This document shows positions 1-60,175 of a stretch of 60,175 nucleotides of DNA, piece after piece (within the stretch, counting starts at the first letter, position 1; every line of letters starts with the position of its first letter). The notes under the pieces were generated by a model that saw only the letters and a program-made list of their open reading frames with translations, had not been told where the DNA came from and did no database searches. Location: the IMG/VR virus record IMGVR_UViG_3300030433_002650, positions 1-60,175 of that record. One strand, given 5' to 3'. A program made the translations under genes and the position numbers. Source of the DNA: a virus (taxonomy: Duplodnaviria > Caudoviricetes).

Positions 1-443
1 CTGGTAAAGCCAATGTCTTGCAGTGTGCGGCCTTTCATGTTACGTAGGTTACCAAACACACCGATGGTGCTGTTCTCGACATCGCTCAATACGATGCGCT
101 CGGATGGGTTGTCGGCGTTGTAAAGGAGGATAGGTATGTTACTCGAAGACAAAGTTTCCCCGTTAAAGTATGGAACGCCAGTATATTCGTGACCTGATTT
201 TTGTACGTGTGTGAGTTGTACGCCACCCTCGCTCTCAACAATCTGATAGCGGGTTTGGGGCATGACTTGTAGGTTACGGGTGTTGTTCTTCTCGACCGTA
301 ATCTTTGCTTTGTTTGACGTTTGCACGCTTATGCGACCATGATGAACAGCGTTATCGACAAAGACTGGCTTACGTACGTGGTCCATAACCTCGTTGGCAT
401 CAGTGTCATAACGCCCAGTGCTGGTGTTCTGTATGAGTGTCAT
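1..443 (-). CDS. 5' part of a gene running off the left edge, probably a tail/baseplate-region structural protein (MTLIQNTSTGRYDTDANEVMDHVRKPVFVDNAVHHG...)
   Basis: Translated by hand. The ATG at 443 overlaps the TGA of the upstream gene (ATGA), and the frame stays open to position 1. Not in the supplied ORF track. Function inferred from position only. Confidence 0.75.
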   Translation of the reverse strand, partial: MTLIQNTSTGRYDTDANEVMDHVRKPVFVDNAVHHGRISVQTSNKAKITVEKNNTRNLQVMPQTRYQIVESEGGVQLTHVQKSGHEYTGVPYFNGETLSSSNIPILLYNADNPSERIVLSDVENSTIGVFGNLRNMKGRTLQDIGFT

Positions 444-1021
444 TTACCACGTTTCCCCCATGTTGTAGGACGTTGTGCTCTCCAGTGAAGAGGTACTCTT
501 ACAAGTCGTTCAGGTGGTATGTCTTGCTGTACCCAAGCCTCCGGTCCCTCGTCTGTCCAATTTCTAAATTGACCCTGAACGTCTTTCAATGGCATCCTTA
601 CACCTATTGCAGTGCGAGTAGGTGTTCTACCTGTCCCACTGTGTTGAAATACCGATTGTCTGTTCATACCTGCGGGGTGAAACCATGTTCCTTTACCGCT
701 TAAATCAAATTGTTTGAATTTTCGATAGTTGTCTTTATTCTGGTCAAGTTCCGCACTAAGTGCCTCCCATTTGTGGGCTTCTTCAGACGCAGGGGTTGCT
801 TTCAATCCTTCCGTAATCAGTGATTCAGGAGATTGTGGTATTGTTTCATCAAACGTATCACCATACATTGCTCGATGGGCATCGAAATTATCATACCAGT
901 TTTGTGTAGGGTGATAACGTATCATGGTCACAGGACCGTAGGGACTCGGAAAATCAGGGTGAAACTCACCAAGTGTGGTTTGGCGTGTAGCCTTGAGAAA
1001 ACGCCATGCTTTGTCAAACAT
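440..1021 (-). CDS. Putative ADP-ribosyltransferase-fold protein with N-terminal AWRFLK leader and PIP-box-like motif
   Basis: MFDKAWRFLK-ATRQTTLGEF. ART-like strands VTMIRYH ... GKGTWF ... AIGVR ... EGPEAWVQQDIPPERLV. Paralogous to 1022..1525 and to part of 56178..57812. Confidence 0.55.
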   Translation of the reverse strand: MFDKAWRFLKATRQTTLGEFHPDFPSPYGPVTMIRYHPTQNWYDNFDAHRAMYGDTFDETIPQSPESLITEGLKATPASEEAHKWEALSAELDQNKDNYRKFKQFDLSGKGTWFHPAGMNRQSVFQHSGTGRTPTRTAIGVRMPLKDVQGQFRNWTDEGPEAWVQQDIPPERLVRVPLHWRAQRPTTWGKRGK

Positions 1022-1525
1022 TCAAGCCCACCCTAATTGTTGATTAGCCCATGCTTCGTATTCTTCCTCGTTCATGTTATCGGTCACACTTTTCGATGGT
1101 TGGGAAAACACAATGTTCTCCCAATCAATAGGTTTATCATGACTAATTAGTGCTTCTGAAAGAAGTCGGTCATTTGTTGGATTCCAACCTCGTCTACGTT
1201 GTACTCTACCATGATTCTCCATAGGTCCACGAAGACCAAGTACTGTTGGAGTACCTTCTACATCATGAAAATTTGCGTTAGCAAAAAACGATGCAGTTGC
1301 ATGTGGTTCAACGGTTTTCTTATCAGCCCACCACGTACCTTTTCCGCTTAGGTCAATTAAAGAATCAGGTTTTTGTGACCAATTTTCTTGACTTTGGGGA
1401 GCCGTGGACATTAGTGGTACACCTCTATAGCCACTTACAGGCTCCATACCGGGATAATCTTCTATGTAATTGTACAACTTCATTTGGCGAGAAGCCTTGA
1501 GAAAACGCCATGCCTTCTCAAACAC
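1022..1525 (-). CDS. Putative ADP-ribosyltransferase-fold protein, paralog of 440..1021
   Basis: GTG start. MFEKAWRFLK-ASRQMKLYNY, then VSGYRG ... DLSGKGTWW ... ATASFFA ... VLGLR ... SEALISHDKPIDWENIV. Shares DLSGKGTW with its neighbour. Confidence 0.55.
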   Translation of the reverse strand: MFEKAWRFLKASRQMKLYNYIEDYPGMEPVSGYRGVPLMSTAPQSQENWSQKPDSLIDLSGKGTWWADKKTVEPHATASFFANANFHDVEGTPTVLGLRGPMENHGRVQRRRGWNPTNDRLLSEALISHDKPIDWENIVFSQPSKSVTDNMNEEEYEAWANQQLGWA

Positions 1526-1534
1526 TTTTCCACC

Positions 1535-1873
1535 TCAACAGTTCCATCGCTTGAGAGCCGCACCCTTCGGAGTCAATTTGCCTTTCTTCGATGTTGGTCC
1601 TTTCATACCGCCCATTCTCGCACAGAATGATTTACGACGCTTGGCTTTCTTGCTACCGGGTTTGAGTTTGCTCGGCTTTGTTGTCACAGGTGGCTTGAGG
1701 TTTGCGCCAGTTTCACGTTTAAACTTCGCACGTCCTTTAGCGTTTAAACCGCCCTTTCTGTGATGTCGATTTGGATTGTAACCGTGAAACGGTTTGCTCT
1801 TTTTCTTTGCCTTCATCAATGCCATTGCATTTTCCATTGGTGTACAACAATCGCAAAAGTCGTATTCAATCAT
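1535..1873 (-). CDS. Small, highly basic protein (putative DNA-binding/internal virion protein)
   Basis: K/R-rich. GGLNAKGR...KRRKSFCARM...ALKRWNC resembles a basic marine-phage protein family (recalled as DUF6321-like, unverified). The N-terminus has CDCC plus PMENAMALMK-A. Confidence 0.7.
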   Translation of the reverse strand: MIEYDFCDCCTPMENAMALMKAKKKSKPFHGYNPNRHHRKGGLNAKGRAKFKRETGANLKPPVTTKPSKLKPGSKKAKRRKSFCARMGGMKGPTSKKGKLTPKGAALKRWNC

Positions 1874-4800
1874 GCGCCATCACCTGTGTGGTCTGATGTG
1901 TTGTAGGTTACATCACCTTTATGTCCTTTTGGATGAAGTGCCTGTGAGAATCGTGGCACTACGGAGAAGTCCATGCGTTTTGTTGTTTCATCACTGTCAA
2001 TGCGGGAGCGACGACGTGCCGCATCAGCACGATAGTGTTGGAGCGTGTTTTCGCTGATAACAATACGAGTAACTGCATTGTTGAGTTTTGAACTATCGAA
2101 TGACGCTTCACCGATACCAAGCAACTTCGGACCTTTGCTCACTGGTACAGATTCGTTAGCACTGATGTCCATAACGTACAAGGGTGCGTAAGGTGGATTG
2201 GTATCAGGATTGGTGCTACGGATGTAGTAGCCTGAACTTGCACGTCCGTTCTCCACCTCGTACATGTAAATACCATACTTACCACCAGCAGTAGCCGAGA
2301 AGTAGTTTGCACCGTATTGTGGGGATGATGAGTGCAGGTTGTTGTTTGGTCGGAACATCTCAACGTGTTGCTTGTCAAGCAATCGCACTGGTCTAAGCAT
2401 GAAAGTAACTTTCTTGTCGGTCATGTTTGTTTGACTGGTGCTTACGTGTACGTTTGTTTCGTACGGGTTTGATGTCTTGTTTGACCCGCTTATACCGCCC
2501 CAATCTTTGTCGCTGATAGGTGCAAGGAAGTTGCGAGTTTCAGCGAGGTATGTACCACCCATTGGGTTGAAGTTGGAGGTGTGGGTCAATCGCATTGCAC
2601 CACCCTGTGGCTGTCCAGCGAAGGTCAAACCAGTAAGGTCGTAATCAGCAAGTGTCTGTGAACCTGCGGTCAAACCACCCTCCATGACTACTCGCTGCCC
2701 TACGTTGCGGTCTGTGTGTAGGCTGTGTGCTTCTGTATTGATAGCAATGAGGTTGTCATCCACGCCTTCAATGTTCTCGCTGTCAATACCGATACGTGGG
2801 CTTGACCGACTGATAGCATCCTTGTGCGGTGTGTCACCAGTGAAGTCTTCTACACGGTCGCTTGCTACGGCTTCGGGTTTGAGCAGTCCATTTTCATCAA
2901 CACCCAATCGAGCACTGATACCACGCAGTACTTCATTGGGTTGCAGTACATCGTTACGTGGGCGCACGTAACCGTCTGATGTGTTTGGTTCAGCAGTGTG
3001 GTGCGAAAGAACGACCCCTGTGGCGTGATACGGCTCATCAAGGTCTGTGAGTACATCTTCGTTAAACATGGTTGGATAGCGTACGCCTCGACCGTTACCC
3101 ATGTCACCAACACGGTGCGGGTTGGTTGGGAAGAACACATCGACTGGATTTGCTGTATCGTTGTTGTTCACGTTGTTAAGCCGTCCCGCCATACGTGGGA
3201 AGTTTACATCAGTAGCCGTGAGGTCTGAACTGGTGAAATCAACAAGCGTCTTGAGATTGACCAGTGGGTTACCGCCATTCCATAGACGCTCATACGGAGT
3301 TAAGTCATTGGCTCGGTCATACTCGTAGACATCACTGCAATCCCAAGCAGGGCGTATACCAAAACCACGTACAGGATAGCGGCGTACATCTTCACCACGA
3401 GTGTTGCCCCACCAGTCTACGAGATAGTACTTTACTGCTTCATCTACCTTTGAGATGTTCTTACCAAGCGGGTCACCCCACCAGTCACGTATGACAGTAC
3501 TTGCATTGCGTAGTACACGCACTGGGCAACCGAACGCTCGTGTCATACGCATACCGTTACTGTAGCGTACACGCCATTCAGGTTTGTCTACACCGAGCAT
3601 AGCGGAGAAGTTGGTTTGTCGCTCCATGATACCAACATATGTGTTCGGATAAGTTTCATTAGCAAGGCTTGAACCACCAGCGTATGTCCACGTTTGCGTT
3701 TCTTGCTGTACAAGTGGTCCATGTTGATACCCTGCAATAGTGTTCGACGCTGTAATGTCGGCTTCTCGATAAGCACGAGCACCGTACATAGCCCACTGTG
3801 GTTTGTTGTAGGGTTGTCGCAATCCAAAGCGGTAACCAAACGGTCGAGGTCGTGTAGGGTCTGTAATTGAATCGTACGATGTTTTCGTAATACCACTGCT
3901 TACTGTATATGAACCATCATCGTCTTGGTCTTCCCATACTGGTCCGTCGGATGTGTAGTCTTGCGGATAATCCCACGCAGTACTCACGTACCCGTACCCA
4001 TCAAGACGACTGGTAAGCGGTCCACCACGGCTACCACACGGCCAGTAGTGGTTCAGCATCACATCAGTACCACCTTGAGCCGTGTAATCACTATGTAAAG
4101 CACTGGCTGATACAGGTTCACCATCGCCGTAAACGTATATTGTACTTCCATTTGTAAGATGTGTTGTTGTTTTATTGACGTTTATCACTGTACCGTTGTC
4201 ACCGGGAGATACCACGATAAACGTTTCATCCTCGATTTGAATCACAGCACCACTTACTAATGGTGGTGATAGAGCAGTTGTGATTGTTTGACCAAACGTA
4301 GAAACAATAGTTCGGTCACCACTTGGTAATTTTGTCACTGGCTGAATTGGTCTTGGTGTTTTAATTGCAAAAGTAAACGGACCTAAACTATTGTAGTACG
4401 TTGCATCGTGGTAATGAATGGTTTCATAGTGTTCAGGTAGGCTGTTCAGTGGTTTACGATTAACTGCCCTATCACCAGTTGGACTCAACCACGTACGACT
4501 TGCATCTGAATAGAATGTATGCGGTCGGCCAAGATTTGGATTCCATAGACACAAATACGCATCGGCCATGTGGAGGCTGTTCGTATCACGACTACCCTGT
4601 AGTAATTGAGGCAACATGCGTGTAAAAATGCTTGACTTCGATTCCTTCATCAATTTACCAGCAGGGCGGAAGTCATACGCACGAGTCAAACGAATCTTCG
4701 TTCCAACAGTGAGATTACTGGTGAAGTTTGACGATGCAGTAATGGTGAATCTATACGGTTTATTCATGTACGTTGCGTCATTACCACTACGTTCCGTATA

Positions 4801-7800
4801 CGTATGTGTGCGTCGAATACCGTCAGCATCGGTGTATTCCAACTTCATACCGTAGTATGGGACTTTGGGGAAACCTCTTGCGTCATCGACAGTGATAAGC
4901 GTTGAAGACACCGACTTAACTACAGCAACAGGTGATAGGCTGATGTTTTCCAGTATAGTCGAATAGAAGTCAGGGTAATTGGATGGATAACCTGCAAGAG
5001 TCAATTGACAAGCAATGCTTCCAGCACCAGCACGTAAGAACTCGTAGTAATTGTCAATTCTGTGCCATGTCAAATGACGGAATCCTACTGCTGATGAATC
5101 TTCAGGACTTATTTTGTGTACAATAGACCACCACGGTATGTTGGTTGTAAAGCCGGGTGTAGCATCAACAAACATACCGGGGTGATACGGTAGGCTTCGT
5201 CGTGTAAATGCAGGTGCTTCTGTACCTTGTACACCCAACGCATTGTACAGCAATAGCGGAGGTATGTTTGCCAGTTGTCCACCATAATCAGGGTCATGGT
5301 CAAGCATAACCTCGTTGATGAATACTTCACACCCACGTACATCAGCCATGGTTGCCTCGGCCAAGACCAAGCCAAGTCCACCTGTGGCTGAATCAGGCTC
5401 ACGTATACCGATAACCAATGCTACTTGTTGTCCAGTTAATTCATTGACTGAACCATCAGGCAGTCCAGTGGCACTGCCGTTTTCATGGTAGCCGTAAAAC
5501 TGTGACTTGTGTACGTTAGGTTGGATGATGATTTGGTAAGCACCAACTTCTGATGGGTCAGGGAAGTGATGCTTGAGTGTGTATGTAGCACCTGCTTCCA
5601 ATACAATAGTGTGACCACCTTTCGAGTTTACAACACCCGCTTGACCCTTTGAAGCCAATACCCCATAACCATCGTACTTGACTTTGGTTTCAAACATGAG
5701 TGTGAACCCACCACCGTGAATATCACTCGGACCACTTGGTGTAGCAGTCATTGCACCGAATGTAATCATGGGGTCATAGACTGGTAATTTGCGTTGGGTA
5801 TCTGCTGGTAAGTTCGACCTATCAGTATCGAGAGCAGTGCTTTGAATAAGGTCTTGCTCAAGATTCTTTTGCGTTGCTGAACGGTCGGCTCGGTGCTTAA
5901 AGTACAATCCTTGATACGCAGGGTGCGCCCAATGACCGGGTAACATAGCCTGTGTAGCATTAACAAAGTGATGACCCATACGTGGAATTGCCATTGGTGT
6001 CAGGCGTGCTTTCTTGTATGCATCGTAACACAATACATTCGGTCCACCATGTCCAGTCACATACATTGAGTGAGCCATATCAGGACTGTTACCACTCACT
6101 TCCGCATGGTCACGAATTCGACGTGCCGCAAAGAATCGGTTGCTACCAGCAGGTACGTAGTATGAAGGCACGACACTGAATGACGTTATACTACTCTTAG
6201 CAACAATAGCATCGAATGCCGAGTCACCTACACAACCAGTGAACGTGTTGGTCGATATACCAGTGAACGAAGCAACACCACTTTCACCAGTTGCGTCATT
6301 GTATATGCGTAAAAATCGACGTGTACCGCCATCATCTTTCTGTGAGTCACCATAAGCGTCACGATACAACGTCGTATTGATGGTTGTATTCACTGTTAAA
6401 GTAGTACCTGAATACGATGAAGCGGTGAGTGCATTGTTCGTGATACCGTTGGCGTGTGTGTAGAATGTAGGATAGCGATGCGTATGCGAATTACCGTTCT
6501 TGGTGATATGGAAGAACAAGGCTCGGTCATGCAATTCGTACGATGTCTTCAGTGGTGCATTGTTGGTTGCCGACTTCCAACCTTTTCGTGTCATATCGGG
6601 GAAGGCTTCACCTACGGAGTTTTGACTGATATGGTCGTATTCGTGGTCACTAAATGTCGGTCCTAAGCGTGGACCATCTGTAGCGTCTGTAAAGATGCCT
6701 TCTATGCCCGTTTCGATGTTTGGACGTAGCATACCGCCCGTACCCATTGTTTCGTTTTGATAGGCTTGTAGACGGTCAAATCCGCTACGTACAATGATGT
6801 TACCGGGTATAGCATCAGCATCAGGTAGTTGAATCTTCAAGTTTGGCTCAACACCGCTTCCCGCTTCCGATGGTGCTAACCCTTCGGCTGTACGGTCTGA
6901 AATTTGTTTGAATGAGCGTATGATTGTACCAAACGGTGAACCACCTTCGATTGAATGCTCTTGGCCAGTGTCGTCTACAACAGTCATGGCTAAGAATTGC
7001 AACTCTTCATTTGGTATCTCAAGTACGTTACGCAACTCATCGGGATGTCGAGCCGCAATTTGTGGGTGACTCAACTCTTGTGCCTGTATGATTGGATACA
7101 TTGCCGAGTTAGTTGTTTCAAATGAGAACCGACAATTACCAAACAATTTTTCACCAGTAGTATAGGCACTGCCTCCCGATACACGAGTGATAAATGGTAC
7201 TGCGCCAAGACCACGAGCATTGACAGCAGGGAGTGATAAATTACCACCATCCATACGCTTCCATACTACGTTTTCAACGGAGAAATTCTTTACTGGTGAA
7301 TGTTCAGCAAGTTGGAATGCATTCAAATCGCCTTCCCAAAATTTCCGCCCCGTAGAATATCTTGAGGTGATTGATGAATCTGTAGTTGATGTGATGTATT
7401 TGCGGCGTAAGTTACGTTCTACACCCGTTATGGTTTCAAGACGGAAAGAACCGGGACTCTCATCAAGGTCGTAAAACAAATCTCCCGTTTCGTTAAAACA
7501 AGGTTCAGCGTTAAACAGTGTCGAGTCATCGGCTAAGGGCGCACCAAAATTGTACGCACTTGGATAAGTATCTGTAGTATGTGCAAACCCACTTGCAATC
7601 AATGCCTCAATATTAGGTCCAGCGTTAGCAGGTGCGGTAAATCGTTCAGGATTGTGTATACGCTCATCCCAACGTGTAGTACCTGCAAATGTGATGGCAG
7701 TCGCAGGCGTTACGCTATCGACATTGACCTTTGATGATACAGAAAGCCAATCACCTGTTGCTTTGATACCGTCCCTGTCATGCTTTGCAACAAGTGCCAT

Positions 7801-10800
7801 TTCGCTCTCATATGATATGACAACAAATGCCCGACTGTACACACCTTGTGGCATATGGAGATTGCGTGGTAGCGCAAATGTATCATCATCAATATCACGA
7901 TAAGTTACTGGTGATGCCCCTAAGTTCGTATCTTCAGCACTATCAAATGTATATCCTGTATAGTAAGCATTAGATGAAGCAAGACTATACTTCCACGTAT
8001 ACGGTGTGGTTATTACTGTTTCAGCATTACTTTGATTGTTAATACGTTGAGATGCTTCAGGACTAAATTGTATTGGATTCGAGTGTGCAAGATGTCCAAA
8101 AGTCGTCATGCAACTGTTGCTTGAACCGTATGGTGAGAACCCAAGCATCGGATGCCATGCACCCAAACCTGCACCATACTGCTCCGAACCTACTTTGAGA
8201 GAATTAAGGTACGAATAACGCTCCCCTGCCCATCCTACAGCACCTACAGGGCGTGTACGGTCAATAGCATCAACAACACCGCTAAAATGCACCTGCGTCA
8301 TGTGGTCACGAGTTGAATCGTTTTCATTGTTAAAACGATGAACACCCGCTTTTGACCACACATACACAGCAGTAGGATTGCCTCCGCTATAATCAGGGTG
8401 TGAAGTACCTGCTGAATATGCACTTCTTGCAACATCGTCATACGTACGTAGGCTTTCCATTAGTGGTAAACTCGATGAACGATTTGGCGCAAGTAAGAAA
8501 TGCACTTTGTAACTACTACTTCCGCTATCATAAACAACTTCTCGACTATGATACGGCGCAAACGTAGGTATGTCGCCTGAACCAACATTTGTCGTACCAC
8601 CATCAGGTGTACGGAGCCATCCACATGCGGGTATTTGTTCAAGCGTTGCTTGAGATGCCCCTGAAATACTTGCTTTCAAAATTGTTTTAGACGACGTAAT
8701 TGACGCAGCAGTACCGTCAATTGTGTAAGAATCAAATGACATCTCGACCCATCCGTAGCGGTCTTGTCGCATTGCGTTACCCATTGATGGTGCAAACGTA
8801 CCACCCATCGCTTTGATAGCACTGCTTCCGGGGAACTCATTAATGGATTGACCGAGTATGGTTGCTAACTCTTCACCGTTTTGACAACGTGTTGCATCGA
8901 CTACAATGAACTCATCTTCATACAATGATGCTACATTTTCACTGGTTACACCTGTAACGAAATTGTTTGCAAGTTTTCCTGATACACGGAATGCAGTTGG
9001 GTGTACATCATTGTGTCCTATTTTGACTTTGTAATCGCTGATGTCGTGCGGTGGGTTGAATGACAACTGGTTGTCCATCCAAGAACCACCGGGGTGATAG
9101 CCACCGTCCATATGGAAGCACAAATCAGCACCCATGGCGATACCGTAGTACATAGCACCTACAAACTTGTACGGGTGGGCTTTTCGATAATCTTCAATGT
9201 TTGACGTTGTTACACGTACACTGTTTGTGAAATGTTCACCATAGTGCGAACCATGTTCAGGACGTTGTATAAGACCAGCACCAGTAGTTGTACCAATGTT
9301 GGGTACACCTTGTGCTGGTGACCAGTTCCATGTTGTATTCCAATGGAATACTTGACGTGCTGATTGATACGTACTTGACGGCGGTCCGTATTTATCGTCG
9401 GAGTTTTTGATTTCATTTGGTAAATTTTTGTTAGCAGGTACTTTGCTCCATGAATTACCAGTTGTGACAACATAACCGGGGTGAGGCTGTTCATCCGAAT
9501 CTACTGTCGTCATTTCCGTAAACGGGAAGGCTTGACCGGGACCAAAGATAATGTACGTCGTGTGTGTTTCGCCCACATCTGTGTCTTTGTATCGAGCGTT
9601 TGGATTAGCCACACGCAAGACAAGTGGTGATGGTTTTTGTTGTACAATACCTGCGGTGTATCTCGCCTGTACATGCGCTGGCGTATTAACGTGAGCCGCA
9701 TGAGCACCACCCGCTAAATCAGGAGAAAGGACATTGTTACGATTGGCTACTGGGTGCGACAGACTACCACGATGTTGATTCAATAACGGAGTAGCAGGGA
9801 AGAATGCAAGTAAAGCGTTACAGTCTACAATAGCAAACGAAGTAGAAATCTCGTTAGCATTCTGTATACCTGCTGTACCTGTTGGTCCATTTGAATAAGG
9901 ATGAGTATAGAACGATGAATAATCGTTTTCTGTACCATCATTGATGTCCAGTACTACTCCACTAAAACCACCACCAAAGTACAGTGGTACTGAATGGTCG
10001 TTGCTGTCTTTTGCACCCCTGAAATATACAATTGGTTCTGCATCTACAGCACCAAATGAACGACGACCGCCTATTTTTTGATTACCAAACCGCATCAATA
10101 TATGGTCTTCATTGCTGAAATTTGCAGTGAAATGGTCTACCCAATCTTGGTTTGCAAAATCATCTCTTCCCCACTCAACCCGTTGAAGAGAAAACAGATT
10201 TTGTACTGATGTTAATAGTGCATATTGTTTGTCTGTGAAGTAAAATCGCTTTTGTTCACCAAAAGAATGCTCTTTATCAAACGTATCAATTGAGGTGGCT
10301 TCTTGACCTGAAGGCACAAGCGCATGAGTAATACCGTTATCTGTAGTTGTATGGTAAAAGTATTTTTGGCTGTGCTGATAATGGTTGAATAACAACATTT
10401 CGTTGTTGAGTGCAGGTAAGATATGGTCACCGCTTGTTGATGTGAATGTGATACCCTTGAGGTTCTTTCGCCATGCATCGACTGGTACAGGGTCGTTAAA
10501 CGAATCGACAAGGATAGGCGTAGGGGTGTTGGCGTGATACCCTCGTCCTTTTGTACGAATTTGCAGTACTGTTCTTGGAAGATACCCTGCATCAATCTGT
10601 CGATTCTTGTCAAGCAGTGCATCGCTTATCGGTTGATGTACAGCATCGGATGATGTACTAAATTCGTAAATACCAGTAGCATCTTTTGCTAATGTTTCGT
10701 ACTCCCCGTACTCAAGATGAGCCGCTTGTATAGCATAATCGGTGTGTAGTTTTGAAGAGAACATGCGTGAAATTGGTGTAGCACCACGTTGTGGGTTGTG

Positions 10801-13800
10801 CGAGCGTACAATAATTGCATCCTCGGCTACGCCCCATTCACCGAGCGTACGACCGTCACAGGCATACAAATGACGTACATCAACTGCTATTCCATCTTCT
10901 TGATTCGGATTAGGGTGATTGATGGCTACGTTGGTAGCGTACGCAAGTACTTCATCGGTAACCAGTGTTGTCCAGTTAATACGTGATGATAGTAACACAC
11001 GCATGGTGTTGTCCGAAGCGTGAGGTTGTGTCCTTGTTGCATCTATTACAGTTCCACTACTGACGTAGTGAGATGATACAAAGGATTCTCCACGTACCCC
11101 ATAAAAGATGTGTGTACCCGTTATATCATCCACTGTACGTGATTCGTAAGATAGTGCATTTCCAACAAATCCATCAGCAGTTGTACCTGTAAATGGGTCA
11201 TGTAAATGTATGACACCATTTGAGTGAGGGTAACCAAGATAACCAAGTAAATCAGGATGGTTTGCCAATGGTGAAGACGATGCGCTTGTGTTGAATGGTG
11301 CTTCAAACACAACAGTGAGTGTGTTTGCTGTACCATCCCATGTTACCTCCGCATCAACTCCAGCATCAGGAGCGTACATACCTCTCCATCGGTTACCACG
11401 CCATTTAGAAAGTTGAAGTCCTGATACATCTAAGCGACCAGTAGGGTCACCCCAACCGAGCATATGACCACCAAGAGTAAAACCGCCCATAGAAACATCA
11501 TCATCATTGATGTGAATAATAACTTCATCTTCTAAGGTAGAAGGCAATGTAGTATTTTCATCGGAAAACGCTTGACCGAATTTACGGTAGACATAACGTA
11601 CACCATATCCACGACCTCGATGGTCTGTGAATCTAAACCCATACAATGGTGTATCGCCTATTGCGTCTTCTGTAGTTTCATTTGGATTAACATGCGCTGT
11701 GTATGAAGCAATAGCAGTCGGGTCATTGTCACCAAACTTAATGGCTTCACCGTACTTGTAATCAAATCGTTCATCACCTCTTCGACCAAAACCATGCTTA
11801 CCTGCATCGGGTGCAAAACCGGGTACTCCTGATGCTACAAGACCTCCAAAGTTGATACGACCAATCGCTTGCTTACCTGCACGCAATCCTTCAACAAGAT
11901 TAGTTGAAAGACCTTGAACTTCAAACGATTCGTCTGATACCGTATTGTGATTGATGCCACCAATACGTGCCGACACATTGCGGTTTTCTGATGCTGTGTT
12001 TGATTTACGATTACCAACATCGTGATTGTTTGTGAATGGCTCATCGGGTTCTTCTTGGAGCACGTATTCACGCAGTGTTGTAACAGGAGCAAACGGGCGA
12101 CCATGCTTGTTAAGAGGCATTGGTGCTGGATGCATGTTCTCGCCCAATGTTTCATCAGGCTGACACCAAAAGTTACGGAATCGCCCACCGTGTCCAATAA
12201 GGAATTGCGGCTTGTAGTTCGATTGACCCTTACTGTTGTCAAGCCATACACAGAAATTACGACCTGATGCACCGGGTACGGTGGAGTGAATGACAATTGA
12301 GAAGCCCTCGTTGCCATTCATGTCTTCAACAACACGTCCAATGTGAGCACGTACATACCCCATGTGGCTACCACGGTCGTGAGTATCGAATGCTTCTTCT
12401 ACAAACCACCACGGTGCAGGGTCATAAGTTGAACCCGTAGCGGCGAAATCAGCATTGATGTGTGCGCTACTGGGGTCTTTTGCATCAGATGTAACATCCT
12501 GTCGTACACCAATACGTGTGAGGTCAAGACTTTCGCTTTCACCGGGGTATTGTTGAGATGGACGACGGGCATGAGTTCGACCGTTCTTTGCCCCACCTTG
12601 ATTGATTAAACGTACAATTTCACGAGTAGCGGCCTCAATATCCGTCACACCCTCTTTGACACCAACTTCACCGCAATCAATCACCATACGACGTACGAAA
12701 TCCATTTCTGTCCAATGTGGTAAATGCTCCAAGCGGTCTTCTTCATGACTTGTTAAGTCGAGTGTAGTAGAGCGTATGCCCTTCAAGCCCAAGAATGCTG
12801 AAATACAACGTGTACCATCAGGTGTGTCGAACAGTGTACTTGCATCACGGAAACTGTATAATGATGGGTCTTTGGACAACCTGTGTAGTTTCAAAGCCTC
12901 TACGAATCTATCTCGGCTTGGTAATCGAGAAATCTTATGCTTCTCATTCGCCCAATACGTTGAAGCCACAGCAGGTTCAACACGAGGCAACGCATTATCA
13001 CTTACAGCGTAGATGTTACTATTGTAACCATACATTAGTCCTGAATGTACAAAGTGACCGTGACCTTTGCCCATCAACTGTTTGTTGTTTCCTCTTGTTG
13101 TAGGGTCTTCAATCAAGAAATTTGCATCACTATTCGCTATATCGTGTGCATAGGCTGATTCGATAAACTTTGATTGTTGCGTGCTACGCAGGTATTTGTT
13201 TTCGCTTGGGAATCCATTGGCTACGTCAATTTGTGTTGTAAAGTAATGCGGTGCACCACCGTTGTGAGATACCAAGAAACGGTCGAGTTTTGCTACACCA
13301 CCTGCGTGTACAATGTCACGACCAAACCCAATGTTCGGTGTAGCCGCACTTGATTGAACCTGCATATGTAGGTCATGGAATGCAATAAATTCACGGTCAT
13401 GGGCTACATCGTAGAGCAATACACGAGCATGACCTTCGGTAGCAAGATACGGGTCTACGTAGGCTACTCTCGGAACGTCTGTATACGAACTACCAAGCAA
13501 TGATTCGTAATTCAACTCAATTGTTTTATTGATGTGTTGAGCCAAATTTTGCGCCGTTTCCAAGCACGTATTTCCAATCAAGAAATTCTCAAGAGGTATT
13601 GAATCACGAGGACGACTGGCAAGTGAACCACGACCACCGTTGAAACCTTTCCATACAAGATGCTCATTGTAAACACCACGACTCTTACAGAACAGACCTT
13701 CCACCGCATGTGGATTGTTCATGGTCATGTTCATCCATACGGTATCACCGTTTCGCATACCACCTGCGGCGAATGGATTAAGCCATGTGGCGTTCAATAT

Positions 13801-16800
13801 ACCATCATGGTCTTCAGGGATGATACTATCTACTGATACACGAATCTTGTCACCTACTGCAACAGCACAAGCATTGTTTGCTGTTAGTGTAATGATTGTG
13901 TTTGTCGTACCACCGACGACATCAGAAACAACCGAAGATACCTTACCAAGATAATCAATGTCACTTCCCGATATATCATCAATGTACAACTCATCGTCTT
14001 TGCGTATATTCAATCCTATTGTATTTGATGATGCAAGCCTATCCGATGCAGTAGTAGTAATCTCAATTGTCGTAGTAGTATCGCTCGAAGCCGCTACAGC
14101 AACAGTCCATTGTTCAGATGTATCAGGAAGGAATGTCAATGCTGTACGCTCAACAGTAATTGCCGTAGAAGCGGATGCGGCTGAATGTAATGCACGACCG
14201 ACTCGCTTGAGTTTCAGTGTAGCGTTTTCAAGCCCAGTAAGTGACGTACTTGCTGATTGACAATATACAACGTTAGGTTGGTCTGTAACGCCACCCAAAT
14301 ACGAAGAAATTCTACCTAAGTATATGAGTTCATGAGTAGTTCCATCCGATAGTACAATTTCTGCAACGTACATCAAATCTCCTTCACTCACACTAAGCAC
14401 GTTGGAAGAATCCAGTGTGTATTCATTTAATTCAGGAAAAGTGCTTGCGTCTTCAAGTGTGATTGAGTACAATCCACTGCTGTTTGATACCGATTTTATG
14501 ATTGATTGTGCTACGCCCGACTGCACTCGTGGAGCATGAGGATTGACAAGTGGACCTGCTTTGATTTCAATTGCACTTACGTACTGTCGAAGACCATAGT
14601 CAAGATTACCGCCTTGTGTTTTGACGTTGGCATTGTCGTAATAGTACGGTGAACGTGCTTCATAATCAGAAGAAGGTGTTTCATTGTCAGATGCTATTGG
14701 AAGTAAATTTTCACTGCGGTAGCCCTGTGCAATAAAGAGAGCAGTTTGCGGCACTGCGCCTTCAAAGAAACCCTTAGCGTACGAACCTGATATGACACCA
14801 CTCGTTCCAGTTTCATGCTCATCAACACGAAGATAACCATCGCTACTGGGGTCATTACGGTACACACACCACATGCCGTTTGCCAAGAATGCACGTCGAT
14901 AACGAGGTAGTTTCTTCATGTTGCTATATTCAAACACCGATGTATCAACAGGCGGGAAAAGCGATGGATGCGACACATAAATTTTGTAGAATTTACCGCT
15001 TGAATCGTACTCTACTTTTGTAATTGTTGTAGAGGAAACGTAGTTTTGATTGTTGATGTTGTAGGAATAGGCTGATGATGCAGTACGGTCGGCTACCTGA
15101 ACATCGTCGGCACGTCGTCCAACAGGTGTAGGGTTCCAAGTGTGCGCTGTATACGTAGCATCAATGTGTATTTTCATGCTGTTGTCAGGTCCGGGGAATA
15201 CGTTTTCGTTCTCATGGTCAAAAAATTGCTGTGGGAAAAACGGTATCTCAACCATTGCACGAGTGCTTGAGTATTGTGAACCCAACTGATAATCATGCGT
15301 CACTCCGTCCATTGACTGGAATAAACGGTCATTGACTGTGCTACCGTCTTGAACAAGTGAATCATCGTTGAAATTATCATCGTTGTAAATAGATTCGGAA
15401 ATCGCTTCCGTAACACTGTTTCCTGAAGTAGCAGTACCTCTTAGTAAACCTGTTTCTTTGACCCAAGCGTAAAAACTTGGTACGGCAGTTCCGTCACTTG
15501 TTAAGAAACGGCCTTCACTCACAGCGTCAGCATCATTTTTGAAAACAAACCCAACCCCAGTTTTTGCTTCATAAAGCGCACTTGCACCATCAGCAAGATA
15601 GACTCGGCCAACCTTTGGAAAACAATACGTTCCCCATGAAACCAAATCGGGCGACTGATTGTTCAGTGGTCGAATTGTAATAGAATCGGTAACACCGCTT
15701 GTTGTGCTGTTTGTAGCAACAACTTCTGTTGCCTGTACAGCACACATTCGCCGTGTAGAGCCGGGTAGACGCATTAGCGGAGAAGGGTCGAAGGTGGGCT
15801 TGGTATTGACCGCCCCTTGACCGGGACCGCCAAGCGTGACAGTAACGACAGGCGCATTGGGTTCAATCTCTTTGACGACGTGAGAATCAGGCGAACCACT
15901 ACCAAGGACATTGACGTTTTGCGATAGTGCGCTTTCAGCAATGCCGTGAATAGTTACCTCGGTGGTATGCATATTACTGTCACCATCGACCTTTTCAGCA
16001 ATGCTACGAACTCGTCCACGAGTCATAAGTTCAAGCAATGTAAATTCTGATTGTTGTATACTTGTCATAGTATTCAACTTGTTCAATTGATTCGTGCGAT
16101 TTCGATTCGTAGGATGAATAAACAATCTTCCTTTATTTTCATCCAATGTAAGTGTATTGTCAATAACATCAAACATTTCAAAGGTATGACTTTTCAAAGT
16201 CATTGGTGAAATATCAAATTCCCCAGTGCTTGTTTTATCAGCGATTGGTTGTAATACACCATTTGTAACAGTATTGCTTTCCAAACCTGTGCTTGGATTC
16301 AATAAAATTTTATGATAAACGGATTCATGTACAGCGTTATTGTGTGATTTATTGACAACCTTCGGTGCTGATGCAGGGGTAGCAGTGGTATCGTTTACAG
16401 GAGTGTAATTGACAGGACAAGTAGAAAAATCAAGTTCGGCATCATTTTCCTCCCCGCCTGTGCTGTCGCCCAGTAATGAATGTGGATTTTGTAGTGCTGT
16501 GCTTAATGTAGTGTCCGTGGCAGTTACATCAATGTAGCCACCGGGTGAAAAGAGCACTGTGTTTGCAAGGTCACTGGTAATCACATCAATGACACGAGTA
16601 CCACTACCTAAGTCAAAAGACCCTGCTGGTACAGTTTTTTCAACCATGAGCATCGGACCACTAATCCCCATGCTTGCACCTGTCAGGTCAATTGCATTGT
16701 AGTGAATTTCGACAAACGGTGCAAGATTATGAGAGGACTGTAATGCAGGTACTTTGAGTAACGCAATGCGAGATTCTTTTTCAGGTCGTAAATGGTATAA

Positions 16801-18591
16801 TCGTGTATCAGCATCATCGTACAGTAAAGGGACGGGGCCTTTCAAGAAAAACGGTTGTGCATCAAACGTAGCACCACCGATAGCGATAAGTTCTTTCTTA
16901 CTTGCAGGTAAGCCATTATTGACTATAGATTGAACAGGGCTTGAATTGACAAAATCCAATACTTTACCAACAAAATTTCCAGTAAAAGTGTCTATTTTAC
17001 TGTTCATTGTAATAGCGTTACGAAGGTTAGATTGACTTGAATCGAAAGATAGCGATACTACATCAGCACTACCATCCATAAGTTGGTCTACACTCATTTC
17101 TGATGGTTTTGGTAATTTTCGCATGTACTCATGACCGACAATGTGCGACAACGCATGTCGCCCACTGTGTCCTACCTGAAACAGTTCATCAAGATGCGAA
17201 GGCCACGTAACGGCAAAAGGATTGTTTGTGTCTACACTGGATATTGCCATACGAGAAGAGTAGACTAAACCGTGGTTTTCATGCTCACTTTCGTCTAATA
17301 CCATTTGGCCTGTACGGTCAAAAATTTGCGAACCATAGTGCGGAGGTTGATACGGTCGTCCCGTCCCATTATCAATCAATAAGTCGGCATTGACAACAAC
17401 GAAGTAATTGTCCACGTCAGCCGTTCTTGAGTGAAGCAAACCTCGTAACCCATTCGTACCATTTACAAAATCAACGTGTATGCTTGATATGGTGATTGTA
17501 CCGTTGCTTCCGTCAATTGAATGTAATCGTACTCGTTCAGGCGGTTTTTGATTAGGCTTGAATGTGTTTTGATTGATAGCCCCTGCGTTAATGAGCAGGT
17601 TGTAGGGCGTGTGTGCTACAGAAAGTGTCGTTGGAGATGCAGGTGTGGTATACAAATCATTGACTTTGTACTTACCCATGCTGTATGGTGATACAGTAAA
17701 ATCGGTAACTGGGCTACTGTTATCATATGCTTTACCTGTTAGTTTAGCAATTAAACTTTGAGCGTCGGCTGTTGCAATTGTAAACGTCGTCGTGCTTCCA
17801 TCAGTTGCGGCTGTCACCGCATTCATCGTGTAGATTGTTTCAACAATATCAAGCGGTTCTTCAAACCTGTACATACCCGTTGTAGCATCTGTCATTGTAG
17901 GCATTTCAGGTGCAAAAACGTTTACACCCGCACTATCTGAAAAATGCAATGCTTCTATTGCTCCACGAAATTGTCCTCCCTTACCACCGACGTAAATGTG
18001 ACCATCCACAGGTTTTGGACGAAACGATTCTGGAAATTCTTCAAACGCTATACGTTCACCATTAACATGCATCTCCATAAGATTGTTCTTGTACGAACAG
18101 ACAACATGATACAACGGTCGATGCTTAAAATTCAAACTGGTGGCTTCACCATATGTACTCGTGTCGAAACGGTTGTACGTATCGTGTATACCGCCAAATT
18201 CCTGTGAAGGGAATACAATACCGTCGTATCGTGTTGCAGTTTCAGTTGCACTTTTGATGAACATGCTTTTGTCACCTGAAGGTGTCTGCATCATTAACTC
18301 AAATATCGCTGGACCCGCAGTATCTACAGTACCAAGAGTAATGCGAAATTGATTTTCTCGCTCGACAACTATTCCACCACAATCGGGTATAACCCATGCT
18401 TCGATTACAAAATCGGAAAATTCAGTTGCGGCTATTGAACTTTCAAGTTCTTGCTCACCCAGTGTTGTAATAGGAGTTTTTACACTACCACGATGTACAC
18501 CTGTGCTTGCAAAACGACTTTGAGGGATAACAATTGAATCAGACACACCATCGAAAAAGAAAGCATGACTTGTTCTTCCAATTGCGACCAT
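1870..18591 (-). CDS. Giant (5573 aa) virion structural protein with N-terminal LamG/concanavalin-like domain; probable tail tip/adhesin
   Basis: Uninterrupted 16.7-kb ORF. N-terminal FFFDGVSDSI...FVIEAWV...HVNGE...IYVGG...FRGAIEALHFS is a LamG signature. G/S/T-rich beta composition; lies downstream of tail genes. Confidence 0.75.
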   Translation of the reverse strand: MVAIGRTSHAFFFDGVSDSIVIPQSRFASTGVHRGSVKTPITTLGEQELESSIAATEFSDFVIEAWVIPDCGGIVVERENQFRITLGTVDTAGPAIFELMMQTPSGDKSMFIKSATETATRYDGIVFPSQEFGGIHDTYNRFDTSTYGEATSLNFKHRPLYHVVCSYKNNLMEMHVNGERIAFEEFPESFRPKPVDGHIYVGGKGGQFRGAIEALHFSDSAGVNVFAPEMPTMTDATTGMYRFEEPLDIVETIYTMNAVTAATDGSTTTFTIATADAQSLIAKLTGKAYDNSSPVTDFTVSPYSMGKYKVNDLYTTPASPTTLSVAHTPYNLLINAGAINQNTFKPNQKPPERVRLHSIDGSNGTITISSIHVDFVNGTNGLRGLLHSRTADVDNYFVVVNADLLIDNGTGRPYQPPHYGSQIFDRTGQMVLDESEHENHGLVYSSRMAISSVDTNNPFAVTWPSHLDELFQVGHSGRHALSHIVGHEYMRKLPKPSEMSVDQLMDGSADVVSLSFDSSQSNLRNAITMNSKIDTFTGNFVGKVLDFVNSSPVQSIVNNGLPASKKELIAIGGATFDAQPFFLKGPVPLLYDDADTRLYHLRPEKESRIALLKVPALQSSHNLAPFVEIHYNAIDLTGASMGISGPMLMVEKTVPAGSFDLGSGTRVIDVITSDLANTVLFSPGGYIDVTATDTTLSTALQNPHSLLGDSTGGEENDAELDFSTCPVNYTPVNDTTATPASAPKVVNKSHNNAVHESVYHKILLNPSTGLESNTVTNGVLQPIADKTSTGEFDISPMTLKSHTFEMFDVIDNTLTLDENKGRLFIHPTNRNRTNQLNKLNTMTSIQQSEFTLLELMTRGRVRSIAEKVDGDSNMHTTEVTIHGIAESALSQNVNVLGSGSPDSHVVKEIEPNAPVVTVTLGGPGQGAVNTKPTFDPSPLMRLPGSTRRMCAVQATEVVATNSTTSGVTDSITIRPLNNQSPDLVSWGTYCFPKVGRVYLADGASALYEAKTGVGFVFKNDADAVSEGRFLTSDGTAVPSFYAWVKETGLLRGTATSGNSVTEAISESIYNDDNFNDDSLVQDGSTVNDRLFQSMDGVTHDYQLGSQYSSTRAMVEIPFFPQQFFDHENENVFPGPDNSMKIHIDATYTAHTWNPTPVGRRADDVQVADRTASSAYSYNINNQNYVSSTTITKVEYDSSGKFYKIYVSHPSLFPPVDTSVFEYSNMKKLPRYRRAFLANGMWCVYRNDPSSDGYLRVDEHETGTSGVISGSYAKGFFEGAVPQTALFIAQGYRSENLLPIASDNETPSSDYEARSPYYYDNANVKTQGGNLDYGLRQYVSAIEIKAGPLVNPHAPRVQSGVAQSIIKSVSNSSGLYSITLEDASTFPELNEYTLDSSNVLSVSEGDLMYVAEIVLSDGTTHELIYLGRISSYLGGVTDQPNVVYCQSASTSLTGLENATLKLKRVGRALHSAASASTAITVERTALTFLPDTSEQWTVAVAASSDTTTTIEITTTASDRLASSNTIGLNIRKDDELYIDDISGSDIDYLGKVSSVVSDVVGGTTNTIITLTANNACAVAVGDKIRVSVDSIIPEDHDGILNATWLNPFAAGGMRNGDTVWMNMTMNNPHAVEGLFCKSRGVYNEHLVWKGFNGGRGSLASRPRDSIPLENFLIGNTCLETAQNLAQHINKTIELNYESLLGSSYTDVPRVAYVDPYLATEGHARVLLYDVAHDREFIAFHDLHMQVQSSAATPNIGFGRDIVHAGGVAKLDRFLVSHNGGAPHYFTTQIDVANGFPSENKYLRSTQQSKFIESAYAHDIANSDANFLIEDPTTRGNNKQLMGKGHGHFVHSGLMYGYNSNIYAVSDNALPRVEPAVASTYWANEKHKISRLPSRDRFVEALKLHRLSKDPSLYSFRDASTLFDTPDGTRCISAFLGLKGIRSTTLDLTSHEEDRLEHLPHWTEMDFVRRMVIDCGEVGVKEGVTDIEAATREIVRLINQGGAKNGRTHARRPSQQYPGESESLDLTRIGVRQDVTSDAKDPSSAHINADFAATGSTYDPAPWWFVEEAFDTHDRGSHMGYVRAHIGRVVEDMNGNEGFSIVIHSTVPGASGRNFCVWLDNSKGQSNYKPQFLIGHGGRFRNFWCQPDETLGENMHPAPMPLNKHGRPFAPVTTLREYVLQEEPDEPFTNNHDVGNRKSNTASENRNVSARIGGINHNTVSDESFEVQGLSTNLVEGLRAGKQAIGRINFGGLVASGVPGFAPDAGKHGFGRRGDERFDYKYGEAIKFGDNDPTAIASYTAHVNPNETTEDAIGDTPLYGFRFTDHRGRGYGVRYVYRKFGQAFSDENTTLPSTLEDEVIIHINDDDVSMGGFTLGGHMLGWGDPTGRLDVSGLQLSKWRGNRWRGMYAPDAGVDAEVTWDGTANTLTVVFEAPFNTSASSSPLANHPDLLGYLGYPHSNGVIHLHDPFTGTTADGFVGNALSYESRTVDDITGTHIFYGVRGESFVSSHYVSSGTVIDATRTQPHASDNTMRVLLSSRINWTTLVTDEVLAYATNVAINHPNPNQEDGIAVDVRHLYACDGRTLGEWGVAEDAIIVRSHNPQRGATPISRMFSSKLHTDYAIQAAHLEYGEYETLAKDATGIYEFSTSSDAVHQPISDALLDKNRQIDAGYLPRTVLQIRTKGRGYHANTPTPILVDSFNDPVPVDAWRKNLKGITFTSTSGDHILPALNNEMLLFNHYQHSQKYFYHTTTDNGITHALVPSGQEATSIDTFDKEHSFGEQKRFYFTDKQYALLTSVQNLFSLQRVEWGRDDFANQDWVDHFTANFSNEDHILMRFGNQKIGGRRSFGAVDAEPIVYFRGAKDSNDHSVPLYFGGGFSGVVLDINDGTENDYSSFYTHPYSNGPTGTAGIQNANEISTSFAIVDCNALLAFFPATPLLNQHRGSLSHPVANRNNVLSPDLAGGAHAAHVNTPAHVQARYTAGIVQQKPSPLVLRVANPNARYKDTDVGETHTTYIIFGPGQAFPFTEMTTVDSDEQPHPGYVVTTGNSWSKVPANKNLPNEIKNSDDKYGPPSSTYQSARQVFHWNTTWNWSPAQGVPNIGTTTGAGLIQRPEHGSHYGEHFTNSVRVTTSNIEDYRKAHPYKFVGAMYYGIAMGADLCFHMDGGYHPGGSWMDNQLSFNPPHDISDYKVKIGHNDVHPTAFRVSGKLANNFVTGVTSENVASLYEDEFIVVDATRCQNGEELATILGQSINEFPGSSAIKAMGGTFAPSMGNAMRQDRYGWVEMSFDSYTIDGTAASITSSKTILKASISGASQATLEQIPACGWLRTPDGGTTNVGSGDIPTFAPYHSREVVYDSGSSSYKVHFLLAPNRSSSLPLMESLRTYDDVARSAYSAGTSHPDYSGGNPTAVYVWSKAGVHRFNNENDSTRDHMTQVHFSGVVDAIDRTRPVGAVGWAGERYSYLNSLKVGSEQYGAGLGAWHPMLGFSPYGSSNSCMTTFGHLAHSNPIQFSPEASQRINNQSNAETVITTPYTWKYSLASSNAYYTGYTFDSAEDTNLGASPVTYRDIDDDTFALPRNLHMPQGVYSRAFVVISYESEMALVAKHDRDGIKATGDWLSVSSKVNVDSVTPATAITFAGTTRWDERIHNPERFTAPANAGPNIEALIASGFAHTTDTYPSAYNFGAPLADDSTLFNAEPCFNETGDLFYDLDESPGSFRLETITGVERNLRRKYITSTTDSSITSRYSTGRKFWEGDLNAFQLAEHSPVKNFSVENVVWKRMDGGNLSLPAVNARGLGAVPFITRVSGGSAYTTGEKLFGNCRFSFETTNSAMYPIIQAQELSHPQIAARHPDELRNVLEIPNEELQFLAMTVVDDTGQEHSIEGGSPFGTIIRSFKQISDRTAEGLAPSEAGSGVEPNLKIQLPDADAIPGNIIVRSGFDRLQAYQNETMGTGGMLRPNIETGIEGIFTDATDGPRLGPTFSDHEYDHISQNSVGEAFPDMTRKGWKSATNNAPLKTSYELHDRALFFHITKNGNSHTHRYPTFYTHANGITNNALTASSYSGTTLTVNTTINTTLYRDAYGDSQKDDGGTRRFLRIYNDATGESGVASFTGISTNTFTGCVGDSAFDAIVAKSSITSFSVVPSYYVPAGSNRFFAARRIRDHAEVSGNSPDMAHSMYVTGHGGPNVLCYDAYKKARLTPMAIPRMGHHFVNATQAMLPGHWAHPAYQGLYFKHRADRSATQKNLEQDLIQSTALDTDRSNLPADTQRKLPVYDPMITFGAMTATPSGPSDIHGGGFTLMFETKVKYDGYGVLASKGQAGVVNSKGGHTIVLEAGATYTLKHHFPDPSEVGAYQIIIQPNVHKSQFYGYHENGSATGLPDGSVNELTGQQVALVIGIREPDSATGGLGLVLAEATMADVRGCEVFINEVMLDHDPDYGGQLANIPPLLLYNALGVQGTEAPAFTRRSLPYHPGMFVDATPGFTTNIPWWSIVHKISPEDSSAVGFRHLTWHRIDNYYEFLRAGAGSIACQLTLAGYPSNYPDFYSTILENISLSPVAVVKSVSSTLITVDDARGFPKVPYYGMKLEYTDADGIRRTHTYTERSGNDATYMNKPYRFTITASSNFTSNLTVGTKIRLTRAYDFRPAGKLMKESKSSIFTRMLPQLLQGSRDTNSLHMADAYLCLWNPNLGRPHTFYSDASRTWLSPTGDRAVNRKPLNSLPEHYETIHYHDATYYNSLGPFTFAIKTPRPIQPVTKLPSGDRTIVSTFGQTITTALSPPLVSGAVIQIEDETFIVVSPGDNGTVINVNKTTTHLTNGSTIYVYGDGEPVSASALHSDYTAQGGTDVMLNHYWPCGSRGGPLTSRLDGYGYVSTAWDYPQDYTSDGPVWEDQDDDGSYTVSSGITKTSYDSITDPTRPRPFGYRFGLRQPYNKPQWAMYGARAYREADITASNTIAGYQHGPLVQQETQTWTYAGGSSLANETYPNTYVGIMERQTNFSAMLGVDKPEWRVRYSNGMRMTRAFGCPVRVLRNASTVIRDWWGDPLGKNISKVDEAVKYYLVDWWGNTRGEDVRRYPVRGFGIRPAWDCSDVYEYDRANDLTPYERLWNGGNPLVNLKTLVDFTSSDLTATDVNFPRMAGRLNNVNNNDTANPVDVFFPTNPHRVGDMGNGRGVRYPTMFNEDVLTDLDEPYHATGVVLSHHTAEPNTSDGYVRPRNDVLQPNEVLRGISARLGVDENGLLKPEAVASDRVEDFTGDTPHKDAISRSSPRIGIDSENIEGVDDNLIAINTEAHSLHTDRNVGQRVVMEGGLTAGSQTLADYDLTGLTFAGQPQGGAMRLTHTSNFNPMGGTYLAETRNFLAPISDKDWGGISGSNKTSNPYETNVHVSTSQTNMTDKKVTFMLRPVRLLDKQHVEMFRPNNNLHSSSPQYGANYFSATAGGKYGIYMYEVENGRASSGYYIRSTNPDTNPPYAPLYVMDISANESVPVSKGPKLLGIGEASFDSSKLNNAVTRIVISENTLQHYRADAARRRSRIDSDETTKRMDFSVVPRFSQALHPKGHKGDVTYNTSDHTGDGA

Positions 18592-18599
18592 AACAACAC

Positions 18600-19772
18600 C
18601 TACAAAATCATGTTTGTTGCGACCAAAAGAATAGTGAATGAATAGACGTTTGGTTCACCACCAACTTGTACAAACGTTGCTTTATCAACAGCAACTTTCA
18701 TTCCAGTAAACGTTACTCCACCATCAGTAACATCAAAATCAGTTCCGGCTGTGCGACCAAACTTTGCAAAATCTGTATTCTTGTTAGCAAATGTACCTGT
18801 ACCAAATCCAGCAGTTGAATACATTACTCTCGATAAATGTTTTTCACCAGTTGGAACATCAATAGAAGAAAGATAGGGTAATTGTAGACCTATAATGTAG
18901 TGAGAATTTGAATGGTTACTGTCTTTCCACCTGTTTTGAGAATTTGAAAGAATAGCATAGAGTTGTTGTACAATATCACCTGCACTCAAATTTGCTGTAG
19001 AGGTGGCTTCGATTCCTTTATTCATCGTTGTCATTCGTGGTTCAGAACCTACCATTGTTGCGTGAGGGTAATACATGTCGTTTGTGTATGAAGAACCAGT
19101 GGGTACATTTGTGAACGTAATTTCAACAGCCATGTTTGCACCATTTCTACCACTGATGATTTGTGAGTTTAGTGTTGGAATCTCATTCGTGATTAGGTTG
19201 TGTAAACCCGTTGCCATTTCAGCCGCAGTTTTTGCCGAAGTACCGTTGTGATAAGACAGTATATACTCATCAGATGACGAAGTGGTATCATACCCTGCGG
19301 CGGCATTATTTACACCGAAAAATACTGTAAAAATATTCTTTTCACCTGCCGTTACTGTGCCTCTCCAAAACTGTATGCGATTGTAATCAGCAAAAGCATC
19401 GTTATTCAATACACTTGCATCTAAATTATTATATGTTCCTTGTGAGGCTGAAAAAGGCACTATTGAAGAAACAAATTGTGTAGAATGATTCAAATTTGTA
19501 GAAGCGGCTATAGAACTAAAATCAATGATAGCACTCGCCGCTTGACCTGTCGATGACAGTACAGCGTCACCGTCTGTTATTACGCCCTCAAGCGTAATGA
19601 CGCTGTTGGTAAGATTCAAGTCAGCAGTGACCCTCGTAGAACCCGAAGCGGGAACAGGTATTGCCATAACCTTCCTATCTATGTCAATCGACACACTGGT
19701 ACAAGCCAACTCATAGAACCGCCCGTTTTGACTTATCAGGCGCACAGGTGTGGTAGAGTGTCCACTGCTCAT
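18600..19772 (-). CDS. Tail protein (distal tail/hub-like) following the tape measure gene
   Basis: Position immediately after the TMP. Beta-rich N- and C-terminal segments (ITLEGVI ... VYSFTILL) flank a S/T-rich insertion. Confidence 0.5.
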   Translation of the reverse strand: MSSGHSTTPVRLISQNGRFYELACTSVSIDIDRKVMAIPVPASGSTRVTADLNLTNSVITLEGVITDGDAVLSSTGQAASAIIDFSSIAASTNLNHSTQFVSSIVPFSASQGTYNNLDASVLNNDAFADYNRIQFWRGTVTAGEKNIFTVFFGVNNAAAGYDTTSSSDEYILSYHNGTSAKTAAEMATGLHNLITNEIPTLNSQIISGRNGANMAVEITFTNVPTGSSYTNDMYYPHATMVGSEPRMTTMNKGIEATSTANLSAGDIVQQLYAILSNSQNRWKDSNHSNSHYIIGLQLPYLSSIDVPTGEKHLSRVMYSTAGFGTGTFANKNTDFAKFGRTAGTDFDVTDGGVTFTGMKVAVDKATFVQVGGEPNVYSFTILLVATNMIL

Positions 19773-21016
19773 CCGTATCGACCTCGCATGGTTGTACCGC
19801 CAATACTACGTGACATTTCTTGTTGAATCATGTTACCAATCTCTCGTGCCAGTTGTCGCTTATCGGTGCGGTCGGTGATGCCACTGGCATTTACATTGAT
19901 GTTGAAAGTAGAACCGCCTCCGCCCAAGTTTGTACCCGCTACAATGGTGTCCTTATCGTTGAACGCAAACGTACCTTCGGGCCCACTAAGGACTCGACTG
20001 TATCCTACTGGTCCCATGACTGCATCATCAAATAATGAAGTTATACCACCAGTAATACCGCCGATAATACCGCCACCACCACTTGCACCACTTAACGCTC
20101 CCCCGCCCATATCTTTGAGCATATTGAAAGGTTCCATAAAAATTCCAATAAGGTCTTGTGCTAAACGCATAGCCCCTGCTTTAATTTGTTGAAAGGCATA
20201 ATCAATATTATCACGTATTTGCCCTGAAGCGTTTTTCCAAAATTCGTCTTTCGACCACTCAGGTTCATCGCTCGATGTAATCAACTCATCCCAATCAGCC
20301 GCTAATTTATCAGCACCCGCTTTACCTTCTGTAGCAATAGTATTGCTCAATGTTTGCCAAAGTTCATCTGTCATCCAATCAGGTTTGGTTCCCAATTCAA
20401 GGAAGTCTTCCCATTGTTGGTCAGCCATACCCGCCGAAGTGTCTTGTAGACGTTGCCAAGATTCTTCATCCATCCAATCAGGTTTTTCTTCCAAGTTGTA
20501 ATACGAATACCATTCTTGTTTTGCGGCATCTTTTCCTTTTTTCCCAAGTTCTTCCCAAAGTTCGTTGGTCATCCAATCAGGCTTTTCACCTTGTAAATTC
20601 AACATGCCGTCCCAATCTTGAGCCGCCATAACAGAAGCCTCTTCCTGTAACTTTTGCCACAGGTCAGGGGTCATCCAATCAGGCTTTTCTTCCAAGTCCA
20701 ACATTTGGTCCCATTCTTTGTTGAAAGCGGCAAGAACTGCCTCTTCAAGAATTTGAGCCTCATTGATGGCAGGTTTGAACATACCAGTTAGCATATCCCC
20801 TACAGTGCCTATTGGGTCTGTAACAGCGTCAAAAACAGCCTTGAATGTATCTCCGATACTTTGTATTCCATTCAGAACAGGGTCAAGAAACGTACTTTTG
20901 AACCAATTCCATATATCGCTAATGGTGTTTTTAATCACTTGACCTGCCATCTCAAAAGCCGGTCCAATCGCTCTTGCGGCATTGGACATTGAAACAAGTG
21001 TTGCAAGTGCTGTCAT
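19769..21016 (-). CDS. Tape-measure-like protein (short) with W-rich ~33-aa repeats
   Basis: Follows the frameshifted chaperone pair. Helical, with a TMP-like C-terminus (GGGSTFNINVNASG...LAREIGNMIQQEM). Start moved to the ATG at 21016 behind a GAGGGA SD. Confidence 0.65.
   Translation of the reverse strand: MTALATLVSMSNAARAIGPAFEMAGQVIKNTISDIWNWFKSTFLDPVLNGIQSIGDTFKAVFDAVTDPIGTVGDMLTGMFKPAINEAQILEEAVLAAFNKEWDQMLDLEEKPDWMTPDLWQKLQEEASVMAAQDWDGMLNLQGEKPDWMTNELWEELGKKGKDAAKQEWYSYYNLEEKPDWMDEESWQRLQDTSAGMADQQWEDFLELGTKPDWMTDELWQTLSNTIATEGKAGADKLAADWDELITSSDEPEWSKDEFWKNASGQIRDNIDYAFQQIKAGAMRLAQDLIGIFMEPFNMLKDMGGGALSGASGGGGIIGGITGGITSLFDDAVMGPVGYSRVLSGPEGTFAFNDKDTIVAGTNLGGGGSTFNINVNASGITDRTDKRQLAREIGNMIQQEMSRSIGGTTMRGRYG
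20230..20730 (-). repeat. Coding tandem repeat, 4-5 units of EKPDWMTxELW...W (33-40 aa)
   Basis: TCATCCAATCAGG (one copy with a single mismatch) recurs near 20370, 20470, 20570 and 20670 with ~100-nt spacing. Confidence 0.85.
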
Positions 21017-21024
21017 ACTATCCC

Positions 21025-21297
21025 TCAATCAAAATCTTCCGGAAAGTTGTAATCCAGTTTCACTATCTCCCTGTCACCGACTTTAGCCCTTAGTCGTTGT
21101 TCCTCTCTTCTTTCCTCTTCCCTTTTATTCTGTCGCTCTTTGATAACCATAGCCCATGTAAGTGATTGTTGGAAGAGTGGTCGTGGCATGGCGTATACTT
21201 CGGCAAGGGATATGTTGTAATGTGTCGCTATGATGTACGCCCATTGTTGTATCTGTAAGTTGTAGTCGTTGGGTTCCTCGTACTGCTCTTTCTCCAT
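21025..21297 (-). CDS. Tail assembly chaperone, C-terminal (lambda gpT-like) part reached by -1 frameshift
   Basis: The -1 frame from the slippery site at 21330-21336 is open and in frame with this ORF. It sits just before the TMP gene. Confidence 0.7.
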   Translation of the reverse strand: MEKEQYEEPNDYNLQIQQWAYIIATHYNISLAEVYAMPRPLFQQSLTWAMVIKERQNKREEERREEQRLRAKVGDREIVKLDYNFPEDFD

Positions 21298-21303
21298 AAA
21301 TTG

Positions 21304-21336
21304 CGTGACCGCTACTCGGTCACGTTGGTAAAATTT
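21304..21336 (-). other. Programmed -1 ribosomal frameshift signal: A AAU UUU slippery heptamer, 5-nt spacer, 8-bp hairpin
   Basis: The minus strand reads GGA AAT TTT ACCAA CGTGACCG AGTAG CGGTCACG, i.e. an X XXY YYZ heptamer in the correct phase followed by a perfect inverted repeat. Confidence 0.85.
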
Positions 21337-21671
21337 CCAGTCATGTCCTCCAAAATCTCATTGGGTTTTGGAAGGACTTTTGCTATTTGGTCGCCTACGT
21401 ACCCCTTGAGGTCAAGCAACTCTTCGGGTGTAAGCACAGGATTTGTTTCAACAATCCAATGAGTGAAAGCGTATCTCCAGTAAGCCTGTAGGTCGAACTT
21501 TAGTGTACCATTGCCTTTGATTTGCATAAGTTGTCCAGTCGCCTCTTGTATGTCAAAGTAGGATATGTCCTTGACCCACACTTCCATGTAAACAGATGGG
21601 TCGTCCTTATCTACTGAAATGTCATACTTCGTCGGCTGTTTGTTCTTCAACAATAGGTTCTTGTTCTCCAT
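21312..21671 (-). CDS. Tail assembly chaperone (lambda gpG-like)
   Basis: Lies between tail tube and TMP and ends in a slippery sequence. The start is uncertain (21671 or 21701). Confidence 0.7.
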   Translation of the reverse strand: MENKNLLLKNKQPTKYDISVDKDDPSVYMEVWVKDISYFDIQEATGQLMQIKGNGTLKFDLQAYWRYAFTHWIVETNPVLTPEELLDLKGYVGDQIAKVLPKPNEILEDMTGNFTNVTE

Positions 21672-22164
21672 TAAGGTCTTCTTCATTCGTTTCCTCTCCA
21701 TTGGATGCGGCTACCTCTTCGGTAGGGGCTTCCGAATCACCGTCAAGGGCTACCTCTTCGGTAGGGCTATCGGGTTCTTCTTCGGGAATAATACCTTCAT
21801 CGTTCTGCTTTAATCGCAAAACTATCTCGGCTTTTGTACCGTATACGGGTAGACCTCGCTCTTTGCATAGGTCACGAAGTTCCGCTACGGTGAGTGAATC
21901 GTATTGTAGGTCGGTAGGGAATGGGTTTGCATCAGCAGGTGCAGGTGGTACTGGGTCACTCTTGACCTCTACTTCTTCAACGACCTCTTCTACAACTTCT
22001 TCTACAACCTCTTCAACAGGATTGAGTTGTTCAGTGACATAATTGTGAATAACGCAAATATCCAAACGAAGTTCGGTTGGGAGAGGCACTCCGTTCATCA
22101 TGCATACCCATTCAAGGTAACCTTGCATTCCGAGTCTTCGACATTGGTTTAACGATGTAATCAT
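21622..22164 (-). CDS. Acidic protein with SAP/HeH domain
   Basis: YDSLTVAELRDLCKERGLPVYGTKAEIVLRL is a SAP motif, flanked by E-rich low-complexity sequence. Confidence 0.75.
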   Translation of the reverse strand: MITSLNQCRRLGMQGYLEWVCMMNGVPLPTELRLDICVIHNYVTEQLNPVEEVVEEVVEEVVEEVEVKSDPVPPAPADANPFPTDLQYDSLTVAELRDLCKERGLPVYGTKAEIVLRLKQNDEGIIPEEEPDSPTEEVALDGDSEAPTEEVAASNGEETNEEDLNGEQEPIVEEQTADEV

Positions 22165-22173
22165 ACTTTCACC

Positions 22174-24078
22174 TCAATACTTCAAAATGGTGTCACGAGC
22201 AAGCACTTTGATGCTCTTTGGCATAATCTTGAGTGTACTCTTCATTGCACCTTTGTCTTCAGGGATTTGCATTGGTGCTTCGACAACGTAGTACTCATCA
22301 ATCAGAATAACAATTTTTTCTGTATGGTCTGCGGTAGTGCTACCTCGTGCTTGCTTTTCAAATTCAACAACAATTTGATTGGTTGTCGCACCTTCACTGT
22401 TTACGCTAAACGACGTACCTGCACGCATCTTGTGGTAAAAGATAGGGTCATCAACAACAATCTCCATAGTCATCTCATAGGATGTTTGACCTTCAACCAT
22501 AATCGAAGTATTACGACTACCCGCAAACGGCACAGCCGATTCAGCCGAATCCGTTGAAGTATGCGTGTTGTTGATGGTATGGAATCCTTGCATACCAGTT
22601 GAACCAGTAAGACTGAAACTCAATACTTGCGCTACAGTAATACCCGCAGTCGTGATTTGTCCATTGTAGAACATAAACGGTTTTTGTGTACCAATACCAA
22701 TACCTGATTTCAACCTATCAACAGCGTTGCTTGCTGTGTCATCAAACATACGATGAGGATTGTATCGACTCGTTGATGTACCGGGTGCTTCTAATCGCCC
22801 TACATCGGTATACGTTAAGGCTGAATTAAAATTGACAGACAATCGCAAAGCGGCATCGTTGTCAGTTGTGAGTGTAAAATCAGTAACTTTACAACCTCGA
22901 TAAATACGTGTCAATTCTTTTGAATCAGTCGATGTACCTACTGCTCCACTTCCTGAAAACGCAACATCACTTCGTCGTTGTGATACTTCAAGACAGAATG
23001 AAGGAACTTCGCTACGACCAAACAGAAGATGCGTTATTGAGTTGGTTATTGTTTGCGTTGATGCGCCAATAGCAGGGGCGTTTGTGCTCGGTAATGCACT
23101 GTTGTCGTATTCAAAACATTGCACATCTGAACCATTTGGATGTGTATACGAAAGCGGTTGGTCGAGATAAACCACATGGTCTACAGCAGAAGTACCAACA
23201 ATGCGACGAATTTCATACCCATTTGCTTTATCAAAATCCCTATCGGTAATCAAACCATCCCAAGTACTTTGAGTAGCAGCGTGGTCTGTTACAATATCAA
23301 CAACGGGTGAAGCATCACTAACCCCTGTATCTTTGAAAAGTATGTATCTTCCTTTGCTAAAATTTGTTGCCGAAGTCAATGTGACATGTGATTGCCCTGC
23401 GTGTGCCTTAGCCGCAAGTGTGTTTGTTGTACCCGATGTACCAATGTTACCAACAACTTCGTTACCCAAACAATACTTCAACCATCGGGCTGAATGAAGA
23501 TTGACTTCAAATGAACCACCTTCGGTAATGTACTTACCGGGTACTTGCACCGATGTATCTCGACCAAGCCCAACAACGTGGTATCGCTTCAAATCGACCT
23601 TTGTTTCAGGTAGTGCAATTGCGTTTGCAATGCCCAAAAATTGGTCGATAAATAGCGACTCACTTGGGTCGTCTGTATTTGTTGCTCTTGATACGGAAGC
23701 AGTGTCCAAAGGAGGAGTTTTGAAAGGCAAAATTTGCATTGTATCTCCCGCACCAAACGCTCCACTGTGTGCCATTTCAGGGCTTATTTTGAATGTTGTA
23801 CCATCGTTCTCAATGATTGTGAAAATCTTTCTGTCAGTAGCGTCACCAAGACCTGTAAATGTGACTTGAGAACCAACCAGTGCATTCTTTGGGTATTTTA
23901 ATTTATGAGCACCATTTTCAAAAATTTCGTCATTTAGTTCAGATGAAAATGTAAGTGTAGTGACACCACCACTGTTTGCGGCACTTATCGACACATCAGT
24001 ACCTTGACGAATAATCATGCCCGTTTCGGGGGCGAATAAGACTTCTGAAACATCTCCCTTGTAGACTGTCGATGGCAT
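22174..24078 (-). CDS. Major tail (tube) protein with inserted beta domains
   Basis: Lies between the tail terminator and the chaperones. Tube-like segments YHVVGLGRD...GGSFEVNL, RIYRGCKVTDFTL and YEMTMEIVVDD. Confidence 0.65.
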   Translation of the reverse strand: MPSTVYKGDVSEVLFAPETGMIIRQGTDVSISAANSGGVTTLTFSSELNDEIFENGAHKLKYPKNALVGSQVTFTGLGDATDRKIFTIIENDGTTFKISPEMAHSGAFGAGDTMQILPFKTPPLDTASVSRATNTDDPSESLFIDQFLGIANAIALPETKVDLKRYHVVGLGRDTSVQVPGKYITEGGSFEVNLHSARWLKYCLGNEVVGNIGTSGTTNTLAAKAHAGQSHVTLTSATNFSKGRYILFKDTGVSDASPVVDIVTDHAATQSTWDGLITDRDFDKANGYEIRRIVGTSAVDHVVYLDQPLSYTHPNGSDVQCFEYDNSALPSTNAPAIGASTQTITNSITHLLFGRSEVPSFCLEVSQRRSDVAFSGSGAVGTSTDSKELTRIYRGCKVTDFTLTTDNDAALRLSVNFNSALTYTDVGRLEAPGTSTSRYNPHRMFDDTASNAVDRLKSGIGIGTQKPFMFYNGQITTAGITVAQVLSFSLTGSTGMQGFHTINNTHTSTDSAESAVPFAGSRNTSIMVEGQTSYEMTMEIVVDDPIFYHKMRAGTSFSVNSEGATTNQIVVEFEKQARGSTTADHTEKIVILIDEYYVVEAPMQIPEDKGAMKSTLKIMPKSIKVLARDTILKY

Positions 24079-24088
24079 TTTTTATCAC

Positions 24089-24538
24089 CTATGGTATCAA
24101 TTCTGCGAGTATCACTACTTCTATCTGAAACGTCATACGAAATAGAATTTTGCTACGGTCACTTAGGTCGGTTCGTGTCTTGAATACTAACCGGTCAAAA
24201 TTCGTTCCATCCCCCTTTCGCTTACTGTGGACAAGTCTTCGTATCTCGTTCTCAAGCAGTTCCAAGTGTTTCCTACCCTTAACTGTTCTCATGTCTACGG
24301 TTATGTTTATACGTGTTGTAACAAAATCGTAGAACAGTTCAGGAGCCTCTTCGTTGTGCGCTGTTTCGTACAGTAGGACGTAATCGTGCTTCTGTAAATC
24401 AAGACGCTTGCCGTGTTCAGGAGAGGTATCAGTGATGTCCAAAACGACTGGTCGGTAGTTACCAGTATTGGCTCGATTCCAATCCGTCTTGAAGATGTCA
24501 AGCAGGGCTGTAAGACCTTCCTTCCATGTTGCAACCAT
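24089..24538 (-). CDS. Tail terminator/completion protein
   Basis: 149 aa, directly upstream of the tube gene. Alpha/beta pattern INITVDMRT...LENEIRRLV...FRMTFQIEV. Confidence 0.6.
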   Translation of the reverse strand: MVATWKEGLTALLDIFKTDWNRANTGNYRPVVLDITDTSPEHGKRLDLQKHDYVLLYETAHNEEAPELFYDFVTTRINITVDMRTVKGRKHLELLENEIRRLVHSKRKGDGTNFDRLVFKTRTDLSDRSKILFRMTFQIEVVILAELIP

Positions 24539-24542
24539 GCTA

Positions 24543-24965
24543 TCACCGCTTCTCCTTTAGGCGTAGGCCGTAGGTGTCGCCCATCGGGACTCGACGTACT
24601 TCGGCTTCTTCGATGGTGTCTTGGTAGGTTTTCAAGACAATTTCGCCATTGACGTAGCGCATTCCATTGTTTGCAAGTTCAGGGTGTATTCGTAGCATAC
24701 TCTCGTCCGTTGCTTTCTTTAGCCTATTTTCTTCGTCCTTGTTGAGAGGCAAGCCTTGCTGATTGATGATTTCACCATCTTTCATCATGAAACCAAGTGC
24801 AACGAGTTCGATGTTTTGCATACGTTGTCGCAGGTCAGGTGGACTATTGACAAGTTGCTCAATGAGGTTTCTTTGAAAATTAACATCTTTCAATATCAAA
24901 TCATTGGCTACTTCGTGGTATTTTTCGCCCTCTTTTGACCATTCACGAATAGGACTCTTCCTCAA
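24543..24965 (-). CDS. Hypothetical neck-region protein
   Basis: ORF translationally coupled within the neck operon; no recognised motif. Confidence 0.55.
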   Translation of the reverse strand: MRKSPIREWSKEGEKYHEVANDLILKDVNFQRNLIEQLVNSPPDLRQRMQNIELVALGFMMKDGEIINQQGLPLNKDEENRLKKATDESMLRIHPELANNGMRYVNGEIVLKTYQDTIEEAEVRRVPMGDTYGLRLKEKR

Positions 24966-26617
24966 TTGAACACCACCATTTCGATGTACTTTGGCAGGGT
25001 TCGGTCGATTTCAGATTGATACAATTGTATTTTACTGGTTAAATCAACGTTTTGAGTACCTTCAGGAATCAACACGCTGCGGTCATCAGCCATGAGCAAT
25101 TCGATAGCCACCATCTTCGTACAGATGTCTTCAATGGCTTTCTCCAAGTAACGTTCACCGCAAATGTACGCTACCTTGATGGCATTCCATTCAAAGAACG
25201 GATAGGAGTTGTTGAAGTAAACGATGCCTTGCTCGTGGTCAAGCCACCAGTCACGTAGACGTGCCATATCTCCACTGCTTGAACCACCCTGTAAATCGAC
25301 AATGAACTTGTGTTGAGAAAATTTTTCTGTGGTAAGAGGAGTGTACCAACCGCCTTCTGTTGCAGACTGCCAAGCAGTACCCGACCAACGCTCAATACCC
25401 AATAAAGAAGTAGATGTTTTCTTGGTATATCGGTAAATTTCATTGTCCTCATCCACTAGCACACCCGATTTGAGAAAGCCGTCTGTAGATGCGAAGGTGA
25501 TACCATAAAGACCGCTATCAACTACTTTACCAGTAATTGCTTTTTCAGTCTTGGTTGTTTGAGATATTTCAATATCACTTGAATCGGTAACAATGCTGCA
25601 TTCTTCCCCCGCTTTGACAGGACGCATTGAGGTAATTTTAACGACACCTGTTCCGTAGTCGCTGTTGGCCGAAGCCAAAAATTCATTGTGAACACCTACA
25701 TTGGAACTGGAACCTTCCAATTTGAAAGTAGAGTCCGTGGCCCCTACACGCTTGGTAAATTCTACGGCGGTTTTGCTCACCCTGTCCTCTTTGTTGATGA
25801 GGTCGGCTAAATTTTGCGCCGCAGTGGTCGCATCAAAATCTGCACGCCAATTATCGGTATTACTACCAACATCAAGGAAAGCAGTACCACCGTTGCCCAC
25901 GCCAAGCGCAATCGTCTTCCCAGTAAGATTTGAGGTGTCGTCCAATTTGATTCGTGCTTCAGCCCCTCCAATTTCACGATAATCATCTCCTTGCCACAAT
26001 TCAATGCGAAGTATTTGTTGAACATTACGAAACAAAAGGGGAGCAGTACCAACGTAATCCGTATAGTAACGTCGTCGGTATGGCTTGTAGGTATCGAAAT
26101 TAATGTACTCGGCACTCACCAAGTATGGTCGCCAAGAGTTGTGCGTTACGTTATCAATGCGGTCTTGCATCTTGAGGATAATATGGTCTACTTTGGCTTT
26201 GGTTACGCCTCGTGTTTTACCGTTGGTAAACGAGGCTTGATTCTGTACGTACCCGTTGTCGGCTACCTGATATTCCGATGCAGTAATGGGAGAAGTAGTG
26301 AACGTAATTTTGACATGACCAGTGCCCGCACTGTCACCACTTTCGCTTGCTCCTATGTCTGAAATCTCCAAGTCTTCTTTACCGAATGGGTCAGCATCGC
26401 TGTATAAGCGTACTTTATCTCCAATAGTAAATCCATGATTACGGAAGTCTGTACCAGTAATGTAAACAGCATTGGTATCAGCATCAGCCGACATCAAGAC
26501 TGCTTCTTGCGGTCCAATATCAAGGAGGTCAGCAACTTTTTGGGCGGTAGTATACACAGTAGCAGTCGGGTCGAGTGGCCTTGTTTCAGGTTCACCGGGT
26601 GAGAATACTACTGGCAT
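24962..26617 (-). CDS. Head-tail adaptor/neck protein with inserted domains
   Basis: YTTAQKVADLL ... MQDRIDN ... WWLDHEQGIVYF ... IKVAYICG ... IEDICTKMVAIELL matches the gp6/gp15-like adaptor layout. Confidence 0.6.
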   Translation of the reverse strand: MPVVFSPGEPETRPLDPTATVYTTAQKVADLLDIGPQEAVLMSADADTNAVYITGTDFRNHGFTIGDKVRLYSDADPFGKEDLEISDIGASESGDSAGTGHVKITFTTSPITASEYQVADNGYVQNQASFTNGKTRGVTKAKVDHIILKMQDRIDNVTHNSWRPYLVSAEYINFDTYKPYRRRYYTDYVGTAPLLFRNVQQILRIELWQGDDYREIGGAEARIKLDDTSNLTGKTIALGVGNGGTAFLDVGSNTDNWRADFDATTAAQNLADLINKEDRVSKTAVEFTKRVGATDSTFKLEGSSSNVGVHNEFLASANSDYGTGVVKITSMRPVKAGEECSIVTDSSDIEISQTTKTEKAITGKVVDSGLYGITFASTDGFLKSGVLVDEDNEIYRYTKKTSTSLLGIERWSGTAWQSATEGGWYTPLTTEKFSQHKFIVDLQGGSSSGDMARLRDWWLDHEQGIVYFNNSYPFFEWNAIKVAYICGERYLEKAIEDICTKMVAIELLMADDRSVLIPEGTQNVDLTSKIQLYQSEIDRTLPKYIEMVVFN

Positions 26618-26630
26618 ACATCAAACCCCC

Positions 26631-26813
26631 TCACTTCCCATAACAGAAATCACAGTTATCGCAAAAATTTGGGTCTTTATCCAATCTTTGACCGCTTGCA
26701 AGATATGCTTCTGCTTTTGGACAAATTTTGATGTTTTGATGTTCCAAATAACGACCTTCGCTATCGTACGGACCTTGATTTTTCAAAAACAACCATGCTT
26801 GATTAAACGCCAT
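26631..26813 (-). CDS. Small Cys-containing protein with AWxFLK leader
   Basis: MAFNQAWLFLK-NQ at the N-terminus, CDNCDFC at the C-terminus, GAGGGGAG SD. Confidence 0.6.
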   Translation of the reverse strand: MAFNQAWLFLKNQGPYDSEGRYLEHQNIKICPKAEAYLASGQRLDKDPNFCDNCDFCYGK

Positions 26814-26822
26814 TTTCTCCCC

Positions 26823-27533
26823 TCATCTAACTGGTGAACTACCTCGTCCTCCGCCTAAGAACCTCTTTAATTCATTTTCTTGAATGATACGCTCATTCAT
26901 TTCACGCTTAGAAGGACATGAACATCGGTATGGGTCACCGCAAAAATCACAAAATTCAGGTTCTTGCTCATTTTTCATCACCATCCAAGCATCACGGAAA
27001 CTGCTGATGTGGTGTACAGCCTTTCGAGCCATACGGTCCATAAGGTCGTCCTCGCTTTGTGGGCGGTCGTCTTCTTCCTCGTCTTCTTCCCTATCCATGA
27101 ATTGACTGGCAGGTTTTAGGTTGCCCTTTTCGTCAAGAATTTCAGAAAGTAGTTTGTCTTGTGCGGTTTGAGGTGAAGTATCACGATTTCTTTGAAGAAC
27201 TTCTTGTTCTTCAGGTGAGTTACCAAAATTAGCATCAATAGCCGCTTGCTCACCTGCTACATCAGGCTCACTAAGCGAACTTCCCAAAGTTTGCCCCTCA
27301 AAGGGTACTCTTTCGCCCATGAACTTGATGTTGTGGGCTTCAGGATTCATTACCATGTCCCTCATGAGTTTGTCACGCCCTTGTGTAAACATGTCACCAG
27401 TAGGGCTTTGACCGCTTTGACGCATTTGGTCAGCCATCATTCGGTTTGCAAGTTGTTGCAAGCGGAACTCTTTGTCGCCCTGCAACACCTTTTGTCGGTG
27501 TGGTGCTATTGCTTTAACAAATACTTTACCCAT
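26823..27533 (-). CDS. Hypothetical (putative internal head) protein with internal FRDAWMVMK motif and C-terminal Cys cluster
   Basis: Likely start MGKVFVK-AIAP. The C-terminal module CDFCGDPYRCSC follows the AWxxxK motif. Confidence 0.6.
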   Translation of the reverse strand: MGKVFVKAIAPHRQKVLQGDKEFRLQQLANRMMADQMRQSGQSPTGDMFTQGRDKLMRDMVMNPEAHNIKFMGERVPFEGQTLGSSLSEPDVAGEQAAIDANFGNSPEEQEVLQRNRDTSPQTAQDKLLSEILDEKGNLKPASQFMDREEDEEEDDRPQSEDDLMDRMARKAVHHISSFRDAWMVMKNEQEPEFCDFCGDPYRCSCPSKREMNERIIQENELKRFLGGGRGSSPVR

Positions 27534-27537
27534 TATA

Positions 27538-27828
27538 TCACGCTCGTTTTGTTTCATCTCGATGGCCTAAATTGTATTCCATAGGTTTGTCGCAAGCCCC
27601 GCAGGTTTCTCTCCACAGAAAGTGAAGAAAGCCGCAATGCGTGCAACGTGTCCCTGCTCCGATGTTAAGCACATCACCGATATGACGGTTACGGTTGCGT
27701 TGAGCACTCGTTACCCCTGCTAAGGGATGGTCTTTCTTATCGGCTACGTTACTTACGTCAAAGCGTACGCCTTCTTTACCAGCACGAGCCATGTCGCTTA
27801 GGTCAATGTTGCGTACCTCGAATCCCAC
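27538..27828 (-). CDS. Zinc-ribbon protein
   Basis: CTHCG...CGAC; GAGGTGA SD. Confidence 0.7.
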   Translation of the reverse strand: MGFEVRNIDLSDMARAGKEGVRFDVSNVADKKDHPLAGVTSAQRNRNRHIGDVLNIGAGTRCTHCGFLHFLWRETCGACDKPMEYNLGHRDETKRA

Positions 27829-27837
27829 CTACTCACC

Positions 27838-28041
27838 TCAAGCGAGTTGGTAGAGAACGACGATAAACGTGTTTCCAAGCACCGTAATGCATTCAGTGCC
27901 AAGCACTGCGTTGGTTGCACTTGCATCGTTTACCGCTTGGATAGCGGTGTCGATGGTCGTTTCCAACGTGCTCAAGTCACTAAATTCTTTTGGTGAAAGA
28001 GGTCCAATAATCTTTGAACCAACCTTGGTTAGTGATGCCAT
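27838..28041 (-). CDS. Small hypothetical virion protein
   Basis: GAGGTGA SD; lies in the capsid operon. Confidence 0.6.
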   Translation of the reverse strand: MASLTKVGSKIIGPLSPKEFSDLSTLETTIDTAIQAVNDASATNAVLGTECITVLGNTFIVVLYQLA

Positions 28042-28052
28042 GTGTCGTCACC

Positions 28053-28283
28053 TCAAGAGCGACGACCCATTGCTACAAATGTACATGCTCCACCAACGTT
28101 GAGTGTTGCATCGCTGATTCCCGATGTTGGGACTGGAGCCGCCGCACCGACATTGTTTACCATTGCGCCATCAATTGAAACGAGCAAATCGCTCAAATCA
28201 ATTGCTTCTGCACCATCGGTACTACCAGTGATTATTACTCGGTCGCCAAAAACGGTTGGTCGTGGGTCAATTGTTACTGCCAT
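28053..28283 (-). CDS. Small beta-rich virion protein (possible decoration protein)
   Basis: TAATG coupling to the upstream gene; A/G/T/V-rich. Confidence 0.55.
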   Translation of the reverse strand: MAVTIDPRPTVFGDRVIITGSTDGAEAIDLSDLLVSIDGAMVNNVGAAAPVPTSGISDATLNVGGACTFVAMGRRS

Positions 28284-28645
28284 TATTCTTCATCTCCTGT
28301 AATTTCTTCTGTTGCTTCCTCTTCCTCGGACGGGTTTAGATGTGCCTCAACGAGTTCAAGTGCCTTCGTTTTGGTCATGTACCCACTTGGTGTATCAACG
28401 TTTTGTTCATTCAACCATGCGAGTATATCCTTTCGACTCCATCCGGAGTCAGGAATGCCATCATTTCCACCGTCCACGGTTACCCCTTCATCACCTTCAA
28501 GTCGAAAGTGGCTCAACGGTAGCGAGTGTCGCCACTCATCAAGCCACTTTTGACTTACTTCAACAGTTTCACCACGAATCCAAGAACCTGCTCCATGTTG
28601 AGCACGCCTTTCGTAGTAAGGACCAAGGTAGGTCACCGTAGGCAT
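28283..28645 (-). CDS. Protein with C-terminal HeH/LEM-like motif
   Basis: WSRKDILAWLNEQNVDTPSGYMTKTKALELV. Start placed at MPTVTYLG behind GAGGT. Confidence 0.6.
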   Translation of the reverse strand: MPTVTYLGPYYERRAQHGAGSWIRGETVEVSQKWLDEWRHSLPLSHFRLEGDEGVTVDGGNDGIPDSGWSRKDILAWLNEQNVDTPSGYMTKTKALELVEAHLNPSEEEEATEEITGDEE

Positions 28646-28656
28646 AGGAAACAACC

Positions 28657-29130
28657 TCAAACGACGAGCAAAGTAAGTTGGCAATTTGCTGATACTGCGG
28701 CTGCACTTACAGTAACTACGAGGCCACTAAAGGTAGCCGAGAAGTAACCTGCTTCTGCACCAGCAACAGCACCAACAATACCGATAATCTTGGTAAGCGG
28801 TGTACCATCAGCAGTGTTATCGCCTGAAGATTCACCCTCCGATGCGAGTGTTAGTGTCGGTGTTGCGGTTGCATCATCAATGTCAAATTTGAGTGTGAGC
28901 ATTCGCATCGAGCCACCTGCTCGGTTTGTGCTGTCATCGTTGGTTGCGAGGAAACCATCGAGTTTACCGGGGTAGTCGCCCGATGCACCGTTAGCACCAT
29001 CCAACCATCGAGTTTCATCGACTGGTGAACCAGTACGCATGTCCAAGTCAAGAAGAACCGATACATCCGAGATGTCGGTTGCTTCGTATGCTACGCTAAT
29101 TCCTTTGTTGTAAATTTTTTCAACTGCCAT
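28657..29130 (-). CDS. Putative capsid decoration/minor capsid protein
   Basis: Immediately downstream of the MCP; acidic and beta-rich. Confidence 0.5.
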   Translation of the reverse strand: MAVEKIYNKGISVAYEATDISDVSVLLDLDMRTGSPVDETRWLDGANGASGDYPGKLDGFLATNDDSTNRAGGSMRMLTLKFDIDDATATPTLTLASEGESSGDNTADGTPLTKIIGIVGAVAGAEAGYFSATFSGLVVTVSAAAVSANCQLTLLVV

Positions 29131-29158
29131 TTTTCATCATCTCCGTAATTTTTTATCC

Positions 29159-30259
29159 TCACTTCAAATCCCGAATGGAACCGTGACCTCCAAAGAAAGT
29201 AGTCCAAAGTTCTCCCATTGTGCGGTACATACCTTCTTGTCCAAGACGGTTGATGGCGAATGGGTCGCCAGTTTCAATTCCGGACTCGAAATACTGCGTT
29301 GGGATTGCAGTGGAGAAGTAAAGGTAGTCAGTGTCGAGGAAGTACATACGACTTAGAACGTCAGGTTGTACATCCTTGGAAGGAATGATTGGGACACCGT
29401 TGTATGTAGCAACGATGAAACCTGCCTCAATACCGGGTACACCCTTTACACCATTGTAGGTAGGGGTGACACGCTTCTCTTCCATGAATCGCTGTTGCGA
29501 CTGGAGGAGTTGCTGTAGACGCATGAGTGTGTCGTATCCAGTAAGGATAACCTTCGGGTTACCACCACGAGTCCAAATCTTTTGGAAGAGGTCGTCAAGG
29601 TGGTCGAGGGAGAGCACACGGTCTGTACCACTGTTCTCGTTGTGTTCAGCGAGGGACCAAGAGTTTGCACTTCGGTCGATGCTGTACATGTCCTCGTTTG
29701 CGGAGGCTGATGCACCAGTGGTAACACGGTCGAGGGACTCGAAATCGTTCCCTGCAACAGTTCCCTTGTCAGCAGTCATCATCTTGTTGATGTGTTCAGC
29801 GTGGTGCTTACCCATCTCTTCCTTGAGGATTGCTCGAATGTCGCCAAGTCCATCGTCCTTGTCAGCAAGGAACATTGCGGTTTCGCTCATGTCGAATGTG
29901 TGGACAACCGTCTTTGGCTTGGCCGCAATGTGCTGGAAGGTAGGCTTGGTTGTGTCAGGTAGTGTAGCGTTTTCAGCAACACCGCCGCCCTTTGCGAAGG
30001 AAGGTCGTGCGGTGATGACTCGCCATCCACTGCGCTCCCAAGGTCGCTTTGGTAGGATGGAGAAAGCGTTGAACTCTTGGTTCAACTGGCTCCAAACCTT
30101 GCGTCCGTAGATTGCTTGGTATGTACCTGCGGTCGTAGACAGCATAGGTGCGTCAGCCTTGAGCAACTCGCTACCGGAGTAGGAGTAACCCATGGCGTTA
30201 CCTGCGCCGTAGTAATATCGTTCCATGTCTGTAATGCTTCGGATGTAATCTCTTGCCAT
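29159..30259 (-). CDS. Major capsid protein (HK97 fold)
   Basis: Downstream of protease/scaffold. GGGVAENATLP (E-loop), AAKPKTVVHTFDMSE, YNGVPIIPSKDV...MYFLDTDYL, YRTMGEL...HGSIRDLK. ELLK-ADAP is a candidate maturation site. Strong AGGAG SD. Confidence 0.9.
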   Translation of the reverse strand: MARDYIRSITDMERYYYGAGNAMGYSYSGSELLKADAPMLSTTAGTYQAIYGRKVWSQLNQEFNAFSILPKRPWERSGWRVITARPSFAKGGGVAENATLPDTTKPTFQHIAAKPKTVVHTFDMSETAMFLADKDDGLGDIRAILKEEMGKHHAEHINKMMTADKGTVAGNDFESLDRVTTGASASANEDMYSIDRSANSWSLAEHNENSGTDRVLSLDHLDDLFQKIWTRGGNPKVILTGYDTLMRLQQLLQSQQRFMEEKRVTPTYNGVKGVPGIEAGFIVATYNGVPIIPSKDVQPDVLSRMYFLDTDYLYFSTAIPTQYFESGIETGDPFAINRLGQEGMYRTMGELWTTFFGGHGSIRDLK

Positions 30260-30277
30260 ATTCTTCAACTCCTAATT

Positions 30278-31657
30278 TCAGGCTCCCCTCAACGTCTTGT
30301 TTGCAAGGCTGTGAACCTCATCCCATGACATGTTACCCAAGTCTTGGGTTGAAGGAACTTCAACAGTTGCGGAGGAAACAGACTTTGCGATGGTGTGGCT
30401 CTCGGTGCTCAAGTTATCAATGCGCTCGGAGAGGTCACCAATTGACTTGAGGACTTCTGCAAGAGGTCCACGAGCATCAAAGGTGCTTCGTTCTGCTTCT
30501 TGCTTCTCGATTTCGAGTTCCTTTGCAAGTCGCTGGGAAAAGTTTGCTTCCAAGTTGTTTCGGAAGTTTTGTTCAAGAGATGCGGCCTTGTAGACTGCGT
30601 ATGCATTCTCGATGTCGGCTTGGGAAACGTTGCCTTCATTGAGGTAACCCTTAGCCACTGAAACTGGTCCAAGAGCACCTGCTGGTTGCTTGCCACCACC
30701 AGAGGTGAGGGCTGAAAGAGCACCAGTGGAAGGAGAACCGTTTTCCTGTCCTCGTCCACGGACTTGACCAGCAAAGTAGTCAGCACCATCAACGGAATCA
30801 GGGTTGTCAAATCCACCAAGTTGAGCCTTAGCCAAGTCGTCAAAGTGTGCACGAGCACTACCAATATCGACTCCAGCCGACTTCAATGTGTCTTCCATCC
30901 AGTTGAGGTATTCGGATGTAATAACATCACCAAATTCTTCACCTTTCATGTACGCCATTTTGTCGTCATCTTTCTTTTCTTCTTTCATGTCTTCACCATC
31001 TTTCTTTTCTTCTTTTGGCTCGTCATCTTTCTTATCCTTGATGTGCTCACGGAGTTGAGGAGGAATTTCTCCCTTTTCCATTGCATCAAGTCGGGCTTCC
31101 AATCGTTCCATAACGCTGTTCAAATCAACTTCACTTGTCATATTTGTGTCCTCCTTTAGTATACTGAATTGTGCTTCAGGATTGATGCCCTTCTCACAAA
31201 TAGTAATTTCATGCAATTCCATCTTTGAAATCTCTTGGTAGTCGCCTTTGATGCTGTCAGACTTTCGCACTCGCTTGAATGCTTGTCCTCCAATTGAGAA
31301 TCCACGAAGGTTACCCTTGCGAATCTCGGCGGCTACTTCACGAGCCTTCTCAATGTCGTTGCGGAGTTGAACAACAACAAACATGCCAGTGTCGTCACAT
31401 TCGGACTTCCACATTCGGCCATTGCTGTCTACGTAAGAATCCAAGACTTCACCGACTTGGATGTTTGAGTGAGCCAGTTGTACATTGCGGTACTTGTCAC
31501 TCTTCATGAACCCGTCAAATGCATCCTTTAGAGCACCACGAGTAATAAGGTCGCCTTGCTTATCGACCATTTCGACGCTTGCATAACCTGCAACAACCAA
31601 GTCAGACCCACTCTTGAGGAGAGTGATGTCCATATTGGGTCGCTTTAGCGTCAGCAT
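30278..31657 (-). CDS. Prohead (maturation) protease, HK97-type, fused to C-terminal scaffolding domain
   Basis: VVAGYASVEMVDKQGDLI, LAH (catalytic His), LRGFSIGG (catalytic Ser) and LHEITICEKGINPEA, followed by a coiled-coil/acidic scaffold region. Confidence 0.9.
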   Translation of the reverse strand: MLTLKRPNMDITLLKSGSDLVVAGYASVEMVDKQGDLITRGALKDAFDGFMKSDKYRNVQLAHSNIQVGEVLDSYVDSNGRMWKSECDDTGMFVVVQLRNDIEKAREVAAEIRKGNLRGFSIGGQAFKRVRKSDSIKGDYQEISKMELHEITICEKGINPEAQFSILKEDTNMTSEVDLNSVMERLEARLDAMEKGEIPPQLREHIKDKKDDEPKEEKKDGEDMKEEKKDDDKMAYMKGEEFGDVITSEYLNWMEDTLKSAGVDIGSARAHFDDLAKAQLGGFDNPDSVDGADYFAGQVRGRGQENGSPSTGALSALTSGGGKQPAGALGPVSVAKGYLNEGNVSQADIENAYAVYKAASLEQNFRNNLEANFSQRLAKELEIEKQEAERSTFDARGPLAEVLKSIGDLSERIDNLSTESHTIAKSVSSATVEVPSTQDLGNMSWDEVHSLANKTLRGA

Positions 31658-31681
31658 TGAACTAACGATTCTTTGTAACCA

Positions 31682-31689
31682 TATTTAAA
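31682..31689 (-). promoter_or_regulatory. Archaeal TATA box (TTTAAATA) for the protease-capsid operon
   Basis: Intergenic, ~25 nt upstream of the ATG at 31657, consistent with a leaderless transcript. Confidence 0.6.
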
Positions 31690-31695
31690 CCCGTA

Positions 31696-34600
31696 CTATA
31701 CTTTGGAAAGTACAGGTTCATCGTCTTTGAAATCCAAACTAAGGTGCTCGCCTTCTTCGGTATCTGTTTCAACAGGCTTGAAGTGTTGCGGTTTTTTCTT
31801 TTTCTTAGGTTCAATATCATCCACTCGTTGATGATAGTCAGGTAGATTTTGCTCATCAGTAAGTTGCGTTGGTCCAGCAGGGGATTCGACAGGTGTTCCT
31901 AAATCAATACCAAGTCCCTTCGGTCCAGTCCATGTCATACGTTCTTTTGCAAGTTTATCCAATGTACGTACAATAACTTCCAATGCTTTTTTCTTATCTT
32001 CGGGCTTGAGCAATAAGTCTTCGTCGTCTTCTTCGATAATACCTACTGAACCTTCTTCCATACGCTTTGGTGATGGCTTCTTTGGCATTTCAAGGTCTTC
32101 GACTTTTGATTTCTTTTGCAATTGGCCGCTAAACAAAAGCGGAGCAAGTGGACTCCAAAACGGCTGTAGGCTTTCAGCCAGTGTTACACTGTAGTCGTTT
32201 TTGTACAAATCACCCATTGTACTCACTGGGGAATGCACGTACCACATATCACCGACTTCATCAACTTGATACGTTACAGTATCAATGTCCTTTAGAATAA
32301 CGTGTAAACCATCTTCATCGTATTCAACGTCATGTGGGATATTGATAGGTAGGTAACCTTTGGTTAGCAAGTCAAGCGACTCGGTGCTCGCTGGACCCTC
32401 ACCCTCACCCTCACCTTCGATTTGACGAATCTGTACAGTGTAGACGTTTTTCTCACCACGAGTTTTCTTGGTAATGCCGCTTACTGATACTCGTACAATG
32501 TCACCAACTTTGTACGCCTTTTGCTCACGTCGTGCTGTACCTATGTCCATGTAGTGCTTATCGTCAATTGTAACGGCTCGGTTTTGCAGTCCTTCATCAT
32601 CAAGCAGTGGACCTGCACCTAATTGGTATGTGTATGGTCCATTTCCTCGTCGGTCAAGTACAATGAAGTTGTAGTCACGAGTCGGTCGGTACAATACCCA
32701 CTTTGGATGTCGATACTCACCTTTCATGTACGTCGATTTAGAATCACGCAACAAGATGTTATCGTGGTCATCTTGCATTCGCTTGACAGATTCTTTCAAG
32801 CCCTCACTATCTGTCATTTTCGTATCGTGCGGTCCGGGTACAATGACATTCTCGTGACTTTCAAACTGTGAGCGAAGAATCTTGACACGTTCAAACAACA
32901 GCATGTCGCTGATGTCATTGTTGTCGTAATTGATAATATCAATGATATTGAGGTCTTCATCCCCCATAATTCCATCAATAGCGTAGTTTTTGTCGCTTAC
33001 TTTCACCAGTGCTTCACGGTGGTTCTTGCGAAGACCAACCTTCTTACCCTTCTCATTCAAGGCAGTGACTTCATCACCATTTTTGATAAGCATGACACGC
33101 TTACCGTCGTACCACTTTGATACGACCCATGAACCACTAAATCCACGTAGATGTTCTAAGTCACTCATCTCAAAGATGCGATGCATTGGACGAATCAAAG
33201 GAGTCCACTGTGGGTCTTCTTCTTTCATTAACAACTCATCGGGATTAAGCATTCCTTGAATAAACTCCGTCATTTCATTGAGAGCCAGTTTGTTCGGGTC
33301 TTGTCCGATTGGTAGGAACGTTTCAGGGTCAAGACCGAAGATAGGTAGATTGCTTTCTCTTGGTGGTGGGGCGTTACCCCATACTTGTTCTCGGACTTCT
33401 TTACCATGTACCATGTCAGTAAGTTCGTGTGGTACAGTATGATACAACCCTTCCTCAACATTTGTACCTGCCACAATTTGACCATCGGCTGTAAACTCTA
33501 CACCAACCGATGGAGAAGCAAGCCATCCACCGTGATGTCCACCTGCATCAAATGTATCAAAGATGCTGTGATTGTTAGGATTAGGCGCACCTACAGGTAC
33601 TTGTGTCATACCGGGTCTTGCACTAATGGAAGTTGTAGGTTGTTCCATTCGACCTTCTTGTTCAACCATTGGATTGTAATGCAATATTGTGTCCAAGTTG
33701 TTTCGTGTCGTAGCGGCGATTTGAGGAAGACCTTTTCCTGATGAACCACGCTTGTATTGTTGAGCACCGTGTACATCGTTTTCAATCATCTCTAATCCAT
33801 TTGCATCAGCCAATGCTGTGAATGAACCACCCATAAGTTGCTTTACACGACGTGGTAATGAGTGTAGTTGAGGGAACGACTTGAACGCACTTGGTTTCTT
33901 AACCTCAGAGTAAATAGTATCGAGTGCACCATGATACCCATTTTCTTGAGCCAACTTTGAGAAGCGCATTGCATCGTTCAAGTCTTTGTCATCTTGTTCG
34001 AGTATACTTTTATCGTGAAGGTGTGTAATGTCACTGTTGTGCAAATCCGTTATGTTGCCATGCATCAATAGTTGATTAACCGTAGAAGCAAACAATGGTG
34101 TGTTCATTTCATTTGACCTGTCGATAATTGAACGAGCATGTTCTTTCATTTCAGGAGTCTTTGGTAACGCCAATGCTTCAAGCACTTCTTCCACACTCAT
34201 GTTACCGTCTACTTGGAATCCATGTTCTTGCAAATGCGATGCTACGTTTTGATGGAAGTTACCATTTGCAGGGGGTTTATCGTACGTTATATCGTCAAAT
34301 GAAAGACCATAACCAAGTGTTTGCAATCCATGTACATCGTGCGGTACATGGGTAATGTATCGTTGTGCATCACGGAACATTCGTGCATTGTTGTCAATGA
34401 ATTTTTGCGGGTCGTTTGGGTCAAAAGCAGTAGGGTCAGCCTCAAGCATTTTTTCTTTAATCATCGGTGCAACTTGTGCCACCAACATACGATGTGCTTT
34501 CTTGAGGTCTTCTTCACGTCGTTGGTCGATTTTCCAATGCGTTGTCATTTTACCTTGAGTGCTTTCAATGGCTTGCTGTTGAAGCGAAGTCAATTCAGCA

Positions 34601-37440
34601 ACCTTTTGAGAAAGTTGTTGTTGAATAAGTGGCTTGTCAATATCATCTGCCTCAACCATACGTTGATTCAAATCATCAACTTCTGCTTGGAGTTTTTCTT
34701 CTTGTTCAAATGCAGGGAGTGCTCCGCCAAAACTCAAACCACTGGTAACAGCGTCAAGAAGTGTTGGCTTCTTATGCTTAAACGAGCGACTACGATTTGA
34801 CAAACTTATCAGTACATCATCCAAGAAATTATCAACAATTTGTTTTACAGGTGTAGAATCGTTTTTTGGGAAACCCATACGTTGTTTCAAATCTTCAAAG
34901 TCTTCTTTTTCCAAATAATCCAAAATTGCCTTTGGGTTTGTCGATTGGATGGTTTTTGATATTTCAGTTAAGAAACGCAATCCTTCACGTTGTTCACTAC
35001 TTTGCAAGTAGTCTTTGACTTTACCAAACGACGGTGATGGGACACCCCATTCTAAATACGCAAGCATATCTTCGGTGGTTTCACCACCACTTACTGGTTG
35101 AGCACCCCGTATGAAATCATTAAACGATAAAACAGATTTTTCAGTAGGATTGTTCAAGTGATTGAATCGACCCAGTTGCATAATTTGTTTGTGAGTGTCT
35201 TGTGCATTATTGACAATGTGCTTATCGCTTCCATATGGTGCATAATTACGATACGAACCGTGATGAATGAATGGATTTCTTGTAAGTACATTGTTAAACG
35301 CTTTGAGGTGAGGTTGATTTTCAAACAAATCTTTTCGCTCACCATCAGTCATATGTCGTATTGCATATTCATAGGGGGCTGAAAGCGACGATTTGTGTTC
35401 AGTGAAATTGTTCTTGGTCGTTTTGCCTTCTTTGAATCCTGATTTTGATGACGCACTTGGTACTGGTCGTGAAACATTTGACGGTGAAAGTATATTCTGA
35501 ATGGTTTTCAATTCAGGGTGGTAAACATATTTTTCTACATTTGCATCGTATTGACCATGCTCTTGAGAGTGTTCAGGCATAAAGTGAGCACCCAAAGAAA
35601 GATTGTTTTGATTTGGCACGATAACAGTTTTTTCACCACTTTTACCAAAATCATGCATTTCACCGAGCAACGATACGCTGTCATCGTCTGAAGTAGTAGC
35701 GTGAATAATTTCGTTGTACGTAGGTAATGTCATACCCGCACCACCTATTCCTTGAAACGGCTTTGACCAAAAAGAGCCAAGACCGTAAGTATGTCTTCCG
35801 TCTTCACTTGTGCGCCAATACGAAGGCTTGTCTTCACTTGGTGCTGGTCCGAAAGCGGCTTTCAAAAAGGATAAGTGCTTACGAATATCTTTTTCTTGTT
35901 GTTGCAAATTCATGGATGAAGATGCATCTTCCTCGATGTTTTCAATCCAATCAAGTGGCACAAGTGGTCCATCCATTTTACCGTAAACAGGGTGCATCGA
36001 AAGTGGTTCTCTTGTTTTAGGATGAAAACCCGCCATGTACAGAATGTCTTCAATGGGTAATCTTGCATGGTCTACTTTCATGGTTCTTTTACCAAATTGT
36101 GCTCGTTCAGCATCTTTCAACTGCTCCCATTCCAATTCAGGAAGTTCGCCTGTTTTGTGAAGATTAAGTCGTGGTAAAAACTTCATTCTTTGCTTGTAAC
36201 CTTTTCCAGCGTCTTCTCGCATTCCATCGTACAATTCATTGATTTCATTGAGAATAATATCAGCGATGGACTCATCGTTTGAACCGTATGGAAGATGCGC
36301 TCCTCTTGCCATTCCTGATTGTAAGAAACGACCCGCTTCACTTGCTTCATAATCAGTATCATTGTCTTCCAATCGAAGTGAAGCATTACGTCCTAACATT
36401 CTCGGACTTCGTACAGCCCAATTCATTTCAGGTGTCATTCGCATAATCGCATTGTGCGTAAAACGAGCCGATGGTACTTTTTGCCCGTTTGGTAATTCAA
36501 TCAAGTGATTATCATCCACACCTTCACGCATACCTTTCATAACCGCAGTACGTTCTTCAGGTGACAACCACTCAAGGCCAAGCATGTAACCTTGATGTCC
36601 TAATGCAGTTGGATGAATTTTGTAATTATCATCAATCAAAGTGTCTTCACTTACCCATTGCCTTGCTCGGTCATCAAAATGGTCTTCACGCAATTTTTGA
36701 AAAACATCCTTTGGAGTCATACCCATTGCACGATATTCATCTTCTCGTTCTGTGTTTTGTTTTTTCCATCGTTGAAAATCACGCTGATAAAGGTCTTTTT
36801 GATGTGAAAGCATTGAGCCGTTTTGCAAAATACTTCCAAGCAGTTTGAATGTTTTATCTGTTCCTTCGGGTTGAAACCCAAATAGCAACGGATGTTTTTG
36901 TTTTGAAAGTTCGCTTAAGTAATCCTTTTCCATTTCTTTTTCTTCGTCCATGTACCCGCCAAATGTGTGTGCTCGAAGCATTTCGACATAGTGCGGCATA
37001 CCTGTTACAGAATGCAAACGAAGAAGCGGGTGATTGGCGGGGTGAAATGGGAAGTGATATTCTTTGTAGGGGTGACCTGCTGTTGGCCGGTACACAGGCC
37101 ATACGGAGTGGTGGTCAGCGTTTTTCTTACCACGTTGTAGTCCATCAACCCAAATGTGGTTTGTCAAATCGTCCTGTGTGTCTTGCGTATTGAGAAGTAA
37201 TCCCGCACCTGTGTCTGTCCCAGTATCGTATTCATACTCAAACGTATCTTCGCTTTCTTCTTTTTCTTTGATAATCGCATCAGCGATTGAATACAACGAT
37301 GTGTAAATGATTTCGCTTGGTGCTTTTTGCATGGATTGCCATGCTATAATGTATTCAGCCGCATTACGTTCAAGGTCAAGTTTGTCGTCCAACGACTTTA
37401 GCAAATCGGCACTTGCAATGTCAAGTTGGTCATACGACAT
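31696..37440 (-). CDS. Large (~1915 aa) protein with C-terminal ATP-dependent DNA ligase-like (NTase + OB) region that appears catalytically degenerate
   Basis: WVVSKWYDGKR, YAIDGIM, IIDIINYDN, LFERVKIL and ILLRDSKSTYMKG...KWVLYR, then OB-like YKVGDIVRVS (about 32360-33230). Start placed at MSYDQL behind GGTGA. Confidence 0.7.
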   Translation of the reverse strand: MSYDQLDIASADLLKSLDDKLDLERNAAEYIIAWQSMQKAPSEIIYTSLYSIADAIIKEKEESEDTFEYEYDTGTDTGAGLLLNTQDTQDDLTNHIWVDGLQRGKKNADHHSVWPVYRPTAGHPYKEYHFPFHPANHPLLRLHSVTGMPHYVEMLRAHTFGGYMDEEKEMEKDYLSELSKQKHPLLFGFQPEGTDKTFKLLGSILQNGSMLSHQKDLYQRDFQRWKKQNTEREDEYRAMGMTPKDVFQKLREDHFDDRARQWVSEDTLIDDNYKIHPTALGHQGYMLGLEWLSPEERTAVMKGMREGVDDNHLIELPNGQKVPSARFTHNAIMRMTPEMNWAVRSPRMLGRNASLRLEDNDTDYEASEAGRFLQSGMARGAHLPYGSNDESIADIILNEINELYDGMREDAGKGYKQRMKFLPRLNLHKTGELPELEWEQLKDAERAQFGKRTMKVDHARLPIEDILYMAGFHPKTREPLSMHPVYGKMDGPLVPLDWIENIEEDASSSMNLQQQEKDIRKHLSFLKAAFGPAPSEDKPSYWRTSEDGRHTYGLGSFWSKPFQGIGGAGMTLPTYNEIIHATTSDDDSVSLLGEMHDFGKSGEKTVIVPNQNNLSLGAHFMPEHSQEHGQYDANVEKYVYHPELKTIQNILSPSNVSRPVPSASSKSGFKEGKTTKNNFTEHKSSLSAPYEYAIRHMTDGERKDLFENQPHLKAFNNVLTRNPFIHHGSYRNYAPYGSDKHIVNNAQDTHKQIMQLGRFNHLNNPTEKSVLSFNDFIRGAQPVSGGETTEDMLAYLEWGVPSPSFGKVKDYLQSSEQREGLRFLTEISKTIQSTNPKAILDYLEKEDFEDLKQRMGFPKNDSTPVKQIVDNFLDDVLISLSNRSRSFKHKKPTLLDAVTSGLSFGGALPAFEQEEKLQAEVDDLNQRMVEADDIDKPLIQQQLSQKVAELTSLQQQAIESTQGKMTTHWKIDQRREEDLKKAHRMLVAQVAPMIKEKMLEADPTAFDPNDPQKFIDNNARMFRDAQRYITHVPHDVHGLQTLGYGLSFDDITYDKPPANGNFHQNVASHLQEHGFQVDGNMSVEEVLEALALPKTPEMKEHARSIIDRSNEMNTPLFASTVNQLLMHGNITDLHNSDITHLHDKSILEQDDKDLNDAMRFSKLAQENGYHGALDTIYSEVKKPSAFKSFPQLHSLPRRVKQLMGGSFTALADANGLEMIENDVHGAQQYKRGSSGKGLPQIAATTRNNLDTILHYNPMVEQEGRMEQPTTSISARPGMTQVPVGAPNPNNHSIFDTFDAGGHHGGWLASPSVGVEFTADGQIVAGTNVEEGLYHTVPHELTDMVHGKEVREQVWGNAPPPRESNLPIFGLDPETFLPIGQDPNKLALNEMTEFIQGMLNPDELLMKEEDPQWTPLIRPMHRIFEMSDLEHLRGFSGSWVVSKWYDGKRVMLIKNGDEVTALNEKGKKVGLRKNHREALVKVSDKNYAIDGIMGDEDLNIIDIINYDNNDISDMLLFERVKILRSQFESHENVIVPGPHDTKMTDSEGLKESVKRMQDDHDNILLRDSKSTYMKGEYRHPKWVLYRPTRDYNFIVLDRRGNGPYTYQLGAGPLLDDEGLQNRAVTIDDKHYMDIGTARREQKAYKVGDIVRVSVSGITKKTRGEKNVYTVQIRQIEGEGEGEGPASTESLDLLTKGYLPINIPHDVEYDEDGLHVILKDIDTVTYQVDEVGDMWYVHSPVSTMGDLYKNDYSVTLAESLQPFWSPLAPLLFSGQLQKKSKVEDLEMPKKPSPKRMEEGSVGIIEEDDEDLLLKPEDKKKALEVIVRTLDKLAKERMTWTGPKGLGIDLGTPVESPAGPTQLTDEQNLPDYHQRVDDIEPKKKKKPQHFKPVETDTEEGEHLSLDFKDDEPVLSKV

Positions 37441-37453
37441 ACTTTCACCGCCA

Positions 37454-38056
37454 TCATAGCGGCTTGAATGCTGGACATGCGTGGAGGTCAGCACCCATCA
37501 TTTCAGGCATTTTGCAACCAGTTTGTTGTGTTGCACCGCATTCTCGGCAAATTGTTGGTACTGGGCGTTGCTCACTCATCTCACGCATAAGAGCCTTGCT
37601 GGATGCTTTTTCGAGTTTCTTTGACTCACCCATTGCATCTTCCCTATCCACACCGCCACCTGCATGTGGATTCATACGAGTTGAAAGTTGTTCCATGTTG
37701 GTTGCATCTTTACCCTTCTTTTTCTTTGGTGCATCTTCTGTTTCGATGGTCTTACCGTTGGTGGTAAAGTAACCACTCTTGGTTTGTCCACCCGATTCAG
37801 CCATGAAAGCAGGGTTTACGTCTGTGATTTTTTCAGCCTTGAAACCGGGTTCGGCTTTTGCCATTTTGCCACCGCAACCCATTTTCATACAGTTGCCCAT
37901 CTTGTTCATCTTAGAACCACAACTTGGGCAGTCTTTACAGTCACACTTACCTTCAGGGCAGTCGCACTTTCCTTTGATAATTTCCAATTGACTTAGACGG
38001 TGCTCAATTTCTCTTGCTTTGGTAAGCAAAGGTGCTTCACTTGGACGGGGCTTCAT
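37454..38056 (-). CDS. Cys-rich hypothetical head-region protein
   Basis: KCDCPEGKCDCKDCPSCG and a C-terminal CRECG...C...HAC; several hydrophobic-x-K-A/G sites. Confidence 0.65.
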   Translation of the reverse strand: MKPRPSEAPLLTKAREIEHRLSQLEIIKGKCDCPEGKCDCKDCPSCGSKMNKMGNCMKMGCGGKMAKAEPGFKAEKITDVNPAFMAESGGQTKSGYFTTNGKTIETEDAPKKKKGKDATNMEQLSTRMNPHAGGGVDREDAMGESKKLEKASSKALMREMSEQRPVPTICRECGATQQTGCKMPEMMGADLHACPAFKPL

Positions 38057-38388
38057 TACTTCATCTCCTGTTCTTTTGCTGTTGCGGCCATCTCATGGAT
38101 TTCTTCCCATGACATGTTGTGGAACTCCTCATTGGTTTGAGGAACGGATGAAACTGGGTCACCCTTGAGAATTGAATCATTTTCCATATCAGCACGAAGT
38201 GGGTCAAAACCTAAATCCATTGACAATGGAGTAGACGAAGAAACCAAGCCCATCTTGCGTAGCAACGCCTTTGGATTGTTGATGGTCGCACGAAGACGCT
38301 CGTTCTCTTGCTTAAGCAATGCTAAATCAGAATCCATGTTCTCCATCTTTGTAATGAGAACACTCATCAACTGCTGTGCATCGCTGTC
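38056..38388 (-). CDS. Putative accessory scaffolding protein (coiled coil plus C-terminal NMSWEEIH motif)
   Basis: Coiled coil LITKMENMDSDLALLKQENERLR. Its C-terminus matches that of the protease-scaffold protein. Start approximate (MADSD). Confidence 0.55.
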   Translation of the reverse strand, partial: DSDAQQLMSVLITKMENMDSDLALLKQENERLRATINNPKALLRKMGLVSSSTPLSMDLGFDPLRADMENDSILKGDPVSSVPQTNEEFHNMSWEEIHEMAATAKEQEMK

Positions 38389-38399
38389 AGCCATAAAAC

Positions 38400-38753
38400 T
38401 CAACCTCGTCGTCCAAATGTTCCAGTAGCAGGTCGGAAGTTGCTTCGAGATTGTCGGCTTTGCACTGTGCCTGAAAGACGGTTACCAGTAAGTGGTACGT
38501 AGTTGTCTTCCTTTTGGAATTGGAATGGGGCTACTCCATTTACGTAGATGTCTTTTGCACCAGTCTTTGAAGCGGCATTTTCAGCCTTGAAGATTTCAGT
38601 TTGTAGGTCTTCAAGCAAAAAGTCCGATAGTTTCTGTACTTCGTTTAGGTGTTGCTTTGCAAGACTGCCATCTCCTTGTTCAAGAGCCGTTAAGAAAGCC
38701 TTGTTTGCTTGTTCCATTTTACGTGCCATTGGGTGCATTTTCAATAAATCCAT
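38400..38753 (-). CDS. Hypothetical head-assembly protein
   Basis: Start MDLLK behind GAGGGGT; helical; TTTAAACA box upstream. Confidence 0.6.
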   Translation of the reverse strand: MDLLKMHPMARKMEQANKAFLTALEQGDGSLAKQHLNEVQKLSDFLLEDLQTEIFKAENAASKTGAKDIYVNGVAPFQFQKEDNYVPLTGNRLSGTVQSRQSRSNFRPATGTFGRRG

Positions 38754-38785
38754 GAGAACCCCTCTTGTTTGTGTCATTGTATACT

Positions 38786-38793
38786 TGTTTAAA
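38786..38793 (-). promoter_or_regulatory. Candidate archaeal TATA box (TTTAAACA)
   Basis: Intergenic, just after the portal stop; similar to the box at 31682. Confidence 0.4.
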
Positions 38794-38798
38794 GAGTT

Positions 38799-40589
38799 TT
38801 ACCGCCCTCTCGGTCTACGGGCATTCAATAATGCGTTTGAAACGTTTTGCATCATAGAAGGTTCAGGTCCACGTTGCTGAACGCTTGAAATCGGTGAACC
38901 GCTTCCCATTGTACCACGTCGTTGTGGTGCTACTGGACCACGATTTCGTATACCCATTCCTTCACTACCGGGTTGTAGTGGCGGTGCGATACCGGGAGGA
39001 AGTTGTCGTGATTGTGGGGGCATTGCTCCCATTTGCGGTGGCATTCCGCCCATCATCTGTGGGGGCATACCTCCACCGGGTGGCATTGGTGGCATACCTC
39101 GACCACCCATCATCTGTGGAGGCATACCACCGGGTGGAGGTGCACCACCGGGTGGTGGTGCTGGCGCAGGTGGTGGCTTACGGTAGACAAATCGTACATC
39201 ACGGTTCGATGGGTCTTCCAAGAGTTCAGGTTGGAATCCAAGTTGTGCCATACGTTGTGCAACGTTGAGTTCTTGTTCATCTCGTCGTAGACGTGTAATT
39301 TCATCCTCTTCTTCGTTTGGATAAAGTGTGAGTTTCCAATCATGAATGTTCATTTGACGAAGTAGACGTGGGAACAATACTTCTGTGTACACTTTTTGAC
39401 CAAACTCAACAGCACGATTGGTAACAAGAATTTGCAGTCCTTCATTGTTCAGACCGCCTGATTTACCATTATCAACCATGAAGATTGACGATACACCGTA
39501 GAAAGCCGCTATGCGATTACGTATCTCGTCACGCACAGCGATATACTGCATTTCTTCAAGCGTGTCCATGAATTTAATCCAATTTACACCACCACGACCC
39601 GATTGTGATTCAATACCAACACGAGGAATGTAATGTGGGTCACGTTCCAACTTCTCATCAGTAGCCTTCCAAAAAGCCTTCATGGATTCAAGGTTGTCCG
39701 TTGTAACAGATATGACACCCTTTGGAATACGGCGTTTTTGATACGCCGTGTAAATATAGTTGTCCATTGCCGTCAATGTCATGGCTTGTCGCCACATGGT
39801 ATTGACAGGAGAGCGACCGTACAATTTTGATGGATTGTATTTTGAAACATGCAGTACTTCCCCTTCAACAAAGTACTGCGTCTTACCGCTACCTGCCATA
39901 TTGACGTAATGGACATCTTGAAGGTCAGAACCACATATCTCGCATGTATCGTCTTCGGCATGGGTTTTGACTTGTTCACGGTGTATCAAACAGGTTTTGT
40001 ATCGTCCACCACGTACACCACGCTTGTCAGCAACAATACGCATGAAAATAGGGTCACCACGCACCATTTCTTTGACTCGATAAAATTGTACTTCTTTGGT
40101 TTCAGGGTCAATAAAGTACTCCTTTACCAAAATCAAAAATGCGTCGTCAATGATGTTAAGGTCATTTTCAACTTCATGGAGTAGATGGTGAAACGATTGC
40201 TCCATGCTGTTTTCTTGCTTAAGTAACCACTTAGCATAGGTTAGTTCATCAGGGTCAGGCTTACGTACAGCACCACCACATTCTTTGCACGCTTCCATTT
40301 CTTGCTGATATTCTTCATCACACGCTGTGCATTTTACAGTGAAACGCTTCTCCCAGTAGAATCCACGTCGAAACATTTCTTGACGTAGTTTTGAAAGTAC
40401 AGTACGTAAAATAAGTGATTCGTTGCTTACTGCAAACAATGCGGGGAGTGTAATACCCTGCGCCATGACAGGTTCTTGAATACCGCTTGACCAAAGCGGC
40501 ATAGTTGGTGTAGGACTCTCACGACGACGGAATGGACTTCCGATAGCCGATAGGAATCGTGAGATTCGTCCTTGTTCTTCCGCCATCAC
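38799..40589 (-). CDS. Portal protein with two inserted Zn ribbons and a P/G/M-rich C-terminal tail
   Basis: DLNIIDDAFL, EVLHVSKYNPSKLYGRSP, RIPKGVI and EIRNRIAAFYGVS are HK97-family portal motifs; lies between terminase and protease. Confidence 0.9.
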   Translation of the reverse strand: MMAEEQGRISRFLSAIGSPFRRRESPTPTMPLWSSGIQEPVMAQGITLPALFAVSNESLILRTVLSKLRQEMFRRGFYWEKRFTVKCTACDEEYQQEMEACKECGGAVRKPDPDELTYAKWLLKQENSMEQSFHHLLHEVENDLNIIDDAFLILVKEYFIDPETKEVQFYRVKEMVRGDPIFMRIVADKRGVRGGRYKTCLIHREQVKTHAEDDTCEICGSDLQDVHYVNMAGSGKTQYFVEGEVLHVSKYNPSKLYGRSPVNTMWRQAMTLTAMDNYIYTAYQKRRIPKGVISVTTDNLESMKAFWKATDEKLERDPHYIPRVGIESQSGRGGVNWIKFMDTLEEMQYIAVRDEIRNRIAAFYGVSSIFMVDNGKSGGLNNEGLQILVTNRAVEFGQKVYTEVLFPRLLRQMNIHDWKLTLYPNEEEDEITRLRRDEQELNVAQRMAQLGFQPELLEDPSNRDVRFVYRKPPPAPAPPPGGAPPPGGMPPQMMGGRGMPPMPPGGGMPPQMMGGMPPQMGAMPPQSRQLPPGIAPPLQPGSEGMGIRNRGPVAPQRRGTMGSGSPISSVQQRGPEPSMMQNVSNALLNARRPRGR

Positions 40590-41884
40590 AATCCCTCCGC
40601 ATAGCCACCTATGGTATCAGCGTCTACTCCCCATTTGTTTAATAACGATTCGGATTTAGTTTGATGGTCTTTCCAATTGGTAAATGTCACCAATTGATAC
40701 AACTCATTCTTACGCAGTTTATCCTTTTCATCAACGTAAGCAAGCATTGCTTTGGCTTGTAAGTCTTTCAAACGCATGTGCGGCATGGCGTGTTTTAGTA
40801 CGTGCCGAATGTCATCTTTGGCTGAAAAAATAAGCCGATGAATGGTTTTTTGCGTATTCTTTGCAACTTTTTGGTCGGTCACCAAACGACCACACCCAAC
40901 GGCCTTTTGCAAATCTTCGCATAATTGCTTCCCCATGTTGCCACTGGCTACAAACGTAACACGAGGGTCACCACGTTCTGAAATGAAAATACTCCCATCA
41001 GAATCAAGTGAACCCGCCATGTAGCCCCATATATCTTTGATAATCAAACCATGAGAACCAAATTTTAGATACGTACCTCGTGATGTGGCTTTGTACACAT
41101 CGTATTCTTCACCATATAGTTTGAGCAACGATGCCATTTTATTGACAGTCATGTTTTTCTCAAGATGTCCTACACCCCGTCGTACAAGTTCACGACTCGA
41201 TAACGGACCTTCTTTTTCCAATACATCAGACGCAAACTCAAGTGCTTGGACATCAACGTGTGGTAAATTATCCGTTTGCTTGAGTACATTGCGCCACATT
41301 TTCTTTGCGTCCTTTTGTAATTGGTGAGCATTGACCCATTCTTCTTGGTCTTCGGGTGTCCAGTCTACTTTGTCATTAAGTAAATTCAAAACTGTATTGG
41401 CTTTCAAAAATTGTTGGCACGCTTTTTGTAGACTTACAGAACGACTTTCACCAAACTTTCGCAGTGCCTTTAGCAACTTATCATCGAGTCCTAAACTCTT
41501 GATAACTTCATCAAGTCCATCAGCCCAAGTCAATTGTTTGATGGTTGCTTCAACTTCCATTGCTTTGAGCATACGTACGTCGGTGATAATTGAGTCATAC
41601 AGATGCTTGTTGGCTTTATCATTACGACGGGCTTTACGGCACTCACGAATAATATCGTTTGCACTTTTACCCCATGTCGATTCAAGCCACCCGTCACCGT
41701 TTTTTGCAAACGAGTATTTCTTTAAATCTTCTTTAATCATTAAAGTAGAAGAAACTTCGACTGGCAAATTTTCATATGAAAAATGAGGATGTTGAGATAA
41801 GGCTTTGACGACCATGTTGGAAAATTCATCAGAAAAATGAATAGGCACATCATAGGTGTCGCCCACGAATGCACTACCCCACAT
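40586..41884 (-). CDS. Protein with C-terminal LAGLIDADG endonuclease-like domain and long helical/wHTH N-terminal region
   Basis: WGYMAGSLDSDGSIFI...LQKAVGCGRL...MPHMRLKDLQA, preceded by wHTH-like VLEKEGPLSSRELV. Confidence 0.75.
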   Translation of the reverse strand: MWGSAFVGDTYDVPIHFSDEFSNMVVKALSQHPHFSYENLPVEVSSTLMIKEDLKKYSFAKNGDGWLESTWGKSANDIIRECRKARRNDKANKHLYDSIITDVRMLKAMEVEATIKQLTWADGLDEVIKSLGLDDKLLKALRKFGESRSVSLQKACQQFLKANTVLNLLNDKVDWTPEDQEEWVNAHQLQKDAKKMWRNVLKQTDNLPHVDVQALEFASDVLEKEGPLSSRELVRRGVGHLEKNMTVNKMASLLKLYGEEYDVYKATSRGTYLKFGSHGLIIKDIWGYMAGSLDSDGSIFISERGDPRVTFVASGNMGKQLCEDLQKAVGCGRLVTDQKVAKNTQKTIHRLIFSAKDDIRHVLKHAMPHMRLKDLQAKAMLAYVDEKDKLRKNELYQLVTFTNWKDHQTKSESLLNKWGVDADTIGGYAEGL

Positions 41885-41909
41885 ATTGACCTCTCCATTG
41901 ACCAATCAT

Positions 41910-42311
41910 TTAGTCCTTTTTCTTCTTTACACCGACTTTCTTTGGTTTAGCACCAATGGCAATTACCATTACCATGCCTTTCTTACCCTTCATGTCTTTC
42001 TTTTCATCTTTCATTGCTTTCACCACCGTAGGTTTTCCACCCACACCTTGCTTCTTGGCTCGCTTGCGTTTTGTAGCCGCACGCTTTTGACCTTCGCTCA
42101 TTGAGCCACTGGTCTTTGGAGTTTTACTCGATACTTTGACGCTTGGGCGACACTTTGGATAGCCTTTGCTTGATTTACTGGCCTTACTACGACCACACGG
42201 TGGGTGCTTACCGTCTTTGTCTTTACGTGATATGTCTACCCACTTTTCCTTGAACCAACGGTTCAGGTCTTTGATAACAAGCGTATCGTAGCAAGTACAA
42301 CGGTCACCCAA
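41910..42311 (-). CDS. Basic protein (LNRWFKEKWVD...CGRS...YPKCRP type)
   Basis: K-rich; resembles a basic marine-virus family (recalled as DUF5872-like, unverified). TTG start at 42311 behind GGTGA. Confidence 0.65.
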   Translation of the reverse strand: MGDRCTCYDTLVIKDLNRWFKEKWVDISRKDKDGKHPPCGRSKASKSSKGYPKCRPSVKVSSKTPKTSGSMSEGQKRAATKRKRAKKQGVGGKPTVVKAMKDEKKDMKGKKGMVMVIAIGAKPKKVGVKKKKD

Positions 42312-42315
42312 GGTA

Positions 42316-42477
42316 TCACCACACTGCAACCATTTTCTTGATGTTACGTTGCTTGTCAAGCAATGCGTAACATGGGCATTTTGGTGATGTAGCGGAACAT
42401 TGGTTACCCTGTATCATGCAAACACAAGGTGTGTTTTTTGTGCCACCGCAACAACACTTATCCTTTTTGAGTTTCAT
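42316..42477 (-). CDS. 53-aa Cys-rich microprotein (MKLKKDKCCCGGTKNTPCVCMIQGNQCSATSPKCPCYALLDKQRNIKKMVAVW)
   Basis: Hand-translated. ATGA overlap with the upstream gene; fills the gap exactly; 8 Cys. Below the ORF-track cutoff. Confidence 0.65.
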   Translation of the reverse strand: MKLKKDKCCCGGTKNTPCVCMIQGNQCSATSPKCPCYALLDKQRNIKKMVAVW

Positions 42478-42659
42478 TTTTTCTTCCCCTTCTTACGGAA
42501 TTTACCCTTGCAGTATTGCACAGCCCATCCATTAGCATACGCTGATGGATAAACTTTGAATTTACGTTTTGCTGCCGCTTTACCTGCTGGACACAATTTT
42601 TTCTCAAGCATGTCCCATGCTGATGTCATTCCTATACAATGTTCGCAACCACAAGTCAT
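42474..42659 (-). CDS. Small basic protein (KFKVYPSAYANGW type) with CxCxxC and AWDMLEK leader
   Basis: The PSAYA motif is typical of small basic marine-virus proteins; ATGA-coupled on both sides. Confidence 0.7.
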   Translation of the reverse strand: MTCGCEHCIGMTSAWDMLEKKLCPAGKAAAKRKFKVYPSAYANGWAVQYCKGKFRKKGKKK

Positions 42660-42784
42660 TTCATTCCCTCCGGTTTACCATGTGCTATCCAACACAATTC
42701 ACAAAATCCAAACGGTTTATCTCCATCTTTGTAACATATACCGCAGTACATGAAATGATGATTACCTATGTACGTTGTATTCAT
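42656..42784 (-). CDS. 42-aa Zn-finger microprotein (MNTTYIGNHHFMYCGICYKDGDKPFGFCELCWIAHGKPEGMK)
   Basis: Hand-translated. GGGGGT SD, CxxC...CxxC, ATGA overlap with the next gene. Confidence 0.65.
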   Translation of the reverse strand: MNTTYIGNHHFMYCGICYKDGDKPFGFCELCWIAHGKPEGMK

Positions 42785-42813
42785 TCAAAACCCCCATTCA
42801 TTAAACGGATAAA

Positions 42814-44295
42814 TCATGGTATCATCCATCCACCTGTTTTCTTACCACCTACGGTGTTGTCAAGCCAGTCGCCAAATCCGGGCATCCAATCGTCAAGCAA
42901 AACAACTGTGCCACGGAACTCTTTCGTACCCCAATTGGCTAACGCTAATGCCATAGCCAAGTCATCGTGCGTACCAACAGATTCCAACTTACCGTTCTTT
43001 TGCATACCAAAGCGGTTGAGTTCTTGTTCAAGTTTATGTGTAAAAGCACGACTGCGCTCATCACCATACGGTGTGCGAATTTGTCCTTGCTCAAACGCCA
43101 TTAGCAATGACATGAACATACTTTCCTTGCGCTGTCGAGTTGTCATAAATGTCTTGATAGGGATGTCGTCACGCATGTCTTTGAGTTCAGCCGCAAACAT
43201 GCGTTGGAAGTTGTTACCTTCAAGTTCAATCAAATCAGGCTTGAAACGATTGTTGAGCAACAAAATGTGTTTCTTTTGCGCCGCACCACCCAGTCCCTTC
43301 TCATGCACAATGCCTACGATTTGCTTAACATTTTCATTAGGAGGTGTACGAAGCACCATCATTGCAGTAAAGTCAGCGTTCTTGTCCGATGCAATCGCTG
43401 TGTCCCATCCGATGAAGTGTTGTCCAAAGATTCCCACAGGTTCACCTTCTTCGTCATAATCGGTTTCAGCCCTATCAAGCAACACCAAGTCTTTGTCACG
43501 AGCCTTTTCCAATATGTCATTTGGAAACATACTCGCAACGTCGTGAATCGGTTCACAAAGATACTCACGAGAAAACTGGATAGCCGGCATAGAAAGCCTT
43601 CTGTGTTCAAGTGCCTCAAGATTCCACCGTTCAGGCCACAGTGCTTCACCTTCATTGTTGATAGCAGGGTATGTTTCAACGGTGAAAGCATCTCTTTCTT
43701 CGAGTTCAGCGTACAAGTCGTTGTACGAAAACGGTGTACCGACAATCATCATGCGTCCACTGTGGTGCAGTACAGGAAGCAATACACCGTAGAACCAATC
43801 AGCCGCACGTTGCAATTCAGTACCCGTAGTACCCCATAGAATATCGTCACATACAACCACATCAGGGTGGAAACCACGAGTACCTCCACCAACCGACTTT
43901 GCCATCATACGACTTCCGTTTGCAAACTCAAAGTATGTCTTTCTCCATGGTCGGCCTTGTGGAATTAATCCACGTAGAATGGGTGTTGATTCGATGTTGT
44001 TGCGAATAAATCGCATGTGTTCAAGCGTCTGTTCAAGTGAGTGTGAAAAAATCATGACGTGCTTACCGGGATTGAAGGCTGCAAGCCATAGAGCGTACGA
44101 CATAAAGAAAACAGACTTACCGTGGTCACGACTTGCTTTGACACAGTAGTATCGGTTTTCTTCCAATCCTTTGTCCCAACATTCATGGTGGTACGAATAA
44201 TCAAATCCAAGTATGTTTTCAAAAAAATATCGAAATGACTTTGCCGACATCTTCGCATCCATTTCTTCAATGAAGGCTTGGATGTCTTCGCTCAT
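42814..44295 (-). CDS. terL: Terminase large subunit
   Basis: Walker A ASRDHGKS, Walker B VVVCDD, coupling motif VGTP, nuclease IGWDTA...ADFTA and HDDLAMALALA. Confidence 0.95.
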   Translation of the reverse strand: MSEDIQAFIEEMDAKMSAKSFRYFFENILGFDYSYHHECWDKGLEENRYYCVKASRDHGKSVFFMSYALWLAAFNPGKHVMIFSHSLEQTLEHMRFIRNNIESTPILRGLIPQGRPWRKTYFEFANGSRMMAKSVGGGTRGFHPDVVVCDDILWGTTGTELQRAADWFYGVLLPVLHHSGRMMIVGTPFSYNDLYAELEERDAFTVETYPAINNEGEALWPERWNLEALEHRRLSMPAIQFSREYLCEPIHDVASMFPNDILEKARDKDLVLLDRAETDYDEEGEPVGIFGQHFIGWDTAIASDKNADFTAMMVLRTPPNENVKQIVGIVHEKGLGGAAQKKHILLLNNRFKPDLIELEGNNFQRMFAAELKDMRDDIPIKTFMTTRQRKESMFMSLLMAFEQGQIRTPYGDERSRAFTHKLEQELNRFGMQKNGKLESVGTHDDLAMALALANWGTKEFRGTVVLLDDWMPGFGDWLDNTVGGKKTGGWMIP

Positions 44296-44299
44296 TTAC

Positions 44300-45370
44300 T
44301 CACTCTCGCATCTTAAAATATGCATCAACTGCAAAAGCACCTGCTTCTTCAGGGGTCATTTTGTACAGATACGTTCCCATTGTGTTAAACAAATCGTGTA
44401 CAAAATCGTTGGATGTTTGTAATTGATTTGGATTTTGAAGTCTCTGATAAGCGGAGTATGCTTGAGCGTCAGTAAGATTAGTTGGGAACATACTTGGGTC
44501 AAGCGGCTGTTGTGGATTGAACTCTTGTTGCCCTTGTTGCTGTGCAGGTGGTGGACCTCTTTGTTGCGCCGCCGAATTTGGGTCAGGTGGTAGTGCGCCT
44601 TGCGGTCCACTGGGACGGATTTGTAGTTGTTGTTGTACACCGGGTGTTTGTTGCGGTACAGCAGGTCCACCGGGTGTTTGCGTAGGTTGGCCTGTTGTTA
44701 GGGCCAGTTGTTCAGCCACAGGTTGAACTAAAGATTGGTTACCTGCTGGTGGTGCTTGTGTAGACATCATTGGTCCAGTTTGTTGTGGTGGATTACCACT
44801 CATGGCTGTACCCGCTTGTGCTTGCGGTGACATTGTAGTGCTTATTGCTGGAGCCGTTGTTGGAGCCGTACCAGTATAGGCTGTGTTAGCCGTTCCATCT
44901 ATAGTTGGAAGTGGTACATTTGTTGGAGCAGTTGATGTAGTAATTTGTTGTGGTCCTAAAGCACGACGTTGGGCTGTTTCTCGTTGATTTCGTTGTGCAA
45001 TAAGACGTTCAGATTCTTGTTGAGCCGCTTCTCTACCTTGTTTTCTTTCATCAATAACTGGATTTACAATACGACTCACTGCTCTTGAAGGGTCATATCC
45101 TTCGTAGGTATACTGTGCTCCCAACGGTGCGGCAAGATTACCACCTTGTAATTGATGAGCCGTTTGTAGAGCAGTAGCCGCAGCAGCAGCACCTTTTCCG
45201 GCCATACCTGCCAATGATGCTACTCTTGGTAGTACTTTCACTTGTCCTCGTGGAGCAAATGCTGTTCGGGCTAAATCCATAAATGAAGGTGTTTTATCAG
45301 CACCTATTGATTGAAACTGTTGCGCTGGAGCAGCAATTTGTTTTCTTACCAAAATTGGTTTATTCGACAT
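44300..45370 (-). CDS. Q/P/T-rich low-complexity protein (putative internal/ejection protein)
   Basis: MSNKPILVRK-Q leader, an A/G-rich hydrophobic stretch and a long disordered region. Confidence 0.6.
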   Translation of the reverse strand: MSNKPILVRKQIAAPAQQFQSIGADKTPSFMDLARTAFAPRGQVKVLPRVASLAGMAGKGAAAAATALQTAHQLQGGNLAAPLGAQYTYEGYDPSRAVSRIVNPVIDERKQGREAAQQESERLIAQRNQRETAQRRALGPQQITTSTAPTNVPLPTIDGTANTAYTGTAPTTAPAISTTMSPQAQAGTAMSGNPPQQTGPMMSTQAPPAGNQSLVQPVAEQLALTTGQPTQTPGGPAVPQQTPGVQQQLQIRPSGPQGALPPDPNSAAQQRGPPPAQQQGQQEFNPQQPLDPSMFPTNLTDAQAYSAYQRLQNPNQLQTSNDFVHDLFNTMGTYLYKMTPEEAGAFAVDAYFKMRE

Positions 45371-45374
45371 ACTT

Positions 45375-47540
45375 TCACCTCAAATTCATCTTTATGATTT
45401 TTACAACTTGAGGCTTGACATTGTACGACTTTGCAATGTTATGCCAGTCGCCCATTGTATGTTGTATGGCCGTAACTTCGCTACTGGTCAATCCTGTGTA
45501 TTTTGCAAGATTTACTGGTGATTGTAGCGATGGAGTAATGTGTGAAGAAACGTCACCGTCAAGGCTTGCTTCTTTGTATTGCATACGTTCAAGAGCCTTC
45601 ATCAGTCTGTCCATAAGTGGAAGATGCATGTCCTCGGCCTTCATGTAATCAGTCAGCAGACGTTGGCGTGGGTCTGATAAGGCTTGCTGTGACCTTGCTT
45701 CCAATTCGGTCAAAGGAGCATCGCTAATTGGTTGCGGTCGGGTCGCCCCTGCAATTTGCAACATTTCACGGAATTGCGCTGGTGTAAAGTCAGCAATACC
45801 GGGTCGTAGTTGTTGAAATTCAGGAGTAGGTGTCCCAGCCGGCTGAACAACAGGACGATTTTGCTGTGGTGCGGGAACAGGCGGAGGTGTTCTTGCCTGT
45901 TCAACGGGAGGTACACCTTCCGGCTGGGACATTCCTTTTTTGTTTGGCGCAAAATCATCTATAGTATGAAAATACGCTTCCATATGTTCATCCAATATTG
46001 GCGCAGGGAACTCACCCGTTTCAGGGTCACGAATAGGATAACCGTGAATGGTTTGCATTCGCATTGGTTCTGTTGGGATTTCACCAATATCCATTTGCAC
46101 AGTGTGACCTCGTGCTTCGGCTTGGTGGTTGGCTAATGCTTCAATGACGTTACGGAATCGGTCTACTTGTTCAAGTCGCTGTTCACTGTATGGTAGCCCT
46201 GCGGCCTCAAGTTCATCAGCCGTAATTTGATGTTCACCAAACCTACTGCGGCTTTCGTTTTCACCTCGACCCGAAGAACGTGCAACCGACATAACACGCT
46301 TTGCGTTCTTGTGCAAGCCTTGACCACCTTTTTCCCCTGCCCTGAAGTACTTGCCATGTTCTTCGGCTGAAAGTTCATCTTCGGGCGCACCGAATTTTGT
46401 CATCATATAATCGTACAACTTTTTGAAATTACCTTGATAACTGCGACCAAACAAATACATCAGTGCGGGTACATGTGCCATGTCTTTAACAAGTGCTTCT
46501 TTGAGGTCTTTGTTTCCAAGAATTTCACGAAGACCTCGCTGTATCATGTTTGGTGCGCCAAGTGTACCTGTATTGAGCGTAACTGGTACATCAGGAATAG
46601 ATTCAATACCACCCTGCTCCAATGCTTGGTCAATCATGGCGTGAGCCGCCTCTACAAGTTTTGTCGGTGCTTGACCCCCACTCATAATGTCTTTGTCCAT
46701 TGAACGTGACGGATAAAAGAAAATGTCAGGTAAGTGATGCACTGTTTCCCATGTATGCACACTTTGTTGTTCAGGGAAATAATCATCAGGGGCATTACCC
46801 ATCATTTCACTGGTGTACGTATCAGGATGCTCTCCCTTACTTGAATACGCCCAACCCTGCGGTGCAGTGTGTTTTGCATAGACATACGGATAGGTTACAC
46901 CTGATTTAAGAGAACCTTTGATTTGACGGTCTTCATACCCCATGTCTTGAAGCAAATGAAACAGATTTTGATGAAATGGAATGTAATACGATTCAATAAA
47001 TCGACCATGCGGTGTTTCATCTGGATTTTTGTTGGTAAGTGTTGTAATTAACGTATTGTTGTGTGTACGACTTTGACGGTCAGTAATTTCTTTTCCATCT
47101 TCATCCTTTGATGTTATTCCTTGAGGTAATTGATTTGCTCGTATTTTTCGCCATGCTAAATTGTCAAACGGAGGTAGTTCGTGGTGATGTCTATGTGTGT
47201 GAGAACGATTAAAATTATCAATTGCTTTATTGATAACCGCAATAGGGTCTATGTCACCTTTACCTGTTTTATTCAAAAAATCCGCAAGTTGCATCGCTAA
47301 AGCGTCAATTCCGTGATAAAAATTACCGTGTTGTGTCTTATACGCTAACGGACCTGAACTCGAATCAAACTCACCTTCGATAACATCTCCACGTCCGTTG
47401 TGTGCAAAAGCGGGAATATCAGGTTCATGCGGTGGACGAAACGTTGGAGCAGGTGGATTACGTACATTAACTGGTCCTTCGGGTGGGTGAAGTATCATAC
47501 TCCATGCTTTGAGCAAACGTGGAGGCTGAATACGAATCAT
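45375..47540 (-). CDS. Hypothetical 721-aa protein (putative internal head protein)
   Basis: MIRIQPPRLLK-A leader; PIP-like RQRLLTDYM near the C-terminus. Confidence 0.65.
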   Translation of the reverse strand: MIRIQPPRLLKAWSMILHPPEGPVNVRNPPAPTFRPPHEPDIPAFAHNGRGDVIEGEFDSSSGPLAYKTQHGNFYHGIDALAMQLADFLNKTGKGDIDPIAVINKAIDNFNRSHTHRHHHELPPFDNLAWRKIRANQLPQGITSKDEDGKEITDRQSRTHNNTLITTLTNKNPDETPHGRFIESYYIPFHQNLFHLLQDMGYEDRQIKGSLKSGVTYPYVYAKHTAPQGWAYSSKGEHPDTYTSEMMGNAPDDYFPEQQSVHTWETVHHLPDIFFYPSRSMDKDIMSGGQAPTKLVEAAHAMIDQALEQGGIESIPDVPVTLNTGTLGAPNMIQRGLREILGNKDLKEALVKDMAHVPALMYLFGRSYQGNFKKLYDYMMTKFGAPEDELSAEEHGKYFRAGEKGGQGLHKNAKRVMSVARSSGRGENESRSRFGEHQITADELEAAGLPYSEQRLEQVDRFRNVIEALANHQAEARGHTVQMDIGEIPTEPMRMQTIHGYPIRDPETGEFPAPILDEHMEAYFHTIDDFAPNKKGMSQPEGVPPVEQARTPPPVPAPQQNRPVVQPAGTPTPEFQQLRPGIADFTPAQFREMLQIAGATRPQPISDAPLTELEARSQQALSDPRQRLLTDYMKAEDMHLPLMDRLMKALERMQYKEASLDGDVSSHITPSLQSPVNLAKYTGLTSSEVTAIQHTMGDWHNIAKSYNVKPQVVKIIKMNLR

Positions 47541-49423
47541 CCCATGTGCCCCCGCTTTGAAGTCAAATATCCAGCAGGGTCAAGTCCAAACCGCTTTGCA
47601 TCTGTTTCCAAATTTTCGGTTGGACCTTCGGGGTCTTCTTCGTCCTTTGCACGAACAGCCGCAGGGTGACTTGGGACATGGCCGTTTTCCATTGCTGAAC
47701 GTGTACCTTGCATTGACTTATGCATACGTTCAGCACGTTCTTGTGCTGCAATCAAACGACGAAGAAGGTTGAGTTTGTGATACATTAGGCTACCACGTCT
47801 TGCTTTGAGTAAGTCGCTTTCTGTACGTTCCTCACTCATCATCATTGGAGTTGATGCTTGAGGTAGTGGTGAAATACTTGATGGTGCTTGCATTGGTGGA
47901 CTTGGTACACCCATTGGTGGTGCGGGGGCTATAACAGGATTACGGGGTCGTCGTAGTCGTGGACGACGCACACCAATTTGTCGCAACGAAGGTTGTCGCA
48001 TTTGCCCTGATTGTCCGGGCATCAAACCACCAAGACGACCTGCACCTGTTGGACCTGCTGTTACGGAGCGTTCACCGTATCGAGCGTGCGGTGAGAATGT
48101 TGAGCGTACATTACCAAGTATTTTACGAGCCTCGGATTGACCCATGTATTGTCGATACTTCTGTGGGTCTTTGGACATTGGTTGCTTTGTTGCAATACCA
48201 CGGTGACTCATCTCAACAGACAAGTGTGGCTTCATCAGACCTGTTTTCTTACCACCCTTGATACCTCGCATACGTGCTCGGAATCGACGCATAGTTGCAC
48301 CGACAGGATTCATACCACCGGGTGGTCGCTTGAATTGACCTGTAGATGGACGGAACTGTTGTCGCTTTTCACGACGACGACGTGATTCAATACTCTTAGG
48401 TGTATCACGCTTGAGAATGTCAGATACCAAAACAAAGTCACTGGACTTTTGTTCAAGACGAGGGTCAGGAATAAGATTCATATTTGAATCATAAACCATG
48501 TTTGGAATTGGCGATGGAGTTAAGCCTGAATAATCAACTGCGTTATCTCGCATCATGAACTTTTGAGGTATCATTGTTGTAGAAAGACGCTGTAAATTGT
48601 GCAGTTGTGCGGGACTTAAATCAAAACCTGCACGTTGAGCAATTGAGCCACGTCGTCCACCACCAAAGTTTCCTCCACCCAGTCGTTCAATATTTCTTCT
48701 TTCTATGGCAGGGTAAGGTAATTCTTGCTGTTGTGAAGGAGAAAGTTGAGTACGAGCCACCAAGTAATCGTAATAGTCAGGGTCACTGTACATTAGTCTT
48801 TTATCAATACCTGCGTCCAATCTTTTTTGACCCATTGCGAATTGTTTTCTACGACGTTCTGCCGGTTCTCCGGCCGCACGTCGTGTGCCAACCATTCCAT
48901 GTGCTTGACCTTCCGCTATGTTTTTTTGACTTGGTGATTCACTTGTTCTAAATCGAGGGTTAAACACAACACCTCTTTGGTCACCAAGTACAGCCTTGAG
49001 TAGCGAACTCCAAGCACCATCCATCGGCTCACTCATTGCAATCGGCAACGGTCCAGTCATTGCTGAACCTGTACCTGTCTTTGCGCCTGTTGCAAGGTCG
49101 AGAAGATTACCACGACTACCCGCCGGACCACCTTGTAGGCTAATCTCACGCTCGTCATCTTGCTTATTGCTGTCGTCTTCAGGAACAGGTGACTCTTCAC
49201 CCTTCAATCCCTGTGATGAGCGAATCTTGATGTGCTTGATTTTATCACGACGTTGCTTGCGTTCTTCGGCTCGCAACTTGCGGTTTTCTTCTTTCTTCTC
49301 CTTTTCTTCAGGAGTATTACCACTGTATTTTGTGCCGTCCTCATTGGCCGACGAGTACATCGTTTCCGATTCACTACGTGGTGCATACATTCGGGTGTCA
49401 GAACCTCTTCCCATCATTGGCAT
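47537..49423 (-). CDS. R/P/M-rich multi-segment protein (putative internal head polyprotein)
   Basis: Segments separated by SEPMDGAWSSLLK-A, SDILK-R and SDLLK-A; very basic segments. Confidence 0.6.
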   Translation of the reverse strand: MPMMGRGSDTRMYAPRSESETMYSSANEDGTKYSGNTPEEKEKKEENRKLRAEERKQRRDKIKHIKIRSSQGLKGEESPVPEDDSNKQDDEREISLQGGPAGSRGNLLDLATGAKTGTGSAMTGPLPIAMSEPMDGAWSSLLKAVLGDQRGVVFNPRFRTSESPSQKNIAEGQAHGMVGTRRAAGEPAERRRKQFAMGQKRLDAGIDKRLMYSDPDYYDYLVARTQLSPSQQQELPYPAIERRNIERLGGGNFGGGRRGSIAQRAGFDLSPAQLHNLQRLSTTMIPQKFMMRDNAVDYSGLTPSPIPNMVYDSNMNLIPDPRLEQKSSDFVLVSDILKRDTPKSIESRRRREKRQQFRPSTGQFKRPPGGMNPVGATMRRFRARMRGIKGGKKTGLMKPHLSVEMSHRGIATKQPMSKDPQKYRQYMGQSEARKILGNVRSTFSPHARYGERSVTAGPTGAGRLGGLMPGQSGQMRQPSLRQIGVRRPRLRRPRNPVIAPAPPMGVPSPPMQAPSSISPLPQASTPMMMSEERTESDLLKARRGSLMYHKLNLLRRLIAAQERAERMHKSMQGTRSAMENGHVPSHPAAVRAKDEEDPEGPTENLETDAKRFGLDPAGYLTSKRGHMG

Positions 49424-50103
49424 TATTCAACCCCCATGTTTTCTTGCAATTGTGCTTTGATTCTTGCCCACGTTTCAGGACTTTCTTTGTTCAGTTCAAC
49501 CTGCAAAATGTTGAATGTTTGATTGACTTGCTGTGTTTCACCTTGTGGACCCCATTGGTCTTGGAAGCGCATCAAGTCTTTGACGGTTTCTCTTACTTCC
49601 TTGTGCAAAGAAACTGCATCACGAACAAATCCATCTTCGTGCACAGTGCCTTCGTTCAACAGTTCTGTTAGTTTTAGATTCAAATGTTCGGCATTACTAC
49701 GTAGTAGATTCAATTCATTGCCGACAGCAAATGACGCTATCTCAAGAGCCGCAGTTTTTTGCACCAATGGTTGGAAGTGATGCTTCATGTGTTGGTAGAC
49801 CAAGTTTTCACTGATTCCCAATTCTTGAGCAATAACTTCACTTTGTGAACCGTCAGCAAAATAGATGCTTTCGTAATCGGCTCGATGAGGCGATGTGCAT
49901 ACAGGACAAGATGCATTTGCGGCTATGTGATATTCACCCATGTGGTTGCGATAATGACGGTCGGATGTGTTCGACCTCCACCCTTTATCCTTGTCCAATT
50001 GCTTTGGTGAAATGTAGCCTTGAAGCAGTTGTTCTTCCAACTCTTCACGGTCTTCGTCCATGCAAAAAGCGCATGAACGTTTAACGACACGCTCATCCGC
50101 CAT
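49423..50103 (-). CDS. Tandem CxxC...HxxxH Zn-finger/HTH protein with coiled coil; candidate terminase small subunit
   Basis: Two repeats, CAFC...HYRNH and CPVC...IAQELGISENLVYQHMKHH, followed by helical oligomerisation-like segments. Heads the operon that contains terL. Confidence 0.55.
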   Translation of the reverse strand: MADERVVKRSCAFCMDEDREELEEQLLQGYISPKQLDKDKGWRSNTSDRHYRNHMGEYHIAANASCPVCTSPHRADYESIYFADGSQSEVIAQELGISENLVYQHMKHHFQPLVQKTAALEIASFAVGNELNLLRSNAEHLNLKLTELLNEGTVHEDGFVRDAVSLHKEVRETVKDLMRFQDQWGPQGETQQVNQTFNILQVELNKESPETWARIKAQLQENMGVE

Positions 50104-50163
50104 GACTGTCTTAAGGCATACCCTTTGAAAACAATTATGGTGATTGTATCTTTGGAGAGGACT

Positions 50164-50472
50164 ATGTGGAAGAACAAACGAATCGCTGGAGTTCCAATCT
50201 CAACCGACTCGTTTAGAAGCATCAAGCAAGCCATGAAAGACATATCAAGGAAGGACTATGCTGATGATGATACAATACTGCATCGACTTCGCATATGCCG
50301 TCCTTGTCCACACTTTGGTACACGATGCACAGCCTGTGGTTGCCATCTGAAGACAAAATTGAAATTAAAAAATTCAACATGTCCTTTGCGTAAGTGGTCA
50401 CTATCGAGTGATTCTCGAATAGATTCCAGTGACCATCAAGACACTACCGAAGAGAGCAACAAGGAAGTATGA
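50164..50472 (+). CDS. Small Cys-rich protein (RLRICRPCP...CTACGC...KLKLKNSTCPLRKW)
   Basis: Motif common in phages (recalled as DUF6171-like, unverified); GGAGAGG SD before the ATG at 50164. Confidence 0.65.
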   Translation: MWKNKRIAGVPISTDSFRSIKQAMKDISRKDYADDDTILHRLRICRPCPHFGTRCTACGCHLKTKLKLKNSTCPLRKWSLSSDSRIDSSDHQDTTEESNKEV

Positions 50473-50643
50473 TAACGTTGTTGATGACAATTCATTGCCC
50501 TTAAACAGCATAATGGCAATCATTGTGATAATGATTGAAATAAATTGTACCATAATCATGTCAATAATGACACTACGTGGTGGGTTCATGACATTCAATG
50601 AAGAAGTTGAAAATCCGTATGGTAAGTAATTCTTATCTTGCAT
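50401..50643 (-). CDS. Small two-TM membrane protein (holin-like size)
   Basis: Two hydrophobic helices, VIIDMIMVQFISIIITMIAIMLF and LSYFLVALFGSVLMVTGIY. Confidence 0.65.
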   Translation of the reverse strand: MQDKNYLPYGFSTSSLNVMNPPRSVIIDMIMVQFISIIITMIAIMLFKGNELSSTTLSYFLVALFGSVLMVTGIYSRITR

Positions 50644-50647
50644 GGTA

Positions 50648-51274
50648 TCATCGTCCTGTAAAGAGTGTGCGAGCAAATGAACCTACGCCACCACCTACTT
50701 TTTGCATCATGCCTTCATTTTGTAGTGCCGCACTTAACGCACCACCCATCATAGATTGCTGTGCCATTTGATTCAATTGCATTTGCTGTTGTTCAGCCAT
50801 TTGCACATTTTGATTTGCCGCACTTTGGAGTGCCGTAAACTTCGATGCAATGTTATCTGAACTCATGGTTTGCAAATGAGAAGGCAGTGAGGTTATATCC
50901 ATTTTGAGATTACCATCATCATCCGCAACAAAGGTTGCGTTCTTGAATACTTCAAGAACACTGAACGTTACAAGGTCGTTAAACATCTGTACCATTGTTG
51001 CCATAGATTCACTTGCTACGAATCGGTCTACGGGTACGATACCACGCAACAGCATAATTTGAATTTCAATTTCTGATGGAGGCATAACTGGTTGATTCAT
51101 GTATTGTGCATTATCACCAAGCATACCTGTCATAAATGCACCTTGTGCGCCCATTTGCATTTGCTGATTTGCAAATGGATTCTGTGTTTGCATTGCGGGT
51201 TGAGCACTGTTCACACCAAGATTAAGTGCACCGTTGGCATTGGTGTTTTGATTAAGATTCAACATCAGACTCAC
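50648..51274 (-). CDS. Q/M/N-rich hypothetical protein with C-terminal amphipathic helix
   Basis: Coupled in the GTPase operon; ends VGGGVGSFARTLFTGR. Confidence 0.65.
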   Translation of the reverse strand: MSLMLNLNQNTNANGALNLGVNSAQPAMQTQNPFANQQMQMGAQGAFMTGMLGDNAQYMNQPVMPPSEIEIQIMLLRGIVPVDRFVASESMATMVQMFNDLVTFSVLEVFKNATFVADDDGNLKMDITSLPSHLQTMSSDNIASKFTALQSAANQNVQMAEQQQMQLNQMAQQSMMGGALSAALQNEGMMQKVGGGVGSFARTLFTGR

Positions 51275-52206
51275 TCTCCCCCAAGTTGTACCTCTTCAAG
51301 AGTGTTTTGTTGCATCTGTTGGTTGAGAATTGTTTGAAAAGCAGGGGTCGGTTGATTCATCATTTCCAATTCTGCCTTGAAAATTCTCAAATCAAACGTC
51401 ACTGTAGTGATGTCGTTTTCTTTTGTAATTGGATTTTCATAATACTGGATGTTGATACCACTGAATCTTTTGCTGTCTTTGTCCAATTCAGCAAAAAATG
51501 GTTCATACTTTTCCAACATAGCGGGTTGCGGGTCTTTTTTCTTCATGGTCGCAACAGGGACAGTCACCATTGACACACCCTTTTTTACACGGTCACGTAG
51601 ACGACGTGGGTTTGCTTCACGCAACTTGTCTTCCTCGGATTCCCATTTGTTGAGAAGATGATACAAATGCAAATGTTCAGGACAGTACGTACCTTTCATT
51701 TTACGCCCATTCATGACTTTTTCTTTTGCCACAAATGCTTCGGCCTCCCCTGTAACTGGGTTTTGCCAGTACAGTTGCCACAACGAATATCCCGTATCTT
51801 CATCGGTAATCTTTGCATACAAATTGTCATGCTGAATCAACTTTGCACAGTCGCACCCATCGACAACACACATACTGGCTTGACGGTCGTATCGGTACTT
51901 TTGCCCAAATAAGAACCGCATTGGATTAAACCATGCACGCTTTGCTGGTGAAAGTAGTTTACGTGCTTGACGAATATCTTTGCGTCGTGCTTTGTGTGGG
52001 TCAGGATGACGTGAAGGATAAAAATTGACTTTTGGAACTTCAAGATTTTGTTCCGATGCAATTTGTTGCATAGCCGATTGTGCAGTGGCTTGCTCCATGA
52101 GTGTAGCATAACTCAACGATTCATTACCCTGTTGGCTAAGTGCGTACAAGTGTGCTTCGTTTGACATACCCAGCCCCGCTTGTTGAGGAGTTTGATACAT
52201 TCTCAT
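51271..52206 (-). CDS. Hypothetical protein with CxxxxC...YCPEH Zn-binding motif
   Basis: CVVDGCDC and GTYCPEH; ATGA-coupled. Confidence 0.65.
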   Translation of the reverse strand: MRMYQTPQQAGLGMSNEAHLYALSQQGNESLSYATLMEQATAQSAMQQIASEQNLEVPKVNFYPSRHPDPHKARRKDIRQARKLLSPAKRAWFNPMRFLFGQKYRYDRQASMCVVDGCDCAKLIQHDNLYAKITDEDTGYSLWQLYWQNPVTGEAEAFVAKEKVMNGRKMKGTYCPEHLHLYHLLNKWESEEDKLREANPRRLRDRVKKGVSMVTVPVATMKKKDPQPAMLEKYEPFFAELDKDSKRFSGINIQYYENPITKENDITTVTFDLRIFKAELEMMNQPTPAFQTILNQQMQQNTLEEVQLGGE

Positions 52207-52367
52207 TCTTCCACCTTCTTGATTTCAATTGTACTATTATGTACATCAACATCCCATTCAATCTTGTCACCCTTTGAAAGTTTCAAGACTTTTACAATCC
52301 ACAACGGAATAACCGTACGTAGACTTTGTGTTTTGTTTCCTACAGACGTAATGTTTGTTTTTGTCAT
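52203..52367 (-). CDS. AbrB/MazE/SpoVT-family DNA-binding protein
   Basis: SLRTVIPLWIVKVLKLSKGDKIEW is a swapped-hairpin signature; AGGTGA SD before the ATG at 52367. Confidence 0.85.
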   Translation of the reverse strand: MTKTNITSVGNKTQSLRTVIPLWIVKVLKLSKGDKIEWDVDVHNSTIEIKKVEE

Positions 52368-52375
52368 GCTCTCAC

Positions 52376-53092
52376 CTATGCTGTCAATAAATCGACCATT
52401 GTATTTTCTACGTTCCACCCTATTCTTGTAGCCATAAATGACCTTCGTGTAGGTATACCTCCACGTTGTAATCGTATTAAATCATCCCGAAACGGGTCGA
52501 ATATCTTGTGCTCACCAATACGGTCTTGTTGCCACAACAATGCGGCAGTGTCATCAAAGAAGCGGTCAGCCTTGTTTGCAACCAACATAATCAATTTGGG
52601 CATGTATTTCTTGCCTTTGCGTCGTGCTTTCCAATTGCGATAACGATATTGTCTGTTAAGAATTGCATCGACAAGAAATTTGAAACCTGCAATTTGTTGC
52701 AACGCATCGTTACCACCTTTGAAGGCTCGGTCATCAAACATGTAAACTACTGCTTCAACTTGTCGATTGACCATATCATCAATCCAAAGATTCCAAAAAC
52801 GTTCTTGTCCACCTACGTCAGAAGAAAACACAACACGCTTTTGACCTTTCCAACTAACACGCTTACGTGTTGGTTTTGGCATTTTGTACTTACCAAGCAT
52901 TTTACGATGCATGGTTCGTTCTTCTTCGGGTATGTCTTCCATCTCACCGGGTGTTGTCATAAAACGGTCAAGCGTTGTTTTACCAACCATACCCGCACCA
53001 TAGATTCCCACACGTCGTGGTCGCCATGAGTTGTATAGGGCTTGACCCCAAACCATGACACCGACCAATGCTGAACCTGCTGGGTCTACCAT
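52376..53092 (-). CDS. Small GTPase of the Ras-like superfamily (Arf/Sar-like motifs)
   Basis: G1 GAGMVGKTT, G2 candidate ERT, G3 DVGGQERF, VVYMFD strand, G4 NKAD, G5-like MAT..G.NV, and an N-terminal hydrophobic/amphipathic helix. Confidence 0.85.
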   Translation of the reverse strand: MVDPAGSALVGVMVWGQALYNSWRPRRVGIYGAGMVGKTTLDRFMTTPGEMEDIPEEERTMHRKMLGKYKMPKPTRKRVSWKGQKRVVFSSDVGGQERFWNLWIDDMVNRQVEAVVYMFDDRAFKGGNDALQQIAGFKFLVDAILNRQYRYRNWKARRKGKKYMPKLIMLVANKADRFFDDTAALLWQQDRIGEHKIFDPFRDDLIRLQRGGIPTRRSFMATRIGWNVENTMVDLLTA

Positions 53093-53346
53093 TAAAACAA
53101 CCCCAATATCCAGTTGCCGAGGTCTTCGACTTTACCCACAAACCACTCTACGGTATTGTCCCATACCGATGCATCTGTTTGTTTTTCCCACAGGCTTGTT
53201 GCTAAAACAGCAATCAACGTAAACAGTATGGTACGAAGCCATCCCCATCCTTTTTCGTAATAATTGTCAAGTGTGTTTTGCGTATGCATGGCACGAAGTG
53301 TTGCTTCGGTGCTGTCATCACTTGGCGTTTTGAATATGCGACCCAT
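53092..53346 (-). CDS. Small membrane protein
   Basis: TM helix WLRTILFTLIAVLATSLW plus amphipathic C-terminus WFVGKVEDLGNWILGLF. Confidence 0.7.
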   Translation of the reverse strand: MGRIFKTPSDDSTEATLRAMHTQNTLDNYYEKGWGWLRTILFTLIAVLATSLWEKQTDASVWDNTVEWFVGKVEDLGNWILGLF

Positions 53347-53357
53347 GCGGGTTCACC

Positions 53358-53894
53358 TCACTCTTTCTTTTCTTCCTCTTTGATACCCAAGTTAATTGGT
53401 TTATCGACAATAGCCTCATGCTTTGGAGGATATTTGTTGAGTTGATTTTCGTCGTACTGGCTTACCAATGAAGGAGAACCGCCTTGTACACCCCATGATG
53501 GAGGCATCTTACCGGGGTTTTCTTCCATCCAGCGTATTTCAGCCTCAAGTTGTGCTTCTTGCATACGCAACTCCATGTCAGCACGACGGTTATCGAAGTT
53601 GGTTTGCAATGAACGATAACGAGATTGTCGCTGTCGCTCAGCCTGTTGAATACGCACACGCTCTTGCATGTTTTGTTCAAAGAACATCTTGAAGAAATAG
53701 TACGCAATTCCTTGTACAAAGAATGCTGCCATTGCGTAGGTAAAACCGTTTACCATTGGGTCGTCGTGGTTCAGCCAAATGTCCTTGTCAAAGATACCAA
53801 TTGCCAATCCAACCAGTGCGGATTGTGACAAGATGAGTCCCATTAGTCGTATTTCAGCGTCCGAATTTTCATTACCGCCCTGCATCGTTCTCAC
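53358..53894 (-). CDS. Two-TM membrane protein with coiled coil
   Basis: LMGLILSQSALVGLAIGIF and FTYAMAAFFVQGIAYYFF, then a Q/E/R coiled coil. Confidence 0.7.
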   Translation of the reverse strand: MRTMQGGNENSDAEIRLMGLILSQSALVGLAIGIFDKDIWLNHDDPMVNGFTYAMAAFFVQGIAYYFFKMFFEQNMQERVRIQQAERQRQSRYRSLQTNFDNRRADMELRMQEAQLEAEIRWMEENPGKMPPSWGVQGGSPSLVSQYDENQLNKYPPKHEAIVDKPINLGIKEEEKKE

Positions 53895-53916
53895 TGTTGG
53901 TCAAAATAATGGGCAA

Positions 53917-53929
53917 CATAAACGTTTCG
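53917..53929 (-). promoter_or_regulatory. Candidate BRE-TATA element (CGAAACG TTTATG) for the GTPase operon
   Basis: Intergenic, ~23-32 nt upstream of the start codons at 53894/53885. Confidence 0.35.
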
Positions 53930-54044
53930 CTATGGTCACTTTACCGCTTTATTCACTTTATTCACAGGTATAGTCATTAAATTGACCAATACAATAGTCA
54001 TTTATTCATAGGTACTACAATTATATTATAATTAAGAGTAGTAC

Positions 54045-54200
54045 TCATTTGAATGACCATAACTTTGACCAACGTGACCAAAGTGACTTTTTTGACTTAG
54101 ACTCTCCAGTTACAAATTCAAGCCCAGTCTTCGCTTCTATAGAATCAATACGCTTTGATTCGTCGTCAAACCATTCGTCAAGCATCTTACATCGTGTCAT
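54045..54200 (-). CDS. 51-aa microprotein with C-terminal W/K amphipathic helix (…KSKKSLWSRWSKLWSFK)
   Basis: Hand-translated; the ATG lies 1 nt after the upstream stop; not in the ORF track. Confidence 0.55.
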   Translation of the reverse strand: MTRCKMLDEWFDDESKRIDSIEAKTGLEFVTGESKSKKSLWSRWSKLWSFK

Positions 54201-54201
54201 A

Positions 54202-56181
54202 TTACTCACTGGGTCGTAGTGTCCCTTTGTCCTTAAAATGTCTTGCTCGATTGTCGTGTTCGGATTCCAGTGTCAGTTTTCCGCCTTCTGTATGCGACAC
54301 GTCCATGTGGTCACCACTGCCGTAGATACCACGTCGCCGTCGCTCACGATTCAACTCCTCTCGATACTTGACTCGTTCAGGACTGGACTCGTACTTTTTG
54401 TCGTACTCCAACTTGTGACGCTTGGCTTCAGGTGACAAGTCTTTGAGCAATGCATTCATTACCAAATCCATTGGTTCGCTTTTGTTTGAAAATTGAAAAC
54501 CTGCTGGAAATTGTATATCTGTTGAGGGTTCAGTTTTATTTTCATCTTTATGAAATTCACTCAATTTATTCATTCTATCAAAATAATCATCACGATTTTG
54601 TGCTTCGTTTAAGTATCTATGGTCTTTTATTGAAAAAAATGGTATAATTGGATTATTTTCATAATACTCTTTGAACCATTCGTTATGCTGTTCTCCTTTC
54701 AATAAAGCATCTATTGCCAAATCCATTGGTTCACTGGCAACGATTCTTGCGCCGCCCATGCGGTCAAGAAGAAAATCAGATGTTTTAGGAAGATAACCTG
54801 TTACTGGGTCACGTTGGCTTTCAAGAGTTGTTGCTGGTAATCGTGACAACATATCGTAAACTGGTTTGTAATCATAATACTTGTATGCGTCACCTGTAAG
54901 TGGATTACCTGTTAAGATTCTTCTTGCTGATGATACCAATTCTCTTCGAGGAGCGATAGCGGCTGTTCCCAATCCGCCGTCTAAACGTACAAATGCGTCT
55001 TTATCAAAACCAAATGGTTGATACCCTTCGGGCTGTGTTCTTCCGTGTGCCATACCTGCCATCCATTCAGGTTTGTCAAGTATACCAAGTGTTACAGTAT
55101 CACCGATTCCCCAGTTAAAATCAGGATAACCCATTCTTAATTCAGGTGTAATCGACTGTAAATCATTCGGCCAAACAAAAGTACCTTGTATTTCTTTACG
55201 AGGGTCGTCGGGTATTTCATAGTCGAGTGTAAAACCGGGTATGGTTGCACCACCTTCTCTTGCAATTTGTCGTTCAAATTCTAATGGGTCACCGGGTCTT
55301 TCACCACGAAGTGGCACTGGCATGTTAAATGCCGGCATACCACCACTTTCTAGACGATGAACGGGGATGTTTCGTATAACTGGAACATCTTTTGCTTGTA
55401 ATCCAAACTCTTGAAGCGTTGGAATTTCACTGTAAATACGACGTTGTGCGGCACTTTGGAACTTAAGCAAGGTGTCCATTGCCAAGTCCATTGGCTCGCC
55501 TGTGATAACGGGGATGAATGGTCCATGTACAGGATAGCCATTAATTTCAGATTGTTCATTTATCATGTTTATATGTTGATTAATCTCATCAGGATGCGTC
55601 AAAGCAAACGGATGTTCGTCAGCGTATTCCGAACCGGGTGCTGTGCCTTCTTGTGCTTGCTTGTAATAATCAGCAAAGGAAGGCACTTTTGGATGTTGCA
55701 TAAACTCTTGAACAGTCATTGGTTGGTTACCAAGACTTTGCATGAAGGCTTTGTGCTTGTCAAAGGCTTGCATAACGTGGTCTTTGTATGTGTCTTTGTA
55801 TGCGTTAAGTGCTCGTTGTGTTGTTGAGTCACGAGCCATTTGTTTTACACCTAATTTTGCTTCTTCTGTTCCTTCATCAAAATGAAATTCAGGAATTTCA
55901 AGTTCTATGTCGTCCATCATTTGTTGCTCTTGAGCACCTTGCAATTTAAAATGTGAATCAGGCATTTGCACTTTTGGATTTCTACGCATGATTGCTTCGC
56001 CTTGCTCCATTGCATCTTCAGGCATGTCTTGCTTTACATTTTCTCGAAATTTTTCAGGCGTTGTACCCATACCACGCAATGTGGCAATGGTAAGGGCATC
56101 AATGTCATCTATGGATAACGGATTTAAGCGAGTTTCTTCTTTTGCTTTACGATTCCAATTTGTAAACATTGTATCACTCAT
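54202..56181 (-). CDS. Segmented protein with three EPMDLAMDxLLK repeats and C-terminal HNH-like (His-Me) domain
   Basis: EPMDLAMDTLLK, EPMDLAIDALLK and EPMDLVMNALLK. The last segment contains GDHMDVSH...LTLESEHDNRARH. Confidence 0.65.
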   Translation of the reverse strand: MSDTMFTNWNRKAKEETRLNPLSIDDIDALTIATLRGMGTTPEKFRENVKQDMPEDAMEQGEAIMRRNPKVQMPDSHFKLQGAQEQQMMDDIELEIPEFHFDEGTEEAKLGVKQMARDSTTQRALNAYKDTYKDHVMQAFDKHKAFMQSLGNQPMTVQEFMQHPKVPSFADYYKQAQEGTAPGSEYADEHPFALTHPDEINQHINMINEQSEINGYPVHGPFIPVITGEPMDLAMDTLLKFQSAAQRRIYSEIPTLQEFGLQAKDVPVIRNIPVHRLESGGMPAFNMPVPLRGERPGDPLEFERQIAREGGATIPGFTLDYEIPDDPRKEIQGTFVWPNDLQSITPELRMGYPDFNWGIGDTVTLGILDKPEWMAGMAHGRTQPEGYQPFGFDKDAFVRLDGGLGTAAIAPRRELVSSARRILTGNPLTGDAYKYYDYKPVYDMLSRLPATTLESQRDPVTGYLPKTSDFLLDRMGGARIVASEPMDLAIDALLKGEQHNEWFKEYYENNPIIPFFSIKDHRYLNEAQNRDDYFDRMNKLSEFHKDENKTEPSTDIQFPAGFQFSNKSEPMDLVMNALLKDLSPEAKRHKLEYDKKYESSPERVKYREELNRERRRRGIYGSGDHMDVSHTEGGKLTLESEHDNRARHFKDKGTLRPSE

Positions 56182-57812
56182 CCAAATAGTTCTGATAATT
56201 CTTCAAATTGCGTCAATTTTTTGTTGGTTGGATAACTGGTATTAAATCTGTGGTTGAACAATTCAATGAGAGCATCCTTTGTATGCGGTGGTGCGTTTGC
56301 CAGCGCAGCCATCGGGTCACCCCATGTTTGGGGTAAGGTTAGGTCACGTAGTGTAAGTGCATCTCCTGTATTGGGTCTGTCCCACCAATCACTTGCTCCT
56401 AAACGTCGTATCAAGCCAAGTTTTCTTCCTAATTGACGTTCTCTCGATTCACCACTATTAAAGTAATTACGGTCTTCCTCTTCGATTGCTTCTAAAAGGC
56501 GAATTTTTTCATCGTTTGTAAGCACAGCCGGCATTCCATGCCTATCGACCATATCTTCAAATTCAGGGGGTGCATATTGCATAAACGGTAAATGGTCACG
56601 AATGTAGGCAAATTTTTGATTGCGTGATATTGTATCATCTTTTTCACGACCTATGGCTTGACGAAAATCCTGTGCTGTTTTTGGTCGAAAGAAGTTTCTT
56701 ATGTCGTTTAGTGAAAGAAAGTTTGTTTTACTACGTCCATCTCCTCTTATCATATTCTTATACGAATCATTGTATCGAAACGGTACAAGCCGTTCAGGGG
56801 CTATACGACTGTGTACAATGGCTTCTGTTGCACCTTCTTTTGCCTCACCTGCTGGACGTGCTTGGAATATATCGCCACTTGGTGCACCAAATCCACGAAC
56901 ACCAATAAGCGCATTTGTATCGTGGGTTGTAACTGCCCTGTCTAAATCAGCAACGTACGGTGTAGTCAAAAAGTACCCACTTTGGAAGTGTTCAAGAGGT
57001 GGGTTTTGTGATTGCACAAGCATAGGGCGACGACCCGTATTTCGACTTTCATATGATTCATTGTTATAGTTTGGAAGCGGTATCAATCCACCACCTGTTT
57101 GTGCCATGCCGCCCATAATATCACGATTGCTTGCACGACGTACAGCCGTCACAGGGGCTACTGCGCCTTCACGCACCAATCCCGTTTTAGGGTCAAGCCA
57201 ATCTTCGGTATGGTATGAGGGAAAATGTTCAGGCAACGTAGTTTGACGGCCAAAGTAATCACGGAATTGTGGAGTATTGCGTAAACCTTCGAGCAATGTT
57301 TCACTTCTTGGTTGTTCAGGAGTAGAATCTGGTCTTGGGCCTTTTAAACGACCAAATTTATTTTGTATTTTTGTATATGAAACTGGATTGATATTACGCA
57401 TTATTTCTTCTTCTGTAAGTTCAGCCAATCTTTTTGGTACATTGGAGACATTTCTTTTGCTACGCATATCTTGAATGTATTGCTCTACAATATCTTCAGG
57501 GTTTTCTGTTTTGGCTCGCAACTCGTCAAGATGCATGTTTAATTGCTGTTCAGCCGACAGTGGAGAAACTTCGGGTAAATCAAAAGGTTTCTGAAACGTA
57601 ATAGGTGGTGAATCGGAAAAAGTTTGCATGTTTTCGTAAGTATCAAAGTCACTAAGTTTACTTTGAGTTGTCGCAGGTATGCTTTCGTTTTGTTTAAATT
57701 GAAAATACGGGTCTTGTGCTCTTGACGTTGGAACTTCAGGCAAACTTACCGGATAAAAGTCGCTAAGACGAGTCTGTTGCTTGAGAACAAGCACAGGGTT
57801 CGCTCCGACCAT
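56178..57812 (-). CDS. Multi-PIP-box protein with central ADP-ribosyltransferase-like domain
   Basis: PVLVLK-QQTRLSDFY, TQSKLSDF, RQTTLPEHF and NKKLTQF. PVTAVRR...SGYFLTT...ALIGVR...EGATEAIVHSRIAPERLV aligns with 440..1021. Confidence 0.55.
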   Translation of the reverse strand: MVGANPVLVLKQQTRLSDFYPVSLPEVPTSRAQDPYFQFKQNESIPATTQSKLSDFDTYENMQTFSDSPPITFQKPFDLPEVSPLSAEQQLNMHLDELRAKTENPEDIVEQYIQDMRSKRNVSNVPKRLAELTEEEIMRNINPVSYTKIQNKFGRLKGPRPDSTPEQPRSETLLEGLRNTPQFRDYFGRQTTLPEHFPSYHTEDWLDPKTGLVREGAVAPVTAVRRASNRDIMGGMAQTGGGLIPLPNYNNESYESRNTGRRPMLVQSQNPPLEHFQSGYFLTTPYVADLDRAVTTHDTNALIGVRGFGAPSGDIFQARPAGEAKEGATEAIVHSRIAPERLVPFRYNDSYKNMIRGDGRSKTNFLSLNDIRNFFRPKTAQDFRQAIGREKDDTISRNQKFAYIRDHLPFMQYAPPEFEDMVDRHGMPAVLTNDEKIRLLEAIEEEDRNYFNSGESRERQLGRKLGLIRRLGASDWWDRPNTGDALTLRDLTLPQTWGDPMAALANAPPHTKDALIELFNHRFNTSYPTNKKLTQFEELSELFG

Positions 57813-57863
57813 ACTCGTGCGAGGTAACGATACAATTTAGAAATACCGACGCATACGAATGGT

Positions 57864-58457
57864 ATGGGCGACAAGGTATTGGTGGTCAAAGCACCAATCT
57901 TACCACTGCTTTTACCACTACTTGGTGGTCTTGGTATGGGTGCTATTGGTCGTAAATTAGGTAAAGAAGGAGCCGAGGCTGCTGCTGGTGCAGGTGCTAA
58001 GGCGGCAGCAGGTGCAGCAACACAAGGGGCTACTCAAGCGGCTACTCAAGGTGCAAAACAAATGTCAGGTAAGCAATTTGCAATGCAAATGGCTCAACAA
58101 CAACAAAATGCGGCGGCTCAACAACGTCAAGACCAAAAAGCACAGCAAGAACAACGTGCTTTAGAGATGGCTGAAAAAGCAAAAGGCGGTGCAGGGACTA
58201 TGCAAAAGCAGTTGCAGGGCGTACTTGACGACCTTCGACTTCTCAAGGGTACACTGCAACTACCAACTGCACTAAGCGAAGAGTTGCGTGACACCATCAA
58301 GACGCTTGATAACGACCATGTTATTGTCGATAACAAGGACGAAACGCTTGTTCACAACACGACACCGTTTACAGAAGACATTATTCGCCGTTTATCGGAA
58401 ACAGAAGACGAGAAAGCGGAAGAACCGTTGTTCCAACCACAGCAATTGTTCTATTGA
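57864..58457 (+). CDS. A/G/Q-rich protein with hydrophobic N-terminus (DNA pilot/ejection-protein-like)
   Basis: MGDKVLVVK-APILPLLLPLLGGLGMGAIG..., then an A/G-rich stretch and a Q-rich coiled coil; divergently transcribed. Confidence 0.6.
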   Translation: MGDKVLVVKAPILPLLLPLLGGLGMGAIGRKLGKEGAEAAAGAGAKAAAGAATQGATQAATQGAKQMSGKQFAMQMAQQQQNAAAQQRQDQKAQQEQRALEMAEKAKGGAGTMQKQLQGVLDDLRLLKGTLQLPTALSEELRDTIKTLDNDHVIVDNKDETLVHNTTPFTEDIIRRLSETEDEKAEEPLFQPQQLFY

Positions 58458-59248
58458 CCGAAGTCGTCAAGACTTGTTTGCTTTGTACCACGGTGTTGCA
58501 TAAACAGATTACCTAATTGTGGCTTGATTGTATCTTGAAAATTGACAATTGGTAGCGTATTGTAGTCGGGTTGTAAATCACCCCAACCCTGTACGTCACG
58601 TACTGCTTGTTGTTTTGAGTCTTTTATTGGGTCTTTCATGTAAATAAACTCCCTTCTCCCAACGGCATCACGTAATTTTGCATTTACATCAATATTGGGT
58701 GGTAGGCGACGTTGGAATTTTTGATGAAATGGTTCAGATGCATAATTTCTTGAAGTTGAATGTATATTCATGTTATTTTGCAGTATTGTATTTAACAGTC
58801 TTTCGTAATGTCCTTTGCGTCGTTCACCCTCTCGTGTTTGAGCCATTAGGCTTGATAATGTTGGATTAGCAGTTGATATTCCTTGACGTTGATTGAATGA
58901 TTCGGAATCTCTTATCATTCCACTAACCTTTGAGTATTCATTACCTTCATCATCTTCAAGAACGTATTCATCGGCCCAATTGCTTTCAGGATAGCGTACA
59001 ACTCTCGTTGGTGTTTTAGGTGGGCTTGTGTCCATTCGACGTGCTAATCCTTCTGCAAATTCCCTGTCTATGACTTCTGCTGAATCAGCAAGCACAGGCA
59101 TAAAAGACGAGCCATCTTTTGGTAGTGTTCTTTGTCGATTTACTACTGGCCTATCACGAAAAAGGTCTGATAATTCTCTAAATCGGCTGTCGTAAATCAT
59201 TGTATCTTCTTCTTTGAGCAAAGACCAAGCAATGTCAAAGGCGTTCAT
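58451..59248 (-). CDS. Putative GNAT-fold acetyltransferase with AWSLLK leader and C-terminal PIP-box
   Basis: MNAFDIAWSLLK-EE; motif A-like TREGERRKGHYERLL; SRNYASEPFHQKF; C-terminal KQTSLDDFGQ. GGTGA SD before the ATG at 59248. Confidence 0.55.
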   Translation of the reverse strand: MNAFDIAWSLLKEEDTMIYDSRFRELSDLFRDRPVVNRQRTLPKDGSSFMPVLADSAEVIDREFAEGLARRMDTSPPKTPTRVVRYPESNWADEYVLEDDEGNEYSKVSGMIRDSESFNQRQGISTANPTLSSLMAQTREGERRKGHYERLLNTILQNNMNIHSTSRNYASEPFHQKFQRRLPPNIDVNAKLRDAVGRREFIYMKDPIKDSKQQAVRDVQGWGDLQPDYNTLPIVNFQDTIKPQLGNLFMQHRGTKQTSLDDFGQ

Positions 59249-59252
59249 TTGT

Positions 59253-59834
59253 TCACCGCTTTGGTTTGATGTTTTGCAAGGCTTGACTGAAGTCACGACC
59301 TACAGTTGCATCACCAATAAATTCAGGCGGTAGGGTTGTTTGACGTGGGTCTTGAGGCATTGTTTGAGGTTGCGGTAGTCTTGGTGCAAACTGGATAGGC
59401 GGAGTCTGTCCTTGTTGTCGAGCCATAGCCAATGCTTGCGCCAATTGACCCTGTGGGTCTACTTGCGACTCCATTGCTTCACGGAAGTCTTGTTTTTTAA
59501 CACCATACTGTTTTGCATATGCTCTATCAAAATCTTCTGCTGTCATTTCATTGTATTGACCGCAATCAGGGCAAAAAATATCTACATACATTCTTGGATT
59601 TTCTTGATTACCAATATAATGTCCATACATTATCCCACCAGCACAACCATGACAAGGAACTGGCGGTGCTGGTTCTGCAACAGTTTCAGGATGAAAACTT
59701 TGTGCTTCACGTTCCATTCTTTCACGATGCCCGAAAGGATATTCAAGAGGTAGACCACGTTCATCTATAGTATAGCCACGTTCATTTAAATTTTCTTTTA
59801 ACATAATCCATGCTATGTCAAATGACTGGCTCAT
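59253..59834 (-). CDS. Zn-ribbon protein with FDIAWIMLK leader and PIP-like motif
   Basis: MSQSFDIAWIMLK-EN, CHGC...CPDC, RQTTLPPEF. An alternative start lies at 59858. Confidence 0.6.
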   Translation of the reverse strand: MSQSFDIAWIMLKENLNERGYTIDERGLPLEYPFGHRERMEREAQSFHPETVAEPAPPVPCHGCAGGIMYGHYIGNQENPRMYVDIFCPDCGQYNEMTAEDFDRAYAKQYGVKKQDFREAMESQVDPQGQLAQALAMARQQGQTPPIQFAPRLPQPQTMPQDPRQTTLPPEFIGDATVGRDFSQALQNIKPKR

Positions 59835-59911
59835 GGAGTTGGGAGGTAGTTTCACCATAAAAATTTTGTTTGAAATTTTTTTTCTCGGAAAGGTGTGCGT
59901 GACTAAAAGAA

Positions 59912-60092
59912 GTGCTATGGGTTTGTGCTATGCTATGCCTCCGCCTAAGGGGGTGTGCTATGGGTCGTGCTATGGGTCTGTGCTATGGCGCAGTACCACG
60001 GTCTATAGAACGGGGTACTTGCGTGGGCAGGGGTGGGGGCATAGCGTACGGCTCTCGCCCCTTGCCTACGCATAGCACGCCTGCGTGCTATG
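59912..60092. repeat. Non-coding cluster of GTGCTATG direct repeats with inverted copies
   Basis: GTGCTATG at 59912, 59925, 59955, 59967, 59980 and 60085; inverted CATAGCAC at 60071 and CATAGCGT at 60040. Confidence 0.8.
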
Positions 60093-60175
60093 ACGGCGGC
60101 TCACCGCCCCACGCCTATAGCATAACACCTCGTCACACGCAAGCCCCCATGAATAGCGACCCTTGAACCCAACCC

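Follow-up and report, generated by a model that had tools for sequence, protein, structure and literature searches.

A predicted ligase-fold module with altered catalytic motifs in a giant head-module protein of magrovirus-like viruses

A marine virus encodes, in its head module, a 1,914-aa protein whose last quarter is, according to structure prediction, the two-domain core of an ATP-dependent DNA ligase, consisting of a nucleotidyltransferase (NTase) and an OB domain. As judged from alignments, all four motifs have lost the residues that the classical lysine-AMP pathway requires, and the module is very probably unable to perform classical self-adenylylation and nick sealing. Since the fold has been kept and is the most conserved part of the protein although the catalytic residues have been lost, the module probably binds rather than seals DNA. 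The window, i.e. the whole stretch of DNA that was analysed, comprises the 60,175 nucleotides of IMG/VR record IMGVR_UViG_3300030433_002650, a magrovirus-like archaeal tailed virus.

The giant protein and its genomic setting

The underlying open reading frame occupies positions 31696..37494 of the minus strand and has 1932 codons when read from a GTG. Alignments with homologues begin at residues 15-19, and the ATG at 37440 is therefore the likely start, in agreement with the earlier note on this DNA, which had placed the gene at 31696-37440. Residue numbers are counted from the GTG throughout, so that the ATG is residue 19 (MSYDQL). The computed mass of the protein is 217 kDa. All sequence strings quoted in the earlier note, namely SKWYDGKR, DNILLR, WVLYR, ELLMK-E, DLLTK-G and DGI (within DGIMG), were found in the translation. 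The protein is covered to at least 93% by 61 of 73 homologues, with identities of 34-94%. Coverage by the proteins P0065-P0074 is only 23-51%; the N-terminal regions vary among subfamilies and the C-terminal module is constant.

The gene is flanked by typical head genes (Table 1). The order is terminase, a 439-aa ORF, portal, ORFs of 125, 115 and 200 aa, the giant gene, protease and capsid protein, and it is kept in every homologous locus that is long enough. The proposed location in a head operon is thus borne out by nearby genes for a portal protein, a prohead protease of the S78 type and a capsid protein of the HK97/SU10 type. The capsid protein is nearest to those of haloarchaeal siphoviruses, and PolB is encoded in all four longer related contigs. 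A MuF domain (PF04233) was not matched anywhere in the window at E <= 10.

The clade is represented by 481 IMG/VR contigs and, in another search, by 196 cluster representatives at E <= 0.001. To our knowledge, no magrovirus has been cultured, and when 50,697 phage records were searched for cultured relatives of the giant protein by megablast and tblastn, no match was obtained. In a scan of cellular genomes (185,579 species), the only match was a viral contig that had been binned into a bacterial MAG, which therefore provides no link to a host.

The N-terminal 1,400 residues had been described as a region of unknown nature. Indeed, their sequence has no match in Pfam, PHROGs, NCBIfam or the PDB, and neither the family profile searched against the PDB nor a search of the ESM Atlas returned a match. 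The AF2 model of residues 19-1218 has a pLDDT of 83.7 and a pTM of 0.73. The Foldseek search that had been suggested for the N-terminus, run on this model, gave 0 matches at E <= 0.001 against the PDB and likewise against BFVD.

Table 1 Features of the giant protein and of the adjoining head genes (positions in the window; residues counted from the GTG)
Feature	Residues	Position	Strand	Basis
Portal protein		38799..40589	(-)	
Cys-rich protein of 200 aa, encoded immediately upstream of the giant gene, synteny conserved		37454..38056	(-)	homologue loci
Giant head-module protein gene, 1,914 aa from ATG, stop codon included		31696..37440	(-)	
N-terminal region, mostly helical	19-1424	33223..37440	(-)	AF2, database searches
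Candidate site 1, ELLMK/E, before the ligase-like core	1420-1425	ELLMK 33223..33237	(-)	conservation
Putative pseudo-ligase module, 33 kDa	1425-1712	32359..33222	(-)	AF2, Foldseek, dN/dS
NTase-like part	about 1430-1605	32680..33207	(-)	AF2/Foldseek
Motif I remnant SKWYDGKR, Trp1461 in place of the adenylated Lys	1459-1466	33097..33120	(-)	alignments, homologues
Motif III remnant DGIMG, Asp kept, Glu absent	1507-1511	32962..32976	(-)	alignments
Motif IV remnant DNILLR, Arg replacing Lys	1578-1583	32746..32763	(-)	alignments
Motif V remnant WVLYR, two Lys replaced by Leu and Arg	1599-1603	32686..32700	(-)	alignments
OB part	about 1606-1700	32395..32679	(-)	AF2/Foldseek
Candidate site 2, DLLTK/G, after the OB domain and a GEGEGEGEG linker	1708-1713	DLLTK 32359..32373	(-)	
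C-terminal tail, small beta/alpha domain	1713-1932	31699..32358	(-)	AF2, alignment
Third candidate site, DLLLK/P	1826-1831	LLLK codons 32005..32019	(-)	
Conserved low-confidence tail loop TWTGPKGLGIDLGTPVESPAGPTQL	1854-1878	31861..31935	(-)	AF2, alignment
Prohead serine protease (S78) with C-terminal extension, LLK/S at residues 13-15		30278..31657	(-)	
HK97/SU10-type major capsid protein, MARDY start, invariant ELLK/A about 31-34 residues in		29159..30259	(-)	

Ligase fold, motifs and their conservation

The persistence of a ligase fold with an OB domain, which had been proposed from the letters alone, is supported by structure prediction. The AF2 model that includes the ligase-like module has a pLDDT of 83.1, with the blocks of the module mostly above 90. 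At E <= 0.001, a Foldseek search of the PDB with this model returned 140 matches; the 48 that were listed were without exception ATP-dependent DNA ligases, the best among them being archaeal and human enzymes (E 8.1e-14, probability 1.00). Moreover, the family profile matched the PDB with an E value of 2.7e-6, and BLASTP with the canonical relative P0189 (858 aa) gave an alignment of 332 aa with 29% identity (E 1e-32). Together these values place the resemblance well above what chance would produce. It had also been expected that automated annotation would wrongly call the protein a DNA ligase. This does not hold for the present sequence, which scores 16.8 bits against Pfam PF01068 (gathering cut-off 26.2 bits), matches profile positions 119-200 only, and has no match in PHROG or NCBIfam. 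A precomputed PF01068 match exists for 10 of the 73 homologues. The isoelectric point of the module (5.97, acidic) was considered as a hint of DNA binding and is uninformative because the core of the canonical relative has the same value.

The motifs were mapped by three independent alignments, i.e. with relatives that are positive for PF01068, by profile onto a solved structure and by BLASTP with P0189. In the five relatives that pass PF01068 at about 1e-29, the canonical segments EKYDGMR, LDAE, EGVVIKD and KWIKWKK align with SKWYDGKR, IDG-I, DNILLRD and KWVLYRP, respectively. The family profile places 'wpeGkR' onto 'KYDGAR' of the solved ligase from Thermococcus sibiricus (4eq5). The earlier assignment of motifs I, III, IV and V agrees with both the alignment of the relatives and the 4eq5 profile. 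In the column of the motif III Glu there is a deletion, or Ile or Val instead, and D1507 is kept; this column is less certain than those of motifs I, IV and V because the BLASTP pairing differs there. Residues R1466, D1507, R1583, D1584, K1598 and W1599, which contact the ligand at the level of the fold, are invariant in 55 close homologues, and some nucleotide-linked activity may therefore persist.

The loss of the catalytic lysine, for which an alignment of orthologues had been proposed as a check, is conserved. W1461 is present in 54 and R1583 in all of the 55 close homologues, which also invariably have Leu, Ile or Val at position 1601 and Arg at position 1603. Furthermore, all 80 related IMG/VR loci contain S-K-W-Y-x-G-x-R. 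In the wider family (n = 117), position 1461 is occupied by Trp (50), Met (22), Tyr (11), Lys (9), Leu (6), Ile (5), His (5) or Phe (4), and the position of the motif IV Lys by Arg (110) or Lys (7). The earlier note had named a shifted lysine in the active site, together with self-adenylation and ligation of nicks, as the finding that would overturn its view. Position 1460 is Lys in 48, Thr in six and Arg in one of the close homologues, and Lys in 22 of 117 proteins across the wider family; this poor conservation argues against such a scenario, and Lys1460 was rejected as a replacement nucleophile on these grounds. In a FastTree phylogeny of 93 domain rows, one branch with a support of 100 splits 86 rows without the lysine from seven rows with canonical motifs, two of the latter being fragments without motif I.

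Purifying selection acts more strongly on the module than on the other parts of the giant protein. In five close pairs, the N-terminal part had a dN/dS of 0.066-0.077 and the tail one of 0.045-0.075, compared with 0.025-0.038 in the module, and column conservation within the giant protein is also highest in the ligase-like module.

A sister clade has a protein of about 830-850 aa at the same gene position, with motifs that are intact in 80 of 80 loci (QEKYDGMR, EGVVIKD and W[IV]KWKK in each). The synteny is identical, with the portal gene on one side and the ligase protein followed by protease and capsid protein. The family profile matched the sister-clade proteins in all nine loci inspected, and lineage-specific PM(H/Y)RIF...LRGF and LGAGP segments are common to the giant protein and the syntenic canonical ligase. 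The sequences thus indicate that the inactive module descends from the same gene as the intact-motif protein of the sister clade. All five complete genomes of the sister clade encode a separate ligase of 505-510 aa, and two of the five have direct terminal repeats, which weakens a role in the joining of cohesive ends. In the clade with the inactive module, no second ligase was detected by PF01068 or PF09414 in four partial genomes (66-88% complete). Several homologues of the giant protein are encoded on contigs of 103-107 kb.

Candidate maturation sites and possible roles

The module is bracketed by the sequences ELLMK/E and DLLTK/G, which had been pointed out as candidate protease sites; DLLLK/P is a third one that had gone unlisted. 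K1424 is present in 54 of 55 homologues in the context D-hydrophobic-L-L-x-K, and T1711 and K1712 are invariant in all 55. At the place of DLLTK, the sister-clade proteins have LELLSK or LQLLAK. After the third site, all 55 homologues have Pro, which is an unlikely P1' residue, and the Lys of an N-terminal LLK/S is present in only 39 of 55 homologues. Lysine motifs also occur near the N-termini of the neighbouring proteins: ELLK/A in all 48 capsid proteins, [LIVM][LIVM]K[SG] in all 55 proteases and hydrophobic-x-K-[AK] in all but one of the 51 homologues of the 200-aa protein. The aligned capsid position reads LLK or ILK in the sister clade and MSK/AD in HVTV-1. The giant protein as such is not enriched in the pattern LL.?K over the background of the window, with four occurrences in 1,933 aa and about 2.9 expected at the window rate of 0.0015 per residue. 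The S78-type protease of HK97 cleaves after Lys, and the conserved hydrophobic-L-L-x-K motifs could be target sites of the prohead protease. Cleavage between residues 1424 and 1425 and between residues 1712 and 1713, which would free a pseudo-ligase of 33 kDa, is suggested tentatively by these patterns.

The explanation that we prefer as a whole is that of an inactive, DNA-binding module of ligase fold that is capsid cargo and released by the protease, and we regard the case for it as evenly poised. The module would act by binding and not by sealing; the likeliest form of this, if still somewhat doubtful, would be a clamp for a DNA end, a nick or another discontinuity of the backbone. The position of the gene slightly favours the view that the whole giant protein is a portal-side cargo inside the capsid, taken up by the procapsid and accompanying the genome from there. 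The most far-reaching version appears unlikely in full: the 217-kDa protein would be packaged, the prohead protease would free the module inside the capsid, and the module, joined to an N-terminal machine of 1,400 residues and new fold, would ride the genome end or a nick into the host as an escort or end cap, while the sister clade would keep the fold as a working packaged ligase.

Other roles have to be weighed against packaged, DNA-binding cargo. The gene belongs to the late structural operon and has terminase, portal and protease genes for neighbours, and nicked DNA impairs packaging in T4; the protein could thus be a helper of late morphogenesis or packaging that is not itself packaged. 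The sister ligase would then repair nicks in concatemers, either ahead of packaging or in its course, and the inactive form would detect nicks and branches or label them for terminase or a nuclease, or else act as a scaffold for assembly. The terminally redundant sister genomes (direct terminal repeats in two of five) fit this idea, since end-joining on entry is not obviously needed. However, the size of 217 kDa, the conserved candidate maturation sites and a position that is usual for internal head proteins fit cargo better, and the sister clade already has its separate replication or repair ligase in five of five complete genomes, which makes a helper role rather improbable. A somewhat less probable role is that of an ejected effector for anti-defence or takeover, in which the ligase fold would be a decoy for ligase partners such as the sliding clamp, a block of nucleases at DNA ends or a sponge for adenylate signals, and the real activity would reside in the N-terminal 1,400 aa. 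The retained invariant pocket residues and the N-terminal regions that vary between subfamilies next to a constant C-terminal module would suit such an effector, and large multidomain phage proteins packaged in the head are described as conflict effectors in the available part of PMC5512222. According to the same part of that source, though, such proteins are scarce in archaea; no known conflict-system domain was found by Pfam, PHROGs or NCBIfam, and the ligase-like module is the most conserved part, whereas proteins engaged in arms races usually vary fast.

The least probable reading, to which we give little credence, is that the module is still an enzyme with altered chemistry, using another nucleophile (Lys1460 or a His), carrying out only step 3 on pre-adenylylated nicks, or removing adenylate. 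Chlorella virus ligase K27A is a Lys-less mutant that joins pre-adenylylated substrates. Lys-less ligase mutants of this kind are known from the accessible portion of PMC3514331, and the proximity of Lys1460, one residue before the canonical position and Lys in 48 of 55 close homologues, as well as the six invariant ligand-contact residues, would be in line with residual chemistry. Against it stand the Thr or Arg at position 1460 in seven of 55 homologues and the Lys in only 22 of 117 family members, the loss of key residues in four motifs and not in one, and the drift of position 1461 among W, M, Y, L, I, H and F, as expected once the chemistry is gone.

Relation to known systems and significance

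A gene called DNA ligase in the structural module of magroviruses has been published (Philosof et al. 2017, PMC5434244, as far as the text was available). The lineage in question is that of archaeal-type tailed viruses of roughly 90-100 kb with their own PolB and a ligase gene directly upstream of protease and capsid protein; the giant protein shares with it the position in the head module and the homology to the syntenic canonical ligase. The magrovirus gene likewise lies beside protease and capsid protein in the same synteny and belongs to a homologous, distinct lineage, whereas the giant protein lacks the Lys of motif I, the Glu of motif III and the Lys residues of motifs IV and V and has its ligase core in the C-terminal quarter of 1,914 aa. 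The available part of PMC5434244 contains no mention of ligase inactivation or fusion, and a pseudo-enzyme form inside a giant protein was not found in the literature searched, to the extent that the texts were accessible.

Archaeal and minimal ATP-dependent ligases (PF01068 plus OB; 4eq5, human LIG1 and LIG3) share the NTase and OB fold with the module, which also retains motif IIIa and the S-x-Y-x-x-G...P-K-W segment. In contrast to these enzymes, it lacks the catalytic lysine and has a Pfam score below the cut-off, and no DNA-binding domain like the one at the N-terminus of archaeal or eukaryotic ligases was recognised. The polyvalent and MuF-fused phage proteins and the N4 virion RNA polymerase are, in the available part of PMC5512222, also very large, multidomain and portal-adjacent in a terminase-portal virus, and their delivery together with the DNA has been proposed. 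The giant protein differs from the polyvalent and MuF proteins by the absence of MuF and of the described effector domains and by an archaeal host, and the inactive ligase core is absent from the domains described in that part of the source. The haloarchaeal siphovirus HVTV-1, which judged by its capsid protein (35-37% identity) is among the closest relatives in culture, likewise has large genes between portal and prohead protease, gp113-gp115, which encode proteins of 1,048 aa, 410 aa ('head assembly') and 1,313 aa ('zeta toxin'). Searching its head region with the profile of the giant-protein family gave nothing credible, the best E value being 0.013 on the wrong strand.

According to the available part of PMC5434244, magroviruses are abundant, and their hosts form an archaeal group that itself ranks among the most abundant in the surface ocean. 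Since 2017, the "second ligase" of their head module has stood as an oddity without explanation. It now appears that the gene at this position exists in two states, with intact enzyme motifs in one clade and inactive in a large and diverse clade. Moreover, about 1,200 residues of the giant protein form a confidently folded region that has no fold match in the PDB or BFVD at E <= 0.001. The two states provide a natural pair of an active and an inactive form, with which it may be asked what job a ligase fold does in a virus head without ligation. If the proposed role is true, abundant marine archaeal viruses would possess a genome-escort or end-capping device made from a ligase fold.

The giant gene and its genomic setting

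On the minus strand, the gene order runs from the large terminase through a 439-aa ORF that matches HNH weakly, the portal, two small ORFs and a Cys-rich 200-aa ORF to the giant gene. The latter is followed by an S78 prohead protease extended at its C-terminus, an HK97/SU10-type capsid protein and tail-tube-like and tape-measure-like genes. Thus, the head-operon setting claimed in the earlier note holds, with portal, prohead protease and capsid protein genes flanking the giant gene. The ATG at 37440 proposed there is also the likely start, because alignments of homologues begin at residue 15-19 of the GTG-started frame, from which all residues are numbered, and the upstream gene ends at 37454. 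Translation from this ATG gives a protein of 1,914 aa and 217 kDa.

Coordinates of the giant gene and of further features in the window
Feature	Position	Strand	Observation
Giant gene, single open frame	31696..37494	-	1,932 codons, starting with GTG
Tail loop, residues 1854-1878	31861..31935	-	TWTGPKGLGIDLGTPVESPAGPTQL; highly conserved, low-confidence in the model
200-aa protein	37454..38056	-	Directly upstream of the giant gene; CDC...CxxC repeats; among 51 homologues, MKPR N-terminus conserved and Cys-rich inserts variable; no match in family searches including NCBIfam
Portal	38799..40589	-	Conserved Cys pairs with a weak double-zinc-ribbon match; long C-terminal tail rich in Pro/Gly/Met
721-aa ORF	45375..47540	-	Upstream of the terminase; LL.?K motif about 9 residues past the start; no match in family searches
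5,573-aa single ORF	1870..18591	-	Downstream of the tail genes; no Pfam match for either half at E <= 0.001; possibly a giant fibre, an adhesin or a further cargo protein

Among 50,697 phage records, the capsid protein matched archaeal ones only, with 35-37% identity to the haloarchaeal siphoviruses HVTV-1, HCTV-1 and HCTV-5 and weaker matches to methanogen-associated viruses. A family B DNA polymerase is encoded in all four longer related contigs (71-95 kb), and the giant-protein family is found also in Tara and other metagenome sources. Taken together, these features identify the 60-kb IMG/VR record (estimated completeness 56%) as magrovirus-like. They match the published description (PMC5434244), according to which magroviruses infect Marine Group II archaea, have genomes of about 100 kb and encode a capsid protein about 33% identical to those of haloviruses. 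The sole match among 185,579 species genomes was contig NZQM01000019.1 (L167; 18.6 kb), from a MAG labelled 'Parvibaculum sp.' It carries the same virus module with a capsid protein 74% identical to that of the window and seems to be viral DNA that was assigned to a bacterial MAG in binning.

A ligase fold without the residues for lysine-adenylate chemistry

Single-sequence searches with the giant protein remained sub-threshold, both for PF01068 (16.8 bits, cut-off 26.2) and for archaeal ligases in the PDB (E 0.05). An AlphaFold2 model of residues 1400-1932 based on 79 aligned sequences reached a mean pLDDT of 83.1, with core blocks mostly above 90, and Foldseek returned 140 PDB matches at E <= 0.001. 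Among the matches listed, all are ATP-dependent DNA ligases; the Thermococcus and Pyrococcus enzymes come first (E about 1e-13), and human LIG3, LIG1 and LIG4, the ASFV ligase and LigD are further matches. The TM-scores are low (0.27-0.37), which is expected because query and targets are multi-domain proteins in different conformations. Moreover, a search with the family profile gave a match to the solved ligase structure 4eq5 (E 2.7e-6). The ligase fold in the C-terminal part is real.

A phmmer search of residues 1400-1932, all against library, yielded 196 cluster representatives at E <= 0.001; of the 150 listed, 117 make up the family alignment. Five aligned relatives of 696-912 aa are PF01068-positive (about 1e-29) and align column for column with the motifs of the giant protein.

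Ligase motifs in the family alignment
Motif	Canonical relatives	Giant protein
I	EKYDGMR	SKWYDGKR
III	LDAE	IDG-I
IV	EGVVIKD	DNILLRD
V	KWIKWKK	KWVLYRP

In the profile-to-PDB alignment, the family Trp falls on the KYDGAR Lys of 4eq5, and BLASTP against P0189, an 858-aa canonical relative, gives the same pairing in motif I. Of the four motifs, motif III has the least certain column, as BLASTP puts the nearby insertion elsewhere. The sequence strings quoted in the earlier note were all found at their places in the giant ORF, and its claim that the catalytic residues are replaced is borne out: the motif mapping is secure and, by sequence comparison, these residues are gone. The loss of the Lys also persists among orthologs, since residue 1461 is Trp in 54 of 55 full-length homologues (Ile in one) and motif I reads S-K-W-Y-x-G-x-R in 80/80 related IMG/VR loci. 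In the same 55 proteins, 1583 and 1603 are always Arg, and 1601 is Leu, Ile or Val. Over the whole family alignment of 117 members, residue 1461 varies more widely (W50, M22, Y11, K9, L6, I5, H5, F4), as would be expected of a position freed from the constraint of chemistry. The neighbouring Lys1460 is unlikely to be a replacement nucleophile because it is not conserved (K48/T6/R1 in the close set; K in only 22/117 overall).

An intermediate subfamily of seven cluster representatives (P0186, P0191, P0193, P0197, P0207, P0208 and P0210; 653-1,163 aa) matches the NTase-like half only. In four of them the catalytic column holds a Lys, but the surrounding sequence is K-P-x-G and lacks the motif I Asp; motif IV has Arg, motif V lacks Lys, and a Pfam scan of five members gave no match.

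The dead module (residues 1425-1712) is the best-conserved stretch of the giant protein, with a mean column conservation of 0.71-0.81, compared with 0.3-0.68 for the 1,400 N-terminal residues. For five close pairs, dN/dS is 0.025-0.038 in the module, 0.066-0.077 in the N-terminal part and 0.045-0.075 in the tail. Furthermore, R1466, D1507, R1583, D1584, the S-T-Y-M-x-G-E-x-R-H-P-K-W segment and GAGP are invariant fold-level residues. Judged by this constraint, the dead module is functional.

The intact ligase of the sister clade

Proteins of the P0189 type occur on at least 502 IMG/VR contigs. In 80 sister loci (L083-L162), the portal, a ~650-aa ORF, two small ORFs, an 830-850-aa ligase protein, the protease and the capsid protein follow each other, the ligase gene occupying the position of the giant gene in the window. 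Portal and capsid protein are about 48% and 38% identical to those of the window, and QEKYDGMR, EGVVIKD and W[IV]KWKK are all present in 80/80 loci. Homology between the giant and the 830-850-aa forms is restricted to the ligase core (profile positions about 1403-1690); in the 830-aa sister protein, both the N-terminal and the C-terminal third are without annotation.

In a FastTree analysis of 93 domain rows (24 of the 117 aligned rows, with <200 domain residues, were omitted), a single branch with support 100 sets apart seven rows with canonical motifs; the Lys is missing from every one of the other 86. Among the seven, five carry the motif I Lys, and two are fragments without motif I in which motifs IV and V are kept. 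The tree is unrooted, and we infer that the intact state is ancestral because it is universal in cellular ligases. All five complete sister genomes (G005-G009; 90-96 kb, two with direct terminal repeats) encode, elsewhere in the genome, a second PF01068 ligase of 505-510 aa. For the clade of the window, four partial genomes were scanned (completeness 66-88%); the only PF01068 match in them is the giant's own weak one, and PF09414 gave no match. The head-module giant protein thus carries a strongly constrained ligase fold that probably derives from an intact syntenic ligase and, by its residues, has lost lysine-adenylate chemistry.

A ligase homologue in the magrovirus structural module is already known, and 'DNA ligase' is its sole description in the available text of later magrovirus papers and ICTV profiles. 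The main text of Philosof et al. (PMC5434244), whose supplement may bear on the point, does not mention inactivation, lysine, fusion or multidomain. A full-text literature search, at the level of titles and abstracts, gave nothing relevant on inactive or pseudo-ligases in viruses, and no dead-ligase domain is among those described in the available text of the polyvalent-protein survey (PMC5512222). The pseudo-enzyme state across a large clade, the fusion of the ligase fold into a ~1,900-aa protein and the contrast of intact and dead forms at one locus appear to be undescribed.

Candidate processing and possible role

The AlphaFold model of residues 19-1218 (pLDDT 83.7, pTM 0.73) is a mostly helical multi-domain body. 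The N-terminal ~1400 aa had been called unknown, and indeed Pfam, PHROG, NCBIfam, PDB profile and ESM Atlas searches gave no sequence-family match, nor did Foldseek match the model to PDB or BFVD at E <= 0.001. Among subfamilies, the N-terminal regions vary and the C-terminal module is constant. The tail (1713-1932) consists of a small folded part and the conserved, low-confidence loop TWTGPKGLGIDxGTPxESPxGPTxL, whose P-x-G-P-T belongs to the small number of near-invariant positions superfamily-wide, including members with other N-termini. This loop may be a docking motif.

The module is flanked by D-hydrophobic-L-L-x-K before S/A/E/G (K1424 kept in 54/55) and by (S/T)-L-(D/S)-L-(L/M/I)-T-K before S/A/G (K1712 kept in 55/55); in sister-clade ligase proteins, the post-OB sequence reads LELLSK or LQLLAK. 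Similar motifs lie near the N-termini of the capsid protein (ELLK before A, 48/48) and of the 200-aa protein (50/51), and protease residues 13-15 read [LIVM][LIVM]K[SG] in 55/55. Sister-clade capsid proteins have a similar motif at the aligned position, where HVTV-1 has Lys. Cleavage at the two module-flanking sites would thus be a reasonable assumption. Several observations speak against it: LL.?K is not enriched in the giant protein (four sites versus 2.9 expected at the window rate), the Lys of the N-terminal LLK is present in only 39/55 homologues, Pro directly follows the third site in 55/55, and the candidate motifs sit within short helices predicted by AlphaFold2. Overall, the observation of the earlier note is confirmed, and its interpretation as a packaged polyprotein with an inactive ligase fold is partly supported.

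Head cargo proteins are a common product of large genes located between portal and protease, and from its position the giant protein would be such a cargo; the nearest cultured relatives likewise have large genes (1,048 and 1,313 aa) in this interval. Alternatively, the protein might assist packaging or assembly without being packaged itself, which we consider rather unlikely. That it acts on the host as a decoy or effector is more doubtful still, and an enzyme with altered chemistry is the reading to which we give little credence. In the favoured reading, the module would keep the capacity of ligases to encircle a DNA discontinuity, acting as a binder, and it might hold or protect a DNA end or nick at the stage of packaging, storage or entry.

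Follow-up and report, generated by a model that had tools for sequence, protein, structure and literature searches.

The 265-aa protein P0001, encoded on the minus strand of a 60,175-nucleotide virus sequence (positions 1 to 60,175 of IMG/VR record IMGVR_UViG_3300030433_002650, hereafter the window), evolves fast and is best explained, tentatively, as an accessory protein made of three parts. In this explanation a procapsid tag, an acyltransferase of GNAT (Gcn5-related N-acetyltransferase) fold and a clamp-binding tail would be combined in one chain, and the tailed virus encoding it would be of the magrovirus type and infect marine group II archaea (Poseidoniales). The evidence comes from the reading frame and its homologues, a predicted structure, the gene content of near-complete relatives and the C-terminal tails of PCNA clients from the presumed host lineage.

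Target gene and its parts

The reading frame begins with the ATG at 59248 and ends with the stop codon at 58451-58453. The first-pass annotation had reported this frame together with three motifs, and the translation bears it out throughout: FDIAWSLLK occupies residues 4-12 (59213-59239), RRKGHYERLL residues 143-152 (58793-58822) and KQTSLDDF residues 256-263, followed only by G-Q and the stop. The gene and its parts are as follows.

58451..59248, minus strand: target gene, 265 aa, stop codon included (ORF reading)
59213..59248, minus strand: N-terminal tag MNAFDIAWSLLK, residues 1-12, predicted helix 3-14 (sequence, model)
58529..59068, minus strand: GNAT-like core, approximately residues 61-240, pLDDT 84-97 (AlphaFold model, Foldseek against PDB and BFVD)
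58805..58822, minus strand: RRKGHY (143-148) at a strand-to-helix junction, the place of GNAT motif A (model, alignment)
58715..58759, minus strand: most conserved block, S164..R167-N168..S171.P-F-H175.K-F178 (alignment, model)
58454..58528, minus strand: low-confidence C-terminal tail, residues 241-265, block pLDDT 52-63 (model)
58460..58480, minus strand: PIP-like QTSLDDF (257-263) with a short predicted helix at 260-263 (motif, model)

The gene is real and conserved, with 29 homologues retrieved at E<=1e-3 by a word-indexed search and 48 by an exhaustive one; a tblastn search of 50,697 phage records with the target as query gave no match. It sits on the late/structural strand, amid other tagged genes.

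Virus type and presumed host

The window is 56% complete and comprises the structural arm only, with TerL, portal, an S78 protease and an SU10-type major capsid protein (MCP), two of which recur below.

30278..31657, minus strand: S78 prohead protease with a long C-terminal extension (profile, sequence)
29159..30268, minus strand: MCP (profile, sequence)

The near-complete relatives G001, G002, G004 and G006 all (4/4) encode an RFC-like clamp loader and a clamp of the same 250-aa family, and G002 additionally encodes a thermosome subunit (2.5e-120), an SNF2 helicase and PolB. The excerpted text of Philosof 2017 (PMC5434244) describes magroviruses as combining an HK97-type structural module with their own PolB, sliding clamp, RFC and primase, to which group A members add a thermosome subunit and an SNF2 helicase. 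The magrovirus gene set is thus found here, the structural module in the window and the replication set in the four relatives; the MCP of the window is 98% identical to that of G001. The host lineage is presumed to be Poseidoniaceae, on the strength of the same excerpted source (PMC5434244) and of the nearest cellular thermosome matches. A bacterial host with a beta-clamp motif, considered because the nearest terminases in the phage collection belong to Bacteroides phages (29%), was rejected in view of the archaeal-type thermosome, RFC and PriL-like genes of the relatives.

The clamp identity of the viral 250-aa protein rests on its place directly upstream of PolB, on the excerpt of Philosof 2017 and on an atlas search whose nearest neighbours are gp45-type sliding clamps (0.93-0.94, a lead only). 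This candidate had no sequence match in Pfam, PHROG, NCBIfam or PDB, and a search of G001-G003 for PCNA_N (PF00705) was likewise without a match. In the three Poseidoniaceae genomes used for comparison, PCNA_N was found in 3/3.

Between the window and G001, G003, G004 and G006 the MCP keeps 94-98% identity, as against 78% for the target protein in G001 and 29% over 161 aa in G004. Such a disparity between capsid and GNAT-like protein suggests that arms-race or host-specificity pressure acts on these genes.

A modular tag among neighbouring genes

The target had been described as tagged, together with a neighbouring tagged Zn-ribbon protein carrying RQTTLPPEF, and both descriptions stand. The core of the tag, M..F..AW.LLK, lies within the first 30 aa of 56/67 family members and is a shared modular N-terminal motif that also precedes unrelated domains in the window. 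Counted in the window, the tag-core pattern (picked after the data had been seen) occurs three times against a shuffle mean of 0.0, and none of 1000 shuffles reaches three. The tagged or motif-bearing neighbours are listed below.

59253..59858, minus strand: tagged Zn-ribbon protein, 201 aa (ORF, motif reading)
56178..57812, minus strand: 544-aa protein ending in ...ELSELFG (ORF, motif reading)
54202..56181, minus strand: 659-aa multi-module protein with three internal tags, EPMD.A/V...LLK (ORF, motif reading)
47537..49423, minus strand: 628-aa protein with an internal tag, EPMDGAWSSLLK (48995-49024) (motif reading)
440..1873, minus strand: three more tagged small proteins (motif reading, Pfam)

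The Zn-ribbon protein, upstream of the target, combines the tag SFDIAWIMLK (59796-59822) with a CxxC...CxxC pair and the motif DPRQTTLPPEF (Q..F at 59319-59342). Three motifs are found in the 544-aa protein, namely QQTRLSDFYP (57753-57776), QSKLSDF (57645-57665) and RQTTLPEHF (57222-57245), and the internal tags of the 659-aa protein lie at 55462-55491, 54697-54726 and about 54442-54474, the last directly ahead of a phrog_6437 module whose homologue in cyanophage S-CBS2 bears no tag. Among the small proteins, 1535-1873 carries the tag and DUF6321, the latter domain starting at residue 38, while in 1022-1525 and 440-1021 the tag FxKAWRFLK is followed at once by RQMKLYNY and RQTTLGEF, respectively. 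In G002 the tagged ORFs (6/97) are clustered at 97-105.6 kb, and in one case (G001, 35047-35823) the tag stands at the C-terminus. A Pfam search of the ORFs that had earlier been called ARTs returned no match.

By analogy, the tag looks like a modular address or a propeptide signal. A short N-terminal signal is common here to otherwise unrelated proteins encoded with head genes (GNAT-like protein, Zn-ribbon protein, DUF6321, phrog_6437 and other modules), as in phage T4, where the excerpted account describes diverse cargo having only a capsid-targeting sequence in common (PMC3012670). The viral tag nevertheless has no sequence similarity to the T4 signal, and it also occurs internally in multi-module proteins. 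With respect to processing, the S78 protease begins ...MDITLLK-SG ahead of its protease domain, and a conserved SELLK-AD at approximately residues 32-38 of the MCP could be where that protein is cut during maturation; in G000, G001 and G002 both proteins keep LLK close to their N-termini. LLK as proof of cleavage was rejected, the tripeptide being common and its conserved placement alone suggestive.

The C-terminal tail and the clamp-interaction format

Residues 241-265 are probably disordered according to the model, and within this low-confidence terminal region Q257-T-S-L260-D-D-F263 matches the general PIP format Q-x-x-[LIM]-x-x-[FYW](-[FYW]), which is usually terminal. A second aromatic residue is absent, and the FEN1 and PolB tails of the host lineage likewise stop at the seventh position. 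Across the 42 minus-strand ORFs of the window (19107 aa, 1000 shuffles), the pattern Q[ST]xLx{2,3}F, which was also chosen with the data in view, occurs six times against a shuffle mean of 0.6, a count reached by 0/1000 shuffles. The generic Qxx[LIM]xx[FYW] is mildly enriched, 17 against 10.4, with 34/1000 shuffles reaching 17.

The comparison with the presumed host covered four families (FEN1, RFC-L, RNase HII and PolB) in three Poseidoniaceae genomes, and Q-x-[ST]-L-F(-x-F) endings were present in 12/12 orthologues. The tails read ...GQPTLFEF in FEN1, ...DP[SA]Q[TR]TLF in RFC-L, ...AQRTLF in RNase HII and ...RQSSLFSF in PolB, each in 3/3 genomes; an ATP-dependent ligase (TIGR00574) was not found in these genomes. 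The target agrees with this format at Q1, S3, L4 and F7 and in its position, sharing Q-x-[ST]-L...F at or near the C-terminus of a flexible tail, and the DPRQTTL of the Zn-ribbon neighbour resembles the DPSQTTL of host RFC-L. The two formats differ in that Leu is followed at once by Phe in the host tails and by Asp-Asp in the target, and in that the host tails end exactly at Phe, whereas the target continues with G-Q beyond F263.

Conservation within the family is graded. In the 22 closest members neither Q257 nor L260 varies, and the motif turns up again in distant homologues, whose tails are variable. The strict form Q[STQ]x[LIMF]xx[FWY] is present in 26/67 members and a looser form, with two to three residues before the aromatic, in 41/67; in the long-form orthologues (45-53% identical) the sequence is QTxLxD(K/R)xFL, with the aromatic shifted by two residues and a terminal ...LG.LFG. 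The earlier designation of the tail as an archaeal PIP box therefore holds as regards the host-lineage format (12/12 clients) and is only half borne out as regards conservation among orthologues (strict motif in 26/67), and the tail is, from its sequence, a partly supported candidate PIP box. The RQTTL copies in 440-1021, in the 544-aa protein and in a G004 polyprotein stand at the beginning of a shared domain, where they may have a structural role instead of acting as linear motifs.

The same motif could serve the virion instead. A GNAT-fold enzyme whose Q-T-x-L...F is an assembly or processing signal of virion cargo (serving for protease cleavage, or for docking of portal, scaffold or a further cargo protein) appears unlikely. 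It would account for the occurrence of motif and tag in the same few proteins, with 5/6 motif copies at 56-60 kb, for the position of the motif, which in 440-1021, 1022-1525 and the 544-aa protein comes straight after the tag's ...LK, for the varying L-to-F spacing and for the Q-G-R-I-S-R-F-L that the portal N-terminus likewise bears. It would also fit G002, where the motif is not enriched (three observed, 3.4 expected). These points have to be set against the agreement with the tails of all twelve host clients, against the location of the motif at or near the C-terminus in a low-confidence tail, in the manner of a PIP box, and against RQTTLDKFL (G001) and QRSLDDYL (G002) in replication-module ORFs.

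Another alternative keeps clamp binding and changes the partner: the tail would bind the 250-aa sliding clamp of the virus rather than host PCNA, and the enzyme, not being injected, would act while the virus replicates or expresses its late genes, for instance as a modifier of DNA or protein tethered to the clamp. Clamp clients of T4 with C-terminal tails and Mom of phage Mu, a GNAT-fold DNA modifier, are the relevant comparisons. The four near-complete relatives with the target family also encode the clamp and its RFC-like loader, the atlas lead places this clamp nearest to gp45-type proteins, and a second recurrent ending, ...[LM]FG, is found in the 544-aa protein, a 522-aa protein of G002 and the long-form orthologues. 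The surest client of the viral clamp, viral PolB, nevertheless lacks the motif and ends differently (...PKSYF, ...PKRYGW), while the target gene lies on the late/structural strand among tagged genes and its motif resembles the host client tails. When three copies of the G001 clamp (alignment of 37 rows) were co-folded, without controls, with the C-terminal 50 residues of the target's orthologue in G001 (alignment of 22 rows), the scores were 0.02 and 0.01, the mark being 0.32, which counts neither for nor against binding. Action on the viral clamp seems quite unlikely, and host PCNA is the better candidate partner for a clamp-binding tail.

The eukaryotic cohesin acetyltransferase Eco1/Ctf7 (ESCO) has an N-terminal PIP motif. 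This acetyltransferase-fold enzyme binds PCNA directly (PMC7571713) and provides the precedent for clamp-tethered acetylation. In contrast to the target, Eco1 is a cellular protein that combines a zinc finger with a GNAT-type domain and has no virion tag; homology between the two is limited to the fold class.

A divergent GNAT-like core

An AlphaFold model built from 67 sequences has a pLDDT of 81.3 (84-97 in the core), and three Foldseek searches returned GNATs, one of them run with the first model and giving the same result. The PDB matches listed (E 1.6e-4 to 2e-3), among them SpeG, Naa10/NatA, Naa60, ICL2 and FeeM, are GNAT-superfamily acyltransferases or chains containing a GNAT domain. 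The similarity is moderate, with TM by target mostly 0.35-0.45 at an rmsd of 5-6 A; among the PDB matches it is 0.34-0.43 for single-domain chains and falls to 0.13-0.14 where the matched chain is long (ICL2, pre-ribosome). In BFVD, acyl-CoA N-acyltransferases form the majority of the named matches. ESM Atlas scores of 0.84-0.86 lie below the lead threshold of 0.9 and, with some viral Acetyltransf_1 clusters among the hits, give a weak lead.

Sequence profiles do not recover this likeness. Against Pfam the target matched no family at E<=1 save one unrelated weak match, 0/49 homologues matched a GNAT Pfam family at E<0.01, the PHROGs and NCBIfam profiles gave nothing on the target, and the PDB profile search returned no GNAT, its sole match (FANCM, E 0.18 over 29 residues) being taken as chance.

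GNAT motif A, Q/R-x-x-G-x-G/A, forms the loop ahead of the cofactor-binding helix. In the model, RRKGHY lies at the junction of strand 130-138 and helix 147-157, and its columns are well kept among the 67 members (R/Q143 in 57, R144 in 64, G146 in 60), the final G/A position being Tyr (Y148) in 67/67. The most conserved block, S164 to F178, covers the fifth strand and the next helix of the core and includes R167 and H175, each found in 67/67; about ten further residues are nearly invariant. Compared with its nearest solved folds, the spermidine N-acetyltransferase SpeG and Naa10/NatA, the target has the same central mixed sheet, with the strand-loop-helix 130-157 bearing [RQ]-x-x-G and then strand-helix-strand-strand. 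It differs from them in lacking detectable sequence membership, in the Tyr of motif A, in the absence of the two helices usual between the first and second strands, in a long helix (52-72) ahead of the first strand and in long low-confidence N- and C-terminal extensions bearing linear motifs. The GNAT-like description given at first pass is thus upheld by the fold in three Foldseek searches and does not extend to sequence profiles or to a perfect motif A. The core is a divergent GNAT fold invisible to sequence profiles, supported at fold level only, and on the model it is most likely an acyl-CoA-dependent acyltransferase.

The imperfect motif A, the failure of profiles to detect the domain and the missing helices, which are substrate-binding elements, would also suit a domain that is non-catalytic or has another chemistry or a target unrelated to clamps, for example one that acetylates small molecules or aminoacyl-tRNA, or one whose GNAT scaffold has a structural role in the virion; its PIP resemblance would then be fortuitous. 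GNAT folds serve many chemistries, and FeeM and the ICL2 regulatory domain are among the matches. Such a reading is nonetheless quite unlikely, as the invariant residues map, by fold position, to the GNAT cofactor-binding loop and helices, which argues for a conserved active or ligand site, and as the tail motif persists among relatives that are 25-40% identical, in tails that cannot otherwise be aligned.

Proposed mechanism

In the preferred model of a tagged, clamp-directed acyltransferase, we infer the steps of packaging, delivery, cleavage, clamp binding and catalysis, as well as the substrate. An amphipathic 12-residue helical tag, placed ahead of many unrelated domains, would most likely address proteins to the procapsid, and the S78 prohead protease would then most likely cut it off after LLK, in the manner of the T4 capsid-targeting sequence. 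The divergent GNAT fold, with its conserved [RQ]-R-x-G-x-Y loop and S..RN..S.PFH.KF block, would carry out acyl transfer. The Q-T-S-L-D-D-F tail appears to copy the C-terminal PCNA-interaction format of the presumed host's clamp clients and may hold the enzyme on a sliding clamp, where it could modify a clamp-proximal protein or DNA.

The broadest reading, which we regard as unlikely, is of capsids loaded with tag-addressed enzymes that enter with the DNA, dock on host PCNA by mimicry and modify or block the replisome. The cargo would comprise the GNAT-fold protein, the Zn-ribbon protein and the RQTTL-bearing domains (the ARTs of the first-pass annotation), and their tails would mimic the Q-x-T-L-F of host RFC, FEN1, RNase HII and PolB, while the virus itself would replicate with its own, differently addressed clamp and polymerase. 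If true, archaeal viruses would gain their first described capsid-targeting signal and their first clamp-directed effector system delivered by virions.

Implications for archaeal viruses

To our knowledge, nothing is known of how viruses take over the abundant, uncultured marine group II archaea. The locus provides three testable handles on this process, namely an address tag, a profile-invisible GNAT-fold family and a PCNA-client-like tail motif. The tag would define a whole cargo or accessory gene set. The proposed interaction of the tail with PCNA can be tested with peptides and recombinant PCNA, without culturing host or virus. If the tail binds PCNA, it would represent viral mimicry of the archaeal clamp-interaction code and would indicate the host replisome as a target of takeover.

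Gene and genomic setting

The minus-strand ORF 58451-59248 translates to 265 aa and contains all three elements attributed to it by the first-pass annotation, while the tagged Zn-ribbon neighbour reported with it is equally present. The principal features are as follows:

58451-59248, minus strand: GNAT-like protein; tag FDIAWSLLK (residues 4-12), RRKGHYERLL (143-152) and KQTSLDDF (256-263), then only Gly-Gln-stop
59253-59858, upstream of it: Zn-ribbon protein; SFDIAWIMLK, two CxxC pairs, RQTTLPPEF
42814-44295: large terminase
38799-40589: portal
30278-31657, minus strand: S78 prohead protease
29159-30268: SU10-type capsid protein
among the structural genes: tail-tube-like protein

Nearly every gene is on the minus strand. 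The window covers the structural arm of a tailed-virus genome (record of 60,175 bases, completeness rating 56%). Relatives of the GNAT-like protein in marine metagenomes numbered 29 at E<=1e-3 in a word-indexed search and 48 in an exhaustive one, on contigs of up to about 100 kb. The viral genomes recovered through it (G001, 101.7 kb; G002, 107.2 kb; G004, 107.6 kb with terminal repeats; G006, 85.7 kb) carry on their other arm PolB, an RFC-like clamp loader and, directly upstream of PolB, a conserved 250-aa protein (putative sliding clamp). In G002 there is also an SNF2 helicase together with a PriL-like primase piece. A thermosome subunit encoded in the same genome matches the archaeal model at 2.5e-120 and GroEL at 1e-26, and has Poseidoniaceae genomes among its nearest cellular relatives. 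The best genome-contig matches of the viral thermosome (79% and 49%; loci L030, L031) belong to a MAG labelled as an alphaproteobacterium and are probably mis-binned magrovirus contigs. The accessible text of Philosof et al., 2017 (PMC5434244) describes the same gene set for group A magroviruses, with marine group II archaea as inferred hosts.

Apart from these genes, two giant minus-strand ORFs were observed: 1870-18591 (5573 aa, with conserved counterparts of 5576 aa in G001 and 5976 aa in G002) and 31696-37494 (1932 aa, between portal and protease), the latter matching nothing but an ATP-dependent ligase domain, below threshold (E 0.0058). Among the tagged genes, a single ORF of appreciable size is on the plus strand (57864-58457, 197 aa). 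It converges on the 3' end of the GNAT-like gene with a 7-base overlap; its product has a hydrophobic N-terminus, an Ala/Gly/Gln-rich middle and the ending ...PLFQPQQLFY, and it is kept in G001 (1383-2087) opposite in strand to its neighbours, with the same C-terminus. In the replication arm of G002 (L006-L007), seven ORF calls have ...(L)IYK[AGE]T[LV]...(G)D(N)M at their beginning or within them, a little ahead of the likely true start. The recurrence suggests that one DNA element is repeated upstream of these ORFs and may be a promoter; its TATA-like core would lie about 21 bases 5' of the ATG.

Fold of the core domain

The GNAT assignment is favoured by structure, moderately, and not by sequence. 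The protein matched nothing in Pfam, PHROGs or NCBIfam, none of 49 homologues matched a Pfam GNAT family at E<0.01, and the family profile against all PDB sequences gave a sole match attributable to chance; judged by sequence, it is a demonstrable member of no GNAT family. The structural search proposed in the first-pass annotation, on the other hand, returned GNAT-superfamily chains from the PDB (E 1.6e-4 to about 2e-3) with both models, one built from 22 sequences (pLDDT 64.6) and one from 67 (pLDDT 81.3; core residues 61-240 at 84-97). The matches comprised SpeG, Naa10/NatA, Naa20, Naa60, nourseothricin acetyltransferase, FeeM and the GNAT domain of ICL2, with TM-scores by target of about 0.35-0.45 and a single one of 0.52; in BFVD, acyl-CoA N-acyltransferases were the majority of named matches.

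By secondary-structure order in the model, RRKGHY sits between strand 130-138 and helix 147-157, the junction at which the GNAT motif Q/R-x-x-G-x-G/A is located. Of the 67 aligned sequences, 57 have R or Q at its first position, 60 keep G146 and all have the final Tyr. R167 and H175 are also invariant, and R144, S164, N168, S171, F174, F178 and Y203 nearly so; judged by position along the fold, R167, H175 and the near-invariant set fall in the strand-helix unit after RRKGHY. Unlike typical GNATs, the protein lacks the two helices usual after the first strand and has a long helix (52-72) ahead of it. A GNAT fold is nevertheless likely on these models, the core reading as a divergent domain whose ligand or active site is conserved and which is probably an acyltransferase; whether it would catalyse is an even call.

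The tag as a portable module

The motif M-x-[AP]-[FM]-x-x-A-[WFM]-x-L-L-K is N-terminal in 56 of the 67 family members and stands behind an N-terminal extension in two more. The designation "tagged" held well beyond the target, since the motif is common to otherwise unrelated proteins:

59253-59858: N-terminal tag on the Zn-ribbon protein
440-1873: N-terminal tag on three small proteins; in one of them DUF6321 follows, starting no earlier than residue 38
659-aa protein: three internal copies (EPMD.A..LLK), the last directly before a phrog_6437 module
628-aa protein: one internal copy

Furthermore, the phrog_6437 module has an untagged homologue in cyanophage S-CBS2, one G001 protein bears the tag at its C-terminus, and six of 97 G002 ORFs are tagged, grouped at one genome end. 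These occurrences make the tag a portable module joined to unrelated domains encoded with morphogenesis genes. Its closest precedent is the T4 capsid-targeting sequence, the sole feature common to diverse internal proteins (PMC3012670), and by its tag the protein resembles such head cargo.

In three viral genomes (G000, G001, G002), the capsid protein has a conserved SELLK-AD near its N-terminus and the S78 protease has ...[AE]LLK-[SG] ahead of its domain, which suggests that LLK may mark a maturation cleavage site. Packaging of the GNAT-like protein is conceivable, at slightly less than even chances.

HK97-type proteases use a C-terminal tail as a capsid-targeting signal. The protease-scaffold protein (30278-31657, minus strand) and a 115-aa protein (38056-38403, minus strand) share the C-terminal N-M-S-W-[DE]-E-[VI]-H-x-[LM]-A, which may be a separate signal of this kind. 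In G001 the Zn-ribbon protein has a shorter orthologue (318-620; 100 aa against 201 aa in the window), which retains the tag and the terminal RQTTLPPEF but has none of the Zn-ribbon middle, the termini being the conserved parts.

The C-terminal motif and clamp clients of the presumed host lineage

The model gives low confidence to the tail that contains QTSLDDF and predicts a short helix at 260-263. For comparison, three Poseidoniaceae genomes (presumed host lineage), each with PCNA, were examined.

C-terminal tails of clamp clients in the three Poseidoniaceae genomes
FEN1: ...GGQPTLFEF
RFC large subunit: ...DP[SA]Q[TR]TLF
RNase HII: ...PAQRTLF
PolB: ...NRQSSLFSF

Q-x-[ST]-L-F(-x-F) stands at the extreme end in all 12 orthologues (four families, three genomes), which bears out, for the presumed host lineage, the earlier statement on a C-terminal PIP format in euryarchaeal PCNA partners. 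The viral tail shares Q1, S3, L4, F7 and the terminal position with these clients but lacks the Phe adjacent to Leu, while the neighbour's QDPRQTTLPPEF resembles the host RFC ending ...QDPSQTTLF. The pattern Q[ST]xLx{2,3}F occurs six times in window ORFs against 0.6 expected (0/1000 shuffles reached six), five of the copies in three genes at 56-60 kb. A looser pattern gave 8 against 3.7 expected in G001 (13/500 shuffles; including RQTTLDKFL in a replication-module ORF) and 3 against 3.4 in G002.

The claim of a textbook PIP-box stood only in part. The motif recurs in relatives at 25-40% identity whose tails cannot otherwise be aligned. Against the PIP reading, only 26 of 67 members have a strict form of it and 41 a looser one; the long-form orthologues (45-53% identical) have it shifted, as Q-T-x-L-x-D-(K/R)-x-F-L followed by the end ...LG.LFG; the Phe beside Leu of the host tails is absent from the viral one; and some RQTTL copies start a domain shared by several proteins and may be something other than linear motifs. 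Unlike the motif, too, are the tails of viral PolB (...PKSYF, ...PKRYGW), which fits, without proving, the idea that viral clamp and host PCNA would be addressed differently. Clamp binding by the GNAT-like protein is a balanced proposition.

The shared domain (440-1021, 1022-1525, 56178-57812 and locus L020 12829-15564) starts ...LLK-x-x-(R)Q-T-x-L-G/P-E-x-F/H-x-D-F-P-S-P-Y-G-P-V..., continues ...AYHGTT in G004, and had no Pfam match for the three window copies; its proteins are presumably the "ARTs" of the first-pass annotation. The host PolB tail ...A-D-E-L-L-K-G-N-R-Q-S-S-L-F-S-F (L122-L124) resembles the N-terminus of 440-1021, ...K-A-W-R-F-L-K-A-T-R-Q-T-T-L-G-E-F, over about 16 residues (LK, RQ, [ST][ST]L, terminal F); tag and motif together could mimic a polymerase tail, or the likeness could be chance. 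A second ending, ...[DE]-[LM]-F-G (ELSELFG, YLEDMFG, LGELFG, ELARMFG), recurs on several tagged proteins (56178-57812; G002 100094-101662; the long-form orthologues) and is reminiscent of the C-terminal tails by which T4 proteins bind the clamp.

Known systems and divergence among relatives

By its tail the protein resembles archaeal C-terminal PIP clients; it also resembles a PCNA-bound acetyltransferase such as Eco1, which binds PCNA according to the accessible part of PMC7571713. The magrovirus literature searched names no acetyltransferase, GNAT, PCNA or PIP motif for these genes, although supplementary tables may annotate them; the available portions of PMC5434244, PMC11706807 and PMC10160649 held nothing relevant except "sliding clamp" in the first, and literature on PIP-boxes, archaeal viruses and PCNA nothing related to these genes. 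The original observation is confirmed and its interpretation partly supported, the whole chain of GNAT fold, catalysis, clamp binding and packaging being unlikely to hold together. Capsid-protein identity is 94-98% across the window, G001, G003, G004 and G006 (98% between window and G001), whereas for the GNAT-like protein it is 78% with G001 and 29% over 161 residues with G004; a conserved capsid protein beside a divergent GNAT-like protein is the pattern expected of host-interaction cargo.
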